Shown here piece by piece: positions 1 through 64,000 of a stretch of 64,000 nucleotides of DNA. The notes beneath the pieces are model-generated. The model had not been told where the DNA came from. It saw only the letters and a program-made list of their open reading frames with translations, and ran no database searches. Numbering within the stretch: position 1 is the stretch's first letter; every line of letters starts with the position of its first letter. Both the position numbers and the translations under genes were made by a program. The DNA lies in contig MU004196.1 in assembly GCA_010093605.1 (NCBI GenBank), forward strand, positions 1,076,606 through 1,140,605, written 5' to 3'. This stretch comes from Lophium mytilinum (taxonomy: Eukaryota).

Positions 1-922
1 TGAGCTTCGCGGACGAAGCGGGACTGGTGGGTGACTTCAAGGCAGCTGCAGCTTCTGCCGATACCTGCTCTGTCGAGCCGGATGCGCCTCTTTGAGCCTG
101 TCCCTTCTTTGCCTTTCGCTGTCTCAATGCGTCTTCGTTGTGAAGTTTGATGCGGATTGATCGCTTGGCCGGTGCAATTTCCTCTGCCGAGGTTGATGCC
201 ATCGACTTCGACCGTGTATGGCGCGAGGGTGTATCATTGTCCTCGTCCCGGGTGGGAGGTCTCTCACTGTCGACCTCGGAGTCTGACGTTATTGCTGTCG
301 ATGTTGACGCGATGGATGGGGACCGTCTTGTAGGTCTCTTAAGACGCGGCTTCCCTGTGTTGACCCTTCGGGCTTCGCGGTCTTCCCTCTCTGCCGAGTC
401 CGAATTATCCCGGCTCTTCAGTTTTTCTGCCACAGGTCCCCGCCGCTTGCGAGAGAATGGACGCGCTATTTTGTATACCGGAGAGAGGATGGAGAAATGG
501 CCTTCGTCATCGTAGAAACAGGCAATGACATATGTGCCGGGTGCTACTATAGCCGTGATTAGAACCTTGAGCGTCCCCACGACGGCTTGTGAAACGCGCT
601 TTGGTATGAGCCAAGTCCTCGACACATTGGGCTCTGGATATGACCCGTCCCGTGAATCGCCGAGTAGGGGGGACTTCTCATCGAATTGGGATGCATAGGC
701 GTCGTCTCCGTTGGAGGCAAGAGCCTCCGCTTTAGTGGCAACCATGTCGCCTTTATCATTTACAGCTTCTATGCCAGACAGACCCTCATCATTCTTGTGT
801 TGTGCTGTGTATGTAGGCCGAGGATCCGCTGTGAGGATGTTGCTTTCTGATCCCGCGCGTGACCGTTGAGGGCTAGGAGGGGGAGTTGAGCCGATGGCGG
901 AAAGGATGTTCAGAGAGTTCAT
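1..922 (-). CDS. nem1: Nem1-like NIF/CTD-phosphatase family protein (nuclear envelope morphology protein 1); 5' part only, runs off the window
   Basis: Minus-strand ORF from ATG at 922: MNSLNILSAIGSTPPPSPQRSR...WLIPKRVSQAVVGTLKVLITAIVAPGTYVIACFYDDEGHFS. This matches my recollection of the N-terminus and hydrophobic segment of Pezizomycotina Nem1. The catalytic domain would lie outside the window. Confidence 0.65.
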   Translation of the reverse strand, partial: MNSLNILSAIGSTPPPSPQRSRAGSESNILTADPRPTYTAQHKNDEGLSGIEAVNDKGDMVATKAEALASNGDDAYASQFDEKSPLLGDSRDGSYPEPNVSRTWLIPKRVSQAVVGTLKVLITAIVAPGTYVIACFYDDEGHFSILSPVYKIARPFSRKRRGPVAEKLKSRDNSDSAEREDREARRVNTGKPRLKRPTRRSPSIASTSTAITSDSEVDSERPPTRDEDNDTPSRHTRSKSMASTSAEEIAPAKRSIRIKLHNEDALRQRKAKKGQAQRGASGSTEQVSAEAAAALKSPTSPASSAKL

Positions 923-1346
923 GCTCCGGGGCAAGCCATGAACGAGTGAATGACGACCTCCAAGAGCTTCTACGGGGATAAAATGGCGATGCGCCTGGGT
1001 TCGGATACGAGACTCTGCGCTTGTTGAGGCGCGCTCTGGGTGAGATTTGCGGCGCGGAGTTCGGAAGGGCTGGGAGGACAGGCGCGGAACGGTTTCAACC
1101 CGTGGCACCTCTGGAGAACCTTGAGCGGGCCGGGGGTTTGATGAGCCACGAGCGCAGACGAAAGAGGCGTTGGTTGAAAGGCAAAATATGCAGAGTGCTG
1201 GTCGGGCGATGTTTCGAAGCAATAAGCAATGACGACGGCTCTCCCGAGGCCCGTGGGCTTCCACGTGATATCAATATTGACTTCATATCGCCGAGGTACG
1301 CCAATGAACTTTCAACACCCGTCATCAGATAAGCAAAACAATCGCA

Positions 1347-2260
1347 ATTCACAGGTTCGTAAACGTTACATCCTATCGTAGATTAAGAAAATAGGCCAGG
1401 GGACTCCAGACAGCGCTACCACACATCCAAAGCGATTCCTATCATCAAGTCAATATACTGTACACATACCTCTGAAGCTCTGAATTGAACAAGCCGAGTT
1501 CTCGAACTGTAGCCCTCCATGAGGAGTTGAAGCGCTTCGATAGCGTAATAATACCCCTTCAATGCCTATCAGATTCACGTAGTCCAAAACGTTACATCCT
1601 ATTTCAATCTCGTATACCAAGCTAGAGGACTTCAGACGGCGCTATCACACCGGCAAAGCATCTGCGTGCAGCACCTGATTCTATCGGGCTGGTAACATGA
1701 ATAGATTTGAAGGCCTAGAATCTCATTGTTGAGTTTTTGAGATTATCGCCCTTCCTGAGGAGTTGAAGCGCTTCAATAGCGTAAGAGTACCCTTCCAATG
1801 CCTATCTGATTCATGTAGTCTGAAACGTTACATCCTGTTCTGAATTGGTGTACTAAGCCAAAGGACTTCAGACGGCGCTATTACACCGGCAAAACGACTG
1901 CGTGCAGCACCTGATTCTATGATGCTAGAAATATGAATAGATTAAAGGCTTGAAATCTCACTGCTGATTTCTTTACATTATAGCCGTTGATAAGTAGTTG
2001 AATAGCTTTAACAGTGTAAGAAGCCCCTTCCACTACCTATCTAATTCATGTAGTGTAAAACCTTACATCCTGCCCTAAAAAAGTTAGAGGACTGGAGGAC
2101 TTCAGACGGCGCTATCACGCATCTAAACGCCTGGTACTATAAGGTCAGCAGCACGAATAGTTCTGAAGCTCTGGATTCGGTACACTGAGCCTTTGAATTG
2201 CAACCTTTGATGAGGAGTTGAAGCGCTTCAACACCGTATCCAGATTAGCAGTTTGAAGAT
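1347..2260. repeat. Degenerate tandem array of four ~226-236 bp units
   Basis: The anchor AAACsTTACATCCT occurs at 1361, 1587, 1823 and 2058. Each unit also carries GGACTyCAGACrGCGCTA and GAGGAGTTGAAGCGCTTC (degenerate in unit 3). Confidence 0.9.
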
Positions 2261-2478
2261 ACACCCCTCCCAATTTGAAGAATAAATAATCATATTAAAT
2301 AAATCAACTCGATCTACACGGCCTATCCAGAAGGCCAAGTCATGGGTCTGTAAATCAGCCCGGGGTATAACCATATTTTCCGAGTGCAGACTACTCTTAA
2401 AAGTGCTCCAATGCATGCCCTATTGCGCCAAAATTGAAAGAAGAATCGAAAAATTTGGACCATTACTCTCTCTACTAT

Positions 2479-4416
2479 CTACATCATCAGCATGTTCTGC
2501 ACGTTTCGTGCGTGTTTGGCCTCCGCCTCCGCCCTCTCCCTCCCCAACTTCTCCAACAAGTACGCCCACGACTGGGGCGTCGGCGCCTTTGCGATGTCTA
2601 GGGACTTCTTGTAACTTGGGCAAAGAACCAGAACCTCCGGTGCCATTGGGGGGACCATTTCCGCCGCTTTTTGGAAGAATTCTTCCTTTCTCTCCGTCTT
2701 CAACCGCGCGTTCTCGTTACGGACCCTCCGAGCTTCCTCTTTCTCGAACTTCTCGATCTTTAGGGCAAACTCTACCCTCTCTGTCGCCAACCTCTGCTTC
2801 TCCTCCAAGTACTGCCTTTTCTCATCCGCCGAGGCGGCATTCAGGTCTGGGAACGTGGTCAAGAACTCGTTAATCGCGTTGTTTAGCTCCGTGGTGTGGA
2901 AGATGCTGGTGCTGAACCGCTCTGTGGCGGGCCCGGCCTTCGTGTAGTTCTTCCAGGAATCTTTAGTACCGGATGGGACACATTTCAGGACTTCAGGCGC
3001 GAGGGCAACGTGTGCTTGACCTAGCCTCTGCTTGATGGTATTGAGCGCGTCCTGCTGCTATAAGACGAGTTAGTAACATTCCAAACTACTCAGAGCCGGA
3101 AAACATACCACAACGAGCTCTGTGCTCATGTGAGCCTGGCACAAACGCTTGCAAAAGGCCCAATACGTCTTCCTCGCGAGCTTGTCCTCACACCCTGTCA
3201 CCTGGCAGCCCTTACGATTACTAAGAAGGTTCGCGTATTGTTCCTCGGAGAGTCCAGGCAGAGGGTCTGGAATCTCGTTGCCGTAGGTATTGACTCGGCT
3301 GTCTCGCCATACTGCGGTGTGATTGGCAAGCAGTGGCATGAAGAACTGCATGTCGCGACATGTGAGAAGGGTGTTCGGGTGACTCCACTTGAAGACGTTG
3401 TTCCAGATACACGCTGATACTGGTGTTCTGACCGGGTTGCTGACGCGGAGTTTAGTAGGTCGAGGGTTTGGGTCTTGCGTGTCCTTTGGCTCAGAGCGCT
3501 TGCGCTTTTTCGAGACGGCCGCCTTGGGTACCTCGTGTTGGATGTGACGGAGGGGCTGTAGAGGCTCAACAGTTTGCGTGGACTGTAAAGAATGAGCCTG
3601 ATCGGTAGATAGAGTCGCGGTGGCAGAGTGGGCGGGCTCATTGAGCTGCTGGAAGGCGGACGTGGGGGCAGGCTGGTACGTTGTGTCGACGTGCTGCTGT
3701 GCGGAAGGTGTGGGTTGGTGGGTAGAGTTAGAAGACTGTCGCATCCAGTTGAGTGGGTTCAGAGCAGTCTGGAGAGGTTGGTGGAGTCGGCTGAAGTGCT
3801 GCTGAGCAGGAACGACAGGTCGGTCGGAGGAGTCAGGAGACGGACGCATCTGGTCGAGGTGCTGTCGAGTTGTTTGGGAAGGCTGGTTGAGCTGGCCAAA
3901 GCGGTACTCGGTAGGAGTGCTGGCTTGGTAAGGATCTTCGAGCGGATGTCGGATGGACTGCTGATACGTCTGCTGGGGAGGAGGCTGGTAGATCTGGCCG
4001 AAGCGCTGCGGGGGGGGAGGGGTGACTCGATGGGCACTGTCCAGCGATTGTCGGGCTGACTGCTGAAGAGGCTCGTGCATCTGGACGAAGTGCTGCTGGG
4101 CAAGAGGGTTGCGGTTCATCGGGTCCTGGATTGGATCGTGTTGTTGCTGAGTTGATCGCGGGTGCTGGTCTAGAGGGCCGTGGGGAAGCAGCCGCTCAGC
4201 CTGGTAGGCATGATAGCGAAAAGGCGGATCTGAGCCGAAACCCTGTTGGCCAGATTGGTCGTGTTGTTGCATAGCGTCGAGGGGTTGACCGGCCGGCTTA
4301 ACAGTCTGGCCGTGTTGCGCATTGCGGATATGGCGACGGAAGTTTAAGTAGCCTTCGACGCCTATCAGAGACCTGGTGGCCTCTTGAGGATCGACCTTGA
4401 AGCTGACATCGCCCAT
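2479..4416 (-). CDS. F-box-like domain protein with Q/P-rich low-complexity N-terminus (2 exons; intron ~3058-3108)
   Basis: ATG at 4416 (MGDVSFK). The segment IWNNVF..WRDSR..PDPLPGLSEEQYANLL..GCQ..C..RKTYWAF.KRLC is typical of a fungal F-box-like family. A GTATGT..CTAAC..TAG intron joins it in frame to the 2479..2862 ORF. Confidence 0.65.
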
Positions 4417-5474
4417 GGTGACGGTTCCAAGGTGCACAGATGTCGGAGAAGAAAGAGGCGGTGATTGAGACGGAGATGGAGGTGGAGATGGAGATGGAGA
4501 TGCAGATGCAGACGCAACAAGTGGAAAGGTGATCAGAGCGCGAGCCGACGAGGTCAGCAGGCTAGCGAAAGTAAAAGGGTAAAGAGAGTCGACGCAGAAG
4601 AAATGTGTCGGTGGATGGTGCAAGGAAAGGTGTTGAGGTCGCTGGTGTAGAAGATATAGTGGCAAGCGAAACTGTCCATTATTGTGCGGGCGAACAATAG
4701 CAGGTGCGCCTTTTACTTAGGTGAAGTTCGCAGAGGCGGCCCGCGCCAATTCCACGTGGCTTATATTATTGTGCGGAAAATCCCTTTGGTACCAGTGATT
4801 CGCTGGAGCAAAAGAGGCACTGTAGCCTTCCAGAGTGCTCAAATTACTTTGCTGCTGAGCGCTCTGATGTTGGCGATGACGGTCGACGGGGGTTGATGCC
4901 GCTGTGGCGGAATGCCTCCGAGGCGGCCACGTGACATTGGTTCCACCCCTGCACGAAATAGCGGCTCCACATACCGCGGAAAGCTTGGCCTTTGGTTGGA
5001 GGCTCAGGGGCGTTTGAGACACTCCATGAGCAGCTACACTCCGGAGCTTAGGTCTGTATCGTAAGGAATTTGGGTCAGCCTCATCACCGCGTTGATAGTC
5101 GACTTCCGAATGGGTTTCCGTTCGAGCATAATACTATCGCACGGCCGGGTAGCGAATCATTCGTGAATAAGCATTGAGCATAATGTTGTAGGTAGGTACT
5201 TTGTGGCCATGTTAATTGACCCTTTCAAGCCTCAAGACAGCAGAGCTTAGGACTAGGCCTCTATCTATGTTACCTCAAGAACGTCTTCCTTACTTATCAT
5301 CCCTCACGATTACACAATTCAACATGTCGGTAGCAAAGTATGACAGATTTCGGTTGCTAATACGGTGGGATATCGACAATCGCCATGTTGTGAACAATGA
5401 CGACTACACGGGATGCATATGAAACCGCCGATGCCCCCATCCCAACGCTGACACCGCAGAATACAAAATCCGGC

Positions 5475-7508
5475 ATGTCCTTCTTGCAACTCGAAGGCCT
5501 CCATGTCTTTGTGACAGGGGCGGCGGGAGGGATTGGATCAAGCATAGTTACCGAATTCCTGGGTAAAGATCGCGAAATCTATTGCGCAGATGGTGGAATT
5601 CTCATGCTGACCGGACTGCAGCGCAAGGATGCAATGTTACTGGCCATGATCTGAAACAGAACACGGCTTTGGCGCTGTCGCCTCGACTTCATGTTGTACA
5701 AGGCGACATCTCCGACGAGAACTCGATCGAGAAATGTATGACTGCTGCCCGCGAACGCTTTGGCCCAATCCATATACTGGCAGCAAACGCTGGGATTACC
5801 GACGAGTCAAATGACTACCCTATATGGGAGATGCCGGCAGAGCTTTGGGATAGGACCTATGCCGTGAATAATCGTGGTACATTCCTCACTATAAAGCATT
5901 TCCTTCGGTCCGCAGACATCTGGCAGAAGGAATGGAACGCCGAGCTACCAAACCTAGCCATTGTGGTAACGTTAGTGACCTTCAGCCTATCGTTCTCTGA
6001 AACCCCAAATTGATGTATTTGGACCAGTGGGAGTGAGTGTGGTAAGTTTGGGCAAGCTGGGCATGTAGAGTATGCATCCGGAAAGGTATTACTCTTCGTA
6101 GATTCGAGGCTAGGACGTCACTCACGCATTATAGGCTGGGCTACAGTACGGACTAGTCCGTAGCGTCAAGAACGAGATCGTAAGACTCAACTCGGCGGCA
6201 AGAATAAATGCTGTAGCTCCAGGTTGGGTTGACACGCCTTTGATTGAAGGGCGCCTAGATGACCCTAAAGAGATGTATCGAGAGGCCCAAGCAACGTAAG
6301 ACCCTCTCAAACGCTTCAGACTCCATATTGATAAAGGAAGTGTGCCACTCCGGAAGATTGCAAAACCAACAGATGTGGCCCGCACAGTGGCTTTTTTGGC
6401 GTCTCATAGAGCAGCAGGCCACATCAGTGGCCAGTGCATATCCGTGGATGGGGGTATGGAAGGAAGAATGGTTTGGTCTGAATCCGAGATTGCCCAGAGA
6501 ACGGAAGACCTACATCTAGCAAGGCCGATGACTACGGGAGCTGCAACGCCCATTCCCATGAAGATAGCACCACCGCAGAAACCTATCCGATCAATTAAGA
6601 TTGCAGTATCAATCGATTTCGATGCGGTTTCTGGATGGCTCGGTACCGGCACTTCTCCTGAGAACAATCTCTCGGACTACAGCTCCGGCTTTTTCTCAGC
6701 TCTCGTAGGAGTTCCAAGGCTCCTAAAACTGTTCAAACGACTGGAAATAGCCGATAAAACTACCTGGTTCGTTCCCATGCATTCTGCAGAGAGCTTTCCA
6801 GAGCAGTTTAAGGCAATTCTAGACTCTGGATGTGAATTGGGATTGCACGGATATTGTCATGAAGGAGCTCCGCAACTGACGCCAGACCAAGAACGCGATG
6901 TTCTCGAACACTGCATCTCGATTGCGACGAAGCTCTCGGGAAAGAAGCCACGCGGCTACCGCGCACCACTGTATCAGCTTCGAGAAACCACCATTGACTT
7001 ACTTGAAGAGCATGGCTTTCTGTACGACTCCTCGCTCTCGCATCACGATAGCAAGCCTTACCACATACCGCGCCTGCCACCCATAACGCAACCCAACTTC
7101 ACACCCGAAGCCAGCGCTAAAGAGTGGATGCATCCACTTCCTCAGCCCGAGTCGCCAACATCCACGACGTTGGTAGAAATTCCGGGGTCGTGGTACGTGG
7201 AGGACATGACGCCGCTGCAATTCTGGCCCCACACGCCTAATTCTCAGGGCTATGTGGATGTTCGATTAATCGAGCGTATGTGGATGGATCGCTTTGACAT
7301 CCTGCATAGTGAGCTAGCAGAACAAGATGAGGATGAGTTGGTAGTGTTCCCCCTCATTCTGCACCCTGATACGAGTGGTATGGCCCATGTGATCGGAATG
7401 ATCGAACGTATATTGAAGTGGCTTCAAGGATGGGAAGACGAGGTGGAGTTTATGACGTTCGAGACGATTGCAGAGATTTGGAAGAAAGCCGAAAGAAACA
7501 AGGCATAG
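5475..7508 (+). CDS. Short-chain dehydrogenase/reductase fused to a polysaccharide deacetylase (CE4, PuuE/PgdA-like); about 5 exons
   Basis: SDR motifs: TGAAGGIG, ANAG, YASGK (YxxxK), RINAVAPG, ISGQCISVDGG. These continue with no stop into CE4 motifs SIDFDAVSGWLG, HGYCHE, GYRAPLY and LILHPD in ORF 6342..7508. Confidence 0.88.
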
Positions 7509-8717
7509 CCAGAACAGAGGGTATTGGCTGCAGCCGTGTTCTACTATCTCGGCGGGTAGTGGTAGAAGAGGCCTTCTCGTAGCTACATGTGAAGTTTATA
7601 GCACAAGAATGAGTGGGATCGTGAGTTCTATCATCTCGACTGGCCTGCACGCCTGACTCCGTCAATCTCAACTTCCGAATAGCAACTGCACGACATACCA
7701 TGAGATGTCCGAGTCCACCTGAGGCGACTTTCGTATGGCTTCAAAAGAGGCCGGCACTGGGCTTTGCAACATATGCGACTCGACCTTTCTCGCGTTATGC
7801 ACATACATCCACTTGCAGCAGACGAATAGATTCGTCGTCAGATTGTATCCCTCCCTTTGTGGTACGAAGACTCGGACTTCGCAATCGACGCCTTTGGCTC
7901 TGAAGAGCTCCGCAGTGGCTGCTATGTCGCGTGGAAAAAGCCGATACCCAGAAGTTGGGGAAATTTGCCTGCGATGAGAAAATTGTCAAATTCGGTAACG
8001 CTGATTTTGAAGCCTTGGACGAGGGCGATCACAGGCATAGTGAAAACAAGGATGTATCTTTCTTAGGCGCAAGGCGCAAACGAGGGATATTGAGATTGTA
8101 AATGTAACTAGAATAGAAAAGGAAAATGGGGGTTGAGGGGGAACGGTGATGGCATGAGGCCTCTTTGAGAAGTTTTCTAATAAAGTAGAGCCTTGGTTCA
8201 ATTGGTTGTGATGTGGCTGTTGCCTTGAAGGTAGCAGTGAAACTACTTAAAACAATTCCAGTCAATGGCTGATTGAGAATGAGGCCATGCCCCAGATGAA
8301 TAGCTAAAGACAGGACTCGCGATTTGTGTAAATTTATTCCTCAGTCGGTAATTGATTGGGTTTCCGCCTAGAATAAGCTGCGCAACGACCACCTCTGAAA
8401 GTTCATGTTTATCATTATTCGGCTATCCAACGAGTCCTTCAAACCGGCGAGGCTCTAAGCATATACGGCGTAGTGTCATTGGGCCTTTGAATGGTTAGTC
8501 TTACACCGTTGAGGCCGTTCTACTTCCCATTAACGGCGGCAATGCGACGATCAAGTATGTGAGATATAGAGCATCTGCTCCGTTTATATAGCTAGCACGG
8601 AAGAATCAAGTGCATTGCTCGGGCGATGCGACCACGCCGCTCGTGATCCTCCAGCCTATTCTTTAAATGCAGAACAGGATTCCATAGCTATAGCCTCGCT
8701 GATTAGGTGTCAGGTCT

Positions 8718-11386
8718 CTAATCAGTCAACTCATTCTCTCTTGTGACCTCTTCTCTGCCCTCTTTACCTTTCATGGCTAATAAATTCAACGCGCTTCCTG
8801 CAATGATAAATCCGCATTGATCACCACTCATTGTGTGCTTGGTTTGCACCCTTACCTCACTGCCATCCTTCTTCTTGACAAGTAGCCCCACGCTGCCCTT
8901 TCCGCCACTCTTCAGCACGTCCAGTAAGCCTACAGTACTAACGTCATCGCATGCGTCGATGAGGTCGTAGTCTGTCTCGTTGACAAAAGTCAGGGGCACT
9001 ACACCCTGCTTCTTGAGATTCGTCTCATGGATGCGTGCAAATGACTTCGCGAGAATGACGCGACCACCCAGGTAGCGTGGCTGTAGCGCGGCGTGTTCGC
9101 GCGCACTACCCTCGCCGTAGTTGTGCTCGGCGACGACGAGCCACTCAATGCCTGCGTCGCGCCAGCGCTTCGCAAGATCCGGGATGCCGGATGTGGTGCC
9201 GTCCACATCGTAGGCCGTGTTGACTTCGTCAGTGGCAGCATTGATTGCGCCAATGAGGGTGTTCTCCGATATGTTGGGAAGATGACCTTTGTACTTGAGC
9301 CATGGACCTGCAGCTGAGATGGTATCTGTTGTGCATTGGCCCTTCACCTTATAGAGAACACGAAGGCCGGCGAGTTCCGAGTTGGGGAACGGCGGGAACG
9401 GGTCTAGGAGTGCGAGGCGGGTTGATGAGGGATCAACCTTGACTTCTTCGGAGGGAGTTGGTACGCCCGGTGTAGCGAAGAACTCAGGGTTCCCTTCTGC
9501 GAAACCTGCTGCTGGAAGATCGGAGCCTTTTGGAGGGGAGAAACGGAACGGCGTGCCTGATGGTGTCGGGAGAGTGTCTGTGATCGGATTGAATGTAGTT
9601 GAGCCCGCATAAGACATGGCAGTGACGAGCTCCGGAGACGCGAGGAAATTCATCGTCAACGGATTGCCGTCATTGCGGCCTCGAAAGTTGCGGTTATACG
9701 AGGTGAAAATAGCGTTTGATTCGCCTTTTTTCACGCCGTCAGTCCGCTTCCACTGTCCAATGCAAGGCCCACACGCATTGGCAAGGACAGTTCCACCAGC
9801 AGAAGAGAAAGTCGAAAGGGTATCATCTCGGTCCAGAGTTGCACGGATCTGCTCACTACCTGGCGTTATGAAGAAGTCAGCCTTGGGGGAGAGACCTGCT
9901 GCTGATGCTTGTTTAACAAGATCTTCAGCTCGGGTCATGTCCTGGTATGAACTGTTTGTGCAGCTGCCTATGAGACCCGCACCAAACGTTCTTGGCCAGT
10001 TATTTTCCTCGACTACTGATGCGAATTTGGACAGGGGAGTAGAGAGGTCGGGCGTCATAGGGCCATTGATGTGCGGTTCGAGCTTTGAGAGGTCAATTGT
10101 AATGACCTTATCGTATTGAGCCTCAGAGTCAGCACGCAGAAGGTTCTGGACAGAAGGCGCTGATGCGATGGCTTGTGCCGCTTTAGCAATGGGTTCGCGA
10201 TGAGTAGCCACCAAGTAGGGCACGTGTTGCGCGGAGAACGGGAACAGAGAGGTTGTTGCGCCAACTTCAGCACCCATATTACAGATTGTAGCCATTCCGG
10301 TGCAGCTAAGCGTTTCGACACCAGGCCCGAAGTATTCGATCACGTAACCAGTGCCGCCCTATGTCACTATCAGAAGCTGTTTCAAGGTTATGATTGACGT
10401 GATACTTACTCTCACGGTCAGTTGCCCAGCTAGGTACATTATCACATCCTTAGGAGACGTCCATCCGCTGAGCTCTCCAACAAGTTCGACTCCTAGTATC
10501 TTGGGGGCTTTTAATTCCCATGGGGCATCAACAAGCGCGTCTACAGCATCCGCTCCACCAACGCCGATCGCAATTGCACCTAGACCTCCAGCGTTGGGCG
10601 TATGGCTATCCGTTCCCAGCATCATCAATCCTGGGGCGGAGTAATTTTCCAAGACACTCTGGTGGATGATACCCGCTCCAGGAGGCCAGAACTCAATTCC
10701 GTACTTCTTTGCCGCAGACTCTAGGAAGTCAAAGACTTCCTTATTTCCCGTTATTGATGCTGGCAAATCTGTATCTGCGCCTTTTTCTCCAACAATCATG
10801 TGGTCGCAATGTATACTGGCAGGGACTGCTGTTGACGGCAGTCCACAGGACATGAATTGTAGCAATGCCATCTGCGCCGAAGCATCCTGCATAGCCACTC
10901 GGTCTGGCTTGAGCTTTAGGTTTGCCATGCCCCTGATGTTCGCGCCATTCTGGGTATTCGTGAGGAGTGACTCTTCTGGGTTGTCCAGATGCGAGTATAA
11001 AATCTTCTCGGCAAGAGTCAATTGCCTGCTGTGTCCAAGCACCTTTCGGACTTCGTGCAGCTTCTTGACGAGCTTTTGGTATGGAGGTGTTCGAGAGGCA
11101 ATGTCCACATGGGGGTGGGGTAGGCCAGAGTGGGCCGTGGCTAGATGTCGCCTGTTCAAGATCTTGGAGGGTCGAATAGAGGCGCGTTGGCAGACCTAAT
11201 CTCATAATTAAACATGATTTCAGAGTTAAGCTCTATGTGCGAACAGAGGATGTGTGTTCAGGGTTGAAGCATATAAGGCTGGATTCGACAAAAGCTCAAC
11301 GCGTGCTAGGAGCACCAATGCAAGGCTGGGAGGTTACTTACCCCTATATTAAAGGGTCGCCCCGCCTGAAGAGCCTGCACCCGCAT
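8718..11386 (-). CDS. aco2: Mitochondrial aconitase family protein of the Aco2/AcoB type (homocitrate dehydratase-like); 3 exons
   Basis: Motifs [62 protein letters not shown]. Exon 1 ([21 protein letters not shown] donor) splices to the presequence-like [20 protein letters not shown]. Second intron ~10359-10409. Confidence 0.9.
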
Positions 11387-11997
11387 CGTTGAAAATGTTG
11401 GCGGAGGGGTCGTGTGAGGCAGCGGAGGTGAGGCTATCCACAAAAAGTTCTCGGGATCTCCTCGTGCGATGTCGGCAGCAATTTAATGCTAGCCGGGGAA
11501 GCTGTAGCCAACCACTGGACATGTTTTATAAATATATTGAAAAACGTCTATTATTGTTGTCAAGCTATCTTCCAAATACTCCAAGCCTGAAATACCAACG
11601 CTCGGACGACTTCGACTTCTAGGGGGGTATACATGCCTACAGGGCCATTTTCGTAACAAATCTGCTTTTCTTGATGTGCCGAATATGGCCGTTTAGCATG
11701 GTGTCGCTTCTCCTCCACTCAGCCTCACCAAGTGGATACGTACTTCTCAGCCTGGTCGTCTCCACGAGTTTCTTTCCATCATGCAAGCGTCACACTCCTT
11801 TCATATAGCGTGGGCCGTTCCACCGTGTTACGAAATCCCGAGTTTCAATCACCATTTTACTTCTTGCCATATTAGAGATGACTTCTGCCATCCGTCAAAT
11901 CGACGCAAGTGCCCCGCGCCTATCATCGTGCCCTTTCTATAAAGGCTCTAAAAGCTTATGAGCCTAGTCGAGAGCCTCTTCAACAGCAGTGTCTGCT

Positions 11998-14421
11998 ATG
12001 CTCACTCCGTCAATACGGGTCCTATCCCTAGACGGCGGAGGTGCACGGTGCCTGTCCGGCTTGGTGATTCTCGAGGAGCTCATTCAACACATCGAAGAGG
12101 ATCACCATGACTCTCCTCTAGGAGATTCTAGGCCTTACTACTATTTTGATCTGATATGTGGGACGGAATGGGGTGCTGTCATCGCTCTGATGCTTGGCAG
12201 ATTGAGAATGGTAGACTCCTTGCCCAGATCATTTGAGGTTGCTCTACTCACTATGCTACAACTAGACGATCAACGAATGCATACTCTGGTTCCAACGAAA
12301 TGCATTCCACTACACGCCTTGGTTTTGGGAATCTCGCGATTTCTCTAACTCAGACCGATGCGAGAAGGCTTTGGACGCACTATTTGCAGAGGAACCTTTG
12401 TATGAGGCCCAACCTAAGCAGGGACATGTATGCCACATCGTTGTACTAGTTACCGACCTTGAGAACTTGGGTACTCCAGAGAGGCTCCGCAGTTATACCT
12501 CCAAGACTTACGGAAAAGCGATCGTTAGTAGATGCACTATTTTGCAAGCAGCTTTGGCTTCCATCGCTACTCCAATGCGCACTCGGGGGGTACGTATAGA
12601 CGCAATGCTATGCGTCAGCGCAGCCATAGCGGGATTTAGCAATCCGGCGCTGGAGGCCTTGGACGAAGCAGCATCAATCTGGAGCTCTACCAAAATCTAT
12701 TCTTTCGTCAGCATTGGTACAGGAATACAAGAGCCGAGAGACAGTGCCTCCGCGGGAGGCCGTCCGCGATGGCTGGGCTATCCATCGCCCAAAGCAACGA
12801 TGGGTCTAATGAGAGTAATAACTCACATGATCATCGATCCAGAGCATACAGCAATAGAGCTTTTCAGATTTTCTAGAGCTGCCGGGTTTCTTTGCTCTCG
12901 GTTTACGCTTCCGACCGAATTTACCTCTACTACATACAAGCATGAGTGGACTCCAGTTGCATTTGAGAGGGTTCCAAAACTTACACGGCTTTACCTTGCG
13001 AACTCGGAAATCACGGCCAGCCTAATCGTCTGCGCAAACTCACTCAAACCTAGTAAATCACTCGGGACTGACGGAGAACGTGGAAACCCAGTATTCAGCT
13101 CGGTCGATCCACCTGCTGTCCCTAGCGAGACTATGTTAGATACTCTTGGGCCAGAATTCCTGGTAAAGTGTCCGTCTCTCAAGGCAGTATCAACTCAGAG
13201 CGCACTGTCAGGTACTACAGAACCTTTTGAAGGCATTCTTTTTGACGAGCCAACTGTACGATCTGATCAAAAAGAGTATGTTCCTCTCTACTCTACACGC
13301 ACACGAGCTTTGCTAACCGAACAAGAAATCTAGCTACTGACAACTACATGAAAGGCCTCCGCGCAAGATATCAGCAACTATTCAAAGACGCACCTGAAGA
13401 CATCAGGAAGGTCAAGGTTGCCGTCCTGGACAGCGGGATCGATTCTTCCCACCCTTTCATAGAGGCAAATTGGATTCGCCCTAGGTGGGGTGCTCGAGGG
13501 GAGAACGGACTTCCCCGTAAACTTGATGATGATGGATACATGGATTTCACAACCGAATCTCCTCTCACCAAGAATGGTACAGATACATGCGGCCACGGAA
13601 CCCACGTTGCCGGGATTATTCTACAACTCGCTCCGGACGCTGAACTTCACGTTGGTCGAGTGTTCCGCGACAAGACCTTCAGCAAGAAAACTGACCCCGA
13701 ATGTACCATGCGGATTGCAAAGGTATGTTAGCATCAGCCACTCAAATGCGCCATCACAGTCTAATCATCGGCCAAGGCAATTCGCTATGCCGTGGATGTT
13801 TGGGGAGTAGATGTCATTTCGATGTCCTTTGGCTTCTCCAGCATCCCCGCAGACGTGAAGGAAGCAATTATCTATGCATATTCAAAAGACCGTATTCTAG
13901 TGGCTGCAGCCTCGAACAATGGTAATTCCAAGGTAGGAAATGTTACCTATCCTGCCAGCCATCTTGGACTAGTCATCTGTATCAATGCTGCGAACTATGC
14001 TGGCACACCATACGAGTTCAACCCGCCTGCAACATCTAGTAAAGACAACTTCACAATCCTTGGCGAAGCAGTGAAATCAACTTGGTCAAAGGATGCGAAA
14101 AGAGACGCGAATCAGGAAGAACCGAATATAATGATTGAAGAAGGCGCATGGAAGAGAGCCTCAGGGACATCAGTCGCGACACCCGTAGCATCCGCAGTCG
14201 TAGCCCAGCTCATATATTGGAAAAGGATTCACCGCACTCATATCCGAAACTACCAAATGCTGGAGAACTTTGGGGGCATAAGACAGATGCTCATTAGCAT
14301 GGTCGATCGTGATCTCAAAGATGTCTATCAGTACATCCTCCCCGAAAATCTTTTAGACCCGGACGTAAAAACTGCCATTTCTGGAGTCTTTTCCATGAAA
14401 CTGAGACAAATATACTCCTGA
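11998..14421 (+). CDS. Patatin-like pseudo-phospholipase fused to an intracellular subtilisin-like (S8) protease, HET-Q2-like; 754 aa, 4 exons
   Basis: Exons 11998-12210, 12266-13275, 13326-13722 and 13777-14421 join in frame (introns have GT donors, CTCAC/CTAAC/CTAAT branch sites and TAG/AAG acceptors). Patatin part: LSLDGGGAR, FDLICGTEWG, MLGRLRM, SIGTG. S8 part: VAVLDSG, GHGTHVAG, VISMSFG, AAASN, YPA, SGTSVATP. No signal peptide. Confidence 0.88.
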
Positions 14422-14465
14422 TAGAGGCTGGTTTCAGATATGATCCCAAGTCCGGTCGCGGTGGA

Positions 14466-15341
14466 TCAAGTTTCAATTTTTACTACCAAGCAATCACTGT
14501 CGTCCATCTCGTCTCTGACCGTAGCCATGGTCCAATCCAATGGGATGCTATCTGCATCCATAGCAATACCAAAATCAGCTTCGTCGAGCTCTGCCGATTC
14601 GATCTCCGCCGGAGTGATATCCTCGTCCAAATTGGACTCCGTTCTTTCTCCTTCATGATATGCCGCTCCACTCATGTAATCCTCGCTGTCAACATCCATG
14701 GTCTTCCAGTTGATCTTGATTTTCCGCACACGATACGCGAAGATGAAGTCTGAAGACCCAGCAAATCCCACCGAGTCAAATTTGGAGTTGCTGAACCCGA
14801 CTTGGGGACCTCCTGAGACCGGAATGCCGACCATGGTTCCATTAATTGCAACGGACGCGTCTGCACCAACTTCACGATATTTCTTTCTGAGATTTTCGGC
14901 GCCTCTAGCGACTTTGAATCCAGTGATCATGTATGGAGTTTTCTTCGGGTTGGCCTCGAAGTACTGTTTAACCGTAGGTTGAAGTATGCTAGCCCTGACA
15001 TATTCCGCGAGATTCCAGTCGCTTTTCACGAAGGCTGTCTCCAGCTTGTCAAATTTCAGCACATCGGAATCATCCTTTCCGAAGTGTCCTGATATGTCGC
15101 CACTAATGCCCAATATCATGGCTAAGAACTGTGCCCATATTCCGAGCGAGCCGCCTAACGTCCTGCTCTTTTCGGCTTCCCAGTTTTCTTGATAGCTTTC
15201 AAGTATCGGAGGAGCGGGGTTCAGCGGCTCATAGATGGCCGAACCGGGAGACTTGAGGTCTGCGATAATCTCCCCAATCTTGATGGTGCCTGGGGCGTAG
15301 TCAAAATTCGGCATCTCGAAATAAGCTTTTGTTGGTGCCAT
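14466..15341 (-). CDS. Fungal gasdermin (RCD-1/HET-Q1-like pore-forming protein); 291 aa, intronless
   Basis: Fungal gasdermin signature blocks in order: YFEMPNFDY..IKIGEII, GIWAQFL, FDKLET, YMITGFKVARG, GIPVSGGP, SSDFIFAYRVRKI, followed by an acidic C-terminal tail. It lies next to an S8 protease gene. Confidence 0.85.
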   Translation of the reverse strand: MAPTKAYFEMPNFDYAPGTIKIGEIIADLKSPGSAIYEPLNPAPPILESYQENWEAEKSRTLGGSLGIWAQFLAMILGISGDISGHFGKDDSDVLKFDKLETAFVKSDWNLAEYVRASILQPTVKQYFEANPKKTPYMITGFKVARGAENLRKKYREVGADASVAINGTMVGIPVSGGPQVGFSNSKFDSVGFAGSSDFIFAYRVRKIKINWKTMDVDSEDYMSGAAYHEGERTESNLDEDITPAEIESAELDEADFGIAMDADSIPLDWTMATVRDEMDDSDCLVVKIET

Positions 15342-15902
15342 ATTAGCAGAGGACTCGCAAAATCGGGAATGTTGAGAGATTCGAGCCTTCTTCCTACATC
15401 TATATCTATTCATGCAATGCGATGGCCCAAGGCATCACCGACAAGGCTGAGAATCGGTCGCATCTGACCGCTGCGTTCTATTGGATAACGACATGGGTAA
15501 ATATGCAGCTCCGTCTCCCCGCCTCACTTTATGCTGTCTTTCGGACAAATGTGTGGTTCAGGTGCTCTATGATGCGTTTTAGCGGAGAGAACCTCGGCCT
15601 TGGTTCAGCATAGCAGGCCAATGATATGGGGAAGGGAAACGCGAGTCGCTCAGCTGGCTCTGCAGGTGGGTGAGCCCGAGGAAGGCAACTGGTTGCCCGA
15701 CTGGCATCCTCGTATTCTGCAGACCGCCAGCTAAGAGGCCTAATCTTCCCAGATTTGACCACGAGGATCTCTCCGAGCTCATCATCGTCTGTTGTTGAAC
15801 TATTCCGTCGCCGCAATCCACCTTTCGCAACCCGCGTTTGTGTCTCTCACCTTCGACAGGCGGGATCCGTAGTCTTACGACTAGGAAGTCCGGTTGCTTA
15901 GG

Positions 15903-16661
15903 ATGGATCGTTCCACTACAGCGGTACTGTCATAACAGAGTCGTTCTTCTTGCAAGGAATAAGCTGACGTCCTCCAGTATTACCAAGCTATGTATGATCG
16001 AGCTCAGTTGCAGTCTGTACAGCTCTACCAGGTCACATGCGTCAATTGCCAGACAACTCACATCATGCGATATGACGAACGGACTCGGCCTCACAAGGCT
16101 ATCTGCGCCTACTGTTCGAGATCTCTCGCTTCTTCTGTTCTTGAGATCGTGACTGCATGCCTCAAATGCGGAACGGCTCATTATATAGAACCACACGAAC
16201 GATCGGATTCTCGTAAGAGCCTGTGTCGAGTCTGCGGAAACCACCTCCCGCCAACTTTCAAGGACGACTCGGTCGTGTCGCAGGCCGTAGAGCTCGACTG
16301 GGTGAGATGTCTTAATTGCGGCGGCATTCACCACTTGCGCTCAGAAGAACGACGGCAGCCCCACCTAGCTGTTTGCGGATTCTGCAATAAACATCTTGGA
16401 CCATCTGTCAAAGAGCATATGCTAGCTGAGCATTCCAGACATCTGCAGAGTGTCCAGTGTTTCAACTGCAAATATACCCATTACTTTTCTAGAGACGAGC
16501 AAGCACAGCCTCACAAGGCCAATTGCGGATACTGTGGGCAATCTCTTTCGCGCTCTGTGGAGGAGGCTCTGATTGGTGTCGGCTCAGCGATCGGTGGTGC
16601 GCTCGTAACTGCATTGGCGATGCTGTTTGCCGCTGCCAATGCCATCTCAGGCGCTTTATGA
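15903..16661 (+). CDS. Unknown protein with four CxxC-x18-CxxC zinc-ribbon-like repeats and a C-terminal hydrophobic helix
   Basis: ORF 15990..16661 plus a probable 21-nt first exon (ATG 15903; intron 15924-15977, GTACTG..CTGAC..CAG). Repeats: CVNC..CAYC, CLKC..CRVC, CLNC..CGFC, CFNC..CGYC. Tail: ALIGVGSAIGGALVTALAMLFAAANAISGAL. Confidence 0.75.
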
Positions 16662-17271
16662 TATAGGGGAATAGCAAATGTAATGGGCTTACCTCTACGG
16701 ATTGCGTTCATTCCCATTGCCTTCTCACAACTAGCCAGATGGAACGAAGTTCACAACTAATATGATGCAATCCTCCTCCTCTCCGGATCGTGGACACACA
16801 TTGTCCTCATATGTTTAGAAATTTGCCTGACCACGTGCAAACGGCAAACCCGAGACGAAGCCTCGGAGACGCGAGAGTGCCGGCAAAGCAAAAAGAAAGA
16901 CATGTTAAGCTAAGGTGTTCTTAGCCGGTGGTATAGTCGTCGAGTGTTACAATCGCTTCCTGAGACTGGCGATGTATCGACTCTATGTGGTGTCCGGAGT
17001 GACAATGGCTTGAATGCGGACATCTCGACGCCTTCCGCTCCCTCTCCATATAGAGATCATACGTTGCTAGAATTCATATGGTGTACACGCATTTGACAAT
17101 ATGGGAAGTACTTCAGTACGCTATAATCAGATGACCACCTAACCATATGCGATATTCCGCACAGCCCATTCTATCCCAAGTCTAGCGCGACCAAATTCGC
17201 TTTTTATTGGAAATCAAGATGAATGTGCACCACCGTTCAAGCACCTCCACCCCACTCTCGCATCTTAAGCA

Positions 17272-20200
17272 CTACATATCAATTGTCTCATTGAACCTCA
17301 GCACACCATTGCCCTTCAAGAAACCATCCACGCCCTGGGGCACCTGATATGAAGATGGTGCAGCGATGGCGAGGGGCCCGCGCTGGGGAGTGTTCGCGTC
17401 CGAGATGTCAGTGATGAGGACGAGGCCAGCGGTTTTGATGGATTCGATTAGGGCGGGGGCAAGATCCTGAGTGGTGTTAGTCCTTCGCCAGGGATAATGA
17501 GGAGGCGTGTAGTGAGCACGAACCAGTAATCTCGAGCTACAGATCAAGCCCATGAAGTTATTGTCTCTCGCGATCTGGACAGCCTCTTTGACCGAAATCG
17601 TGGTGCGGCCACTGCTCTGCACTTTCAAAGGATCGTTACTAGAACTAGTAGCGTCGGCACCGAGCTCGTTGCAGAGAAGAACAGGATCTGTTGAATATTA
17701 GCTCTATGTTCACAGGATCCCACGAGGGGCTGACTTACAGTTCGGCTGCTTCCAATTCAGTGCGGTGCAAATGTCCTGATTGAAGCTCGAGAACACAATT
17801 GACCTGAGAAAGCCATCTTTCTGTCCCCTTAGATGCCTCGCGTGCTCAAACACAATCGACAGCAGTGCATCCGCAAAGTCATTGATATTTGGCGTCGGGC
17901 CTAAGCGCAAGCTTTCCTCCTCCCGCCGACTTGGGTACAGTACGTGAAGCTCGACATGGATATGCGCAGGAAGTACAGCGAGAGCTTCACGGAGCGTCAT
18001 GAACGACGTAGCTAGGATTTGATGAATTTGGGAGATGTTGACTCCAGGAGTATTTTGCAGAGTGGATGTTGCCTTGGAGCTAGAAGCGCTCTGTGAAGCT
18101 CCAATGCTGGCAAACTGATCGTAGGTGAGGATATTGACAGGAATACCGAGACCTTGATACGTTATCTTCCATTGTGGGTAAAGCACTGGAACGCCGTCAC
18201 TGGTCAATTGAACAAATAGGCGGGCATATTCGCCCGATAAGCTCGATCCAGTGATAAGGGCTGTTGGATGGGAGTCGGATTGACTGGTTGCTTTCCAGTA
18301 TGTTGCGAAGTGTGTAATCTCAAGGGGGATACCGTGGAAGGGTTTCACGACCTGGAAGTCGAAACTTAGTCGCCCAATTGCACGGAGCCGAGGGTCGAAG
18401 AGCTCAAGATGCCATTGGCCTGAGCTACTTGTCTCATTTGTGAATATCTTCGAAGAGGCGACACTGCGCGCAATTACCTTAGAGCCGAATGTTGGGTACA
18501 CATCGAAGTCAATGGCAAAGGTATCGAGATTCTCAATCTGGAATGAGATGACCTTGAATTCGTCTTGGATTGGTAGCATAATGTTTCGTGGGATGAGGTC
18601 TGAGGATTTCGAGGAAATAGTGAGGCGAGCGGCTGGATATTTATGGTCGTCGTAGAACTGAAGTGCATCCGCGCCCAGATTCTCGAAATTAATCACCACA
18701 AAGGTCTTAGTATCCAGGAAATTATGGCCATACCGTCTCAGTGGGATTATAGGCGGTGGAAGAATGAACTCCGGAATACCTTCTCCCTCTCCGAGATCCA
18801 TAGGGCCTGGTCCGGTAGTGGATTGGCCTGTGCTCAGAATCTGCGGGGACACCTTCTTCGGGGTAGCAAGGCCAACTCCTCTCCCAATGGAAGCAAGCAT
18901 TTTCATGCACTCAAAGTGGCCTTCCCAAGTGGCGTAGTACATCGCAGACAAGCCTTTCTCGTCCACAATATCCACGCTGACCCCGCATACCAAGAGCACC
19001 CTGAGACATTCGACATGTCCTTCGCTGGCGGCATGGAAAAGAGGCGTCCACTGGTATAGCTTATCGGACTGGTTGAGATCTGCACCGTATTTCTGCAGCA
19101 GCAAAAGCATCTCAGGGTCCTTCCCAGATCTTGCAACGAGATGTTGAGGATAGAGGCCTTCAGCGTCCGGAAGCATCTCAGCATGCGCTTGAAGAAGCAG
19201 CTCTACAATGGGTATGGAGCCGTGTTGGCATGCCAGATTCAATGGAATATGTTCCGATGGACCTAGTTGCTGAATTTGCGCCCCATTAGAGAGAAGGGTC
19301 TGAACACAGTCCAGTTGGGAATGGACGATCGCATGGATCAAAGGCGTAAAGTTGTCCTGGTCCTTGAAATTGACAGTGTCAGGGGCTGCATTGATTAGTT
19401 CCTGGACCAAGTCGACATGGCCATGCATGCAAGCATAGTGCAATGGTATCCTTCCATATACATCCAATGCCTTGACATTGACGTGTGCGGACAATCCTAT
19501 CTGGAGGATAACGCCTCGCCCGCAGATGGCCGCTTTATGGAGACAATTCCTTTCGTTGATTTCGTCTTCCTGGCTGAGGTTGACACGATTGGTGTCTAGC
19601 ATGAGTCGTAAGGCATTTTCGGGGGCGTCTTCGATAGTGCTTAAAAAAGCCCTTGATATGCGTTCCTGCGCGTCAACCAATGAAAAGATCCGGGCCAGAC
19701 ACTCTTCTATTTTCGCAGTATTAGCAGTGGTGATCGCTTGGGTCATCTGATTGTCCAACTCCATATCGCCATCCTGAGATGTGTCGGTTGGTGGCTGGGT
19801 TATCGACATTGGGTATTGCATCTTGTCGCCTTCTGCCCATCCTGAGAAGTCTAACAGAGCTTGCGTTGCTTGATCGGACAGGCTGCTGATAACGTCGCGA
19901 TTGAAGCAGGGCTGCACCTCAACAGCACGCGATAGGTAGAGTTGCTTCTCGCGCGACTGGCATTTGGGTCAGCCGGAGTTGCGTCCAAGGAGTCTGATGG
20001 CCGACCTTGGATGTTTTGTCCCACTAAAACATGTTAGTAGTCTCAAGACGACAGTGGCAGGTGTTGAGCGGACCTTTTTCAATATCTTCGAGAAGGCCGT
20101 AGCGTTGACCTCGACAAATTGCTGCTACCGTTAGTACTTACACATTGATAACGATGATCAAAATCACCTGGAGCTTGTTCAGATCTATGCTGAACTGCTT

Positions 20201-20835
20201 CAAGCCTTCTTCGAGTGCCATGTATTTCGAAGACACTTTGGACACTGTTGAGGGATGAGCTTGCATATTTCGCTTCTTATCTAGCAATGTTGCCAATCGT
20301 AGCCTTAGCTGTATAGCTTGTCAGTATGGATCAGACGGGCTTTGGAGATGTATGTTACCTCTGCCTCCTTTTGTAGATAGAAAATATTGACTTTCTCTAG
20401 CTCTCGCTCCTATGATCTTCATAAGAAAGTGCTGAGTAATGTCAGAAGTCTCACATACCACTCGAAAGAAGAATGTGGCCTTGTTGGCCTGTAAAGCGGC
20501 CTGAGGGTCAAGGCCATCTCCCAAATGACTGGCATCGTTCTGCGCTGGAAGAACCGGGGTCGCGCTCAGTTTCTTGATAAGCTGGCCAAAGCATCAATGA
20601 AAGCATCGAAAGGTGAGCGAGCGCAAACAGTACCTTTTTGAGGGCTTTGTAGTCGACGAAGCTAGCGGCATACTCGGGAATCTCAAGCTGCCGCTTTTGA
20701 ATATGCTTGCCAAACTTCCTGTCAAATCGGGGCGCGTCAGTCTTGTCAGACTTGGACCCGAGACTACTCGACGACAGGGTCTTGCGTAGACGGGCAACTA
20801 TGACTCTGGGAGAGTCCATAAGAGCAAACTCACAT
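17272..20835 (-). CDS. nuc-2: SPX-ankyrin-GDPD-like phosphate regulator / CDK inhibitor Nuc-2 (Pho81)
   Basis: The start codon is split by an intron (AT|GTGAGT...CAG|G AAG TTT), giving MKFGKHIQKRQLEIPEYAASFVDYKALKK (SPX). Multiple ankyrin repeats follow (GRIPLHYA, FTPLIHA, WTPLFHAA), then PIIPLRRYGHNFLD and a GDPD-like C-terminus (FSSFNQDICTALNWKQPN). Confidence 0.9.
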
Positions 20836-22039
20836 AGTGCAAGAAAACGAGCGGACAGCGCTCCAGAAGAGCCCCTACACACTAGTAGGACAAGCGAGGA
20901 GTGCAGAAGCGGACGCATGCACCTCGACCATACGACGTGGGAAGGCGCGCAATGTGGCCCTGAGAAGACGCCTATAGGGCGGCCAGCACGATCGGTGAGG
21001 CGCGAGATGGGACAGGGCGGGATGGCGGCGACGTTGACAGAGTGCTGGGGCGAAAGTTGATGGATATCAATCGTATAACTATTGTCGGTCTGGTCGTGCA
21101 GCGGCCAATATCTTTCGTTGCAGGCGTCGGATAGATGACTGATGAGGGGCAGAGCGACCTCGGGCAAGGTTGACGATAGAGTCTGCGCAGCACTGCCGCT
21201 TCGGGGATGCTTGTTCTGCCAGAGAACGCTGTGAGCTTGACATGATAGTCGTGGTTTTTTGCTACGCCGCCAGCCAATTGCAGCAGAGCAAAAAACACGT
21301 GGATCCGCCGCTCCAGCGGTCTGGAGAGGAAACCCACCTGGCTGTGACGGGCAAGCCGTTGCTGGTAATTCACGGCACTGGACTGCCTGGATATTGCGGC
21401 AGCACGCTCCTGGCAGCATCAGCCGTCGGGAAGAAGTTGACGAGAGCTGCCGCCGGATGTAGTAGAGCTGTCCGCGCTTTACTCAGTTCTCTCCCTAAAA
21501 CGATGGCACGTGATAACGTCATAGTCGCGCTTTGATCCATGGGTCGACCTTATCTCAACCTCTCTCCACCCCTGAATCCAGCCTTGCTGCTTCTTCAGCA
21601 AACACAGCCTGTCAACTGTTCCACCGCGGAGCACTTCGGCTCGTGCCATTGCCAAGAAACCATTCACTAATTCAAGGCCTAACTATCTTCATCGCAGTGC
21701 TTCTGGAGCATTGTTTGTATTTCAGGCTATTCTATTCACCAGCCAAAGTCTCGCTACTACACAGGATATCGAGCATCTCTCACACGACGCTTTTCAACAG
21801 AGACCATGCTAGCAGGCCGCCCAAGCCCGATTCCCTCGCCAATGCACCAAGTGGACCAATGAAAGCACGAGACTGACAATGGTCTGAGCCAAAAGTGTGC
21901 CCCTTCAAAGGCCATACCATCCATCGATATCCCCTGGATCCGTTTTGATGTTAGCTCCCTCTGTGGCCGACTCGGAGTAATTATTCGCTTTGTCCCACGG
22001 TGTGCGCAAGGCAGCCTCCGTATCTAGCTCCTCGTTCAG

Positions 22040-25000
22040 TCACAACTCGTCGTCGTCCTCCATCTCCGACGGCTTCAGCAGACCGCCAACCTTCATCGCT
22101 CGTTCTCGCTCCTCCTCCTTCGCCTTGTTGAGCGCTTGCTCCCGTTCTTCCGAGAACAGCTCGGCGTTGTCACCTGAGAATTCCTTCAGCGATATCAAGA
22201 AATCTCGAAGGACGAGCTTGAACTTGTTGATGTCGTTGTTTGTGTCGAACAGCGCATCAATGAAGGTAGCGATTTGCGCCCTAAAGTTATGTTAGTATGT
22301 CTCGTTTATCGGATAGGTGTTTTCACTTACGCCTGCAAGTTGGGGAAGGCATTGGCAAGCAGGTTGCCAACGAAGTTTTTTAAGAACTCCTTGTTCGGCG
22401 TGCCAGCTGGCGCCATGGTGTCGGTATAGATCGGTCCCTGCAACTTCCCCGAGTCCACTAGCCAGAACATCTTGGCGAGCAGCATCGATTGCGACTTGAA
22501 GCCGGCCTTGTGGTCGCTGTCCGTGAGCACAAAGAAGACGTCCTGGAGAATCGTTGTGTAGAAGTTCTGGAAGAAGGTGTTGCAGGTTTGCGGGTCCGTC
22601 TCCGACATGTTGGTGATCAGTTCGAAGCACATGCTCAGTCCAGCGCCCTCAACTTCGCGGTTGTCATGTTTGCTGGCCCACATGCAAGAATCGATGACGA
22701 ATTTGAAAGACCGGGCATCGAGTCTCAAGAGAGCTGGGAAGCAGCGCAAGTTGATAGTCCTCAACAGCTTGAAAAATTCGACACGGTGTTCCGGATACTC
22801 GGAGAAATCCTTGTTGATCATGTCCAATGTGCACTCAAACACGCAGTCCATGATGTTCATGATCTGATCCTCCATGAGGCTCTGTATACATGTTAGCATC
22901 TCCTATATATGACTTCCAAGCGAGCCAAACCATATGCTTGGCCATATGCTTGCTGAGATTGGGTCTCCAACGTACATGTAACTTGTTGATGATGGTAGTC
23001 ATAACGTTCAGGACCTCAGCCTCGCGGGCATCGGGGACATTCCGCTTGTAGTCGAGCAGCACAGCTTCCAAAAGCTTCGGCACAAGAGTGTTGTGCACCA
23101 TTTCCAAATCGTCGGCCTTTTCGACGTAGACGTTGATGAGCTTCAAGATTTCTTTCTTGATAGTCCGTAGTCCGCGGACTTTAGGCATCTTGGTGGCAAT
23201 ATTTCCTGTCCTTCGTTAGCTAAATTTGTCGCGTCCCTGATAATTTAGATATGTACATACCTTCTCGCTGAACGGCCTCGTCAATCAGACTGCTGCTAGC
23301 GCGATACATGGTCAGCATGTCCAGGTAGATACGGCCAATCTGTGGGTAGAAGTAGCTGCCTATGGAGCTGCAGGCGGCCACGTTTGTCTTCATGATGTTG
23401 CCGATGACTTTGATGATCTCGCCGTCATGGAGGATGGTTGGATCCTGGTTAGCTTGGCCGATAATGTTGTCCCACTATATGACTCGTTAGTAATGTTGCT
23501 GGCACAGTGTTGGTGAAGTACATACAGCTCGGTTCGGAAATGCCATTAGGTCGGAGATCAACCGCTCTTGGATGCCCTTCTGGCCTTGGGCGCTGATCAT
23601 GAAGCCACAGGCTTCGTAGAAAGTGTGGACCTGCTGCGGGGATAGATCGCATGTGATCTTAGTCAAGTTTCGGACTATCTCATCGATGAACGGCTCGGTC
23701 TCTCCTGGTTGCAGGGCCACGAAATGTCTCCGGCACTTGTTAGCGATCTTGATGAATGTATCGCAGGCCATGTCCTGAACGCCCTCGTGCGTCTCGTGCA
23801 TAAACTCAAAAAGCTTGTTGACGACGGTCTTGAGAAATTTCCAGTGGGCCTTGAGGAAACGCGGGTACTGGCCAACAATGTACATGATGTTACTGGCAAC
23901 AACGGCCTTGTTGTCCTTTCCTCGCTTCATCTCGGTGAGTCCAAGGAGGTCCTTAATCACAGTGACCAGGAATCGCTTTTCGGTTTCCTCGTTCATGGCA
24001 CCGGAAATCGAACCAATAGCCCAGCACAGAGTATTGCAGTTCGCCCATGACCACTCGGTGCCATCGACTTGCCTCGACAGTTTCTCGGACATAATCTGCT
24101 CGGTATCGTTCACGTCGAGATGCGTCAAGAACACCAGACATTCTCGGGTTGACTTGTAGAGCTGAATGGTGTCGCTCTCCTTGACAAACTCTCGGACAAT
24201 CTCCCCTTCATCATTCTCCACAATCAAGACTTCCTCGGGTCGCACCATCTTCTCGATCATGACTTGGCGCAGGTTCGTGAGGACTTCGTTGTACTTGTGC
24301 TTGCGAAGAGGATAGTTCGCAAGGATGCTAGGGTCCCGGGCTCCGCCATTGGAAACGATGCCCATATTAAGAAGCGGGTTCATGTCCTGGATCGGCAATT
24401 GCTGCATCTCATCGTAAAGTTCCGAGACGAGCTTAGTCCAGTACTCCAAGCAAATCTTGAAAATTTCCCGGTCATCGATTTGGCTGATGCGGATGAGGTA
24501 GAAGTGGCCGTGAGTGAGGAAGTCGCGGTTGGGAAGAGTCTCGATGACATTTAGATGCATTGTGAAAAAATTGCACAGGAACAAAGCGAGATTCTGAACG
24601 AATTCCTGATCCCTACTATTGCTGGACGAGTACGTGGATTTCAAATCCATGGAAAGGGGTATTATCTTGGAAATTGCGGTCAACGTCTCTGTGAACATCT
24701 GCACAAGTTTCTCGTTGTAGGAGGGAGAAGTATGAAGACTGGCGATCTCTGTTAGACACTTCAATGTGATGTTGCGGAAATCTGGGACCTCGAGGAAACG
24801 GCTACGCAGTGTCTCGATGAGACTCATGCCGGTAGGCGGAGTCTCGAAGATGTAGCCTAGTGGGATCCAGTTGAGAAAGCGCAGCAGTGTCTCCAAAGTT
24901 GCTTTGATCAGACTGGCTTGCGTCGCAGTTCGAAGGACTTCCGAGCACAACTGATAGATGGCCGTGAACTCGTTGCTCATACCCTGTTTGAGTTCTTTCG

Positions 25001-25732
25001 TCTTCGAAGAGGTCAGCTGGTCGGCCGAGTAGTCGAAGACTTCTTCTGACAGTAATCGAAGGATTGCCATGTTATTTTCGCAGATAGGCAGGCTGCTGTG
25101 GCACGAGGATATGATCTCGTTGATGAAGGTCGGCCAGTTGTGGGGCCACTCCTGTTTGAGGATGGACACGAGAACGAGGTTGAGCTTGTTCAGAAGCGTA
25201 CGCTCGTTGCGCAAGCCCTCCTCGGTGCCGGAGAGCTGGATAATGAAGTTGACGACGAAGTTGCGAATTCCTGTCGCAAGCCTGTGATCAGTAGAAGCCA
25301 TCAAATTTCGGAATATTGGTATTTACCTTGGCATTGATCTCTAGGCAAGACCTTCCATCGTGTCATGATAACATTGTCTAGAACTTGCAAGCCCAAGTCT
25401 GCCTAGATGTTAGCCTTCTCGTCGCAAATCCTGCTTCGGAATACCTTACACTTTGTCTGCGGGTACTGTGCATCCTGTAGTATCTTGTCGACCAACAGCC
25501 ACGCATCGGGATTCTCTTTGAACTGTTCGAGGAGTTAGATGGGGAAGGAGGTCGGAGGTGGGCGGGAGGGCATACCTGATTTAGAGTCGCCTGGGCCTGC
25601 TTTTGCTGGGGGAGGAAGTATATGTTAGCGGTTTGTATGTGGGGATTGAATGGAGGATAGACTCACAGACTCGCCCCGGCCTTCATAGAAGACGCGCACC
25701 GTGGCGTCCAACTCCTCGATTGACATTGACAT
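22040..25732 (-). CDS. crm1: Exportin-1 (CRM1/Xpo1), multi-exon
   Basis: [79 protein letters not shown]-terminus [17 protein letters not shown]. Confidence 0.97.
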
Positions 25733-27949
25733 CTTGATGGCGGGACCGTGTGTACGGCGGGATCAGAGCCCAGACAGCCTTGATATTGATGCTGTCACAC
25801 CCTCTAGAGCCTCAGGGTGTGCTCATGCAACGGTGGGTGTCGCTTGTATGGACGACGATGGCGGTGTCGGGCTCGTGGAGGACTTCGACTGGCGATTTGG
25901 TGGGGCAACGCGGACGAAGTGAAAGGCGGGCAGCAGAAGCGAGGGGCAACGCCGGGCGAAAGAGCAGGGAGAGGTTCTTTCGGACCTGTACTCTGCGAAA
26001 CGCGTGAGGAACAGTGGTGGAGGTTGTGGTGTTGTTGAGGGTGCAATCAACACCTGCACGCCGGCGCGGTCTCCCAGATAGACGTCTTGCACGCCAAGGA
26101 ATATTAAATAGCGCTAGGCTCCAAACAGGCACCGAGATATTCACGCTAGGCGGGAAAAAAGTGGCACAATTATTCATCAGCCTGCTGCCTCATCTGTATT
26201 CGTCTGCCTGTCTACTACTGCTTGGAGTGCTTCAACGAGTTTTGGACTAGCCCGAGGTTAAGAGCTTGCACCACGCTTAATCTGCTAGCAAGTCAATATT
26301 CTTAAGCTCCATAAGCAGTAGCATACACCCACAACGGCATATTTAAACTCGAGAGCCATTTTTTGGATGCCCTGCATTATATTTTGCCTGCTAATGCCTG
26401 TTCTCCTCCACTGGATAATTGTACTTAATGACAAGGATGCGATGCACCAGGTGTTTGATCACTTCTTGCATCTAATGGCCTTGCTTGTATTTGTGGAGTT
26501 CTTGCTATTTAGTTGCGTTGAAGACAGCCCGTTTCAGATATCCCTACAGAGGTACATGCAATCTCTCGTCCCATCTAAGTTTTACCGAGCGAGTACGTAA
26601 ATAAAAGTCCATATAGGAATATTTACTCTGACACGGGCCCATCATCATGATACCTGGGGAAAACATCTGAGTCTAACCCGCCCATCCTGCATACTCAGGG
26701 TTATCTGTATTCTTGCTTATGCTAAGATTTAATCTCTTCTGGAAGCTGAGCCACAAACATCCCGTGATTTTCCCGGCAGCACGTTGAATATGAATGCTAA
26801 CAGCGCTTGAAGGATTTCTTAGACCCTTGGATACTTATCGTGCATGTTACATACTATATTCATGTCGGATAGAGGAGCCTCGAGTGTACAGCCGATTGGG
26901 ATTAGAAAAGTCACCCAGATTCTTTAGTCCCGAAGGAGACAGACGACAAGAATTGCAAGAAGGCTTCTTTGACGACGGCTCAGCTGCGCAGAATGTCCAT
27001 CTGCGAACGTGTAATGACCTCTTAAACAATAGCCCACCTCAAGACCGAAGTGTGACATGTGATCTCTCCGGGCGTTTGAACAGGGGCATTCCTGAAGCTC
27101 TACGGAGGATGAACGGGTTGAGAAAAGTAAAAGCTTCACCATTTCTGAGGACGAGCTAAGGGGGTATTCCACGGTAAAAGACCTACGACGGGGGTTGCAG
27201 CATAGCAAATATGCAGAGTGACATCTTCGGCACCCGACGTGCTAAGCCGGATTAAGGAACCCACGATAGCTTCCACCGTGCCCTGCTTCCGATGTCTGTG
27301 CAGGTGAGGAATAATACGGGGTAGTGACCTCGGGTATGTGCCTGGAGATACTATATCGAAGCAGCTCTCCGCACCCCGCATGTCACCGATTTTCTCGTCG
27401 TCCCAATTGCAGCAGCGCCTAATGCAGGTGGCCGCTTCGAGGGGGTTGGGATCGTGTTTGTAGCCGCAGATCGGACAGGAGCGTGAATGGTTAACCCGCA
27501 GAAGGCAGAGGAATGACGTTCACTGCGGCAGACCACGGTCCGGTACAAAGGAAAGCGGCGACCAAGCGGGTGCGTAGAAAAGATTTCGTCTCGTGCAGGC
27601 CCCCACAGCGTGGGATGCAGAGCACGGCCTGCGATTTTACCAGTGACGCCTTTGACGGTATCCCGCAAAATCATTAGCGTCGGCTCCCTCCATCAATCAC
27701 CAGACACCACAAAGCCGTACATCAAGAGCAGCAAATCCAGCGTCGCGACTTCATTTTTCCGCTGAATGTAATCCCTCACACGCCACGCACCTGAAAACCT
27801 TCACCGTGCAGCAACCCACAATTTCATTAAAGCCCGCGTTCCACCACTGTTGGTACCTAGTTGGTAGTTGCCTCCCCGCCGTCTCACTTCATCAACCTCT
27901 CGCCATTCCAACCACCACCCTCCGCCATCCTCAAACCTACTCTTCCATA

Positions 27950-28491
27950 ATGGCAACCTCTATGGCATCCGCCCAGAACACAGGCACTCCAGCGACCACC
28001 ACCGTACAAACTCCTGTCCTCCGTCTCCGCCTGCCCGTGGGAACCCTGCATCTACGAGCTGAGCCAGCGGAGGAGCGCCATATACAATGGGCCGAAGATG
28101 TAATCGACAACGAGGGCATGGGCAAGAAGTCTTCCAAAGGTACATATCTTTTGACGCTTTGGTGAAAAAGTATCTCGCGGTATCTATCTGAAACTGACTC
28201 AATACAGTCTGCTGCCAGTATCATAAGCCCCGCCCCTACGACGAATCCTCCGACGAGTCCTCAGACTCCTCCGACTCGGACTCGGACAGCGAGCCAGACA
28301 ACAGCAACGCGCGCCCGGTAGGCGGTCGTCGCGGGGGAGGACGGCCACAGGGTCGCAAGCCACATGACCACCACGACCACGACCACGATCACGACGGGGA
28401 AGGCTCTGGGGGAAATCCTCCCAAGCACTCGCAGGCTCCGTCTCGCAAGCGTGCCCCGAACGCATACGACAAGGCCCCCAAGAAGCGGTAG
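27950..28491 (+). CDS. ypi1: Type 1 phosphatase regulator Ypi1 (inhibitor-3 family); 2 exons
   Basis: [30 protein letters not shown], an acidic Ser tract and PNAYDKAPK at the end; intron 28140-28207. Confidence 0.92.
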
Positions 28492-28834
28492 ACAGACGTC
28501 TACCACCAGTCATGGATGGTTGCTCCGATATGATGTAACGACAACGAGCCTGGACAACGGCTAAAACACACAAAAGGGGCGCATACAGAGTCTTTGATTT
28601 CATAGCATGGCGTTAAGGCGCGCAATTCACCGGCCAATATGACGGACTTTCTACGTCATCATCGGCTTTTTGTGCCCATTAGAGGCACGAGAGCGTTGGC
28701 GCAGGCAGCATTTGTTCCTTCAAGAGTCAGGGAGAGGTAGACTAGCATCATAGATGCTGCATATATAGGCAGTTGTATAGGATCAACAGAAGCTCCCCTG
28801 TATAAGTGTAGACCTTGCATCAATCAATCGTCTG

Positions 28835-29085
28835 ATTCACACTTTCACAACCTTTACATCTTCATTAAAAGTTTTCGTATTGTCGTGAGGTGGTCTGGAT
28901 AGGCTACGCAAGTGCCAAAACGATCACATGTATGGCCTAATATGGCTCGTAACACGGTTGACAACGTTTTCAAGCCGCTATCATGACAGCGCCCAATTCA
29001 CACTTTCACAACCTTTACATCTTGTTCCAAGTTTCATGCAACGGTGTGAGGTACCTTGGTAGGCTATGCAAGCCCCCAAACTTAC
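28835..29085. repeat. Direct repeat pair (period 161 bp) with an identical 28-bp core
   Basis: ATTCACACTTTCACAACCTTTACATCTT at 28835 and 28996, each followed by ~60 bp of partly matching sequence (gtgagg...taggctaygcaag). Confidence 0.85.
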
Positions 29086-29843
29086 GAGCTGAGTTGTATG
29101 AATTGAATCGAGCGTTTTACAGTGACAGGTCACAAGTCTGGGCACACTGTACGCCACTGGTTGGGGTACCCCCATAGGGGTTTTAAAACTCAAGGGCGAT
29201 GTCAAGTTTCCAGCAGCCAAGATTAGACTGCCTCTTGACTAATTGCTTGCTCAGCAATCAGGCTACCCCCAACAGTGGTGTTAGGTAGGCAAGTTGGAGC
29301 GAGCCCGTACCCAGACTTGTGGCCCACGACTGTACATACGGACTGTACAACCAATTTCCCGAGGTCAATTATACACCCTCATGTTCTTTACATCCTGTAC
29401 GGATTCTAGGAGATAGGCGTGAGGTCGCTCAGCTAACTAAGGAGGTCTGCAATAACGTACGTAGAAATAACGTGATTCACGAGGTTGGAAGCTTTACATC
29501 CTGCCCCTATCTTTCTTAGTGTACCAAGGCACCACTAACAGCGGTACTAAAGTATTAAAACCAAATATACGTCCCCCTGTTATCTATTCCTATGCCTCAC
29601 AAATATAAAAGGCACCGTAAATTAAATATACTGTTGGTCTATTTTTTTGGGGGATAAAAGCTACCATACTACTTCAACTCTCCAAACACACTCTCAAACC
29701 CACTCCCTAATCGCTCCTATTTCAGCCGCTTCTCTCAGGTGCATTTCCTGAGGGCCAAAATCAGATCGAAACTTACTGCTGGATTTCCAGCAAAATAACA
29801 GCACACAGCCCCCTCAACCCCCTAACCACCCCTACAAACCCCC

Positions 29844-32502
29844 CTACTCCTCCTCCCGATCTAGGGCTCTCTCCTCAACAGCAACGACCTCGCCCTCCGA
29901 ATCGAAGAAGTGGTAGGCTGATAGTGGCGGGTCGTCGAACCGGTCGAGGTAGGCATAGCTCTCCTCCCACTCCTCCAAACCGTCTTCGTCCTCACCGTGA
30001 TCTACAGCCTCCTTCAGCGGCGACGTCGGCATGGGCTCTGATTTGATGCGCTTATGCTCTGCTTTTGCCAGCAGCGATGCCACGTCGACGGAGCTCCGCC
30101 TAGTCGTCGAGTCCGAGTGCCGCTTCTGCTCCTCCTCAACTGTCGACATTGGGCGCTGGTTGGCCATGAACCCGCGCCGCCTTGACATGTCGTAGGCGCT
30201 TCGAGGGGTCGACTGCATTCCGGAGAGGTCGCTCAGGGTGCTTGAAATGGAGCCCGCTTCGAATTCGTTGTCGCTGCAAGTGAGTTAGCTTCCTTCTTTT
30301 TGCAAGCATTGTCTTCATGATTGAACCTACCTGTCTTCCGCTTCATTCGTAGCGGTCACTTCCAGTCCAGGCGAAGTCATTCTGGATTCTGGCGGGGACT
30401 GTGGGGTGTCTGGGTTCTCCTTGCGACTGTCGAGATACCACTGAGGAGGCTCAGCGAATTCCATGACATTAGGTAGCATATTCAATCCCGTCATATGCCT
30501 CATGCCATTTCGCTGTGGTTTTGGGGTGTCCAGTGGAGCACGCGCTCCCGGATGCCTGAATGTAGGACGAGGGCCGGGTATGCAAGTAGGGGGCGCTCCG
30601 TAACCGACATTGCCCATAGAAGCATTGACTGTCGCCACTTCCGGATACGGTGAAGGGCCAACAATGATGTCAGGTGCGGTAGCGTCGCGGGTGTGGGGTC
30701 GACTCGGATCATGAATGCCTAAGCCGATATTGCGCAGAGCAGCGCGAAGGTCTGCCATTTTCGGGTACGGTGAAGGGCCCACAACGATATCAGGGGCAGT
30801 AGGATCGCGCGTGTGCGGTCGAGTTAGATCCGCTGAGATTCTCGTCATGTCTTTGTGCCTCGTTGAGTCCCGCATATTTGGCTGGCTCGAATAACCGGAA
30901 AACGTGTCAGCTATCGCTGGATCACGCGCTTTTGGTTGAATTGAGTCTGAAGAAGGACCAGATGTGATGTCTGGCATAGTAGACTCGCGAAGGTCTTTCT
31001 TGGGGGGGTCCGACGAAGTGATGTTGATGTTGAATTGTGGAGGGGGTAGATGAGTCTTCCCGTTTCTATGTCCAAGACTGAAATTGCGATGAAGCATACG
31101 AGCGCTGCCGCTGAATTCCGCGAGACTGACGCTGTTATAAGAGGTGCCGGCGAGGTCCAACGCTTCTGCGTCTGGTGAAATTCTCCGGAGCGCCTTGTCC
31201 TTGTTTCGCTGCTTGAAAATGGTACCAGGTAGGTCGTTGGTGGAGACCGACCTACGGTTTCCTAGCGATGATGCCACGACGTGATACTCCTCGTCCTCTT
31301 CGCTGTCGGAGAATGCAGATGGTGACCGCTTGACACGGTTTGGCGGAGTTCCGTGGAAGAACTGCTGGGCTTTAGGGCTGGTTTGGGGTGGCATAGGAGA
31401 ACTGATTGCTGTCATGGCCATGGTCTTTCTCTTATTCTTGTCCCTGTCCTTGGCTCCCGCGAGGAAATTCTTCATTCCGGTTATGAGATTGCGTGAGAGG
31501 TTCGCAGTCGAGGATGCGCGCGGCATGGCTGTAATATGGCTATCCGGGGGATCGAAGCCATTGCCCGTCTGAAGCGGACGCGCGAGCATATTTGCGGAGC
31601 GGCTAGGGAATAGGCTTCGGGGAATTGGGAGGTAGCTCGAGGACGGCGCTGACGGATTGCGCTGCTGCTGCTGCGGAGGTACGTCAAGATGGGAGAATGT
31701 CTGCTTGTGAGGAGGCTGTCTATCCCATTCCGATTCTGCCGCTGTTGCCCATCCACAGGCAGGAAACTCTTCGTACACTGCAGGCGGGTTAGCAAAGATG
31801 ACTTTGGATTGTGAAAGCTGAGTCTTACTGTCTCGCCCTTGCCCTCCAGACGACGCGATTGAAGGCTTTCGCACGCGGTCTGGCGTCGGAGGAACAGGTC
31901 GGTCTGGCTGGAATCGCTCATCAGACTCGATAGGCGGAATGCTCGGTAAAGCCTTGTCCACTAGTGGATTCATCGTTGGCGTCTTGTCCTTTGGCGGCTC
32001 GTTGTTGGAGGTCTCGACGGTCGACGTTGTGGTGTACAATGTAGGAATCGGCGGAACCGGAGGAGCGCTCTGCGTGCGATTAGCTTTTGTGTCTCGATTG
32101 AACAAGCCCGAGAGCTTGTGTCGAAGGCTCCGAGGCTGTACGTTAGTTCCTTCGGCATCGTCCTCTCCGCTTGCACGGCGATTCTCCGATTGGCGTCCCA
32201 TGCTGGTAGCTTCCTGGAGGAGCCCCTGTTCTTTGACGCTGTTGGTGAATGCAGCAGCGTGAGTGTTGGACCTCCTGCGGTTGGTGGAGGAAGAGAGGGG
32301 AGGCGGCCGACGGCTCTCTAAAGAGGTGCGAGCGAAGACAGACGTCACGGGGCGTAAGCGAGCTGCAGTTGGGGTGAAGGCGAAGATTAGAGAACTGCCT
32401 GGAGGCGAAGGCGAAGGTGGAATTGGGGAACCTACCGTCACGGTTCTCGTTGGTCGCGAGGAAGCGCGGGAAAAAGCGGCGGGTTTTCTTCGGAGCCGTC
32501 AT
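29844..32502 (-). CDS. Hypothetical low-complexity S/P/R-rich protein with an internal repeat; 3 exons
   Basis: ATG at 32502 (MTAPKKTRRFF). Two GTAGGT..CTAAY..CAG introns join ORFs 30327..32441 and 29844..30218 in frame. The peptide RPHTRD.TAPDI.VGPSPYP is duplicated. Confidence 0.7.
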
Positions 32503-33565
32503 GGCGAAGCACGTAAAGCACAAAGGCGGGGGTTGGCAATGCGGAGCTTGAGTTGGGATGAGAAGGTGGATGAAGTAGGTAGAGACTGCGATATACCTAC
32601 GTGGTGCCGTGGGATTTAGCGCCTTCCAACCTGAATACCACCCTCGACATCGTGCCTTCCGCAACGACTCGCATCTACTCCAGTACCTCTTCCGCTCATC
32701 AATCAATGCAAACGGCATTACCACTGTCTGAGGTAGCCCAGCGAGCTCGCTGATAGTCCCAATCAACGAAGTCTAGCCTTTCCAAAATGCATCGAGGAGC
32801 TTCAAGCAGCGGCAGAGAACTGTACACAGAACTATGAAGAGGCATTTTACCAAGCATTGGAGCATTCATAGGAGCTTTGATATGAGATTATAGCTCTGAG
32901 AGGAGTGGATTTGCTTATGTCACCCTTCCTGAGAAATATTTTTCTACAAAGCTGTGATTTACGCTGGCACTTACCAGCAATGATACTTATAGTTATGCTC
33001 TAGTACGGCAGTACGCCATCCTGTTGGCACTCTTGGGCCTCCGCTTGTAGTTCAGTCGAAGCAATATCTGAAGTTTTGGGTCCCGACCAACTGCTGGCGT
33101 CGCCGGGGAATCTCATGGAGTGTCAAGTGCACGTCGATACCCATGTGCAGTAACACGCTCATCATACTGTACTTGTAAGAGATGATCCCCTGAGCTACAA
33201 TAGCCATATTTCAGCGCTCCGTTACTTCGACGACGAGAGGTGTCGTCGTGATGGAGGTCAGCAGCAACGGATGTCGTTGAGACGACAAGGGCACTATACC
33301 CAAAGGGATTCTCGGCCGCTTTGATTCTAGCTGGCGGCGATTGGCGGACGGCTGCAGGTGACGCTGACCCCTCCGGACAAGATACATCCCGGACTTCTGC
33401 TCGGTTTCAGGTCAGCGAATCCGCCCGCAGAAGATTATTTGACTGCTTCGAAGACGCCCCGAGCGCTGTGTATATAGCCCGCCGCTGCTCAATTGACCCC
33501 TCTTGGACCCACGACGTCGTGAGCACCCTCGGCCGCCCTCGCACGACACTCGGCATTGCTTCTAG

Positions 33566-34897
<1,332 letters not shown>

Positions 34898-35499
34898 GAC
34901 TGGCAGTATTGCTGGAGCAGTTGATTAATAAGGTAGTATATCCAGACTACCTTATGCATGCCTTACTGGCATTCAAAACGGGTTATATTGGGTTCTTTAT
35001 TGGCATCTCTGGGCACTGGCGTCTATTTGCTTGTTTCTCTCTTGTAGTTCTTCTTAGGAAGGCCGCCTATTGGGCAGCTCTAGCATGGTGTATAGAAAAC
35101 CCAGCTGTTATGCACCAATCCGTCGTCCTTAAGGCAGGCACATGCCCTTACTATACATATGTGTGCTTGTCTAGTACCGTAAAAGGTTATATAAAAATAT
35201 ATCAAAACTAGGTGGAAAGATATGTAGGCGCTGGTAAACAAACATTCCCCTTCTAATAAACATACACACCACCTCCCCTCTAATCTTCTAATTGGCTTGG
35301 AGGCTCGGCCGTGGGTCCCTGTCCATCAAAAAGAATGCTCTCTCCAACCTCGATCACGCAAATTCACATCTTTGTCCTTAATCTCACCCTAATCTTAGGC
35401 AAAGAGGCGGCTTAGCCGCGAAGAGTTTCAGCGTTAGCTTGCAGCATGCATGGAGGAGTTGAAAAGGTTACATAGATAAGAATCGTTTGTAGGGGCAAG

Positions 35500-35961
35500 C
35501 AATATTAACAGGAGGGATGCTAGGCTTAATGCAAAGGAGCTCTATAGTAATAAGGTAAGGTTTAGTTAGTTATAAAAAAGCTCTAAGCTATACTTGGTAG
35601 CTTAAAAATAGGATAGAAGGGGGGGTGTATAGTTACTAAAAGGTATATATATTAGCACCTGAATTTATAGCATAACCCCCTTATATATTATCTACTTTGG
35701 AAATATAGTATAATAGCACGCATGCCACATACTAACTATTAAAGTAGCTTGTTCTCTAGAAACTACTATAGCCTTTTAGGACTATAAAGAGGGCATAGTA
35801 TTATATACTATAGAGGATACAGTTTAGATATATAAAGTATATAGTAGTAAGTAGTTTCTTCTTTTAAACTGGCCTTAATAAACTTATTTATGAGCCCTAC
35901 CTAGAGCTACACTAGCCTAATATAATTTATTAATAATATACTAGCAGATTTGAAAATCTTA

Positions 35962-36027
<66 letters not shown>

Positions 36028-36616
36028 CCTTATCTATCTATTCCTACACTAACTCTATATCTAATCCTACACCAACTCTATATCTATTCCTACACCAACT
36101 CTATATCTTTGATAACTTAGTGCTATTCTCTTATTTCTATAGTTGCAATCTTAGCGTTCTTCTTGCACTAAGAATTAAGTAACCCATATAATTTGTACTA
36201 ACAGCCTGCTATATCCAGCGCTACCTAGACCTTTTTACATGTGGCGTTAATAGATGTGCTAGCAGAGAGCAACAGCTATATAACTACTAGAAACTGCTAT
36301 AAGGTGCATCTCTAGATAGCAAGAAACCCCCCATACTAAGAATAATATACTGTTAGGTCTCTTTATTCTTTCCTTATAAGCCTACTAAGTTATAGCTTAT
36401 ATATATAAATTCTATATTAGTATAAGCGTTATATCCTTACACATAATAGGCTCAAAAGCCTTCAAACGGAACGAAACTGTGAGCGTTTGAACGTGATACA
36501 ACAAACGTTAGATAAGGTTATAAGAACGTTAGAGAAACGTTTTACAATGCATTAAATGCTGTATATATACAACTCTGTTGCCGTCAACGTAGAATAGAAC
36601 TCAAGCAATACGATTC

Positions 36617-36657
<41 letters not shown>

Positions 36658-37231
36658 CATCTATTCTCCCATCGACTCTATACCTTTGATAATATAATAG
36701 TGTTTTCTAGGCATTCCTCCTCTGGATCCTAGTTTACAATAAGAAAAATATAGCGATCTTAGTTATGCCATTAATTATTCTATTTATAACATCTTAAACT
36801 ATATTACTTTTACACTCCTGCTCTACTACAACTATCTATGTATTTTCCAATTTTGGGGCCTTAGGGCAATCAGTTTATAAAGGAAAAAATTGCCTTTTAT
36901 TATTAAAGATGCGTAACCCTTAAAAGAGTATACACCTTAAAGTTTCTCTGTACAAGGGAGCGCTTACTATATTAACGTATAGATTTAGCGCGCTTACATA
37001 GTAGAATTTAGCTAATTGTTGTAAGGATTTAAATAGCATAAGCGTTATATCCTTACGTATAATAGGCTTAAAAGCATTTAAATAGAACAAAACCGTAAGC
37101 GTTTGAACGTGATACAATAAATGTTAGATAATGTTATAAGAATGTTAGAGAAACGTTTTATAATGCATTAAATGCTGTATATATATAACTCTGTTGCTAT
37201 AATATAGAATAGATCTTAAGTAATATAATTC

Positions 37232-37318
<87 letters not shown>

Positions 37319-37328
37319 NNNNNNNNNN

Positions 37329-37403
<75 letters not shown>

Positions 37404-37500
37404 TCTACTATTAACTCTATACCTTTAACAATTGTATTATACTCTGTAATATAATTTACTAAACTAAATTCAAGTGTGGCGTTCTTCTAGAAACATGTAT
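35500..37500. mobile_element. AT-rich RIP-degraded transposon debris with copia LTR fragments (~35960-36113 and ~36405-36691) and (TATC)n tracts
   Basis: Abrupt AT and TpA enrichment; recognisable copies of the LTR core aagcgttatatcct...aatgcattaaatgctgtatatatac...actctataccttt. Confidence 0.85.
37020..37430 (+). mobile_element. Solo LTR of the copia family with an expanded (TATC)n; TSD ATTGT
   Basis: TG...CA ends; ATTGT at 37015-37019 and 37431-37435; colinear with the LTR at 45339-45602. Confidence 0.92.
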
Positions 37501-37733
37501 AGGTACGGTCATGTGTTGCCTACTTTTAGTTTCTAAGCGTCCGCGTTCAATGTTTGTGACGTGGCCTCTCGGTGTCGGGTCCGGTGCTGTTCTGCCTTGC
37601 CTAACGCCGTTACCGTTAAGGACCGAGTTGCGCATCTTCCATGTATACCTTACATATTGCTTGTATCATACTTTACAAATTCTATCTCCGTGTTTAAAGT
37701 TGCTAGGTGTTGTAACCGTCTCTTGCTAGCACC

Positions 37734-39085
37734 ATGAGACTTCCTCAGTAAAGTTCAACCATGACGGCAACTTCAGCCTGACCTGGTTCAAATTTGGCGA
37801 TATTCCTCCTTACGCCATTCTCTCGCACACATGGGTAGATGACAATGAATTTACTTTTGAAGAAATGACGACTAGAACCGGAAGAAACAGGGATGGCTAT
37901 AAAAAGATCCAGTTTTGCGGAGATCAAGCAAAGAAAGACGGTCTAGAGTACTTATGGGTAGACAGCTGTTGTGTCGACAATACTTTGAGTGCAGAATTAT
38001 CAGAAGCCATCAGTTCCATGTTCCGTTGGTATTCGGAGGCTACTATCTGTTACGTGTATCTGTCGGACTTGTCAGCCTTTGATGAGTCAGGTGATCCAAA
38101 GCCACACCTTCGCGGGCTACGATGGTTTCAGAGAGGATGGACACTTCAAGAGCTTATTGCGCCAAAGGAGGCGGTCTTCTTTACGGCTACTTGGAAGGCT
38201 ATTGGCACTAAGAAATCCCTATGTGGCGCTCTATCATCACTTACGGGAATTCCTTCTGGAGTTCTACTGCTCGAAGAAAGCCTTCATAATACAAGTAACG
38301 CCCAAAAGATGTCCTGGGCTTCAACTCGATCAACTACCAGGGAAGAGGACATGGCATACTAACTTCTCGGTCTTTTTGATACCAGCATGCCGCTCTTGTA
38401 TGGGGAAGGGGGTCGAAATGCTTTCCGTCGCCTTCAAGAAGAAATCATAAAAGTCTCAACCGAGGAGAGCATATTTGCCTGGCATGGAACGAATGAATAC
38501 CCTGGGGCATTGGCCGAATCACCCGCTGATTTTCATGGTATGGGAGATGTGAAGTTTCTCAATCCTATACTCGTAGTTCTAAACGACGAGTATTATGTGA
38601 CCAACAGGGGGCTGAGAATGCAGTTACCCATCAAAAATATCGAAAATGGCCAGTCTATTAGTCTCCTCGCTTGTACAGATGATACTGGTCGTCGAGGCAT
38701 GGGAATTCGTCGATACATGGGAATTTATCTATCCGAGGTTTCAACAACTGGAATTTACCTTCGCGAACACGAGCGCCCAATATTGGTAATTTATATCAGG
38801 CATGAATTCAAGATGAAGAAGATTCTGATTGCAGGAACTCGCTATAGGGAAAGCCTTGCACGTTATCCATTGGAACCGTATTCTACTGTGTCTCACAGCT
38901 GGTCTGACTTTCATGATGCAGAATTCATCTGGGAAGATTTGCAGGGACATAGTTGAGTTCCCAAGACCGATACTGAGCAATCTGATGACGAGGAGTCCGA
39001 TGACGAGGAATTTGATGAGGAATCAATACCAGGTCTTGATGCAAATTTGGGAATAGAGCCCTTCAAGGCGGATATGGTGGAGTAA
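37734..39085 (+). pseudogene. HET-domain (HET-E N-terminal type) gene, pseudogenised
   Basis: IPPYAILSHTW, GYKKIQFC, YLWVDSCCVD, AELSEAISSMFRWY, WFQRGWTLQELIAP, MSWASTRSTTREEDMAY*LLGLFDTSMPLLYGEG..AFRRLQEEI. Frameshift just after ATG 37734 and a premature TAA at 38360. The TGA at 38954 may also be premature, since an acidic tail reads on to 39085. Confidence 0.88.
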
Positions 39086-39229
39086 GCCATTTTGGCTGAG
39101 CCTTTTACCCGGAATGACGTCTACGACTTGTAGTAGGAACGAGGCTATTGCGCATTTACAGTGCTGCATATCTTCATCGATCCATTTGCGGACGCTAGGG
39201 CACGCTCCTTCCGCACGAAGTGAAGAGAA

Positions 39230-40150
39230 GTCAGATCGGTAAATCCCTTCAGATCCAGCGTCGAACCGGCGTCGAGTAACATCTTGACGACCAGGTCATC
39301 GCCTAGCAGAGCGCCGACATGAGGAGGAGTAATGCAAACTTTTCCAAGTATGTTTGGATCGGTATACTAGGATAGGGAATACTTCACAAGGTTTTCATGG
39401 CCTTGGAATGTTGCGACTGCTAGAGGTGAGATGGATCGAGTATGCAAAGATGGCACTGAATCCGCCAGTATCAGTCTTTGTAGGGGGCCCTCCGATTGGG
39501 ACCCGGTTTTGCGGCTTCAACGTCAAAGTCAAACCGGCGAATAGAGCCATCATAGGTGCTCATCGGTCTGTAGGAGGAGGCGTCTTTACTCACGGTATTT
39601 GAAATGCTTCTGCTCTCGTTGTTCTGGATGCTTGATTTGATCTGGTTAAGTGATTGTCTTGAACCTATCCCTATCTGCCTCATGTATGCTCGGTATAGGC
39701 CCAATCGAACTTACATGTGAGTAGGTGTAGCAGGTGATTGAGACTTTCATGCTCACTATCAAGATCTTTTGCATGCTCCTCGATCGTGCTGCGATTCCAC
39801 ATCTATCTGACCTTGCCGGCCGCTTTGGGTTGCCCCGTGGATCCACTCTTCCCTTTCGTCACGTGCTCTTCAATTCCGCTCACGACTGCTGTACAAATGG
39901 TAATCCTACTGTACAGGCAGTTCTTGACGTCCTCAGGGAGAGATTTGTTGCTAGGCTTGTCCAGTCATGTGGCAAGCTGTCTGGACGTCGTGTTCGTGAG
40001 CGCGATTTTCGAAATGAGTAGACCGTTGCTGTGCTCCGCCACTTTATACAGCACGCACAAGCCGTTCAAGTCCTTGATCAAGATGGGCAGTTTGACGCAG
40101 ATGTTTAAGCACGCGCTTGCGATGCTAACGGCCGATACTAGGTCCACAAT
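39230..40150 (-). pseudogene. HeLo-like fungal N-terminal domain plus ankyrin repeat gene remnant
   Basis: VDLVSAVSIASACLNICVKL..YKVAE..RQLAT*LD..CTAVVSGIE..GKVR*MWNRSTIEE..SLNHLLHLL has two in-frame stops and is followed by a GTAAGT donor. Downstream is the ankyrin-like GKVCITPPHVGALLGDDLVVKMLLDAG (~39265-39345). Confidence 0.6.
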
Positions 40151-42115
40151 TTTGTCTTCTTTTTTTCTTCTAAGGCGAAAACTTACAGCCTTGCGCTTTC
40201 AGCCTTGCGCGTTGTTCGTGAGTGGAGGCTGTATGTAAGCAAAAGCTTTCATATGCGAATTTATTTAGGTTCTAAGGACGCATAGAGGGGCTAGGATGCG
40301 CTAACAAGTTGAGAGGACGAGGTGATAGAAGGCTGTAGGACTTTAAGACGCGGCTTTTAAGAGCTGTAGATGGGCATTGAACCTCTACGAGACGCTACGC
40401 TACGATGAATAAGGTTTAGTGATAATAGTCAACGATAGCAATGCTTGCATTCGCCGCAATACTGTAGAACGGCGGGAGGCCAAAGCGACGCCCAGCCTTG
40501 CTTACCATAATATATTATGAAGCTTCAAGTTTTTGAATTTTAACCTCTCTATCATCATTAATCCGATCGTACGATGGATTGAAGTTGAAGAGTCAATAAC
40601 TCATCAGGCTTCGAAAATCCTCCGCGGTAACTGGCCTTATAATGGTGATTGGGAAGTAGCAACTCTGTAGAATAGATGCATACACGTTCCTACACCTAGC
40701 CATATATCAGTGAACGACCTCGCAACTCTAGGTTGATGAACAGACCTCGTACTATATGCCACAACGCGAAAACAATATAAGAAAACGCCCTACTACGCGG
40801 ATTTCCCCTAACTTAGTAAGAATACTAGCCTTGTGCCTGCTGTCTCGTAGACCTTTATAAGCAGCACGTAGGCCGTGCGGATGGAGGCTCCCATTCAAGT
40901 GTCTCTAATCCAGGATTGGAAGTAGCAGATATGAGCTGACGGGGAAGAGTGTGAACAAGAGCTGAGAGTTTGGGAGACAGACGAGATGATACGGATCAGA
41001 CCCACTTTTTTCGGACCGCCGACGTCCATCTGTCTCGACTCAGCTTTCTCCACGCCCCCGTCAACTCAGAAACTAGACAATCCGAACACCGTCTCATACG
41101 GTATCCACAAAAGAAAACCGAAGGCTAACAGCAGACTTCCCTAGCCAACAATCGACCTCAGGCACATACAACTCCAAGAAGCACGTTCCGCTCTCCGAAC
41201 GATTGATCAGGCATTTGGTAGACGGGGAACTTCGCAGAAGACCACCGTTCCAACCTACTGAGCACGAAACGTCAGTGTAAATTTGTTGTAAGATACGACG
41301 GCCCGCTTGTCGAGCATGTCTACGTATGAGCCCGGATTCTTCAGCGAAGCGTGTTGGTCTGTCTGACGAGGCTCTTGAAACGGATCATCAAATCGGTGAT
41401 TTGAAATGCCGGCTTACGAGTTGCTGGCCGAGCTTCTTCAAACTCCATTGCCCTTGCAGAGAAGTATAGCCAATTTTCATACGTCGGACCTCCGGTCAAC
41501 CCACAATTCAGTGCACCGTATGTGATTACTCGGAAGCGCAGTAGTAACCAAACGGTTCGGGCAGATTTGAGATACTCAAGCTCCACATTCAGCAACTATG
41601 ACGCTGTGTCCCTGCCTTTCCGCTTAAATCAATATGCCGCTACAATGAAGGTACCTGAGAAAATGGGCTAGTCACTGTCAGTACTGATTTTCGCGACAAC
41701 CTCGAAGAAGAATTTCGTAGAATTCTTTCAATCCTATTTGATTTCATTAGAAATTGTTTCAGGCGTCAATTCTACGGAGGCGGAATGCTATAGCATGCCC
41801 GCGTTTAGAGTGTAATACGTGGGCCTACAACAGCAACCTAACATGCCACGTCATGGCGAGGCGGAGACATGCTTCTTTCCCACAACGACCTCAAGCGGAC
41901 CCCGATGCGCGGCATGAACGAAGTTCTCCGATCCGTCGTTGCGGAGGGCATTGGCCACGCCTACAATGGTATATATCCTTTTACATCTTTACCTCAATAG
42001 CTCTCCAGAACACACATTCACTTCCTTTCACACTACGCAAGTCAACTCCAAAAGCCAATCTTCCTTCAGTCTCAAAAAGCCGCCTCACTTATTAAAAGCC
42101 CTCCAATCTTTCAAG

Positions 42116-42511
42116 ATGCGCTTCTCCATCCTTACCGTTGCTGCTTTCGTTGGAGCTTCCATGGCCCTCCCAAACATGCTGGACCGACGAATCGTTTTCA
42201 CGTGTCCCGCGGACAATATCTACGCAGTGTGCTGCCCCTCCACCCCAGGAGGTCTCCCAACGATCACGTCCGATGTTGGCTGTATGTTTCCACACGACCT
42301 CGCCATTAAAGGACCATTTACTAACCACTGCGCTAGGCAACGCTGCAGCAGCTGTGAGCGACAGCAGTTGCGCTGTTAGAGTATGCTGTGACAGCATCGC
42401 AACCGAGAAGGTAGACTAATTGAGCTCTCGAACTGCGACAATTTTGCTAAAATACTCTGATAGGTTGATGGCGGGCGGGTCTCGACCGGAACTGACTGTG
42501 TTCTAGCATAG
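42116..42511 (+). CDS. Hydrophobin-like small secreted protein (8 Cys); 3 exons
   Basis: Signal peptide MRFSILTVAAFVGASMA and a DRR Kex2-like site. After removing two introns (GTATGT..CTAAC..TAG; GTAGAC..TAG) the Cys pattern is C-X8-CC-X15-C-X10-C-X4-CC-X18-C. Confidence 0.8.
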
Positions 42512-42815
42512 ACAGGAGGATAGGATGGCATTTGGAGTCGTCCGAAGGCGTGTATGGGAATGTGGGCTGGCCCGTTGTACCAATCGTCGCGTTGTACTTT
42601 TACTCTTTAGATGAGATCAAGAACCAAGTACTCAGGAAGTACTTGTCCTTGTTTGACTGCTTCAATCCAAATGCTCCTGTCAAGAAACAATTAAGTGGTC
42701 GTGAAAGAGTGACTCAAGCGGGCTTTATACGAAATCAACCGCACCGCGTCCTTCCGAATGGCCAATGCCCTTTTGCTACATGCACGACCACTCACCCTGC
42801 AAGTCTTTCAACATA

Positions 42816-43041
42816 CCGTATACTTTCGCAACAGTGAGACGCCTCTCTTGGCACGCTATCTCAAGCATGAATTTTCGGCGTATCAGATTAACGCCAGCGA
42901 CTTGAATTGTGGGCCACCCGCCCCTGAGCCAGTCTGACAACTCCGCTAGGAGTCCGCTAGGATCCACCTCGAACGCTCTTTAGTTTAGGGGATCGACTAG
43001 CAGTGCCAAGCCTGGCGTCTCACTGTTGCAAAAGTATACGG
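42816..43041. mobile_element. MITE of Tc1/mariner-pogo type; 226 bp, 28-bp TIRs, TA target duplication
   Basis: ta|CCGTATACTTTCGCAACAGTGAGACGCC ... GGCGTCTCACTGTTGCAAAAGTATACGG|ta, one mismatch between the TIRs; no transposase. Confidence 0.85.
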
Positions 43042-43660
43042 TATTGTAAGTAGCTCGCGTGCTTACTTAAAGGACCAACTCTTCTAGATTCTAAAATATT
43101 TAGAGTTAATACTAGGCCTATAGGAATAAAGCAAGATGCTAATACTCTAAGTAAGAGATAGCACTACTTAATAAAGAAGTGTTATTAATATTATCAAATT
43201 CTATTATACTAGTATAGCTTCTATTAGACTATATATTGCTATTCTATCTAGATAGTTTTATTAGAGAAACTACTTACTACTATAGAGAACTAGAAGCTTT
43301 CTCTATTACTATATAGCTATAGGGGATATATAGTAGCTCTTTAAGTCTACTATAAGATAAGCTGATATATTATATTACTCTAAATCCTTTAGATGTACAG
43401 GTATAGCTCTAGGTTCTAGATAGATTAATTTCTAGTATTTAAGCTAGTCTAGAATTAGTATAAGATTATATAAGGCTTTACAGTCTATATATACTATATC
43501 CTAAGATATATACTAATATATAGATATTTCTAATATGCTTCCTAGCTAAAATAACTTACTAAGTAATTAGTATAATAGATATCTAGCTATATATACCTCT
43601 CTATATAATTTAGTGTACTATGATAAAAGCTCTAATAAGGTCTTTAGTTAGGTAGCTAAA

Positions 43661-43710
43661 CGTTAAAGGTATGGATTTAATGAAAGAATAGATAGACAGA
43701 TAAATGGATG

Positions 43711-43779
<69 letters not shown>

Positions 43780-44057
43780 GAATTATACTACTTAAGTTCT
43801 ATTCTACACCAATAGTAATGGAGTTATATGTATATACTATTTAATGTATTATATAACGTTTCTCTAATATTCTTGTAACGCTATCTAATGTTTATTACAT
43901 TATATTTAAATGTTTATAGTTTTGTCCCGTTTAAAGGCTTTTAAGCCTATTATGCGTAAGGATACAACGCTGATACTATTATAAAACCTATACAATGCTT
44001 TAAGTATTATATGCTTAATCTATATATTTATTCTTAAATAGATAGAGAGATAGATAA

Positions 44058-44094
<37 letters not shown>

Positions 44095-44440
44095 ATCTCT
44101 TTATGTAAAAAGGTTTTTCTATCTATTCATATACTTATCTATTTATGTAATAAAGCCCTTTTTATCTATCTATATTTTTGTTTAGAATCTAATCTTATAT
44201 AGTCTTCTATTTTAGTAAAACTACTTGCTACTAATAGTTTAGTAAGTATATTAGCTATTCGTTTCTTAGTATTAAGCTAAGCTAGTTTTATTAATCCATT
44301 TTAAATATCTTCTCTTATAAAGTAGTATTGTATATTATATATCTAGTTTTTAAGTAATATTTAGAATTAACACCTAATTCTATATAGCTGATTAACTCTC
44401 TGTAAATAGGTAGAAATCTTCTATATTAATAATATTAAGT
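43661..44440 (-). mobile_element. Truncated copia copy: 3' LTR (43661-43994) plus adjacent RNase H-end internal sequence
   Basis: Reverse-complement LTR followed by sequence matching the reverse complement of ~49930-50397 (PPT region and pol end). Confidence 0.8.
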
Positions 44441-44446
44441 TGTTTT

Positions 44447-45112
44447 TACTAAAGGTATAGAGTTAATGTTAAAATAGATAGATAGATAGATAGGAATTAT
44501 ATTACTTAAGTTCTATTCTATATTAACAGCAACGGAGTTGTATATATACAGCATTTAATGCATTAGAAAACATTTCTCTAACCTTCTTGTAATGTTATCT
44601 AGCGCTTGTTATATTACGTTTAAACGCCCACAGTTTTATCCCGTTTAAAGGCTTTTAAGCCTATTATGTATTAGAACAAGAATAAGTAATATATTCCTTT
44701 TTTTTATATCTATCTATTTATGTATTTATCTATGTATGTAAATAGATAGATTCTATATATGTATACTTTATTTCTTTATTTTAACAAGAGACTCTTTATT
44801 CTCTTTATTTAACATAAAGCTTTCTTTTACAGTTAAAAGGCCCTTTGTTTTACAAAGAGGCTTTATACTAATAAAAAGACGCTAGCTCTTTATTAATATA
44901 AAGAGTACGTTCCAATAAAGGAACTTTAGGTATATTAGCCTGCTGCCCCATCTATAGAACTGTGGAACGTAGAGTTATAATTACTTAGTACAAGCCTGCT
45001 CATGTTAGCAAGCTACAACTACTATAATCTTATTAACCTTTACTATCACGTGCCTTATATACCTTAATATTATGCGTAAGGATATAACGCTTATACTACT
45101 ACAAAACTTCTA
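44447..45112 (-). mobile_element. Copia LTR interrupted by a nested 401-bp insert (44669-45069; TSD TTATG), probably a solo LTR of another family
   Basis: The LTR text ...aagcctattatg|cgtaagg is split, with TTATG at 44664-44668 and 45070-45074. The insert ends tattag...ttaata, consistent with RIPed TG...CA termini. Confidence 0.75.
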
Positions 45113-45338
45113 GCTAGTATACTTATTAAGTATATATTCTCTCTTTAATTTTCTTTTAATGTTATATATTTAGATTTACCACTAGATGGTACTATTTACG
45201 GTATTCTTAAAGACTAGAGCCTCTATTAGTCTTAAATTTAACTAAGAAATAGTTTATATAAGTAAGTATTAGAGTACAGTATACTATAAACTTAAGATTA
45301 AGTATAAGCTTAGTCCTACATTCTACCCCTAAACTAAT

Positions 45339-48300
45339 TGTAAGGATTACAATAGCATAAGCGTTATATCCTTACGCATAATAGGCTTAAAAGCCTTCAA
45401 ACGGGACGAAACCGTGAGCGTTTAAACGTGATACAACAAACGTTAGATAACGTTACAAGAACGTTAGAGAAACGTTTTACAATGCATTAAATGCTGTATA
45501 TATACAACTCCGTTGCTGTTGATGTAGAATAGAACTCAAGCAATACAATTCCTATCTATCTATCCATCCATCTATTCTCCCATCGACTCTATACCTTTAA
45601 CAGGTTATGAGCTCGGATCGCACCACGCAATCTACAGCTATACAAAGCACCAACGGGCAGGTTCCATCTCAAAATCAACCAGATATCGATCAAAATCATC
45701 CAAATCAACAAAATATCAACGAGAATCATCCAAATCAACTAAATATTGGACGAAAACGACGCTGTTTACCATCTCGTTTACCATCACCAGCATATGAACC
45801 TACTACACCACCGTACGAGTGGTTTCAAGCTCAAAACGAAGCCGAAATAGCCGAAAACGAAGCCGAAATTAAAGAAGAGGACGAAGTTATCGACTATAAA
45901 CCCGCCATATAACAGCTGGAACGCAATCTAGAATTGCAAATCCATCACAAACAAAATCAGACTAAAGAAATTCATATTTACCATCACGAAGCTTCTATAA
46001 GCTTATATCACGTCATAAACCACGCAATTAACCTTCTAACCTCTATTATCTATCACGTATTAAATCCAGATACTCCAGATCAGATTATAACCTTTTATCC
46101 TATCATCTCATCCAACACAAGAAGATAAATCGATTAAAAATCGAAATATTTCTCTTTCTATCTATCTATCTATTCATCAAATACATAGATACATAGAATT
46201 CATCTATCTATCTATTCGCCAAATACATAGATAGATAGAAATCTATGTATTTAAACAAAAATCCATAGATATATAGAAATCCATCTATTTATCTATCTAT
46301 CTATCTGCCTAACGGGCTATCTATCTATCTATTCAATCTAAAATAGATAAAATCAGTATTACCAAGCTAGTTGGTCAATCTAACTACAAAGTTTAGGCTC
46401 TAAGAGTACAATCTCTCTTAGTAGAAAAAAGTTATAGTAATGCTATTAGCAGCACTACTCCTATTCCTATTAATAAGGAAAATAATGCAAAAGCATTAGC
46501 CACTATTAGGCTTACTATAGAGGATGGTCCTCTATTACAATTACAGTATTCTGCTACTGCAATAGAAGCTTGGAAGCTACTAAAGAAGCTATATAGCCCA
46601 AAGGGCTTTAGTTCTAAATTCCTTATTTATAAGGAGCTGTTTAATACTGTTTTATCTAAGTTTTCAACTATAGAAGATTACTTAAATAAGATAAAACAGT
46701 TAATAGATTAATTAAAAGCGAAAAAGCTTAAATTACCAAATCAAGTTATTGTAGCCTGGGTTTTAAATAACCTAACAATGGTTACGCAATCCTATAGGGA
46801 AAATTCATCTAATATTAAATTAGATGATTTATTCTCTAATTTAATGGACGAAGCAAGAAGACAAGAGTCTAAAGAGCACAAAACGGCTCTATTTAATAGA
46901 ACTAAAAAGTTCTTGCCTAAAAATAAGAATAGAATAGAAAAACAATACTGTAAGAAGTGCAAAACAGCTACGCACCCTACAAAAGATTGTTTCTATCTAT
47001 TTCCAGAAAGGGCACCAAAATGGTTTAGAACTAAAGAGTATTTTGAACCACTAAAAGATAAGGAAGAATCCTTAATTACAGAGGAATCTAACCCTAATAA
47101 TTAGGGAGATTTTGATATAGATCTAGATGCAGCTGAAGTAAAGGTATTTCTAGCATCCCATTATACCCCTAATAACGAAGCTAATTATATATTAGACTCC
47201 GGGAGCATAAGCCATATAATAGTAGATAAAAAGCTATTTACTAGCTATAAAGAATAAGCTACTATATTAAATTAGGGAGAAAATAAAACTACAACCGTAG
47301 AAGGTGTAGGAAATGTACAATTAAAACTAAATGGGAATATATTTATACTAGAAAAGTGCCTTTTTATACCTAACTTTAGATATAATCTAATATCTATAAG
47401 TAAATTAGATTCTGTAGGAATAAACGTTACGTTTAAGAATAAAACAGCTATTATATATAAAAAGAATAATATACTAGCAACAGCATCGCTTAAAAACTCT
47501 TTATACTATATAAATATAGAAAATACAACGCTTTTTATAAACTAAATACATAAATAGATAGATAAAAGCGATTTGACAAATACATACATAGATAGAAATA
47601 ATCTATCTATTTAGCACTAAAGAATGGGCCATATAAGCTCTAGAAAGCTTAGTATACTATTAGGTATAAATATAAAAGAACCTATATAATGCGAAGCCTG
47701 TATAAAAGCTAAAATAATAAAAAATAAGAGAAATAAGAAAATAACACTAAAAACGGTAATTCCTTTATAAAAAGTCTCTTTAGATTTAGCAGGGCCTATA
47801 AATCCACCTAGTTTAGGGGGTAATAAATACGTTATCTTCTTTANNNNNNNNNNNNNNNNNNNNNNNNNNNNNNNNNNNNNNNNNNNNNNNNNNNNNNNNN
47901 NNNNNNNNNNNNNNNNNNNNNNNNNNNNNNNNNNNNNNNNNNNNNNNNNNNNNNNNNNNNNNNNNNNNNNNNNNNNNNNNNNNNNNNNNNNNNNNNNNNN
48001 NNNNNNNNNNNNNNNNNNNNNNNNNNNNNNNNNNNNNNNNNNNNNNNNNNNNNNNNNNNNNNNNNNNNNNNNNNNNNNNNNNNNNNNNNNNNNNNNNNNN
48101 NNNNNNNNNNNNNNNNNNATTATAAGGTTAAAACGCAAATAACTAAATTAGAACTAAGAGCTAAAAAGGCTATAGTATTAGGCTATAGTTTAAATGCGTA
48201 TAGACTATTAGATATAGAAACTAAAAAGATCTTTTGGGCAAGAGATGTATCTATAATAGAAGGCTTCCTTAATAAAAGGAATAAAAACAACGACGTTAAT

Positions 48301-50661
48301 AAAAAGGGAAATACTTTAGAATATGTTATTAATATAGAGCCACTAAAAGATAATACTATAAGTAATAATACTATAAGTAATACTATAAGTAATAATACTA
48401 TAAGTAGTAATAATTTAATAATAGATAAAAGCTCTAAAGATGAATTAGCTTTAAAACTATCTAAAAATCTATCTATTTAAAGATATACATAGAATCTAAA
48501 TTTAATAAATAGATATATAGATGGAAATTAATTATCTACAAATATATATATAGATAGAAACTAAACTTAATTATCTATAAATATATACATAGATAATCTA
48601 TCTAAAGATGAATTGGCCTTTATTATTAATAATAATAATAAGCTAATTACATATAAATAAGCTATAGAATCTCCTTATAATAATAAGTGGAAAGAAGCTA
48701 TATAAATAGAAATAGACTAGCTTACTAAGTAAAATACCTGGGAGTTAGTAGACTTACTAGTAAATAGAAATGCGTTAAAAGGACGCTGGGTTTATAAAAT
48801 TAAAACCAATATAGATAATAATATATCTAAATATAAGGCAAGATAGGTAGTAAAAGGTTTTAGCCAAGTCTACGGCGTAGATTATAAAGAAACCTTTACT
48901 AATACCTGCCGCCTAGAAGTATATAGGCTATTACTTATATTAGCTACTTATTATAACTAGGAAATAATATAATAGGACTTTAAAAACGCATTTATGCATG
49001 TAGACTTAGATAAAGAACTATACATGGAACAACTACATGGTTTTAATAGAAATAATAAAGTCTATAAGCTAAATAAAGCATTATACAGCTTAAAACAGTC
49101 CCCTAGATAATGGTATATCTATTTAGCTATATATTTAGAAAAGTACGGGTTTAAAAGTACTATTGTAGAGCAGGCAGTATTTAAAAATAAAAATATAATA
49201 ATAGTCTGCTACGTAGATAATTTATTAGTATTTGGCCTAAATATAAAAGATATAGAAAATCTACAATTAAAACTAAGTAAAGACTTAGAATTAATAAACT
49301 TAGGGCCTATATCCTATTTTCTAGGCATGGAAATTATATGTAATAGAAAAGAAAGAATACTATTACTAAGCTAGAAAAAATATATAAAAAGTCTATTAAA
49401 AAGATTTAATAAAGAGAAACTAAATCCCGTATCTATACTAGGAGAAATAGGTATAAAACTAGAGAAAAATAATAAACAGGCATTAAAAGAAGATATAAAA
49501 CTATACTAGCAATAAGTTAGTAGTCTTATCTATCTATCTATAAAGATAAGGCTAGATATAGCCTATAGCGTAAATCTATACGCTTAATTTATATTAAATC
49601 CTAGTTCTATTCACTTTAAAGCCTTAGAAAGGATCTGGAAATACTTATTATATAAGCCTACGCATGGAATTAGCGTCAAATTTTCTCCTAGTAATCCAGC
49701 ACCCTATTTATTAGGATATTCTAATGCAGATTACGGGGGTGATATAATAGGAAGAAAATCTACTATAGGATATTACTTTTCCTATGGAAAAACACCTATT
49801 AGCTAGAATAGTAAACTACAGAAATCTATAGCACTATCTAGTTGCGAAGCTAAATATATGGCTTTAAAAGAAACTATAAAAGAATATATATACTTAAAAA
49901 GTATATTAAAATAACTTAATATGAAAATATAGAAGACTTCTATCTATTTACAGATAGTTAATTAGCTATAGAATTAGCTAATAATTCTAAACACCACTTA
50001 AAAACTAAATATATAGATATATAATATTATTTTATAAGAGAAAACGTTTAAAATAGATTAATAAAGCTAGCCTACCTTAATACTAAGGAGCAAATAGCTA
50101 ATATATTTACTAAACCATTAGTAGGAAGTAGTTTTACTAAAATAGTAGACTATATAAGATTAGACACTAAATAGATACATAGATACATAGATATATAGAT
50201 ATAACTCTATTGCGCAAATACATAGATACATAGATTTTATCTATCTATCTATCTATCTATCTATGCAAAGAAGAAGAAAAAATTCTATCTATCTATCTCT
50301 CTATCTATCTGTCTATCTATCTATCTCTCTATCTATCTATCTCTCTATCTATTTGAAAAAGAATATACAAAATAAGCATATAACGCTTAAGGGAGTGTGT
50401 AAGAATTACAATAGTATAAGCGTTATATCCTTACGCATAATAGGCTTAAAAGCCTTTAAACGGGACAAAACTGTAAGCGTTTAAACGTGATATAATAAAC
50501 GTTAGATAACGTTATAAGAACGTTAAAGAAATGTTTTATAATGCATTAAATGCTGTATATATACAACTCCGTTGCTATTAATATAGAATAGAACTTAAGT
50601 AATACAATTCCTATCTATCTATCCATCTATTTATTCTCCTATTAACTCTATACCTTTAACA
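45339..50661 (+). mobile_element. Full-length Ty1/copia LTR retrotransposon, RIP-inactivated
   Basis: 264-bp LTRs (45339-45602, 50398-50661) with TG..CA ends and TSD CTAAT on both sides. PBS GGTTATGAGC; PPT aagggag. Gag from ~46343 (DKISITKLVGQSNYKV*ALR; CKKCKTATHPTKDC knuckle), protease ILDSG, integrase region (partly N gap), RT GRWVYKIK/YKAR/YVDN and RNase H YSNADYGGD in copia order. Many TAG/TAA stops. Confidence 0.95.
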
Positions 50662-51587
50662 CTAATTAATGGATAGAATAGTAGAGCTAGAAACTTAGAG
50701 TATAATCTATATATATTTATTAACTACTAGTAAGATAATTAGATATAATACCTAAGTACTATAGAGGTTATACTTAATTCTAAGATATATGCTTTAACTA
50801 AGTTTACCTCTTTTAAGCTAGCCTATTTTATATAACCTATCTTTCTAAATAGTCTACCTAAAACTAAGTATTAGGGTAAGACCCCTAATCTAGAGTTTAA
50901 TACTACTTTCTTAAATACTTTCTTAGAGGATATATAAAGAGGGGCTTTAATTAGGCCCTGCTACCTACTATAGTGGTAGTAGGAACATAGGCGCCTCTAA
51001 AACCTTTACTCTTATAGTCTTAGTTAGATTAGCGAAGTATAGCATAGAGGCACGCTAAAGCAATAGTAGTGCTAAAGGACTTTAATGGATAGAGGGTGCA
51101 AGGAAGAAAGTTGCGAGTAGATGTTCGGCGCCCCAGCGCTTAGTTATAATGTGTATGGGTCAAACAGGGACTGGCGGTAATAGCAGCCATTCTAATAGAT
51201 CAATCGCGCCTAGTTATAATAGAGCAATGCGCTATAAATATATCCCGATTAATCCGGAACTAATTACCCCAGAAACTTGAGGCAAGAACTTGTGTTATGT
51301 GAGCTGTTTAATTTAGCAGATTTAGTTCGCTATATAAGAGATATTTATCCTCTATGTTGTAACTACACACATTTCAATATATCTCTTCCTAATTGCTTTG
51401 CCTTAGCTGCGGCTTGCTCTAGCGCGCGCCCCTGAGACGCCGGACCAATCGGCTTTCAGGGGCTAAACCCCTACGCTTTGCTGTTCAACAACAGCTCAGG
51501 TGAGAACTGCTCAGCAAGTTGACATTCTTTGCCCTGTTTCAATCTGCGCAGTCGAGTCTCAAATAACCAGTGTCTGAAGTGCCCGCC

Positions 51588-52996
51588 ATGTCCTCATCTC
51601 AGAGCCGCATAGCTGAGCTGGCTGCCGCAGTGGCACACCACACTCAGCGAATTGACAGGTATCTGGCTGAAAACCGCTTGCCATACCCATCCTTCGACGC
51701 CGATGGCCCTGCTAACCTCGGACTGCCACCCGATCTCGAACAATCACGCACTGCAGCCCTACAAGCAACCCAAGAACTCAACGACCTTCTTCAGGGACCG
51801 AGGGATCTGCTCTTCAATCACCACGTACGTATCATCTAACAACAACTAAGGCTATGCGTGTGCGGCTAAGGCATGAATAGCACAATATTCTAGTATACCT
51901 AAAGTTGGTTTCGCGATTCGACCTTGCCAATAAACTACCTGTCGATGGAGAAATCACATTTAGAGAGCTGGCAGCGACCATCGGTATTGACTGTGCAGCA
52001 CTCACCCGTGTCCTCCGCCTCGGTATTGCGTACCGCATATTCAAGGAGCCTCGGCCTGGAGTGATTGCCCACTCTGCAGCTTCTAGACAAATTGCGGATG
52101 ACCCGCGTGTTGCAAGCTGGGTCGGGGCCAATGTAGACGATATGTGGCCAGCAGCGGAGAGGGTTGTGGAGGCGCTTGTGAAGTGGCCCCAGGCCGCAGA
52201 GCCAAACCAAACTGTACCCAAACGCCTCCAAGTATTTAATAGCAGTCGAATGACCATATCAAGGGATTCTCATTGGCCAACGAGACTGATCAGCCTTTCT
52301 ACGCTGTGCTAGCCCAAAATCCCGATCGAGCCCGCCGTTTTGGTGGTGCTATGAGCTTTTTCACCACAGGGGAGGGCTATTCCTTACGCCACCTAACAGA
52401 TGGATATCCCTGGGATTCGATTCTTTCCGGGACTGTCGTAGACCTAGGCGGATCCCACGGCGATGCAGCATTTGCTCTGGCTCGGAGATATCCCAACCTC
52501 CACCTGATAGTTCAGGAGTTGCCTGAAATCGTCGCGAACTCGAAGGAAGAGGATGGCGTAGACGTAAAGTTCATGGCGCACGACTTCTTCGAGGAGCAGC
52601 CTATAAATGGTGCTGACGTTTATCTCTATCGCTGGATCTTGCATAACTGGCCTGACAAGTATTGTATCAAGATTCTGAAGGCATTGATACCAGCTCTGAA
52701 GAAGGGTGCGCGAGTACTCATTATGGACTTTGTGATGCCCCCTCCTGGTGTGCTTCCGAATGACGTTGAGCGAAAGCTGAGGTAAGTGCCTAACGACTTA
52801 GTGATCTTCTTACTATGCTAATAATTTACCCAGGGCGATGGACCTTACCATGATGGAGATTGGTAACGCTAAGGAACGAGATCTTGGCGAGTGGAAAATC
52901 CTATTTGAACAGGCTGATGCAAGATTCGTTTTCAAAGACATGAAGCAACCTTCAGGTTCTAGACTTGCAATCATCGAGGCAGTGTGGGAGGAGTAG
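51588..52996 (+). CDS. SAM-dependent O-methyltransferase (Methyltransf_2, OmtA/COMT-like); 4 exons
   Basis: VVDLGGSHG, VQELP, FMAHDFF.EQP..GADVYLYRWILHNWPD, AKERDLGEW. Introns ~51825-51880, ~52214-52263 and ~52782-52833; the ORF appears intact. Confidence 0.92.
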
Positions 52997-53622
52997 AATT
53001 GAGGGTTTCTCACGAAAGGAAGGATGTTGCAGAAGCGTCAAAGAATGGTAGACCTACGATAACAGAACTTACTCATGCAAATGGGAGCCTTTTGCACGAT
53101 TTGTATCTGTCACACCTATTGAACAATCATTCAGCTCATACAGTTCGATCATTTTATTGTGTCATTAGGGTTAATATGCCACCAATATCATTACAGCACA
53201 AAGTCAATAGGTACTCCATTCAGAATATACTCGTACCGAGGAAAGGAGCAGCAACATGAATATCCAGCATGTCCACGTTGAAAGCTGTTACTCCTTTTAA
53301 CGCCACTGGTAGACGTATATATCGTCCGCATCTCGTCCTTAGGGTGCTCTGCCGTGGGGTTTCCCGGTCTAATAGCATTGATGGCATTAGCAGCTGTAAT
53401 CAGCGTTGCTTCTGGGATGATAGCAAAACTACTTGAATTAATTAATCTAAATGTACCCTTATGAGCAAATTTGGCTTCGCCTACTGCTCTCTGCCCTAAT
53501 ACGTATAGCGTGTTATCTGCTTTGTACTCTGGAAGTGCTTATATACGGTAAGGTATTGGTCTATTTATTACTAAGGTGCAATATTCTTTGAAAGGAAAGG
53601 CAACTTAATCTTAGGTATAAGA

Positions 53623-53886
53623 TGTTAAAGATATAGAGTTAATGTGAGAACAGATGGACAGATAGATAGATAGGAATTGTATTACTTTAGTTGTATTCTA
53701 TATTAACAGCAACAAAGCTGTATATATACAGCATTTAATGCATTGTAAAACGTTTCTCTAACGTTTTTATAATGTTATCTAATGTTTGTTGTATCATGTT
53801 TAAACGCTTACGGTTTTGTGCTATTTAAAGGCTTTTAAGCCTATTATGCGTAGGGATATAGCGCTTATGCTATTATAAAACTTACA
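53623..53886 (-). mobile_element. Solo copia LTR (264 bp); TSD TAAGA/TAGGA
   Basis: Reverse complement of the family LTR at exact length; the TSD copies differ by one G/A transition. Confidence 0.9.
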
Positions 53887-54206
53887 TAGGATAGGTTACT
53901 CCTAATAGGCACTATTACTTAAGCTAAGTATAAGGTTCCTATCTATAAGAATGAGCGGGCTCAAATACATTAGCTAACTTCTTAGAATGCTATATGCCTA
54001 TCTATACATTGGCAAACCGCGGTCTATATTTATTTATTTATTAACTATCCTAAGATATTAATACAGTATCTTATAGTAGGCTTAAAGAACTAAAGGATTA
54101 GATGCTTGTGTTCTAAGATCCTATATATAGATCTCTTTAACTATTATAATCTACTAACTAGTCTCTTTAATAACCGCTATACTCTAGATATTAGTACTAC
54201 AGCTTA

Positions 54207-54260
54207 TATTAAAGATATAGGGTTGGTACAAGAATAGATAGATAGATAGAAAGATAGGTT

Positions 54261-54337
<77 letters not shown>

Positions 54338-54570
54338 GTTAATAGGTAGATAGATAGATAGGGATTATATTACTTAAGTTCTATTCTATAGTAATAGTGA
54401 TAGAGTTATATATATAAATATACAGTTTTATAGATTAGAATATACTTTTCTAATATTACTCTAATATTATCTAATACTCCTTATAATACCTTTAAATGCT
54501 TATAGCTTTATTTCTCTTTATTAGTTTAACTGTATTATATATAAGGATATAATACATATAGTATGAAATA
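54207..54570 (-). mobile_element. Heavily degraded copia LTR with a (GATA)n expansion
   Basis: tattaaagatatag...(gata)n...attatattacttaagttctattcta matches the reverse-complement LTR. Confidence 0.7.
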
Positions 54571-54681
54571 TATAAAGTATATACTTAAAGAGCTAGACTT
54601 AACAGAGCTACTATATAGATCCTAATAGAAGCAAGATTAGCTAAATAGAACATAGTAATAATAAATAAGATTTGAGTAACC

Positions 54682-54975
54682 TATTATCTATTTATCTATT
54701 TATCTATTTATCTATTTATCTATTTATCTATTTATCTATTTATCTATTTATCTATTTATCTATTTATCTATTTATCTANNNNNNNNNNNNNNNNNNNNNN
54801 NNNNNNNNNNNNNNNNNNNNNNNNNNNNNNNNNNNNNNNNNNNNNNNNTTATCTATTTATCTATTTATCTATTTATCTATTTATCTATTTATCTATTTAT
54901 CTATTTATCTATTTATCTATTTATCTATTTATCTATTTATCTACTTATCTATTTTTCTATCTATCTATCTATTTA
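54682..54975. repeat. (TATCTATT)n satellite spanning an assembly gap
   Basis: Direct inspection: 8-bp unit on both sides of the N run. Confidence 0.95.
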
Positions 54976-55030
54976 TCCACTCATAAATATTTATTTATAT
55001 ATATGTAATCTCTAAGTAGAAAGTTCTTAT

Positions 55031-55294
55031 TGTAAGGTTTACAACAGCATAAGCGTTATATCCTTACGCATAATAGGCTCAAAAGCCTTCAAACGGGACG
55101 AAACCGTGAGCGTTTGAACGTGATACAACAAACGTTAGATAACGTTACAAGAACATTAGAGAAACGTTTTATAATGCATTAAATGCTGTATATATACAAC
55201 TCCGTTGCTGTTGATGTAAAATAGAACTCAAGCAACACAATTTCTATCTATCTATCTATCCATCTATTCTTACATCAACTCTATACCTTTAACA
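55031..55294 (+). mobile_element. Solo copia LTR (264 bp); TSD CTTAT/TTTAT
   Basis: TG..CA ends, colinear with 45339-45602; the TSD copies differ by one C/T transition. Confidence 0.9.
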
Positions 55295-55673
55295 TTTATA
55301 TATCTCTTACTTAATTTGTTTAATTATATTAGATAATATAGCATGCCCTATCTAAGATTAGGGGGACTAGGAAATAAGATATACTATATAAAGCTATATC
55401 TCTAGTATATAGATATATATAATAATAGCAAATATATTAAGCTACTTCTTACTTTTATAAGCCAAGTAGAAATACTAGAGACTATAGTGGAAAAGTAGAT
55501 ATATAATAAAAGAAAGGTATATAGTTAGTAGAGTCTAGTTATTATAAGTTTCCTACTAAAGCTATTTCCTTTCATTGTATATTATATAGTACTAGGCTCT
55601 ATCTAGTATTATGAGAACTTTAGCGATATAGAGCACAGGCCTAGCTCCTTTCAAACGCATTTCAATATGATCC

Positions 55674-57110
55674 TTATCCTCGAGCGAGCTTTTGACTTGG
55701 TGTCCACAAGTCCATTGAAGTGACCGCATCAGTGCCATAAACGGCGGCGTTTGTTGTGAGAAGGATTGGAGGATAATATGGCGTTGTTTCTGATGGTGCC
55801 ACGGGGCTATGCGCATCCGAAGAGGTTTCATCAACCAACTCCTGATCAACGAGAGTATCGCTGGGATTACTTCCAGTGTCCACAACTTCCTCGAACTGAC
55901 TTACGCGATCACAGCACTCATGATATGCTGGAGGGGCTGCGCCGAAGCCGACTACCTTCTCGAACGCTTCTTGGCGGATTTCTTGTAAGCCTTGCCTCGT
56001 GTCTTCCAGTGCCCTTGCAGTGTGTCCAAGATTCTGACCAGCATCCTTTTCCTTTTCCTTCACCAATGTCTTCAATTGATCAAGCAGTACGGCCGCCTCA
56101 TTCAGTTCTTTCCCTGCCTCAGCGACGGAAGCAAGAAGGAGTTGCTTCGTGGAGACGTCTTTCAGGTTCACAGCACTCTTTCTAATCGTGTCCAGTAGTC
56201 TCCTCGTCACCTCCTCGGTCTTCTGGTCTGTTGGATGCAAGTTGTGCTTTGCCTGTTCTACCAACGACAAAGCCATGGTGCGGTAATGCTCTTGGGTCTT
56301 GATCTCCTCCTCAGCTCCACTGAGTGCAAGGAAGAAGCTCGCATCAACCGCATTCACCGCATGCACAAGAGAATTGCCCGCTCTCTTGAAAGCGTTGCCC
56401 GTCTGAACCAGTGACCTGACTGCCCTCCGTATTGATATCAGGTCTTTCTTCGTTCTTTCGTGATCTTGCAGCGCTACGTAGTATGCGCTCTCCCTTCTAT
56501 CCTCCTCCGCAAATCCAGGCGTCGGACCGGCGAAAACGGACTCGTAAAGCTCATCGATCTTCCTATGCGCTTCTCCATGGTCCGTCGCTTGTCGTTCTAG
56601 CTCCTTTCGCTCTTGTTCCGCCTCTTGCAGTTTAGTCTCTAGCAGCTTCAGCCTCGTTTCAGCTCTTGATAGCTCTTTTACTGTTTCGGTGTACTCTTTT
56701 TCTGCTAAGCTTGCCTTTTCCCGGAACTTGGCGGTCATAGCTGTGACGCGGTAGGTCAACCGGCGGACTATCGAGTCTCGGAATAACTCGTGCCGCCTTA
56801 GTGTCTGTAGGGCCTTATTCCGGAGTGCGTCGAGGGCTACGCTGTGGGTAGAAACCTCGGTCTGGAGAATGGTCATATGACGGCCCATGTGGCCGAGGGC
56901 AGCTGGGGCATCCATGGTCAACATGAGTGTATTGAGAAGAGAAGAGTTGAGCGATGCAGAGGCGGCGATTCTTGATCGGACTGCAGCAATCGCTGGCTGT
57001 GCTGTAGAACTAGACGGAAGGGCGCACGACTGTAGTGAGGGTGGGCTTCGGTCTTGGGATGGAGGATTCAAAGGGCCTGTAGGTGCATTGGGCGAAGTAT
57101 AGGTAGTCAT
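55674..57110 (-). CDS. Hypothetical fungal coiled-coil protein
   Basis: Long intronless ORF, helical and charged; the IDELYESVFAGPTPGFAEED block resembles uncharacterised fungal coiled-coil proteins (from memory). Confidence 0.7.
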   Translation of the reverse strand: MTTYTSPNAPTGPLNPPSQDRSPPSLQSCALPSSSTAQPAIAAVRSRIAASASLNSSLLNTLMLTMDAPAALGHMGRHMTILQTEVSTHSVALDALRNKALQTLRRHELFRDSIVRRLTYRVTAMTAKFREKASLAEKEYTETVKELSRAETRLKLLETKLQEAEQERKELERQATDHGEAHRKIDELYESVFAGPTPGFAEEDRRESAYYVALQDHERTKKDLISIRRAVRSLVQTGNAFKRAGNSLVHAVNAVDASFFLALSGAEEEIKTQEHYRTMALSLVEQAKHNLHPTDQKTEEVTRRLLDTIRKSAVNLKDVSTKQLLLASVAEAGKELNEAAVLLDQLKTLVKEKEKDAGQNLGHTARALEDTRQGLQEIRQEAFEKVVGFGAAPPAYHECCDRVSQFEEVVDTGSNPSDTLVDQELVDETSSDAHSPVAPSETTPYYPPILLTTNAAVYGTDAVTSMDLWTPSQKLARG

Positions 57111-57860
57111 TGCGAGACTGGGCTGCTCCAACGAGATGGAAAGAAAGTTGAAGGGGGGGAGTCGAAATGTAAAGAACGGGAGACGATGGAGAAACGAGTT
57201 GTATATAGGAACTGTAATGAGTTGGTATTATGCGGAAAGTGTTCCAAGGTTGGGGGCTTGTTTCGTTGATGATGAAGCTTGAGTTTCCCGAATTAGGGTG
57301 ATAGGGAATCATCTCAGCCACCGAGTCATGCGAGTGAGCTGAGGCACCAAACCAAAGCCATACGCTCAGCCCCACACTGAGGCCGAGACGGCTTTGATAG
57401 ATTCCAAATTAACCTCAGATACCTTAAAGCTAAGTCATGTGGCTTTCAGCATAGCGTTCCAGGATATTGAGATCATCTGTTGGTTGTCTCGTAGTTGGGA
57501 TGATGGGTACAATCAAAGATCGGCATGCTCAAAATCTATTCTCAAGATCATCTGATGTGAAGATGGTAGGTTGAATGCTCGCTGATACGGAGAACAACAT
57601 AGCTGTCTTCCCGGCGTTCCCGGTGTTTCTGGTGTTTGTTGAGATGATTGAAGAACAGATGCACAAGGGTTGATGGGATGAAGCACGTGAGCCCCCCTCG
57701 AAGAGCCCGTGCGCCGCTCTTATCTAATCAGAAAACGCAAAACGACGGGCGAGGCGGCGGCGCGTCTTCTATCTTCAAGCTCACTCTCGACTTCTCTTCA
57801 CGCGTCTCCCCAATACCCATCCACCCCCATTGACCTCCACGCGCGTAACTTCCGATCACA

Positions 57861-58607
57861 ATGCTTTCCACCGCAAGTCCTTGGTCTCACCAAAGCTTTT
57901 ACGCGCCCAGCCGGCCGTCGCCACTCTCCTCGCTTCCTCCAAATGCTTGCCAGCGCTCGTTCGACAGACCGGTCATGATGGAACGCTCTGGATCCAACAA
58001 AGACATCCCCTTCTCAAAGCGCGCAATTAAGGCGAACCCCGTCGTGCAGACTCGCGATGCCGTGAAAGAACGTCGTCGCGACATGTTCTTCAAGAAGGTC
58101 CAGCAAGACCGCGACGACCGGAGATGGGCTTCTCGAGGCGAACAGGTGAGGAGTTGCCACCTCGAACGCTTCAGCGACAAACCATACTGACTGGCAACTC
58201 AGATACTTCGACTGGACTTTGTCGCGGAACAGAAGCGGTGGGAGGCTGAGAAGGCGAAGGAGGCCCCGAATGCCGAACGCGATCTGGATGACTACGTATC
58301 CTCTGGCTGGAACTCTGGACAGCAAACGAAACGCTCCCAACAGCAACAAGATGCGGACACTTACGTCGAGAACTATCGTGAGGAAGAGGCAGACCACATC
58401 CTGGAGCAAGAGAACCGCGAACTGGACGCTCTCGTATCATCATTGGACGAGTCGTATCCGGAGCAAGACGACATACCCCAAGGCTTCGGAAGCGACGACG
58501 AAGACTATGACGCCCTCTTCATGGACCTTCTGAGTTCGCAAGAGAACCAGCATCAGAGTTCAGGATCACAATTATATGATGATAATGATGCTATGGACAT
58601 TTCATGA
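57861..58607 (+). CDS. Conserved hypothetical protein; 2 exons
   Basis: KERRRDMFFKKVQQDRDDRRWASRGEQ|ILRLDF with an acidic C-terminus ending MDIS; GTGAGG..CTGAC..CAG intron. Confidence 0.75.
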
Positions 58608-58775
58608 ATTTGCGCGGACAGTCATTGCATTTCCAGGAGCAAGGAGTTGGGGTTATCGTGGTTTCACTTGGAGTTATGGCTTCCATGGATGGTGATGATG
58701 GCAAAGGCCTCCGCCGGAGGTTATCAGGAAGCAGGGTCATACGGGGCCATCTTGAATGCGTACATATTTTATTGA

Positions 58776-59796
58776 TTATTGCTGCGGGCAACCCGCATCT
58801 ATTTCCCCCAGAGCCTCTTGAGCGGCATTCATATCGCCTACAAGATCGGGTGGCGGTGATCCAGCGGCTTGCATCTGCAATTAATCAGTATGTGCTAGTG
58901 ATTCCAATACAGTCAACTGCCTTACCTTCTGCATTCTCTCAACAATGTACTCTCGGTCTGGGGCGTTAGAATCCGAGTACCCGCTCATTTCAAACCTGGC
59001 CACAATTTCCGTGACCAACCTGTGCTGCTCCTCGTACCTGTCGAGGTCCTCCTTTGGTGTTTTCTCCTTATTCTTTGCCATCCAATCCGGGAACTTGTCG
59101 AGTAGTTCCTTCATCGGCTCATACAAGATTTCCTTGTTCGTGAGCTGCTCCATCATGCCCAGAAGCATCTTCGAGAAGTCGTCATCACTGCCTTCGCCGC
59201 CAAAACCTCCCTTCTCCATCTCCTTCAGCATCTGGGCAAATATATCATCCGGATCTGAAGACGCCGCTGCAGCACTCGCCTGGTCGCCTGACTCCTGCAT
59301 CCGCTCCATAGTCTTCCGTATTGTCTCTTGAAACGACTCCTCGGCAGCCTTGGTCGAAGCCGATTTATCACCAGAACTGGATGCGCCAGGCGCACTCGCG
59401 CCCGCGCCCGCACCCGCATCCGAGGCCGCCGCACCGCCTAGATCTTTGACCATATCCTCAAACTGTTTTTGTAGTTCAGGCGACGTTTCAAGCTCTCCCA
59501 GGAGGTCCGCCATGCCGGCTTGTAGTTGCAGTGCGAATTCGTCTTCATCGGCAACAGCTGGCTCTGGCACCCCGCCGGGTCGTCCAGGGCCTGATACCGC
59601 GGGCGCGGGTGCCTTCGCGTCTAGTTTTGTCGCGGCAAACTCGTCCAAAACATCTGATTCTCTCGTCAATACGACTACTCTAAAGCTACCGTGAGCGCAA
59701 GTACTTACCGTCCAGGTCGTCAAGATCGTCCTCGTCCGGGTCCGGCGCTGATTCAACAGCAGCTTCCGCTAGCTTTTCGGGCGCCTTGTCGGCCAT
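58776..59796 (-). CDS. pex19: Peroxin Pex19 (peroxisomal membrane protein receptor); 3 exons
   Basis: DEDDLDDLD|DVLDEF, SFQETIRKTMERMQES, MMEQLTNKEILYEPMKEL, MQKMQAAGSPP, C-terminal CaaX box CPQQ. Confidence 0.95.
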
Positions 59797-60225
59797 GCTG
59801 CCGTGGATTGCCTTGCCAATGGAGCGGTGCGGTGGGTATATGTAGTTGATTGCGCTGGCTGCCTCGGTGATGGACCAAACCACAGTCGCGGCCCGCATAA
59901 ATTCGGCGGGGTATTCTACGGCTTGCCGAGCGCGACCGCACCTAGAAGAGATCGGCGGCGCGGGGCCTGGATTGGGGCGGGCGTGAATTTGTCTTGGCAG
60001 GCCTCTTCCACTTCACTTTGTCGCGGATCTGTCGTTCTGCCTGCGTACAGCTCGCCTCACCCCCGCCACTCACCTCCAATCCTCCGCCCGCCCTCCCATT
60101 TCCACCCAGAAGTCGCTGGACCTCCTGCGACTTCATTCGACGGACCTGGTGGTTTTGGGGCACTCATATCCAAACTTCTTCGAGATCTTCACCAGGCATC
60201 TGCTCAGCTCAGCCTTGTCGCAAAG

Positions 60226-60869
60226 ATGTCTCTCTGCCAGAACCGACTCCAGGAGGAGAGGTATGCGATCACCTCGGCTGCATATCACGTCGGAAGCGCT
60301 GACAGATTCACAGGAAGCAATGGCGGCGAGATCACCCGTTCGGCTTCTTTGCGAAGCCTGTCCGCAACCCCCAGGGCGTCCTTGACTTGAAGAAGTGGGA
60401 GTGTGGCGTGCCCGGCAAGGACAAGACACTGTGGGAAGGCGGATTATTCAAGCTCGAAGTTGCCTTCCCCGACGGTTTGTGAAACCCGCCCTGAGCTCCA
60501 TGACGCCTCAGCAAGTGCAAGATCCCGTCGCTAACGAGAACAGAGTACCCTACGAAGCCCCCCAAGTGTGAGTCATTTTCTGTCACGCCTGAGCCCACGA
60601 AGCTGACTTGAACAGGCAAATTCGTCCCACCACTCTTCCATCCCAACGTCTATCCGTCTGGCACCGTTTGCCTCTCCATTCTGAACGAAGAAGAGGGCTG
60701 GAAGCCCGCGATCACGATCAAGGAAATCCTGCTCGGCATCCAGTCACTTCTCGACGAGCCAAACCCCGATTCTCCCGCGCAGGCTGACGCGTTCAATCTG
60801 TTCAAAAAGAACCGCGCCGACTACGAGAAGAAGATCCGCAACATCGTCAAGGAGAACCCTGCGCCATAA
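60226..60869 (+). CDS. ubc9: SUMO-conjugating enzyme Ubc9; 4 exons
   Basis: [27 protein letters not shown]...[30 protein letters not shown]. Confidence 0.97.
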
Positions 60870-61648
60870 TTGCAGCATCAGGAGCTGGAACGGGATTGGC
60901 ATTGGTGTTCGTGAACATCTTGGAAGGGTAAGGCGATTTCGTCATATTTGATCGATGGCGTATTCGAATTGATGGCGTGCACTGGGGAGGCGTTTCGGAC
61001 TGTCAATTTGGCTTACACATTTCGGCATGGCTATAGCGAGCATGAGCAACGAGATTCTTGCCTCTAACCCACAACTCCAAGTGGTGGCAGTTTTAGGAAT
61101 CATGCTGTCATCGAATGCAGAGCGGAGGAGGAGCTTTTTCGTCCAGTCACACTGATGAATAACTCTACCAACGAACTAAACTGGAAAGAGCCGTGCGAAG
61201 TGATGTGGTCCAGTGCATGTTTAAAGTCCTGGGCATGACGAAGATGAAAGCTTGCCCCGAAGATGTGTTGGGTTATGGATTTGAAGCTTTTGACAAGTGG
61301 AATATCCCTCTATAGGCCATTCTAGTGCCCGGCCCTGCCAATTGGTCGTGGTAAAAGAGTGTGCTAAATATCCTTCGGAACGACACGGTACTGTTAGTAT
61401 TGAAGCATCACAAAAGAAATGGCGCGATAGTGGAACGATTAGAGAGACCTACGACCGTCGTAAATGTCGGCCAGACCTTTTGCAGAGCCTTTTATGCTAC
61501 CAATTTAGCACGTCCTTTCCCAATAGAGCTATTGTACAACTCGAATCATCCAGAACTTCCTCTTCAATTTTGGAAACCATCCTTAGTTTAATGGGATCCC
61601 GATTGCCGTCACGATACGTCGTCCGCTGCCTAGCTGGCTCGTCGAAAT

Positions 61649-62627
61649 CTAGTAGGGATAGCCCGATCGGCCGGCCGGCGCACCTCGTGCACGGTAACCG
61701 CCTCGGTAACTCGAGATCCGTTAGAAATGGCCCATAGAATGTCCTGTCAGGGCGATGCTCACCCACCGCCTCTAGGAGGATATGCAGGGGGACCGTAGCC
61801 GCCTCCGCGGCCTCCATATGGAGAGCCTCGTCCGCCGTACGGCCCGCCACGGCCTCCTCCTCGTCCACCGCCGCCGCCGCCGCCGCCGCGTCCGCCTCTG
61901 GTCAGGCCTGGCAGGTTCGTTCGTTTGGGCACAACCTAGTACCGTCAGTGACTGGTCAGGTCTAGGCGGCAGGTGGAGGGAATACCTTCAGATTCCGTCC
62001 CCGAAACACGCTCTCGTTCATGACTAGGGCCTGAGCAACCAAGCTGGGTTCAGTAAACTCGACATACGCGTACCTGCATACGCTCATTAGCGTTCCGAAC
62101 TCTTTCTGCCAGACTCTTGCCAGGTAGCGAAAGACGATAATAACAAAAAACAAGATACAAGAAGGGTTGTAACACCCTCTCGCAAACTCAAATTAGAAAA
62201 CCCGGCTCTAGGTAGTGGCAACTAACCCTTTAGGATGGCCGGTGAACTTGTCCAGCAGGATGGTCACCCGGTTGATGCTGCCGCAGCTCTGGAAGTGGGC
62301 CTGGATCTCCTCAGGCGAGGCGCCGTAGTCGACGTTGCCAACGAAGACGCTGCGGGCGTCTACGTCCTCCTTGTTCTCGCGCAGGTCGTTCGCAGTCTGG
62401 TCCAGGGTGTTCTGCATCTCGCGCAGCTTCGCGGCTTCTGCTTCCATCTCTTGCACACGCCGCTTCATCGCCGTGATCTCTTCCTGCTCATCGCTATCAG
62501 CACTGGTGTCATGCGGCTGTCGTTGACGCCCGCCATCGGGGAGGGTGGTTCTTTCTACCTCATCGTTTCCTTCGTCATCGCGCACGTCTAGCTCCTCGGC
62601 TTCGCGGTGGGGTTCTACGTCGGACAT
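61649..62627 (-). CDS. pab2: Nuclear poly(A)-binding protein (PABPN1/Pab2): RRM plus RGG tail
   Basis: [87 protein letters not shown]-rich tail. The boundary of the last exon is uncertain. Confidence 0.93.
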
Positions 62628-63059
62628 GGCGCACCCGGTTCTTGTTTTATGCTCTTCAGAGTGAACTGGCGCAGCTGGAGTTAGCAGATGAATGTCGCAA
62701 GGTGCGAGGCACGACGGAGAAGCACGCACGGGATGGCTCGGCGCCTGTAGTGATGGCGAGGGGTCCGCGCAACGTGAACAGCGCGTGTCGGAGTGGGCGC
62801 GCAAGTACTGCTTGCGTGGGAGAAATATATAGTGTCGGGGTATGATGAGGCTCAAAAGCAGACGTCGAGTTGAAGCTCGCCGGCGCCACGCGAAGAGCCA
62901 GGAAGCTCCCGGCGCACGGGCCATGGCCTTCTGCAGCCCTGCTAGCTCCCCGGACGCGTGTCTATAAAGTGAATGGCTGAGTTCACCCTGTACGACTTGG
63001 CATGTACTGCTCCGTGATTCAATACTCCGTAAACTCTCGGACGAGACACGAGAAGCATT

Positions 63060-63754
63060 ATGAGCGAAGGACAGCCTCTGCTGCAGACAACGCCGGGGAG
63101 ATCGCAGAACTACCATGCCGCAATCGCCAGAAGCCGCAGCACATTGAGGCGCTTCCTCACATCAAAAGCGGGCCATTACTCCATTCTCCTACTTGTTTCG
63201 CTCGATGTTTCTTGTATCTTCGCAGGTAAGAGGCGGCTCCCTGCACGTTCGAGCCTTCAAGTATTAACTTGTTTCACAAGACTTCATAATCAACATATTC
63301 ACATGCGAAACTCGAGGACCATCGTCTGGCGCCAGCACAGCCCTGGAGGCTCTGGGGATCATTAGCCTGGTCTTTTCGTGTCTATTTATGGTCGAATTGT
63401 TCGCCTCTGTCTGGGCCTTTGGCCCAAAGTATGACTTCCATTCTACGAAGTTTGCTTTTTATCAGTTGCTGACTAACAACCAGGTATTTCCAGTCAAAGT
63501 TCCACTGCTTTGATGCATTGATTATCGTTGCTGGTTTTATTGTCGATGTTCTTTTGCGTGGTGTTATTGAAGAAGTCGCGTCTCTAGTCGTCATCTTCCG
63601 TCTCTGGCGCGTGGTCAAGATCATTGAGGAGCTCAGTGTCGGCGCAGAAGAGCAGATGGAGCAGCTATATGAGCACGTTGCAGATCTTGAGAAGCAGAAC
63701 GGAGAGCTGAAGGAGGAGCTCCGGCGAGTCAAGGCGAGAGCACCTGATGAGTAG
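63060..63754 (+). CDS. Voltage-gated proton channel Hv1 (fungal); 3 exons
   Basis: Four transmembrane segments; S1 Asp (LLVSLDV), FMVEL, HCFDA, S4 [10 protein letters not shown]-terminal coiled coil. Confidence 0.9.
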
Positions 63755-64000
63755 ACGGTGCGTAGGTAGTAATCAAAGTATTGGGACCCGAGTCTGGGAG
63801 TATTTCACTGCCGGAGGTAACAAGTGTCGCGCATTTTCATTATTCAGGAGCAAGTTTGATAGTGTCCCTTCCGAGCATGTTTATTCACGCACTATGCACC
63901 TCTCTAATGCTCGCTTAATCAAATTACCAAATCTGTTAAACCCAGGGGTATCCGAAGTTGTCATTCGCTCATTTTTTACGCCTTCGCTAATGCATCATGC

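Follow-up and report, generated by a model that had tools for sequence, protein, structure and literature searches.

Do a gasdermin gene and a subtilisin gene that converge in the genome of Lophium mytilinum CBS 269.34 form a self-contained cell-death module, and what would keep the protease in check until it is needed? In Podospora anserina, HET-Q2 cuts the gasdermin HET-Q1 after F238, leading to death, and S8 protease genes cluster with 63% of 1,884 fungal gasdermin genes, as described in the accessible part of Clavé et al. (2022; PMC8851545). An earlier note on this DNA had given the activation of HET-Q1 by HET-Q2 and the clustering of many fungal gasdermin genes with S8 proteases as established, and had read the Lophium pair as a protease-gated gasdermin module. 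The window analyzed here is a single stretch of 64,000 nucleotides, to which all coordinates refer. At the level of sequence, every element of that reading was confirmed, and the reading is supported.

The gasdermin

The minus-strand open reading frame at 14466-15341 is, as the earlier note had proposed, an intact single exon encoding a fungal gasdermin of 291 residues, and its translation is 100% identical to a database protein (P0001). A 315-residue reading from an ATG at 15413 was rejected because the homologues begin at the methionine of the 291-residue form. In phmmer searches of PDB sequences the protein matches RCD-1-1 (8jyz_A, E 1e-7) and RCD-1-2 (E 1.7e-6), providing the sequence similarity to characterized HET-Q1/RCD-1 members, and 935 relatives are found at E ≤ 1e-3 in a library of 50%-identity representatives. 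Pfam-A gave no family at E ≤ 0.1; the identity of the gasdermin rests on the PDB sequence matches together with the fold.

The AlphaFold2 model (pLDDT 84, pTM 0.69) has the RCD-1 pore as its best Foldseek match (E 5e-12, probability 1.00, TM on target 0.62-0.67). Further matches with probability 1.00 are the pores of bacterial gasdermin, GSDMD, GSDMA3 and GSDME, and the Trichoplax pore is also among the top matches. The comparison with gasdermin structures that the earlier note had suggested, RCD-1 and bacterial gasdermin included, is thus positive, and the N-terminal domain has the gasdermin fold. The model is close to the pore form and is thus hardly informative on the inhibited state. A hydropathy heuristic predicts neither a signal peptide nor a transmembrane segment (maximum Kyte-Doolittle 19-residue mean 1.55). 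The features of this part of the locus are:

14658-15341, minus strand: pore-forming domain, residues 1-228 (phmmer match to RCD-1, AlphaFold2, Foldseek, motif conservation)
14658-14672, minus strand: conserved motif S224-G-A-A-Y228 at the end of the pore-forming domain, predicted protease site
14466-14657, minus strand: C-terminal tail, residues 229-291 and stop, presumed inhibitory peptide (AlphaFold2, composition)
14422-14465: 44-bp spacer between the convergent stop codons

The tail comprises 63 residues (7.0 kDa) and is strongly acidic, with 21 Asp/Glu against 3 Lys/Arg. In the model, a low-confidence linker leads into two beta strands predicted with confidence (270-276 and 283-289). Of 124 aligned relatives, 85% share G225, 82% share A226 and 85% have Y, L or F at position 228, and downstream of this G-A-x-[Y/L/F] motif (225-228) lies a poorly conserved acidic stretch. 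SGAAY228 is predicted to correspond to the cleavage site of HET-Q1 (L237-F238, cut before A239), with a register uncertain by 1-2 residues because the alignment contains no HET-Q1 sequence. PMC13475620, in its accessible part, describes this F238-A239 site as well as the pore of HET-Q1.

The protease gene and its transcript

The convergent protease gene (11998-14421, plus strand) consists of four exons encoding 754 residues:

11998-12210, plus strand: exon 1, residues 1-71 (Pfam Patatin, E 4.9e-7; junction in the RNA contig)
12211-12265, plus strand: intron 1, 55 nt, GTAGAC..CTAG (skipped in the X3 contig)
12266-13275, plus strand: exon 2, residues 72-408 (gene model, alignment A4)
13276-13325, plus strand: intron 2, 50 nt, GTATGT..CTAAC..AAG (skipped in the X3 contig)
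13326-13722, plus strand: exon 3, residues 408-540, end of the linker and first part of the S8 domain (Pfam Peptidase_S8, E 2.5e-12)
13723-13776, plus strand: intron 3, 54 nt, GTATGT..CAAG (skipped in the X3 contig)
13777-14421, plus strand: exon 4, residues 541-754 and stop, second part of the S8 domain (Pfam S8, E 3.1e-8; sphericase alignment)
13933-13972, plus strand: 40-nt "intron" of the deposited 625-residue model (adding this intron to the exon model gives P0008)

All three introns have GT..AG ends, and a spliced contig from sequencing run X3 skips precisely these three and nothing else, bearing out the earlier description of an intact 754-residue gene whose stop codon lies 44 bp from that of the gasdermin. 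The run is not on record as RNA; its RNA nature is read from the absence of the three introns in the contig. This contig covers both the protease and the gasdermin, unbroken from 13774 to 15500. It carries no strand information and extends over three genes, so a separate sense transcript of the gasdermin is not proven by it. Intron 1 follows LGRLRM, a position common to the loci L001, L005, L007 and L049, and L001 has an equivalent in-frame interruption at the position of intron 3. Single-intron models joining 12211 to 12353 were rejected for their wrong phase, leaving 12211-12265 as the working intron 1. Exon 1 encodes patatin strand beta1, the DGGGAR loop and a degenerate elbow, GTEWG, with the Glu57 codon within 12160-12174.

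The deposited protease (P0008, GenBank/NCBI) has 625 residues, since the 40-nt intron shifts the frame and removes Ser672. The joint across 13933-13972 is absent from X3, a single RNA-derived contig, and the read-through product of 754 residues aligns to its end with a relative of 758 residues (P0009). The 40-nt intron is a spurious, mis-predicted feature of the deposited model. As the public record looks catalytically dead, catalogues built on P0008 will misjudge the gene.

The earlier note had also claimed a full S8 triad and oxyanion Asn, and Pfam and PDB alignments agree. Asp443, His498, Asn587 and Ser672 lie in the motifs VLDSG, GHGTH, AAASNNG and SGTS (codons 13429-13431 and 13594-13596 in exon 3, 13915-13917 and 14170-14172 in exon 4), which align with the corresponding blocks of sphericase (1ea7) and a subtilisin BPN' variant (7am8). 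The complete set is present only in the 754-residue model and not in the deposited one. No signal peptide or transmembrane segment is predicted by the hydropathy heuristic (maximum 19-residue Kyte-Doolittle mean 1.39), again in line with the note. Pfam finds neither an I9 propeptide nor any other domain besides Patatin and Peptidase_S8 in P0008 and P0009; both lack a NACHT or NB-ARC NTPase domain, so that neither is a fungal NLR. Judging by its sequence, the protease is a cytosolic S8 subtilisin with a complete active site.

A patatin domain without its catalytic dyad

N-terminal to the S8 domain lies a patatin domain of about 335 residues (Pfam Patatin on P0008, E 7.6e-10), which retains the oxyanion loop DGGGAR at residues 12-17. 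At the position of the nucleophile, Glu57 replaces the serine (GTEWG), which breaks the G-x-S-x-G consensus. In alignment A4, the position of the catalytic Asp of Ser-type stand-alone patatins is occupied by Ser189 (CVSAA). Asp183 (IDAM) was considered as the catalytic Asp and rejected, as the same alignment places that column at Ser189. The serine recurs there in P0009, L001, L005 and L049, and L002 has Ala (CIASS). With both dyad residues lost, the domain should be unable to act as a lipase, and its designation as a pseudo-patatin holds. The rest of the domain, including Ser189, is encoded by exon 2 (to about residue 335, nucleotide ~13057), followed by a poorly conserved linker.

The loss is not peculiar to Lophium. 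The nucleophile position holds Glu, Lys or Gly in nine of the 11 other gasdermin-linked relatives, and the DGGGxR loop is degenerate in L005 (DDGGIR), L049 (DAGGAG), L051 and L062. By these residues, S8 proteases linked to gasdermins repeatedly carry a patatin domain that is a pseudoenzyme, a state of which we found no discussion in the literature. A search for longer proteins homologous to exon 2 returned the protein itself alone, and the P0008 query found one other protein combining Patatin and S8 (P0009) among 61 matches; as the word-index search is insensitive, this single match is no evidence of rarity.

What could a dead patatin domain be for? The full-length model of P0009 has a mean pLDDT of 58.9, with values below 50 at 114-302 and 316-419 (patatin), and is confident only in the S8 domain. 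Being unusable over the patatin domain, it leaves a role in holding off the protease without structural support. Tentatively, and with little confidence, one subclass of the proteases that activate gasdermins may have in this domain an ancient and conserved receptor module. An equally speculative proposal is that the patatin pocket is retained and binds a lipid or small molecule, which would release the S8 domain. CapV of bacterial CBASS, a patatin activated by cGAMP, offers a comparison; CapV (8zr9_A) is the sole patatin-family entry among the best 60 of 85 PDB matches (E 5e-5, residues 5-120). If true, a eukaryote would here have a protease-gasdermin pathway gated by a ligand, going beyond a merely repressed protease. 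The pseudo-patatin subclass would be a tractable place to ask which signal turns on a fungal Q2L protease.

Pairing and genomic context

Q2L proteases are those encoded within 10 kb of a gasdermin gene, usually adjacent to it; here the distance is 44 bp. In DNA fetched for 65 metagenomic loci, an S8 relative accompanies the gasdermin relative in 44. In the closest relative, L001, the gasdermin is 54%, the S8 domain 55% and the patatin domain 43% identical, and the tail-to-tail layout is kept between different flanks (a metallophosphoesterase and a formin). In this relative the pair travels as a unit into another, unrelated genomic setting, which fits a self-contained module.

The Lophium pair lies between an aconitase-family gene (8718-11195, minus strand) and an ankyrin/C2_GDE1/GDPD gene (17710-19968, minus strand). 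These flanks had been correctly placed before, under the names "aco2" and "nuc-2", which are the earlier note's own labels. The single upstream open reading frame that was tested has no SPX domain. Aconitase, nuc-2-like and zinc-ribbon neighbors are absent beside the gasdermin relatives of the 65 loci, save for ankyrin-repeat matches in L041, and the genes flanking the pair are therefore considered to lie outside the module.

Proposed mechanism and alternatives

With a probability of roughly 0.8, we consider the pair to be a self-contained gasdermin-protease death module in which the protease is restrained by its N-terminal region. The gasdermin would be made as an inactive monomer, with the acidic 63-residue tail folded back on the pore-forming domain. 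The non-catalytic N-terminal region would hold the protease off, or couple it to a cue. Once activated, the S8 domain would cut the gasdermin linker at or just after G-A-x-[Y/L/F] (SGAAY228), and the freed 25-kDa N-domain would oligomerize into membrane pores, causing cell death. Cleavage, pore formation, N-terminal autoinhibition and the trigger are what we infer from the family. The accessible part of Clavé et al. (2022; PMC8851545) presumes full-length Q2L proteins to be repressed and offers a model in which such a multidomain protease removes a short C-terminal inhibitory peptide from the gasdermin. The same source reports that HET-Q2 does not cleave the two other Podospora gasdermins, so that belonging to the family does not by itself establish specificity.

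Does the restraint reside in the patatin domain? The module may work with the dead domain serving as a membrane- or lipid-targeting or oligomerization scaffold rather than as an autoinhibitor or sensor, which we regard as unlikely though worth considering. The protease would then be controlled by other means, such as transcription or a partner acting in trans, a corollary that is similarly doubtful. In other proteins, patatin-like domains show membrane activity, the linker between patatin and S8 is poorly conserved, and the unusable P0009 model gives no structural sign of domain docking. However, a cell that constitutively made an unrestrained protease alongside the gasdermin it cuts, in the same cytoplasm, would be expected to die, and a single spliced RNA contig covers both genes. 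Moreover, an N-terminal extension of more than 100 residues occurs in 1,374 of 1,601 Q2L proteins and is treated as regulatory in the accessible part of the source (PMC8851545).

Alternatively, the pair could serve allorecognition (heterokaryon incompatibility) like het-Q, as a polymorphic locus causing death when incompatible haplotypes fuse. HET-Q1/HET-Q2 and RCD-1, with which the family was founded, are indeed het systems, and in a relative of 95-99% identity, six of the eight differences listed for a gasdermin fragment of 349 nt change an amino acid, counts that come from single contigs of depth 2-5 and may include errors. Nevertheless, this explanation is improbable: unlike the het-Q idiomorphs, both genes sit on one haplotype here, as the earlier note had stated, and also in L001, and the published view takes het systems as derived special cases of such clusters. 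Least credible of all is an adjacency without functional meaning or a decaying relic, as the deposited P0008 might suggest by ending before Ser672, since the 40-nt intron is missing from the RNA contig, the read-through is open and aligns to the end of P0009, both reading frames are intact, the pairing persists in the other context of L001, and S8 genes accompany the gasdermin relatives in the loci counted above.

Relation to known systems

Among the systems closest to the proposed restrained-protease module is HET-Q1/HET-Q2. Common features are a gasdermin of about 280-290 residues with a short C-terminal inhibitory peptide (presumed here), a cytosolic S8 subtilisin lacking a signal peptide and an I9 propeptide, and a conserved cleavage-site motif (predicted here) containing a hydrophobic or aromatic residue. 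Differently to the Podospora pair, the Lophium genes share one haplotype, and the Lophium protease has an N-terminal region of 425 residues that includes the dead patatin domain. Also close are the two-gene Q2L clusters, such as Q1-6/Q2L-6 (TPR-CHAT) of P. anserina, where a gasdermin gene adjoins a multidomain protease gene and, as may hold here, the full-length protease is presumed repressed and the isolated protease domain active. Their N-terminal domains in the published text are TPR, ANK, WD40 and NACHT, as opposed to the Patatin of Lophium.

By sequence and fold the closest solved relative is RCD-1 of Neurospora crassa (8jyz, 8jyy), which is activated by two co-expressed antagonistic alleles and not by a protease. 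Bacterial gasdermin-protease operons also place a short-tailed gasdermin beside a protease (subtilase or caspase-like) for activation by cleavage, as would be the case in Lophium, and the Lophium model matches the fold of the bacterial pores 8sl0 and 9a84. The Lophium pair is by contrast eukaryotic, intron-containing and convergent, and the accessible parts of the literature yielded no patatin-protease fusion in bacterial gasdermin systems. A patatin-family domain, N-terminal in the Lophium protease, is shared with the NLR PLP-1 of N. crassa and with CapV. The Ser-Asp dyad is needed for killing in such proteins, on the basis of PLP-1, whereas Lophium has Glu57/Ser189; its patatin domain cannot therefore be the effector, and the killing part would be the separate gasdermin.

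Neither the pair nor its Patatin/S8 architecture is new. KAF2491074.1/KAF2491073.1 appear in Datasets S1 (row 621) and S2 (row 501) of Clavé et al. (2022; PMC8851545), the former as a het-Q1 homologue, with the locus annotated Patatin/Peptidase_S8; it is an ordinary member of a catalogued kind of module. Gasdermins gated by proteases connect cell death in fungi, bacteria and animals, and this locus adds no new kind. New here are the spurious 40-nt intron, the recurrently dead patatin domain and the movement of the pair as a unit. The word "patatin" is absent from the accessible main text of PMC8851545, and the accessible text of a Coccidioides preprint mentions neither gasdermin nor HET-Q2. 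In Dataset S2, Patatin is the N-terminal domain in 5 of 1,601 Q2L rows, and the Patatin-S8 row of A. fumigatiaffinis has a P-loop NTPase C-terminus (PMC8851545). Two other Lophium clusters are listed in Dataset S1 (PMC8851545).

Structure and transcription of the gene pair

The gasdermin and protease genes are convergent, and the recomputed distance between their stop codons is 44 bp, the value that the earlier note had given. The features are:

11998-12210, 12266-13275, 13326-13722 and 13777-14421 (+): exons of the protease gene, product 754 aa
14466-15341 (-): gasdermin ORF, intact, single exon, 291 aa
15990-16661 (+): 223-aa ORF, divergent from the gasdermin gene and ~650 bp from its start

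The gasdermin ORF is identical to database protein P0001 and is intact, as first described. The three short introns of the protease gene were located by phase and open-frame enumeration, and the exon model reproduces the 754-aa length read originally. A 5,184-nt contig from sequencing run X3 covers 11900-15500 with zero mismatches, omitting precisely 55, 50 and 54 nt (GT..AG ends) at the three protease introns and showing no other gap. The contig is RNA-derived, since the introns are absent from it; the run type itself was only guessed as RNA. It is placed at 11500-16850, spanning both genes, and its continuation ~1.3 kb past 15500 probably includes the 223-aa ORF. The contig is unstranded, which leaves two readings: the two convergent transcripts overlap within the spacer of 44 bp, or the mRNA of the protease runs antisense through the gasdermin gene.

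The public protein for the protease (P0008, 625 aa) corresponds to the exon model with one extra predicted intron of 40 nt (13933-13972), which shifts the frame and ends the product at 14072, upstream of the catalytic Ser. The window is fungal, and the database protein that matches part of the protease without a difference bears the public name 'FabD/lysophospholipase-like protein [Lophium mytilinum]'. There is no joint at 13933-13972 in the RNA-derived contig, and the read-through product can be aligned with P0009, a 758-aa relative, to the extreme end, including the motifs WKRASGTSVATPVA and QYILP. The 754-aa model is therefore the supported one, and the deposited one has an incorrect 3' end.

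Gasdermin fold and predicted cleavage site

The gasdermin ORF has no match in Pfam-A. Among PDB sequences (phmmer) it matches two gasdermin-like proteins of Neurospora, RCD-1-1 (E 1e-7, 8jyz_A) and RCD-1-2 (E 1.7e-6), and a full HMMER scan of a library of 50%-identity representatives returned 935 relatives at E<=1e-3, 438 of them at E<=1e-10. Its AlphaFold2 model (mean pLDDT 84, pTM 0.69) contains the long beta-hairpins typical of the pore form, and therefore carries little information on the resting state. In a Foldseek search of the PDB the RCD-1 pore ranked first (E about 5e-12, TM on target 0.62-0.67); other leading matches were the bacterial gasdermin oligomers 8sl0 and 9a84, the GSDMD pore and the Trichoplax gasdermin pore, followed by GSDME, the RCD-1-2 crystal structure and GSDMA3. 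With RCD-1, bacterial and animal pores at the top, the proposal that the ORF is a gasdermin holds.

Conservation was read from an alignment (A1) of the query with 123 of the best 150 relatives, nearly all 260-310 aa long. Positions 224-228 carry the motif S-G-A-A-Y, for which the family consensus is K-G-A-L-[Y/L/F]; G225 is conserved in 85% of rows and A226 in 82%, while position 228 is Y, L or F in 85%. An acidic, poorly conserved segment follows. Residues 233-244 have pLDDT <50, and the model ends in two confident strands, 270-276 and 283-289. The tail as a whole (residues 229-291) amounts to 7.0 kDa; 21 of its residues are acidic and 3 are basic. In HET-Q1, cleavage needs L237 and F238 (PMC8851545), and the cut site is F238-A239 (PMC13475620). 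We infer that Y228 corresponds to F238, to within one or two residues.

Three short contigs from an air metagenome (run X4) are 95-99% identical to portions of both genes. Six of the eight listed differences in a gasdermin fragment (14542-14890, 349 nt) alter the amino acid, S224R and M223I falling beside the predicted cleavage motif, and one of four does so in a fragment of protease exon 2; contig depth is 2-5 and errors are possible. One contig has a 2-bp insertion along with three substitutions, all within intron 1.

A subtilisin behind a degenerate patatin domain

Pfam recognizes only Patatin and Peptidase_S8 in the protease. The S8 part can be aligned to sphericase and to the subtilisin BPN' variant 7am8, and the catalytic triad and oxyanion Asn claimed for it are all found in the 754-aa model: D443 (VLDSG), H498 (GHGTH), S672 (SGTS) and N587 (AAASNNG). 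Hydropathy, a heuristic and not a dedicated predictor, indicates no signal-peptide-like or transmembrane stretch, in line with the earlier reading on the signal peptide.

The patatin part retains the glycine loop (DGGGAR), and its nucleophile elbow reads GTEWG (Glu57). In an alignment of patatin domains (A4) with nine stand-alone patatin proteins, all nine have GTSTG and six have D-G-[GA]. The catalytic-Asp column is occupied by Ser189 (CVSAA) in the window protein, likewise by Ser in P0009 and in metagenomic loci L001, L005 and L049, and by Ala in L002 (CIASS). With Glu57 at the nucleophile and Ser189 at the Asp column, both dyad residues are lost; the label 'pseudo-patatin' is correct, and firmer than could be seen at first.

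The published system

According to Clavé et al. (2022, PMC8851545), the gasdermin HET-Q1 becomes active when the cytosolic S8 protease HET-Q2 takes ~5 kDa off its C-terminus, in line with the activation described in the earlier note. The same source places a protease gene within 10 kb of 80% of 1,884 fungal gasdermin genes, an S8 gene for 63%, which bears out the clustering that the earlier note stated. Of 1,601 HET-Q2-like (Q2L) proteins, 1,374 have N-terminal extensions >100 aa, and Q2L proteins at full length are presumed repressed (PMC8851545). The window pair is itself listed there (Dataset S1 row 621, KAF2491074.1/KAF2491073.1, Lophium mytilinum CBS 269.34; Dataset S2 row 501, KAF2491073.1 annotated Patatin / Peptidase_S8), and the N-terminal sequence of KAF2491073.1 in Dataset S2 is identical to our exon model. 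The original interpretation therefore amounts to the published model, used on a locus already in the catalogue. The finding is real and was read correctly, and it is an ordinary, catalogued member of a known system.

We put the probability that the Q1/Q2L model applies to the window pair at about 0.8. The N-terminal region of the protease would hold back or couple the S8 domain; upon some cue the protease would cleave the gasdermin at or beside Y228, and the released 25-kDa N-domain would assemble pores. The patatin domain may be what restrains the protease; in the full-length predicted fold of P0009 the patatin region is unusable.

Two points retain some interest: the gene model is corrected, and gasdermin proteases with a pseudo-patatin domain form a recurrent subclass that might offer a handle on their trigger. 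The word 'patatin' occurs five times in Dataset S2 and not in the main text of PMC8851545, and two reviews that name both patatin and HET-Q2 make no link between patatin and Q2L proteases in the passages covered.

Recurrence of the degenerate patatin domain

Sixty-five loci, JGI metagenome contigs carrying close gasdermin relatives, were searched by tblastn: 44 hold a relative of the window S8 domain and eight one of its patatin domain, the 21 without an S8 match being mostly short contigs.

Nucleophile elbows of gasdermin-linked patatin domains
From Dataset S2 (PMC8851545)
Window locus: GTEWG
Lophiotrema nucula: GSEWG
Aspergillus caelatus: GTGMG
A. fumigatiaffinis: GTGMG; P-loop NTPase C-terminus too
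Pseudogymnoascus species: GTSTG
From the metagenomic loci
L001: GSEWG
L049: GSEWG
L051 and L062: GSKWG
L005 and L007 (near-identical loci): GTGFG
L042: GTSTG
L002: contig stops short of motif

The window excluded, Ser is missing in 9 of 11 readable domains; L042, L051 and L062 show no S8 on their short contigs, and the patatin-S8 fusion is putative there. P0009 (GSEWG), at ~92% identity to the L001 gene, does not count as a separate case. An intron after LGRLRM is common to L001, L005, L007 and L049. Judged by motif, loss of the patatin serine is in itself not rare: among 60 readable proteins drawn from relatives of P0008, the elbow residue is Gly in 32, Ser in 26 and Glu in two, and the Gly type is a widespread ~620-aa protein without an S8 domain.

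That fungal patatin-like family (database proteins P0017-P0055) has the elbow GTGTGG in 30 of the 32 Gly-type proteins; by their motif its members look like pseudoenzymes, and 'calcium-independent phospholipase A2-gamma' and 'patatin-like phospholipase' are among their public names. KAF4210851.1 of Aspergillus fumigatiaffinis (PMC8851545 Dataset S2 row 618) joins a Gly-type patatin and S8 to a C-terminus of 2,031 aa that is annotated as a P-loop NTPase. This protein, encoded beside a gasdermin, is NLR-like and has two enzyme-derived domains at its N-terminus.

The patatin-linked gasdermins cluster in a quick maximum-likelihood tree with 57 rows: they need 5 changes, shuffled labels need 7.6 on average, and none of the 500 shuffles gave 5 or fewer. 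Near-copies inflate the clustering, and several unlabelled neighbours lie on contigs too short for scoring; the starred branches still require at least three changes.

Genomic context

The closest relative of both genes is L001 (54% identity for the gasdermin, P0005; 55% for the S8 domain; 43% for the patatin domain), where the pair is likewise tail-to-tail. Its flanks are a metallophosphoesterase and a formin, as against aconitase and an ankyrin-GDPD gene in the window. The gasdermin-protease pair moves as a unit.

The product of the 223-aa ORF contains zinc-ribbon-like repeats (four, CxxC...CxxC) and ends in a hydrophobic tail, and its Pfam DZR match (E 3.7e-6) is barely at the cut-off; none of the 65 loci has a relative of it adjoining the gasdermin. 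For ORFs 3070-4716 and 30327-32498, Pfam gives no family at E<=1e-4. Ordinary housekeeping neighbours are a polysaccharide deacetylase-like ORF (6300-7508), exportin-1/CRM1 (23487-25322) and delta-aminolevulinic acid dehydratase (33566-34897).

Follow-up and report, generated by a model that had tools for sequence, protein, structure and literature searches.

A predicted catalytically dead patatin-fold domain fused to an S8 subtilase beside a gasdermin-like gene in Lophium mytilinum

A patatin-S8 gene and its gasdermin-like neighbor

The window (the whole stretch of 64,000 nucleotides of Lophium mytilinum DNA that was analyzed, with positions counted from its first letter) holds on its forward strand a single gene of four exons (11998-14421, beginning with the ATG at 11998) whose inferred product of 754 residues consists of a patatin fold, a disordered linker and an intact S8 subtilase (Table 1). 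A 5,184-nt contig from run X1 has the segments 12211-12265, 13276-13325 and 13723-13776 spliced out and is otherwise identical to the window's DNA. Because this contig is spliced, the run is RNA-derived; what the contig informs on is splicing, whereas strand, expression level and rare isoforms are beyond the reach of a contig. Given that it removes exactly the three introns, the patatin-S8 fusion is real. The proposal of the earlier note that one gene spans both domains is thus borne out by the in-frame joining of 13275 to 13326, and the intron at 13276-13325, its phase (GA|A, dividing the codon for Glu408) and the open frame had all been called correctly; the note made no mention of intron 1, by which the patatin domain is split.

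Table 1. Positions of the patatin-S8 gene, its parts and the neighboring gene in the window
Feature	Position	Strand	Basis
CDS, patatin-S8 (HET-Q2-like) gene	exons 11998-12210, 12266-13275, 13326-13722, 13777-14421 incl. stop	+	splice model + RNA contig
Patatin-fold domain, predicted catalytically dead, residues 1-335	11998-13057, split by intron 12211-12265	+	Pfam PF01734, AlphaFold2, Foldseek
Glycine-rich loop DGGGAR, residues 12-17	12031-12048	+	sequence + alignment
Nucleophile elbow GTEWG, residues 55-59; E57 in place of catalytic Ser	12160-12174; E57 = GAA 12166-12168	+	alignment
Intron 1, within patatin domain	12211-12265, 55 nt	+	GT..AG, phase 0; RNA contig
V188-S189-A190 in x-Asp-Gly column	12614-12622; S189 = AGC 12617-12619, A190 12620-12622	+	alignment
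Linker, first part, residues 336-407	13058-13275	+	pLDDT, alignment A1
L396-F397-D398 in linker	13238-13246	+	alignment A1
Intron 2	13276-13325, 50 nt	+	GT..AG, CTAAC branch site; RNA contig
S8 subtilase module, incl. intron 3	13326-14418	+	Pfam PF00082
S8 triad	D443 13429-13431; H498 13594-13596; S672 14170-14172	+	754-aa model
S8 oxyanion Asn N587	13915-13917	+	754-aa model
Intron 3, within S8 module	13723-13776	+	GT..AG; RNA contig
40-nt 'intron' of deposited 625-aa model P0002	13935-13974	+	frameshift, catalytic Ser lost; no joint in RNA contig
Gasdermin-like gene, 291 aa + stop, no intron	14466-15341	-	phmmer vs PDB

A mistaken joining of separate patatin and S8 genes is suggested by nothing but the intron lying where the two domains meet, and is virtually impossible: the splice seen in the RNA contig refutes it, the deposited model has the identical joint, and the fusion recurs in three other proteins (P0089, P0092 and P0093) and in the loci L001, L002 and L006. 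The position of intron 1 is common to the metagenome loci L001, L002 and L005.

The protein deposited for this gene (P0002, 625 residues) is identical to the 754-residue model over its first 590 residues and lacks S672, the catalytic serine of the protease, because of a 40-nt intron that the RNA contig does not support. The public gene model is corrected here; its truncated version, in which the protease has no catalytic serine, is the one in the published dataset.

Pfam searches with the four exon translations returned Patatin and Peptidase_S8 only, and found in them neither a NACHT or NB-ARC NTPase nor C-terminal repeats; the protein, which ends 82 residues past S672, thus does not classify as an NLR. 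Peptidase_S8 (PF00082) matched both exon 3 (3e-12) and exon 4 (1e-11), matches to subtilisin were found as well, and, as judged by its sequence, the protease retains an intact catalytic triad and oxyanion Asn.

The gene on the opposite strand encodes a gasdermin-like protein that matched RCD-1-1 (8jyz_A, E 1e-7) and RCD-1-2 (E 1.7e-6) in a phmmer search of the PDB. The two genes are convergent (tail to tail), with stop codons 44 nt apart, and the RNA contig also covers the gasdermin gene, without a joint. The protease therefore does adjoin a gasdermin, as the earlier note had it, namely a convergent RCD-1 homologue that is listed as a het-Q1 homologue. The pair belongs to the HET-Q2-like clusters, which are defined by an S8 or CHAT protease gene no more than 10 kb from a het-Q1 homologue. 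The same order, a patatin-S8 gene convergent with a gasdermin gene, recurs in L001, L002 and L006, which we count as two further independent loci; L003 and L004 break off before a gasdermin gene could be looked for. The idea that such homologues always neighbor gasdermins thus holds for L001, L002 and L006 but not for L005, a locus of 5,505 nt with a patatin-S8 gene, where a search with a small four-sequence HMM revealed no gasdermin ORF. The aconitase-like, double-zinc-ribbon and ankyrin ORFs of the window had no match in L001-L006 by tblastn.

Whether this architecture had been described was left open in the earlier note. It is already catalogued: Clavé et al. 2022 (PMC8851545) give the protein of this gene, KAF2491073.1, in their Dataset S2 as one of 5 rows with an N-terminal 'Patatin' and a Peptidase_S8, and in Dataset S1 of the same paper KAF2491073.1 is paired with the het-Q1 homologue KAF2491074.1. 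Each of the 5 Patatin-S8 entries in Dataset S2 has a het-Q1 partner in Dataset S1, the set having been selected by neighborhood (PMC8851545). The patatin-S8 architecture is thus not new. The words 'patatin' and 'phospholipase' are absent from the main text of PMC8851545, and the dead site is therefore not discussed there. In the searchable literature we found no mention of a dead active site in patatin-S8 proteins, nothing on fungi among the papers listed for patatin pseudoenzymes and nothing on catalytically inactive patatin in fungal NLRs.

HET-Q2/HET-Q1 of Podospora anserina (PMC8851545) resembles the present pair in that an S8 subtilase with an intact triad stands beside a fungal gasdermin. 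HET-Q2, however, is a bare protease of 366 residues (catalytic D35), and the Podospora genes are idiomorphs, whereas the genes in the window are convergent neighbors and their protease has a 405-residue N-terminal extension made up of the dead patatin domain and the linker. In the available portions of PMC8851545 and PMC13475620, cleavage of the gasdermin C-terminal tail by the protease is demonstrated for HET-Q2/HET-Q1 and Q2L-6/Q1-6 only.

Active-site substitutions in the patatin-fold domain

The motifs that the earlier note had regarded as kept (DGGGAR, FDLICG, MLGRLRM, AALAS.ATP and SIGTG) were all located in the translations of exons 1 and 2. FDLICG lies in exon 1, which MLGRLRM closes at 12210, and exon 2 holds QAALASIATP, CVSAAIAGFSNP (which includes S189 and A190) and SIGTG. 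The loop DGGGAR conforms to the DGGGxR pattern of the oxyanion loop. In a phmmer alignment of the window's domain with 163 other patatin-domain proteins (164 domains), E57 occupies the column of the nucleophile Ser, and S189-A190 occupy the D-G column of the catalytic Asp motif. E57 also aligns with S58 of AbCapV, which is mutated in PDB entry 9kej ('S58A'). Thus, as had been claimed, the elbow GTEWG has no nucleophile and the catalytic DG(G/A) is lost, which leaves the domain without two of the marks of an active enzyme, a Ser in GxSxG and an Asp in DG[GA]. These substitutions are not the product of chance or sequencing error, since the RNA contig has no differing letters and the same changes recur in relatives. 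The Pfam profile PF01734 matched exon 1 with 30.9 bits (cut-off 27.7) over profile positions 1-45 of 191 only, and exon 2 alone gave no match to it at E<=1; the ortholog P0089 scored 35.8 bits over positions 1-174 of 191.

As judged by structure prediction, the patatin fold is kept although Glu57 and Ser189 have replaced the Ser-Asp dyad. The AlphaFold2 model of the window's protein has a pLDDT mostly above 85 over residues 1-335, and Foldseek matched it to CapV (8zr9_A, E 4e-13), patatin (1oxw_C, E 6.2e-13) and CapE (E 6.7e-12), these top matches having a TM of ~0.67-0.73 on the target, as well as to iPLA2-beta (E 7.4e-10) and PlpD (E 3.7e-9). The ortholog P0089 aligned with patatin 1oxw_A over 295 residues (VIA-align Z 25.9, rmsd 3.1), with Z 25.2 against iPLA2-beta and 25.0 against CapV. 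The pTM values of the two models (0.55 for the window's protein and 0.60 for P0089) leave the arrangement of the domains relative to each other without confidence, and a complex prediction for the S8 part (385-725) and the patatin part (1-343) of P0089 scored 0.00, which gives no answer either way.

In a tree of 43 rows, with fungal patatin-like proteins having a GTGTG elbow as the outgroup, the S8-fused patatin domains form one clade (17 rows, SH-aLRT 100) with a Glu-Trp subclade of 12 rows (SH-aLRT 99). Ser is absent from the elbow in all nine rows of the clade in which the elbow is visible, its place being taken by E in 4 and by G in 5. Glu-Trp is found there in 5/5 clade members having an N-terminus, and a fragment of 108 residues, 87% identical, likewise has the elbow GTEWG. 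The Asp column reads S in 9 of 11 proteins of the Glu-Trp clade and A in the other two (P0093 and P0127), and in the sister clade (GTGFG type) the elbow has Gly and the Asp column has Ser. The dead site is conserved in the clade of S8-fused patatin domains.

Four further entries of Dataset S2, from Lophiotrema nucula, Aspergillus caelatus, A. fumigatiaffinis and a Pseudogymnoascus sp., have the same domain order with a het-Q1 homologue adjoining. The protein of Lophiotrema nucula has GSEWG and no Asp, and both Aspergillus proteins have GTGMG and a Glu in the Asp column, the one from A. fumigatiaffinis having in addition a P-loop NTPase (NLR-like) tail of 2,031 residues. Unlike the gene in the window, the Pseudogymnoascus patatin-S8 gene keeps GTSTG and DGG. 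The suggestion that loss of Ser and Asp is a conserved trait of patatin-S8 homologues is therefore upheld throughout the clade of the window's gene but fails for this one row of the five. Loss of the nucleophile is also seen in a fungal patatin-like family of ~580-690 residues with a GTGTG elbow (P0009, P0013, P0039 and P0064); this family is widespread, retains Asp at the dyad position (F-[HIL]-D-[DE]-G..FNP), has no S8 and falls outside the S8-fused clade.

Could the domain still be catalytic through a rearranged site, such as a swapped dyad with Ser189 as the nucleophile and Glu57 as the base? The dyad positions do hold a Ser and a carboxylate with their places exchanged, and the pairing is echoed by the frequencies of Glu-Trp and Ser in the Glu-Trp clade (5/5 and 9/11). 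But the Asp column of P0093 and P0127 holds Ala, and the Gly/Ser combination of the sister clade implies that the Glu-Ser pair is not co-conserved. Moreover, the patatin fold, with its elbow geometry and oxyanion hole, is designed around a nucleophile located in the elbow, and we know of no patatin-fold enzyme with a swapped-dyad site. We regard such residual catalysis as extremely improbable.

Alignment A1 of the relatives contains 21 invariant columns. The window and L001 are 43% identical in the patatin domain, 54% in S8 and 54% in the gasdermin; that is, the patatin domain diverges faster than its S8 and gasdermin partners. Relatives have degenerate versions of the glycine-rich loop (DAGGVK, DGGSAR, DDGGIR and DAGDAK). 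For two near-identical loci of the GTGFG-type sister clade, a comparison of few changes that leaves out the window's own lineage, dN/dS was 0 to 0.34 in the patatin exons (~0.28 when pooled by hand, from 14 nonsynonymous and 14 synonymous changes), 0.31-0.56 in the S8 exons and 0.23 in the gasdermin. The dN/dS below 1 that the earlier note had looked for is thus found for the domain in the sister lineage, at ~0.3 and close to that of S8.

These data bear on whether the domain is a relic without function, the decaying remnant of a lipase effector that was formerly active, carried along in frame ahead of S8. The faster divergence and the degenerate loop would fit such a relic, as would the persistence of an active dyad in one relative. 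So would a deletion of 86 nt that breaks the frame of the patatin exon in L006 relative to L002; it follows that some individuals can have the patatin-S8 gene missing or defective. Yet ~335 residues have stayed open and foldable across lineages that are only 28-43% identical, many scaffold positions are fixed among the invariant columns, dN/dS is ~0.3, and a useless N-terminus of 335 residues would be expected to have been deleted or broken, since short HET-Q2 forms exist. A relic is therefore highly improbable; the open frame, the spliced transcript, the confident fold, the clade-wide substitutions and the dN/dS of the sister lineage agree with the earlier view of a retained pseudoenzyme rather than decay.

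Word-index searches recovered few relatives: exon 2 searched against longer proteins retrieved its own protein only (1/4,737 candidates), alignment A1 searched against longer proteins gave no match, and residues 1-410 retrieved 87 patatin proteins with S8 in none but the query. We attribute these blanks to the index, as a full HMMER scan did detect relatives.

Candidate roles of the domain

Work on the proteases that activate fungal gasdermins has, to our knowledge, dealt with just two forms, HET-Q2, which is bare, and a CHAT protease truncated artificially, and has yet to explain how such proteases are themselves activated. The present gene shows that, for one clade, the sole candidate for a control module is a lipase fold whose chemistry is gone but whose shape is kept, which would be a natural case of the conversion of an enzyme to a regulator in an immune-type cell-death pathway.

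The present observations fit a sensor, a decoy or an autoinhibitor, as raised in the earlier note, and likewise a membrane anchor or an oligomerization module. We lean modestly toward the view that the gene encodes a HET-Q2-like gasdermin-activating subtilase whose sole N-terminal domain is a patatin-fold pseudoenzyme acting as a regulatory module. Retention of this dead domain by related fungi makes control of the protease, rather than hydrolysis of lipids, its probable task. It would then be the counterpart of the TPR, ANK, WD40 or NOD modules of other HET-Q2-like proteins, a non-catalytic module that would keep the protease inactive until the arrival of a signal (a lipid, a small ligand or a protein). 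Release would probably take place via the exposed, disordered linker, which could be cut at LF|D by self-cleavage, or in trans once the proteins are clustered; the cut would free the S8 domain, and the freed S8 would strip the C-terminal inhibitory tail off the neighboring gasdermin. According to the available text of PMC8851545, long extra termini are present in 1,499 of 1,601 HET-Q2-like proteins, and a CHAT protease without its TPR domain processed its gasdermin. The ancestral domain may have been an active co-effector, as is possible given the dyad retained by the Pseudogymnoascus protein, and the remainder could be a scaffold.

A different, unlikely role is that of a targeting or recruiting scaffold with affinity for lipid, membrane or the gasdermin, which would place a constitutively competent protease beside its membrane-acting substrate. 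Patatin-fold enzymes act at membranes, the entire fold is kept (in the window, including the glycine-rich loop), and the 754 residues contain no repeat or NOD sensor domain. On the other hand, constitutive activity beside a co-expressed gasdermin would be lethal unless otherwise controlled (one RNA data set covers both genes), and the degeneracy of the glycine-rich loop in relatives does not favor a scaffold.

Dead copies of targets are also a known logic in plant NLRs, and the faithful structure of a domain that has lost catalysis is what would be expected of an integrated decoy for an active fungal patatin lipase targeted by antagonist effectors or mycoviruses, in which modification or binding of the decoy would trigger the protease. 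We found no effector against fungal patatins in the literature searched, however, and know of none. Ser-less domains are, moreover, common among aligned fungal relatives outside the patatin-S8 architecture (68 of the 156 visible elbows read G), so that a missing Ser is not peculiar to the decoy setting. A decoy is accordingly distinctly improbable, even though fungal NLRs of which PLP-1 is an example use active patatins as effectors of cell death, according to the accessible part of PMC12881547. Proteins of the PLP-1 type (patatin - NB-ARC - TPR) have an N-terminal patatin fold in a cell-death protein, as here, and the same source has patatin activity as a requirement for death (PMC12881547); the window's protein, in contrast, has no dyad and no NOD or repeat domain, and its executioner would be the gasdermin.

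The linker and its Leu-Phe motif

The regulatory reading that we favor assigns a part to the linker, which is predicted to be disordered, with a pLDDT below 50 for residues 338-406 in the window's protein and for residues 344-384 in P0089. L396-F397-D398 lies ~45 residues ahead of the catalytic Asp of the protease, and its L and F are invariant in 9/9 rows of alignment A1. We searched for [LF]F[DE] at 43-53 residues before the catalytic Asp and found it in 18 of 43 S8 matches with at least 70 upstream residues and in 12 of 1,006 background windows, a contrast that overstates independence in that the sequences are related; the motif is absent in the other 25 long S8 matches, including the Aspergillus patatin-S8 protein P0092.

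The linker motif resembles the mapped cleavage site of HET-Q1. In the portions of PMC8851545 and PMC13475620 that are available, L237 and F238 of HET-Q1 are needed for cleavage, and the cut falls after F238 (Leu237-Phe238|Ala239). It is on the strength of the resemblance of the linker LFD to this site cut by HET-Q2 that cleavage at LF|D, in cis or in trans, is proposed above. Wording on self-processing is absent from the available text of both papers, and among the papers listed for self-cleavage we found none on HET-Q2. The C-terminal part of the window's gasdermin has no LF, its candidate sites being A-A-Y-H or A-D-F-G. The linker Leu-Phe-Asp is nonetheless a concrete lead on the activation mechanism, and one that could apply to many HET-Q2-like proteins.

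A more elaborate mechanism can be drawn from CapV and CapE, which are patatin phospholipases of CBASS that are activated by cyclic nucleotides and form filaments (PDB 8zr9, 9kej and 9ion). The window's domain resembles them most closely in structure (E 4e-13, TM ~0.68-0.73), and they illustrate that the fold can serve as a ligand-triggered assembly switch. Unlike the window's domain, they are active lipases (S58 in AbCapV), and the likeness to CBASS is one of fold only: patatin itself matches equally well (6.2e-13), and there is therefore no specific kinship to CBASS. It is conceivable, if rather improbable, that the dead patatin is such a switch minus catalysis, in which a lipid or a nucleotide-like danger signal would cluster the domains, the S8 domains would cut each other's linkers at Leu-Phe|Asp, and the freed protease would activate the gasdermin. 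If so, the locus would encode a receptor-free, pseudoenzyme-gated pyroptosis module, and [LF]F[DE] would serve HET-Q2-like proteases in general as their activation site, no matter which N-terminal domain they carry.

Gene model and transcript of the patatin-S8 fusion

From a reading of the sequence, its stop-to-stop frames and a computed splice model, the patatin-S8 (HET-Q2-like) gene is a single gene encoding 754 residues, with three introns of 55, 50 and 54 nt, each bounded by GT and AG (see the table below). Contigs from one public run containing the stretch were aligned to positions 11900-15400. A 5,184-nt contig (depth 48.6) skipped exactly the three introns and was otherwise identical to the window, and we therefore conclude that it is of RNA origin. 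The earlier note had proposed that patatin and S8 are joined in phase at GA|A (Glu408), and the RNA contig bore this out. Because the contig joins both parts in frame, it excludes two separate genes.

Positions of features of the patatin-S8 locus in the window
Feature	Position	Strand	Remarks
Patatin-S8 exon 1	11998-12210	+	
Intron 1	12211-12265	+	
Patatin-S8 exon 2	12266-13275	+	
Linker motif	13238-13246	+	Leu396-Phe397-Asp398
Intron 2	13276-13325	+	
Patatin-S8 exon 3	13326-13722	+	
Intron 3	13723-13776	+	
Patatin-S8 exon 4	13777-14421	+	
Extra segment removed in P0002	13935-13974	+	40 nt
Gasdermin-like gene	14469-15341	-	291 aa, no intron; matches RCD-1-1 (E 1e-7) and RCD-1-2 (1.7e-6)
CxxC-repeat ORF	15990-16658	+	divergent from the gasdermin gene
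Flanking ORF	8718-11195	-	candidate aconitase-type enzyme
Flanking ORF	17710-19968	-	candidate ankyrin-repeat protein

The deposited protein of the fungus Lophium mytilinum (P0002, 625 aa) is based on the same three introns plus the removal of an extra segment of exon 4; this removal causes a frameshift, and the protein stops ahead of the catalytic Ser672. Since the RNA contig has no splice joint at this segment, and since reading through it carries the Pfam S8 match on as far as position 254 of the 288-position profile, the 754-aa model is taken as correct. In this model the S8 triad and the oxyanion Asn are complete (D443, H498, N587 and S672). Pfam Peptidase_S8 matched exon 3 at 3e-12 and exon 4 at 1e-11, and Pfam Patatin matched exon 1 with 30.9 bits (cut-off 27.7); exon 2 alone gave no Pfam match.

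In an AlphaFold2 prediction for P0002 (56-row alignment), residues 1-335 had pLDDT values mostly above 85, and residues 338-406 formed a disordered linker (below 50). The top Foldseek match in the PDB was the cGAMP-bound CapV filament (8zr9_A, E 4e-13), followed by patatin (1oxw_C, 6.2e-13), CapE (9ion_B, 6.7e-12) and then iPLA2-beta and PlpD. The complete ortholog P0089 (725 aa, 43% identical) has a predicted fold of mean pLDDT 84.9, in which residues 6-341 match patatin at Z 25.9 (295 aligned, rmsd 3.1) and CapV at Z 25.0, and the S8 part matches subtilases at Z about 30.

The architecture has already been catalogued, in that Dataset S2 of Clave et al. 2022 (PMC8851545) labels the window protease, in its truncated form, 'Patatin' and 'Peptidase_S8', one of five such rows; Dataset S1 contains the window pair (KAF2491074.1/KAF2491073.1). 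Neither 'patatin' nor 'phospholipase' occurs in the main text of that paper, figures such as Fig. 5C aside, and the literature searched yielded no mention of a dead active site in patatin-S8. New here are the finding that loss of the dyad is conserved in this clade, the correction of the gene model and the motif in the linker.

The catalytic dyad in the patatin domain and its relatives

We aligned 164 patatin-domain proteins with phmmer. The GxSxG columns are filled by G55-T-E-W-G59 of the window protein, and the x-D-G columns by V188-S189-A190, where canonical relatives have V-D-G. In a second phmmer alignment, in which exon 1 was compared with solved structures, E57 lies opposite S58 of AbCapV, the residue altered in entry 9kej ('S58A'). 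These results confirm the GTEWG elbow and the lost catalytic Asp of the earlier note, E57 and S189-A190 standing in the Ser and D-G columns, and the DGGGAR loop and scaffold motifs that it named are all present. A rearranged catalytic site is a most improbable reading.

When P0002 was run with HMMER against 1.84 billion representatives, 8,457 matches were obtained at E<=0.001, six of them at E<=1e-30. P0089 and P0093, both composed of patatin and S8, have GSEWG elbows with I-S-A and F-A-A, respectively; P0091, a 108-aa fragment (87% identical), has GTEWG, and P0092, from Aspergillus caelatus, has GTGMG with Glu in the Asp column. All eight of the 305-395-aa fragments that match exon 2 have S or A in that column. 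Scanning metagenome contigs with the exon-2 alignment yielded six loci: L001 (GSEWG, V-S-A); L002, L003 and L006, which are one locus in near-identical genomes (GTGFG, V-S-A); L005 (GTGFG, I-S-A); and L004 (GSGLG, I-D-S). Among the Dataset S2 proteins, that of Lophiotrema nucula has GSEWG and lacks the Asp, and two from Aspergillus have GTGMG and Glu for Asp, one of them being extended by a P-loop tail that is NLR-like.

A maximum-likelihood tree was computed for 43 patatin domains by a quick search, with SH-aLRT as the only support measure. All S8-fused domains fall into a single clade (17 rows, support 100), within which the Glu-Trp type is a subclade of 12 (support 99). The elbow is visible in nine of the 17 and never contains Ser (four E, five G); the Asp column is D in only two of the 17. 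The loss of Ser is conserved in every visible elbow of the clade but not in every published Patatin-S8 protein, as that of Pseudogymnoascus has an intact dyad (GTSTG and DGG). Ser-less elbows are also frequent outside the clade (S 82, G 68, E 4 and N 2 among the 156 elbows visible in the 164-protein set), figures that are biased by the gathering of the sample with the window query.

At the DNA level, L002 and L006 share 97-99% identity. Between them the Nei-Gojobori dN/dS was 0, 0.31 and 0.34 for the patatin exons (14 nonsynonymous and 14 synonymous changes; about 0.28 pooled by hand), 0.56 and 0.31 for the S8 exons and 0.23 for the gasdermin. Against this stand the intact dyad of the Pseudogymnoascus protein, an 86-nt frame-breaking deletion in the L006 patatin exon, near 2780 (L002 6420-6505), and the lower identity between the window and L001 in the patatin part (43%) than in the S8 part or the gasdermin (54% each). 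On balance, comparison of the sequences supports a retained pseudoenzyme, and a neutral relic is very improbable. The first intron of L006 also has a 27-nt insertion relative to L002; it and the deletion may be due to an error in the assembly or to polymorphism of the presence/absence type.

A second, large Ser-less family comprises fungal patatin-like proteins of about 580-690 aa (P0009, P0013, P0014 and P0018-P0071), in which the elbow is GTGTG (Ser to Gly) and the Asp of the dyad column is kept. Well conserved in many ascomycete genera, and in some records called 'calcium-independent phospholipase A2-gamma', it is apparently another patatin pseudoenzyme, and a widespread one.

The gasdermin neighbor and its surroundings

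The gasdermin-like gene, which matches the solved fungal gasdermins RCD-1-1 and RCD-1-2, is convergent with the protease gene, their stop codons lying 44 nt apart. According to Clave et al. (PMC8851545), 80% of 1,884 gasdermin genes of fungi have a protease gene no more than 10 kb away, and 1,499 of 1,601 such proteases have long extra termini, in 18 annotated architectures. The tail-to-tail order recurs in L001, L002 and L006, and the 5.5 kb of L005 contain no gasdermin ORF; L003 and L004, which are too short to show this neighbor, are outside this count. At that position L005 has a second S8-like gene (2964-3672, minus strand), opposite in orientation to patatin-S8. Three other window neighbors were not found beside the pair at L001-L006, and we therefore take the pair to travel as a unit; either the pair is probably mobile or the genes around it are subject to turnover.

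The CxxC-repeat ORF has four CxxC...CxxC units and a hydrophobic C-terminal tail, and it matches the Pfam double zinc ribbon at 27.4 bits (cut-off 27.3); the RNA contig of patatin-S8 extends over it. If the assignments of the two flanking ORFs hold (their translations were read by eye), the cell-death pair has ordinary genes around it.

The linker motif and possible control of the protease

We have shown here that an expressed fusion of a dead patatin domain, predicted to be well folded, and an intact S8 protease lies beside a gasdermin gene and is conserved as such. The N-terminal modules of other HET-Q2-like proteins are thought to restrain the protease, and a CHAT protease lacking the TPR domain was able to process its gasdermin (PMC8851545). 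By analogy with these cases, we infer that the dead domain is a regulatory module, which would keep the S8 protease in check; the sensor and gate functions raised by the earlier note are candidate readings. A pure targeting scaffold is a possible but rather unlikely alternative, and an integrated decoy, among the roles raised by the earlier note, is improbable.

The Leu-Phe-Asp motif is located where the disordered stretch ends, directly ahead of the initial S8 helix in the predicted structures, and its L and F are invariant in nine of nine exon-2-type sequences. Among S8 matches having at least 70 upstream residues, 18 of 43 have [LF]F[DE] 43-53 residues upstream of the catalytic Asp, regardless of the N-terminal domain, as compared to 12 of 1,006 background windows of the same proteins; as the sequences are related, the nominal p-value makes the case look stronger than it is. 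Besides the window protein, the carriers include P0089, P0095, P0115, P0139, P0184, P0194, P0206, P0228 and P0130; the motif is missing from 25 of the 43, P0092 among them.

The gasdermin HET-Q1 is activated when the S8 protease HET-Q2 cuts it between F238 and A239, a cut for which L237 and F238 are required (PMC8851545). The linker motif resembles this site (L237-F238|A239), and HET-Q2 (catalytic D35) begins about where the motif would be. In view of both, LF|D may be a self-processing site, at which the protease would cleave itself, or a pseudosubstrate site. In the window gasdermin, the only candidate cleavage sites are A-A-Y-H or A-D-F-G.
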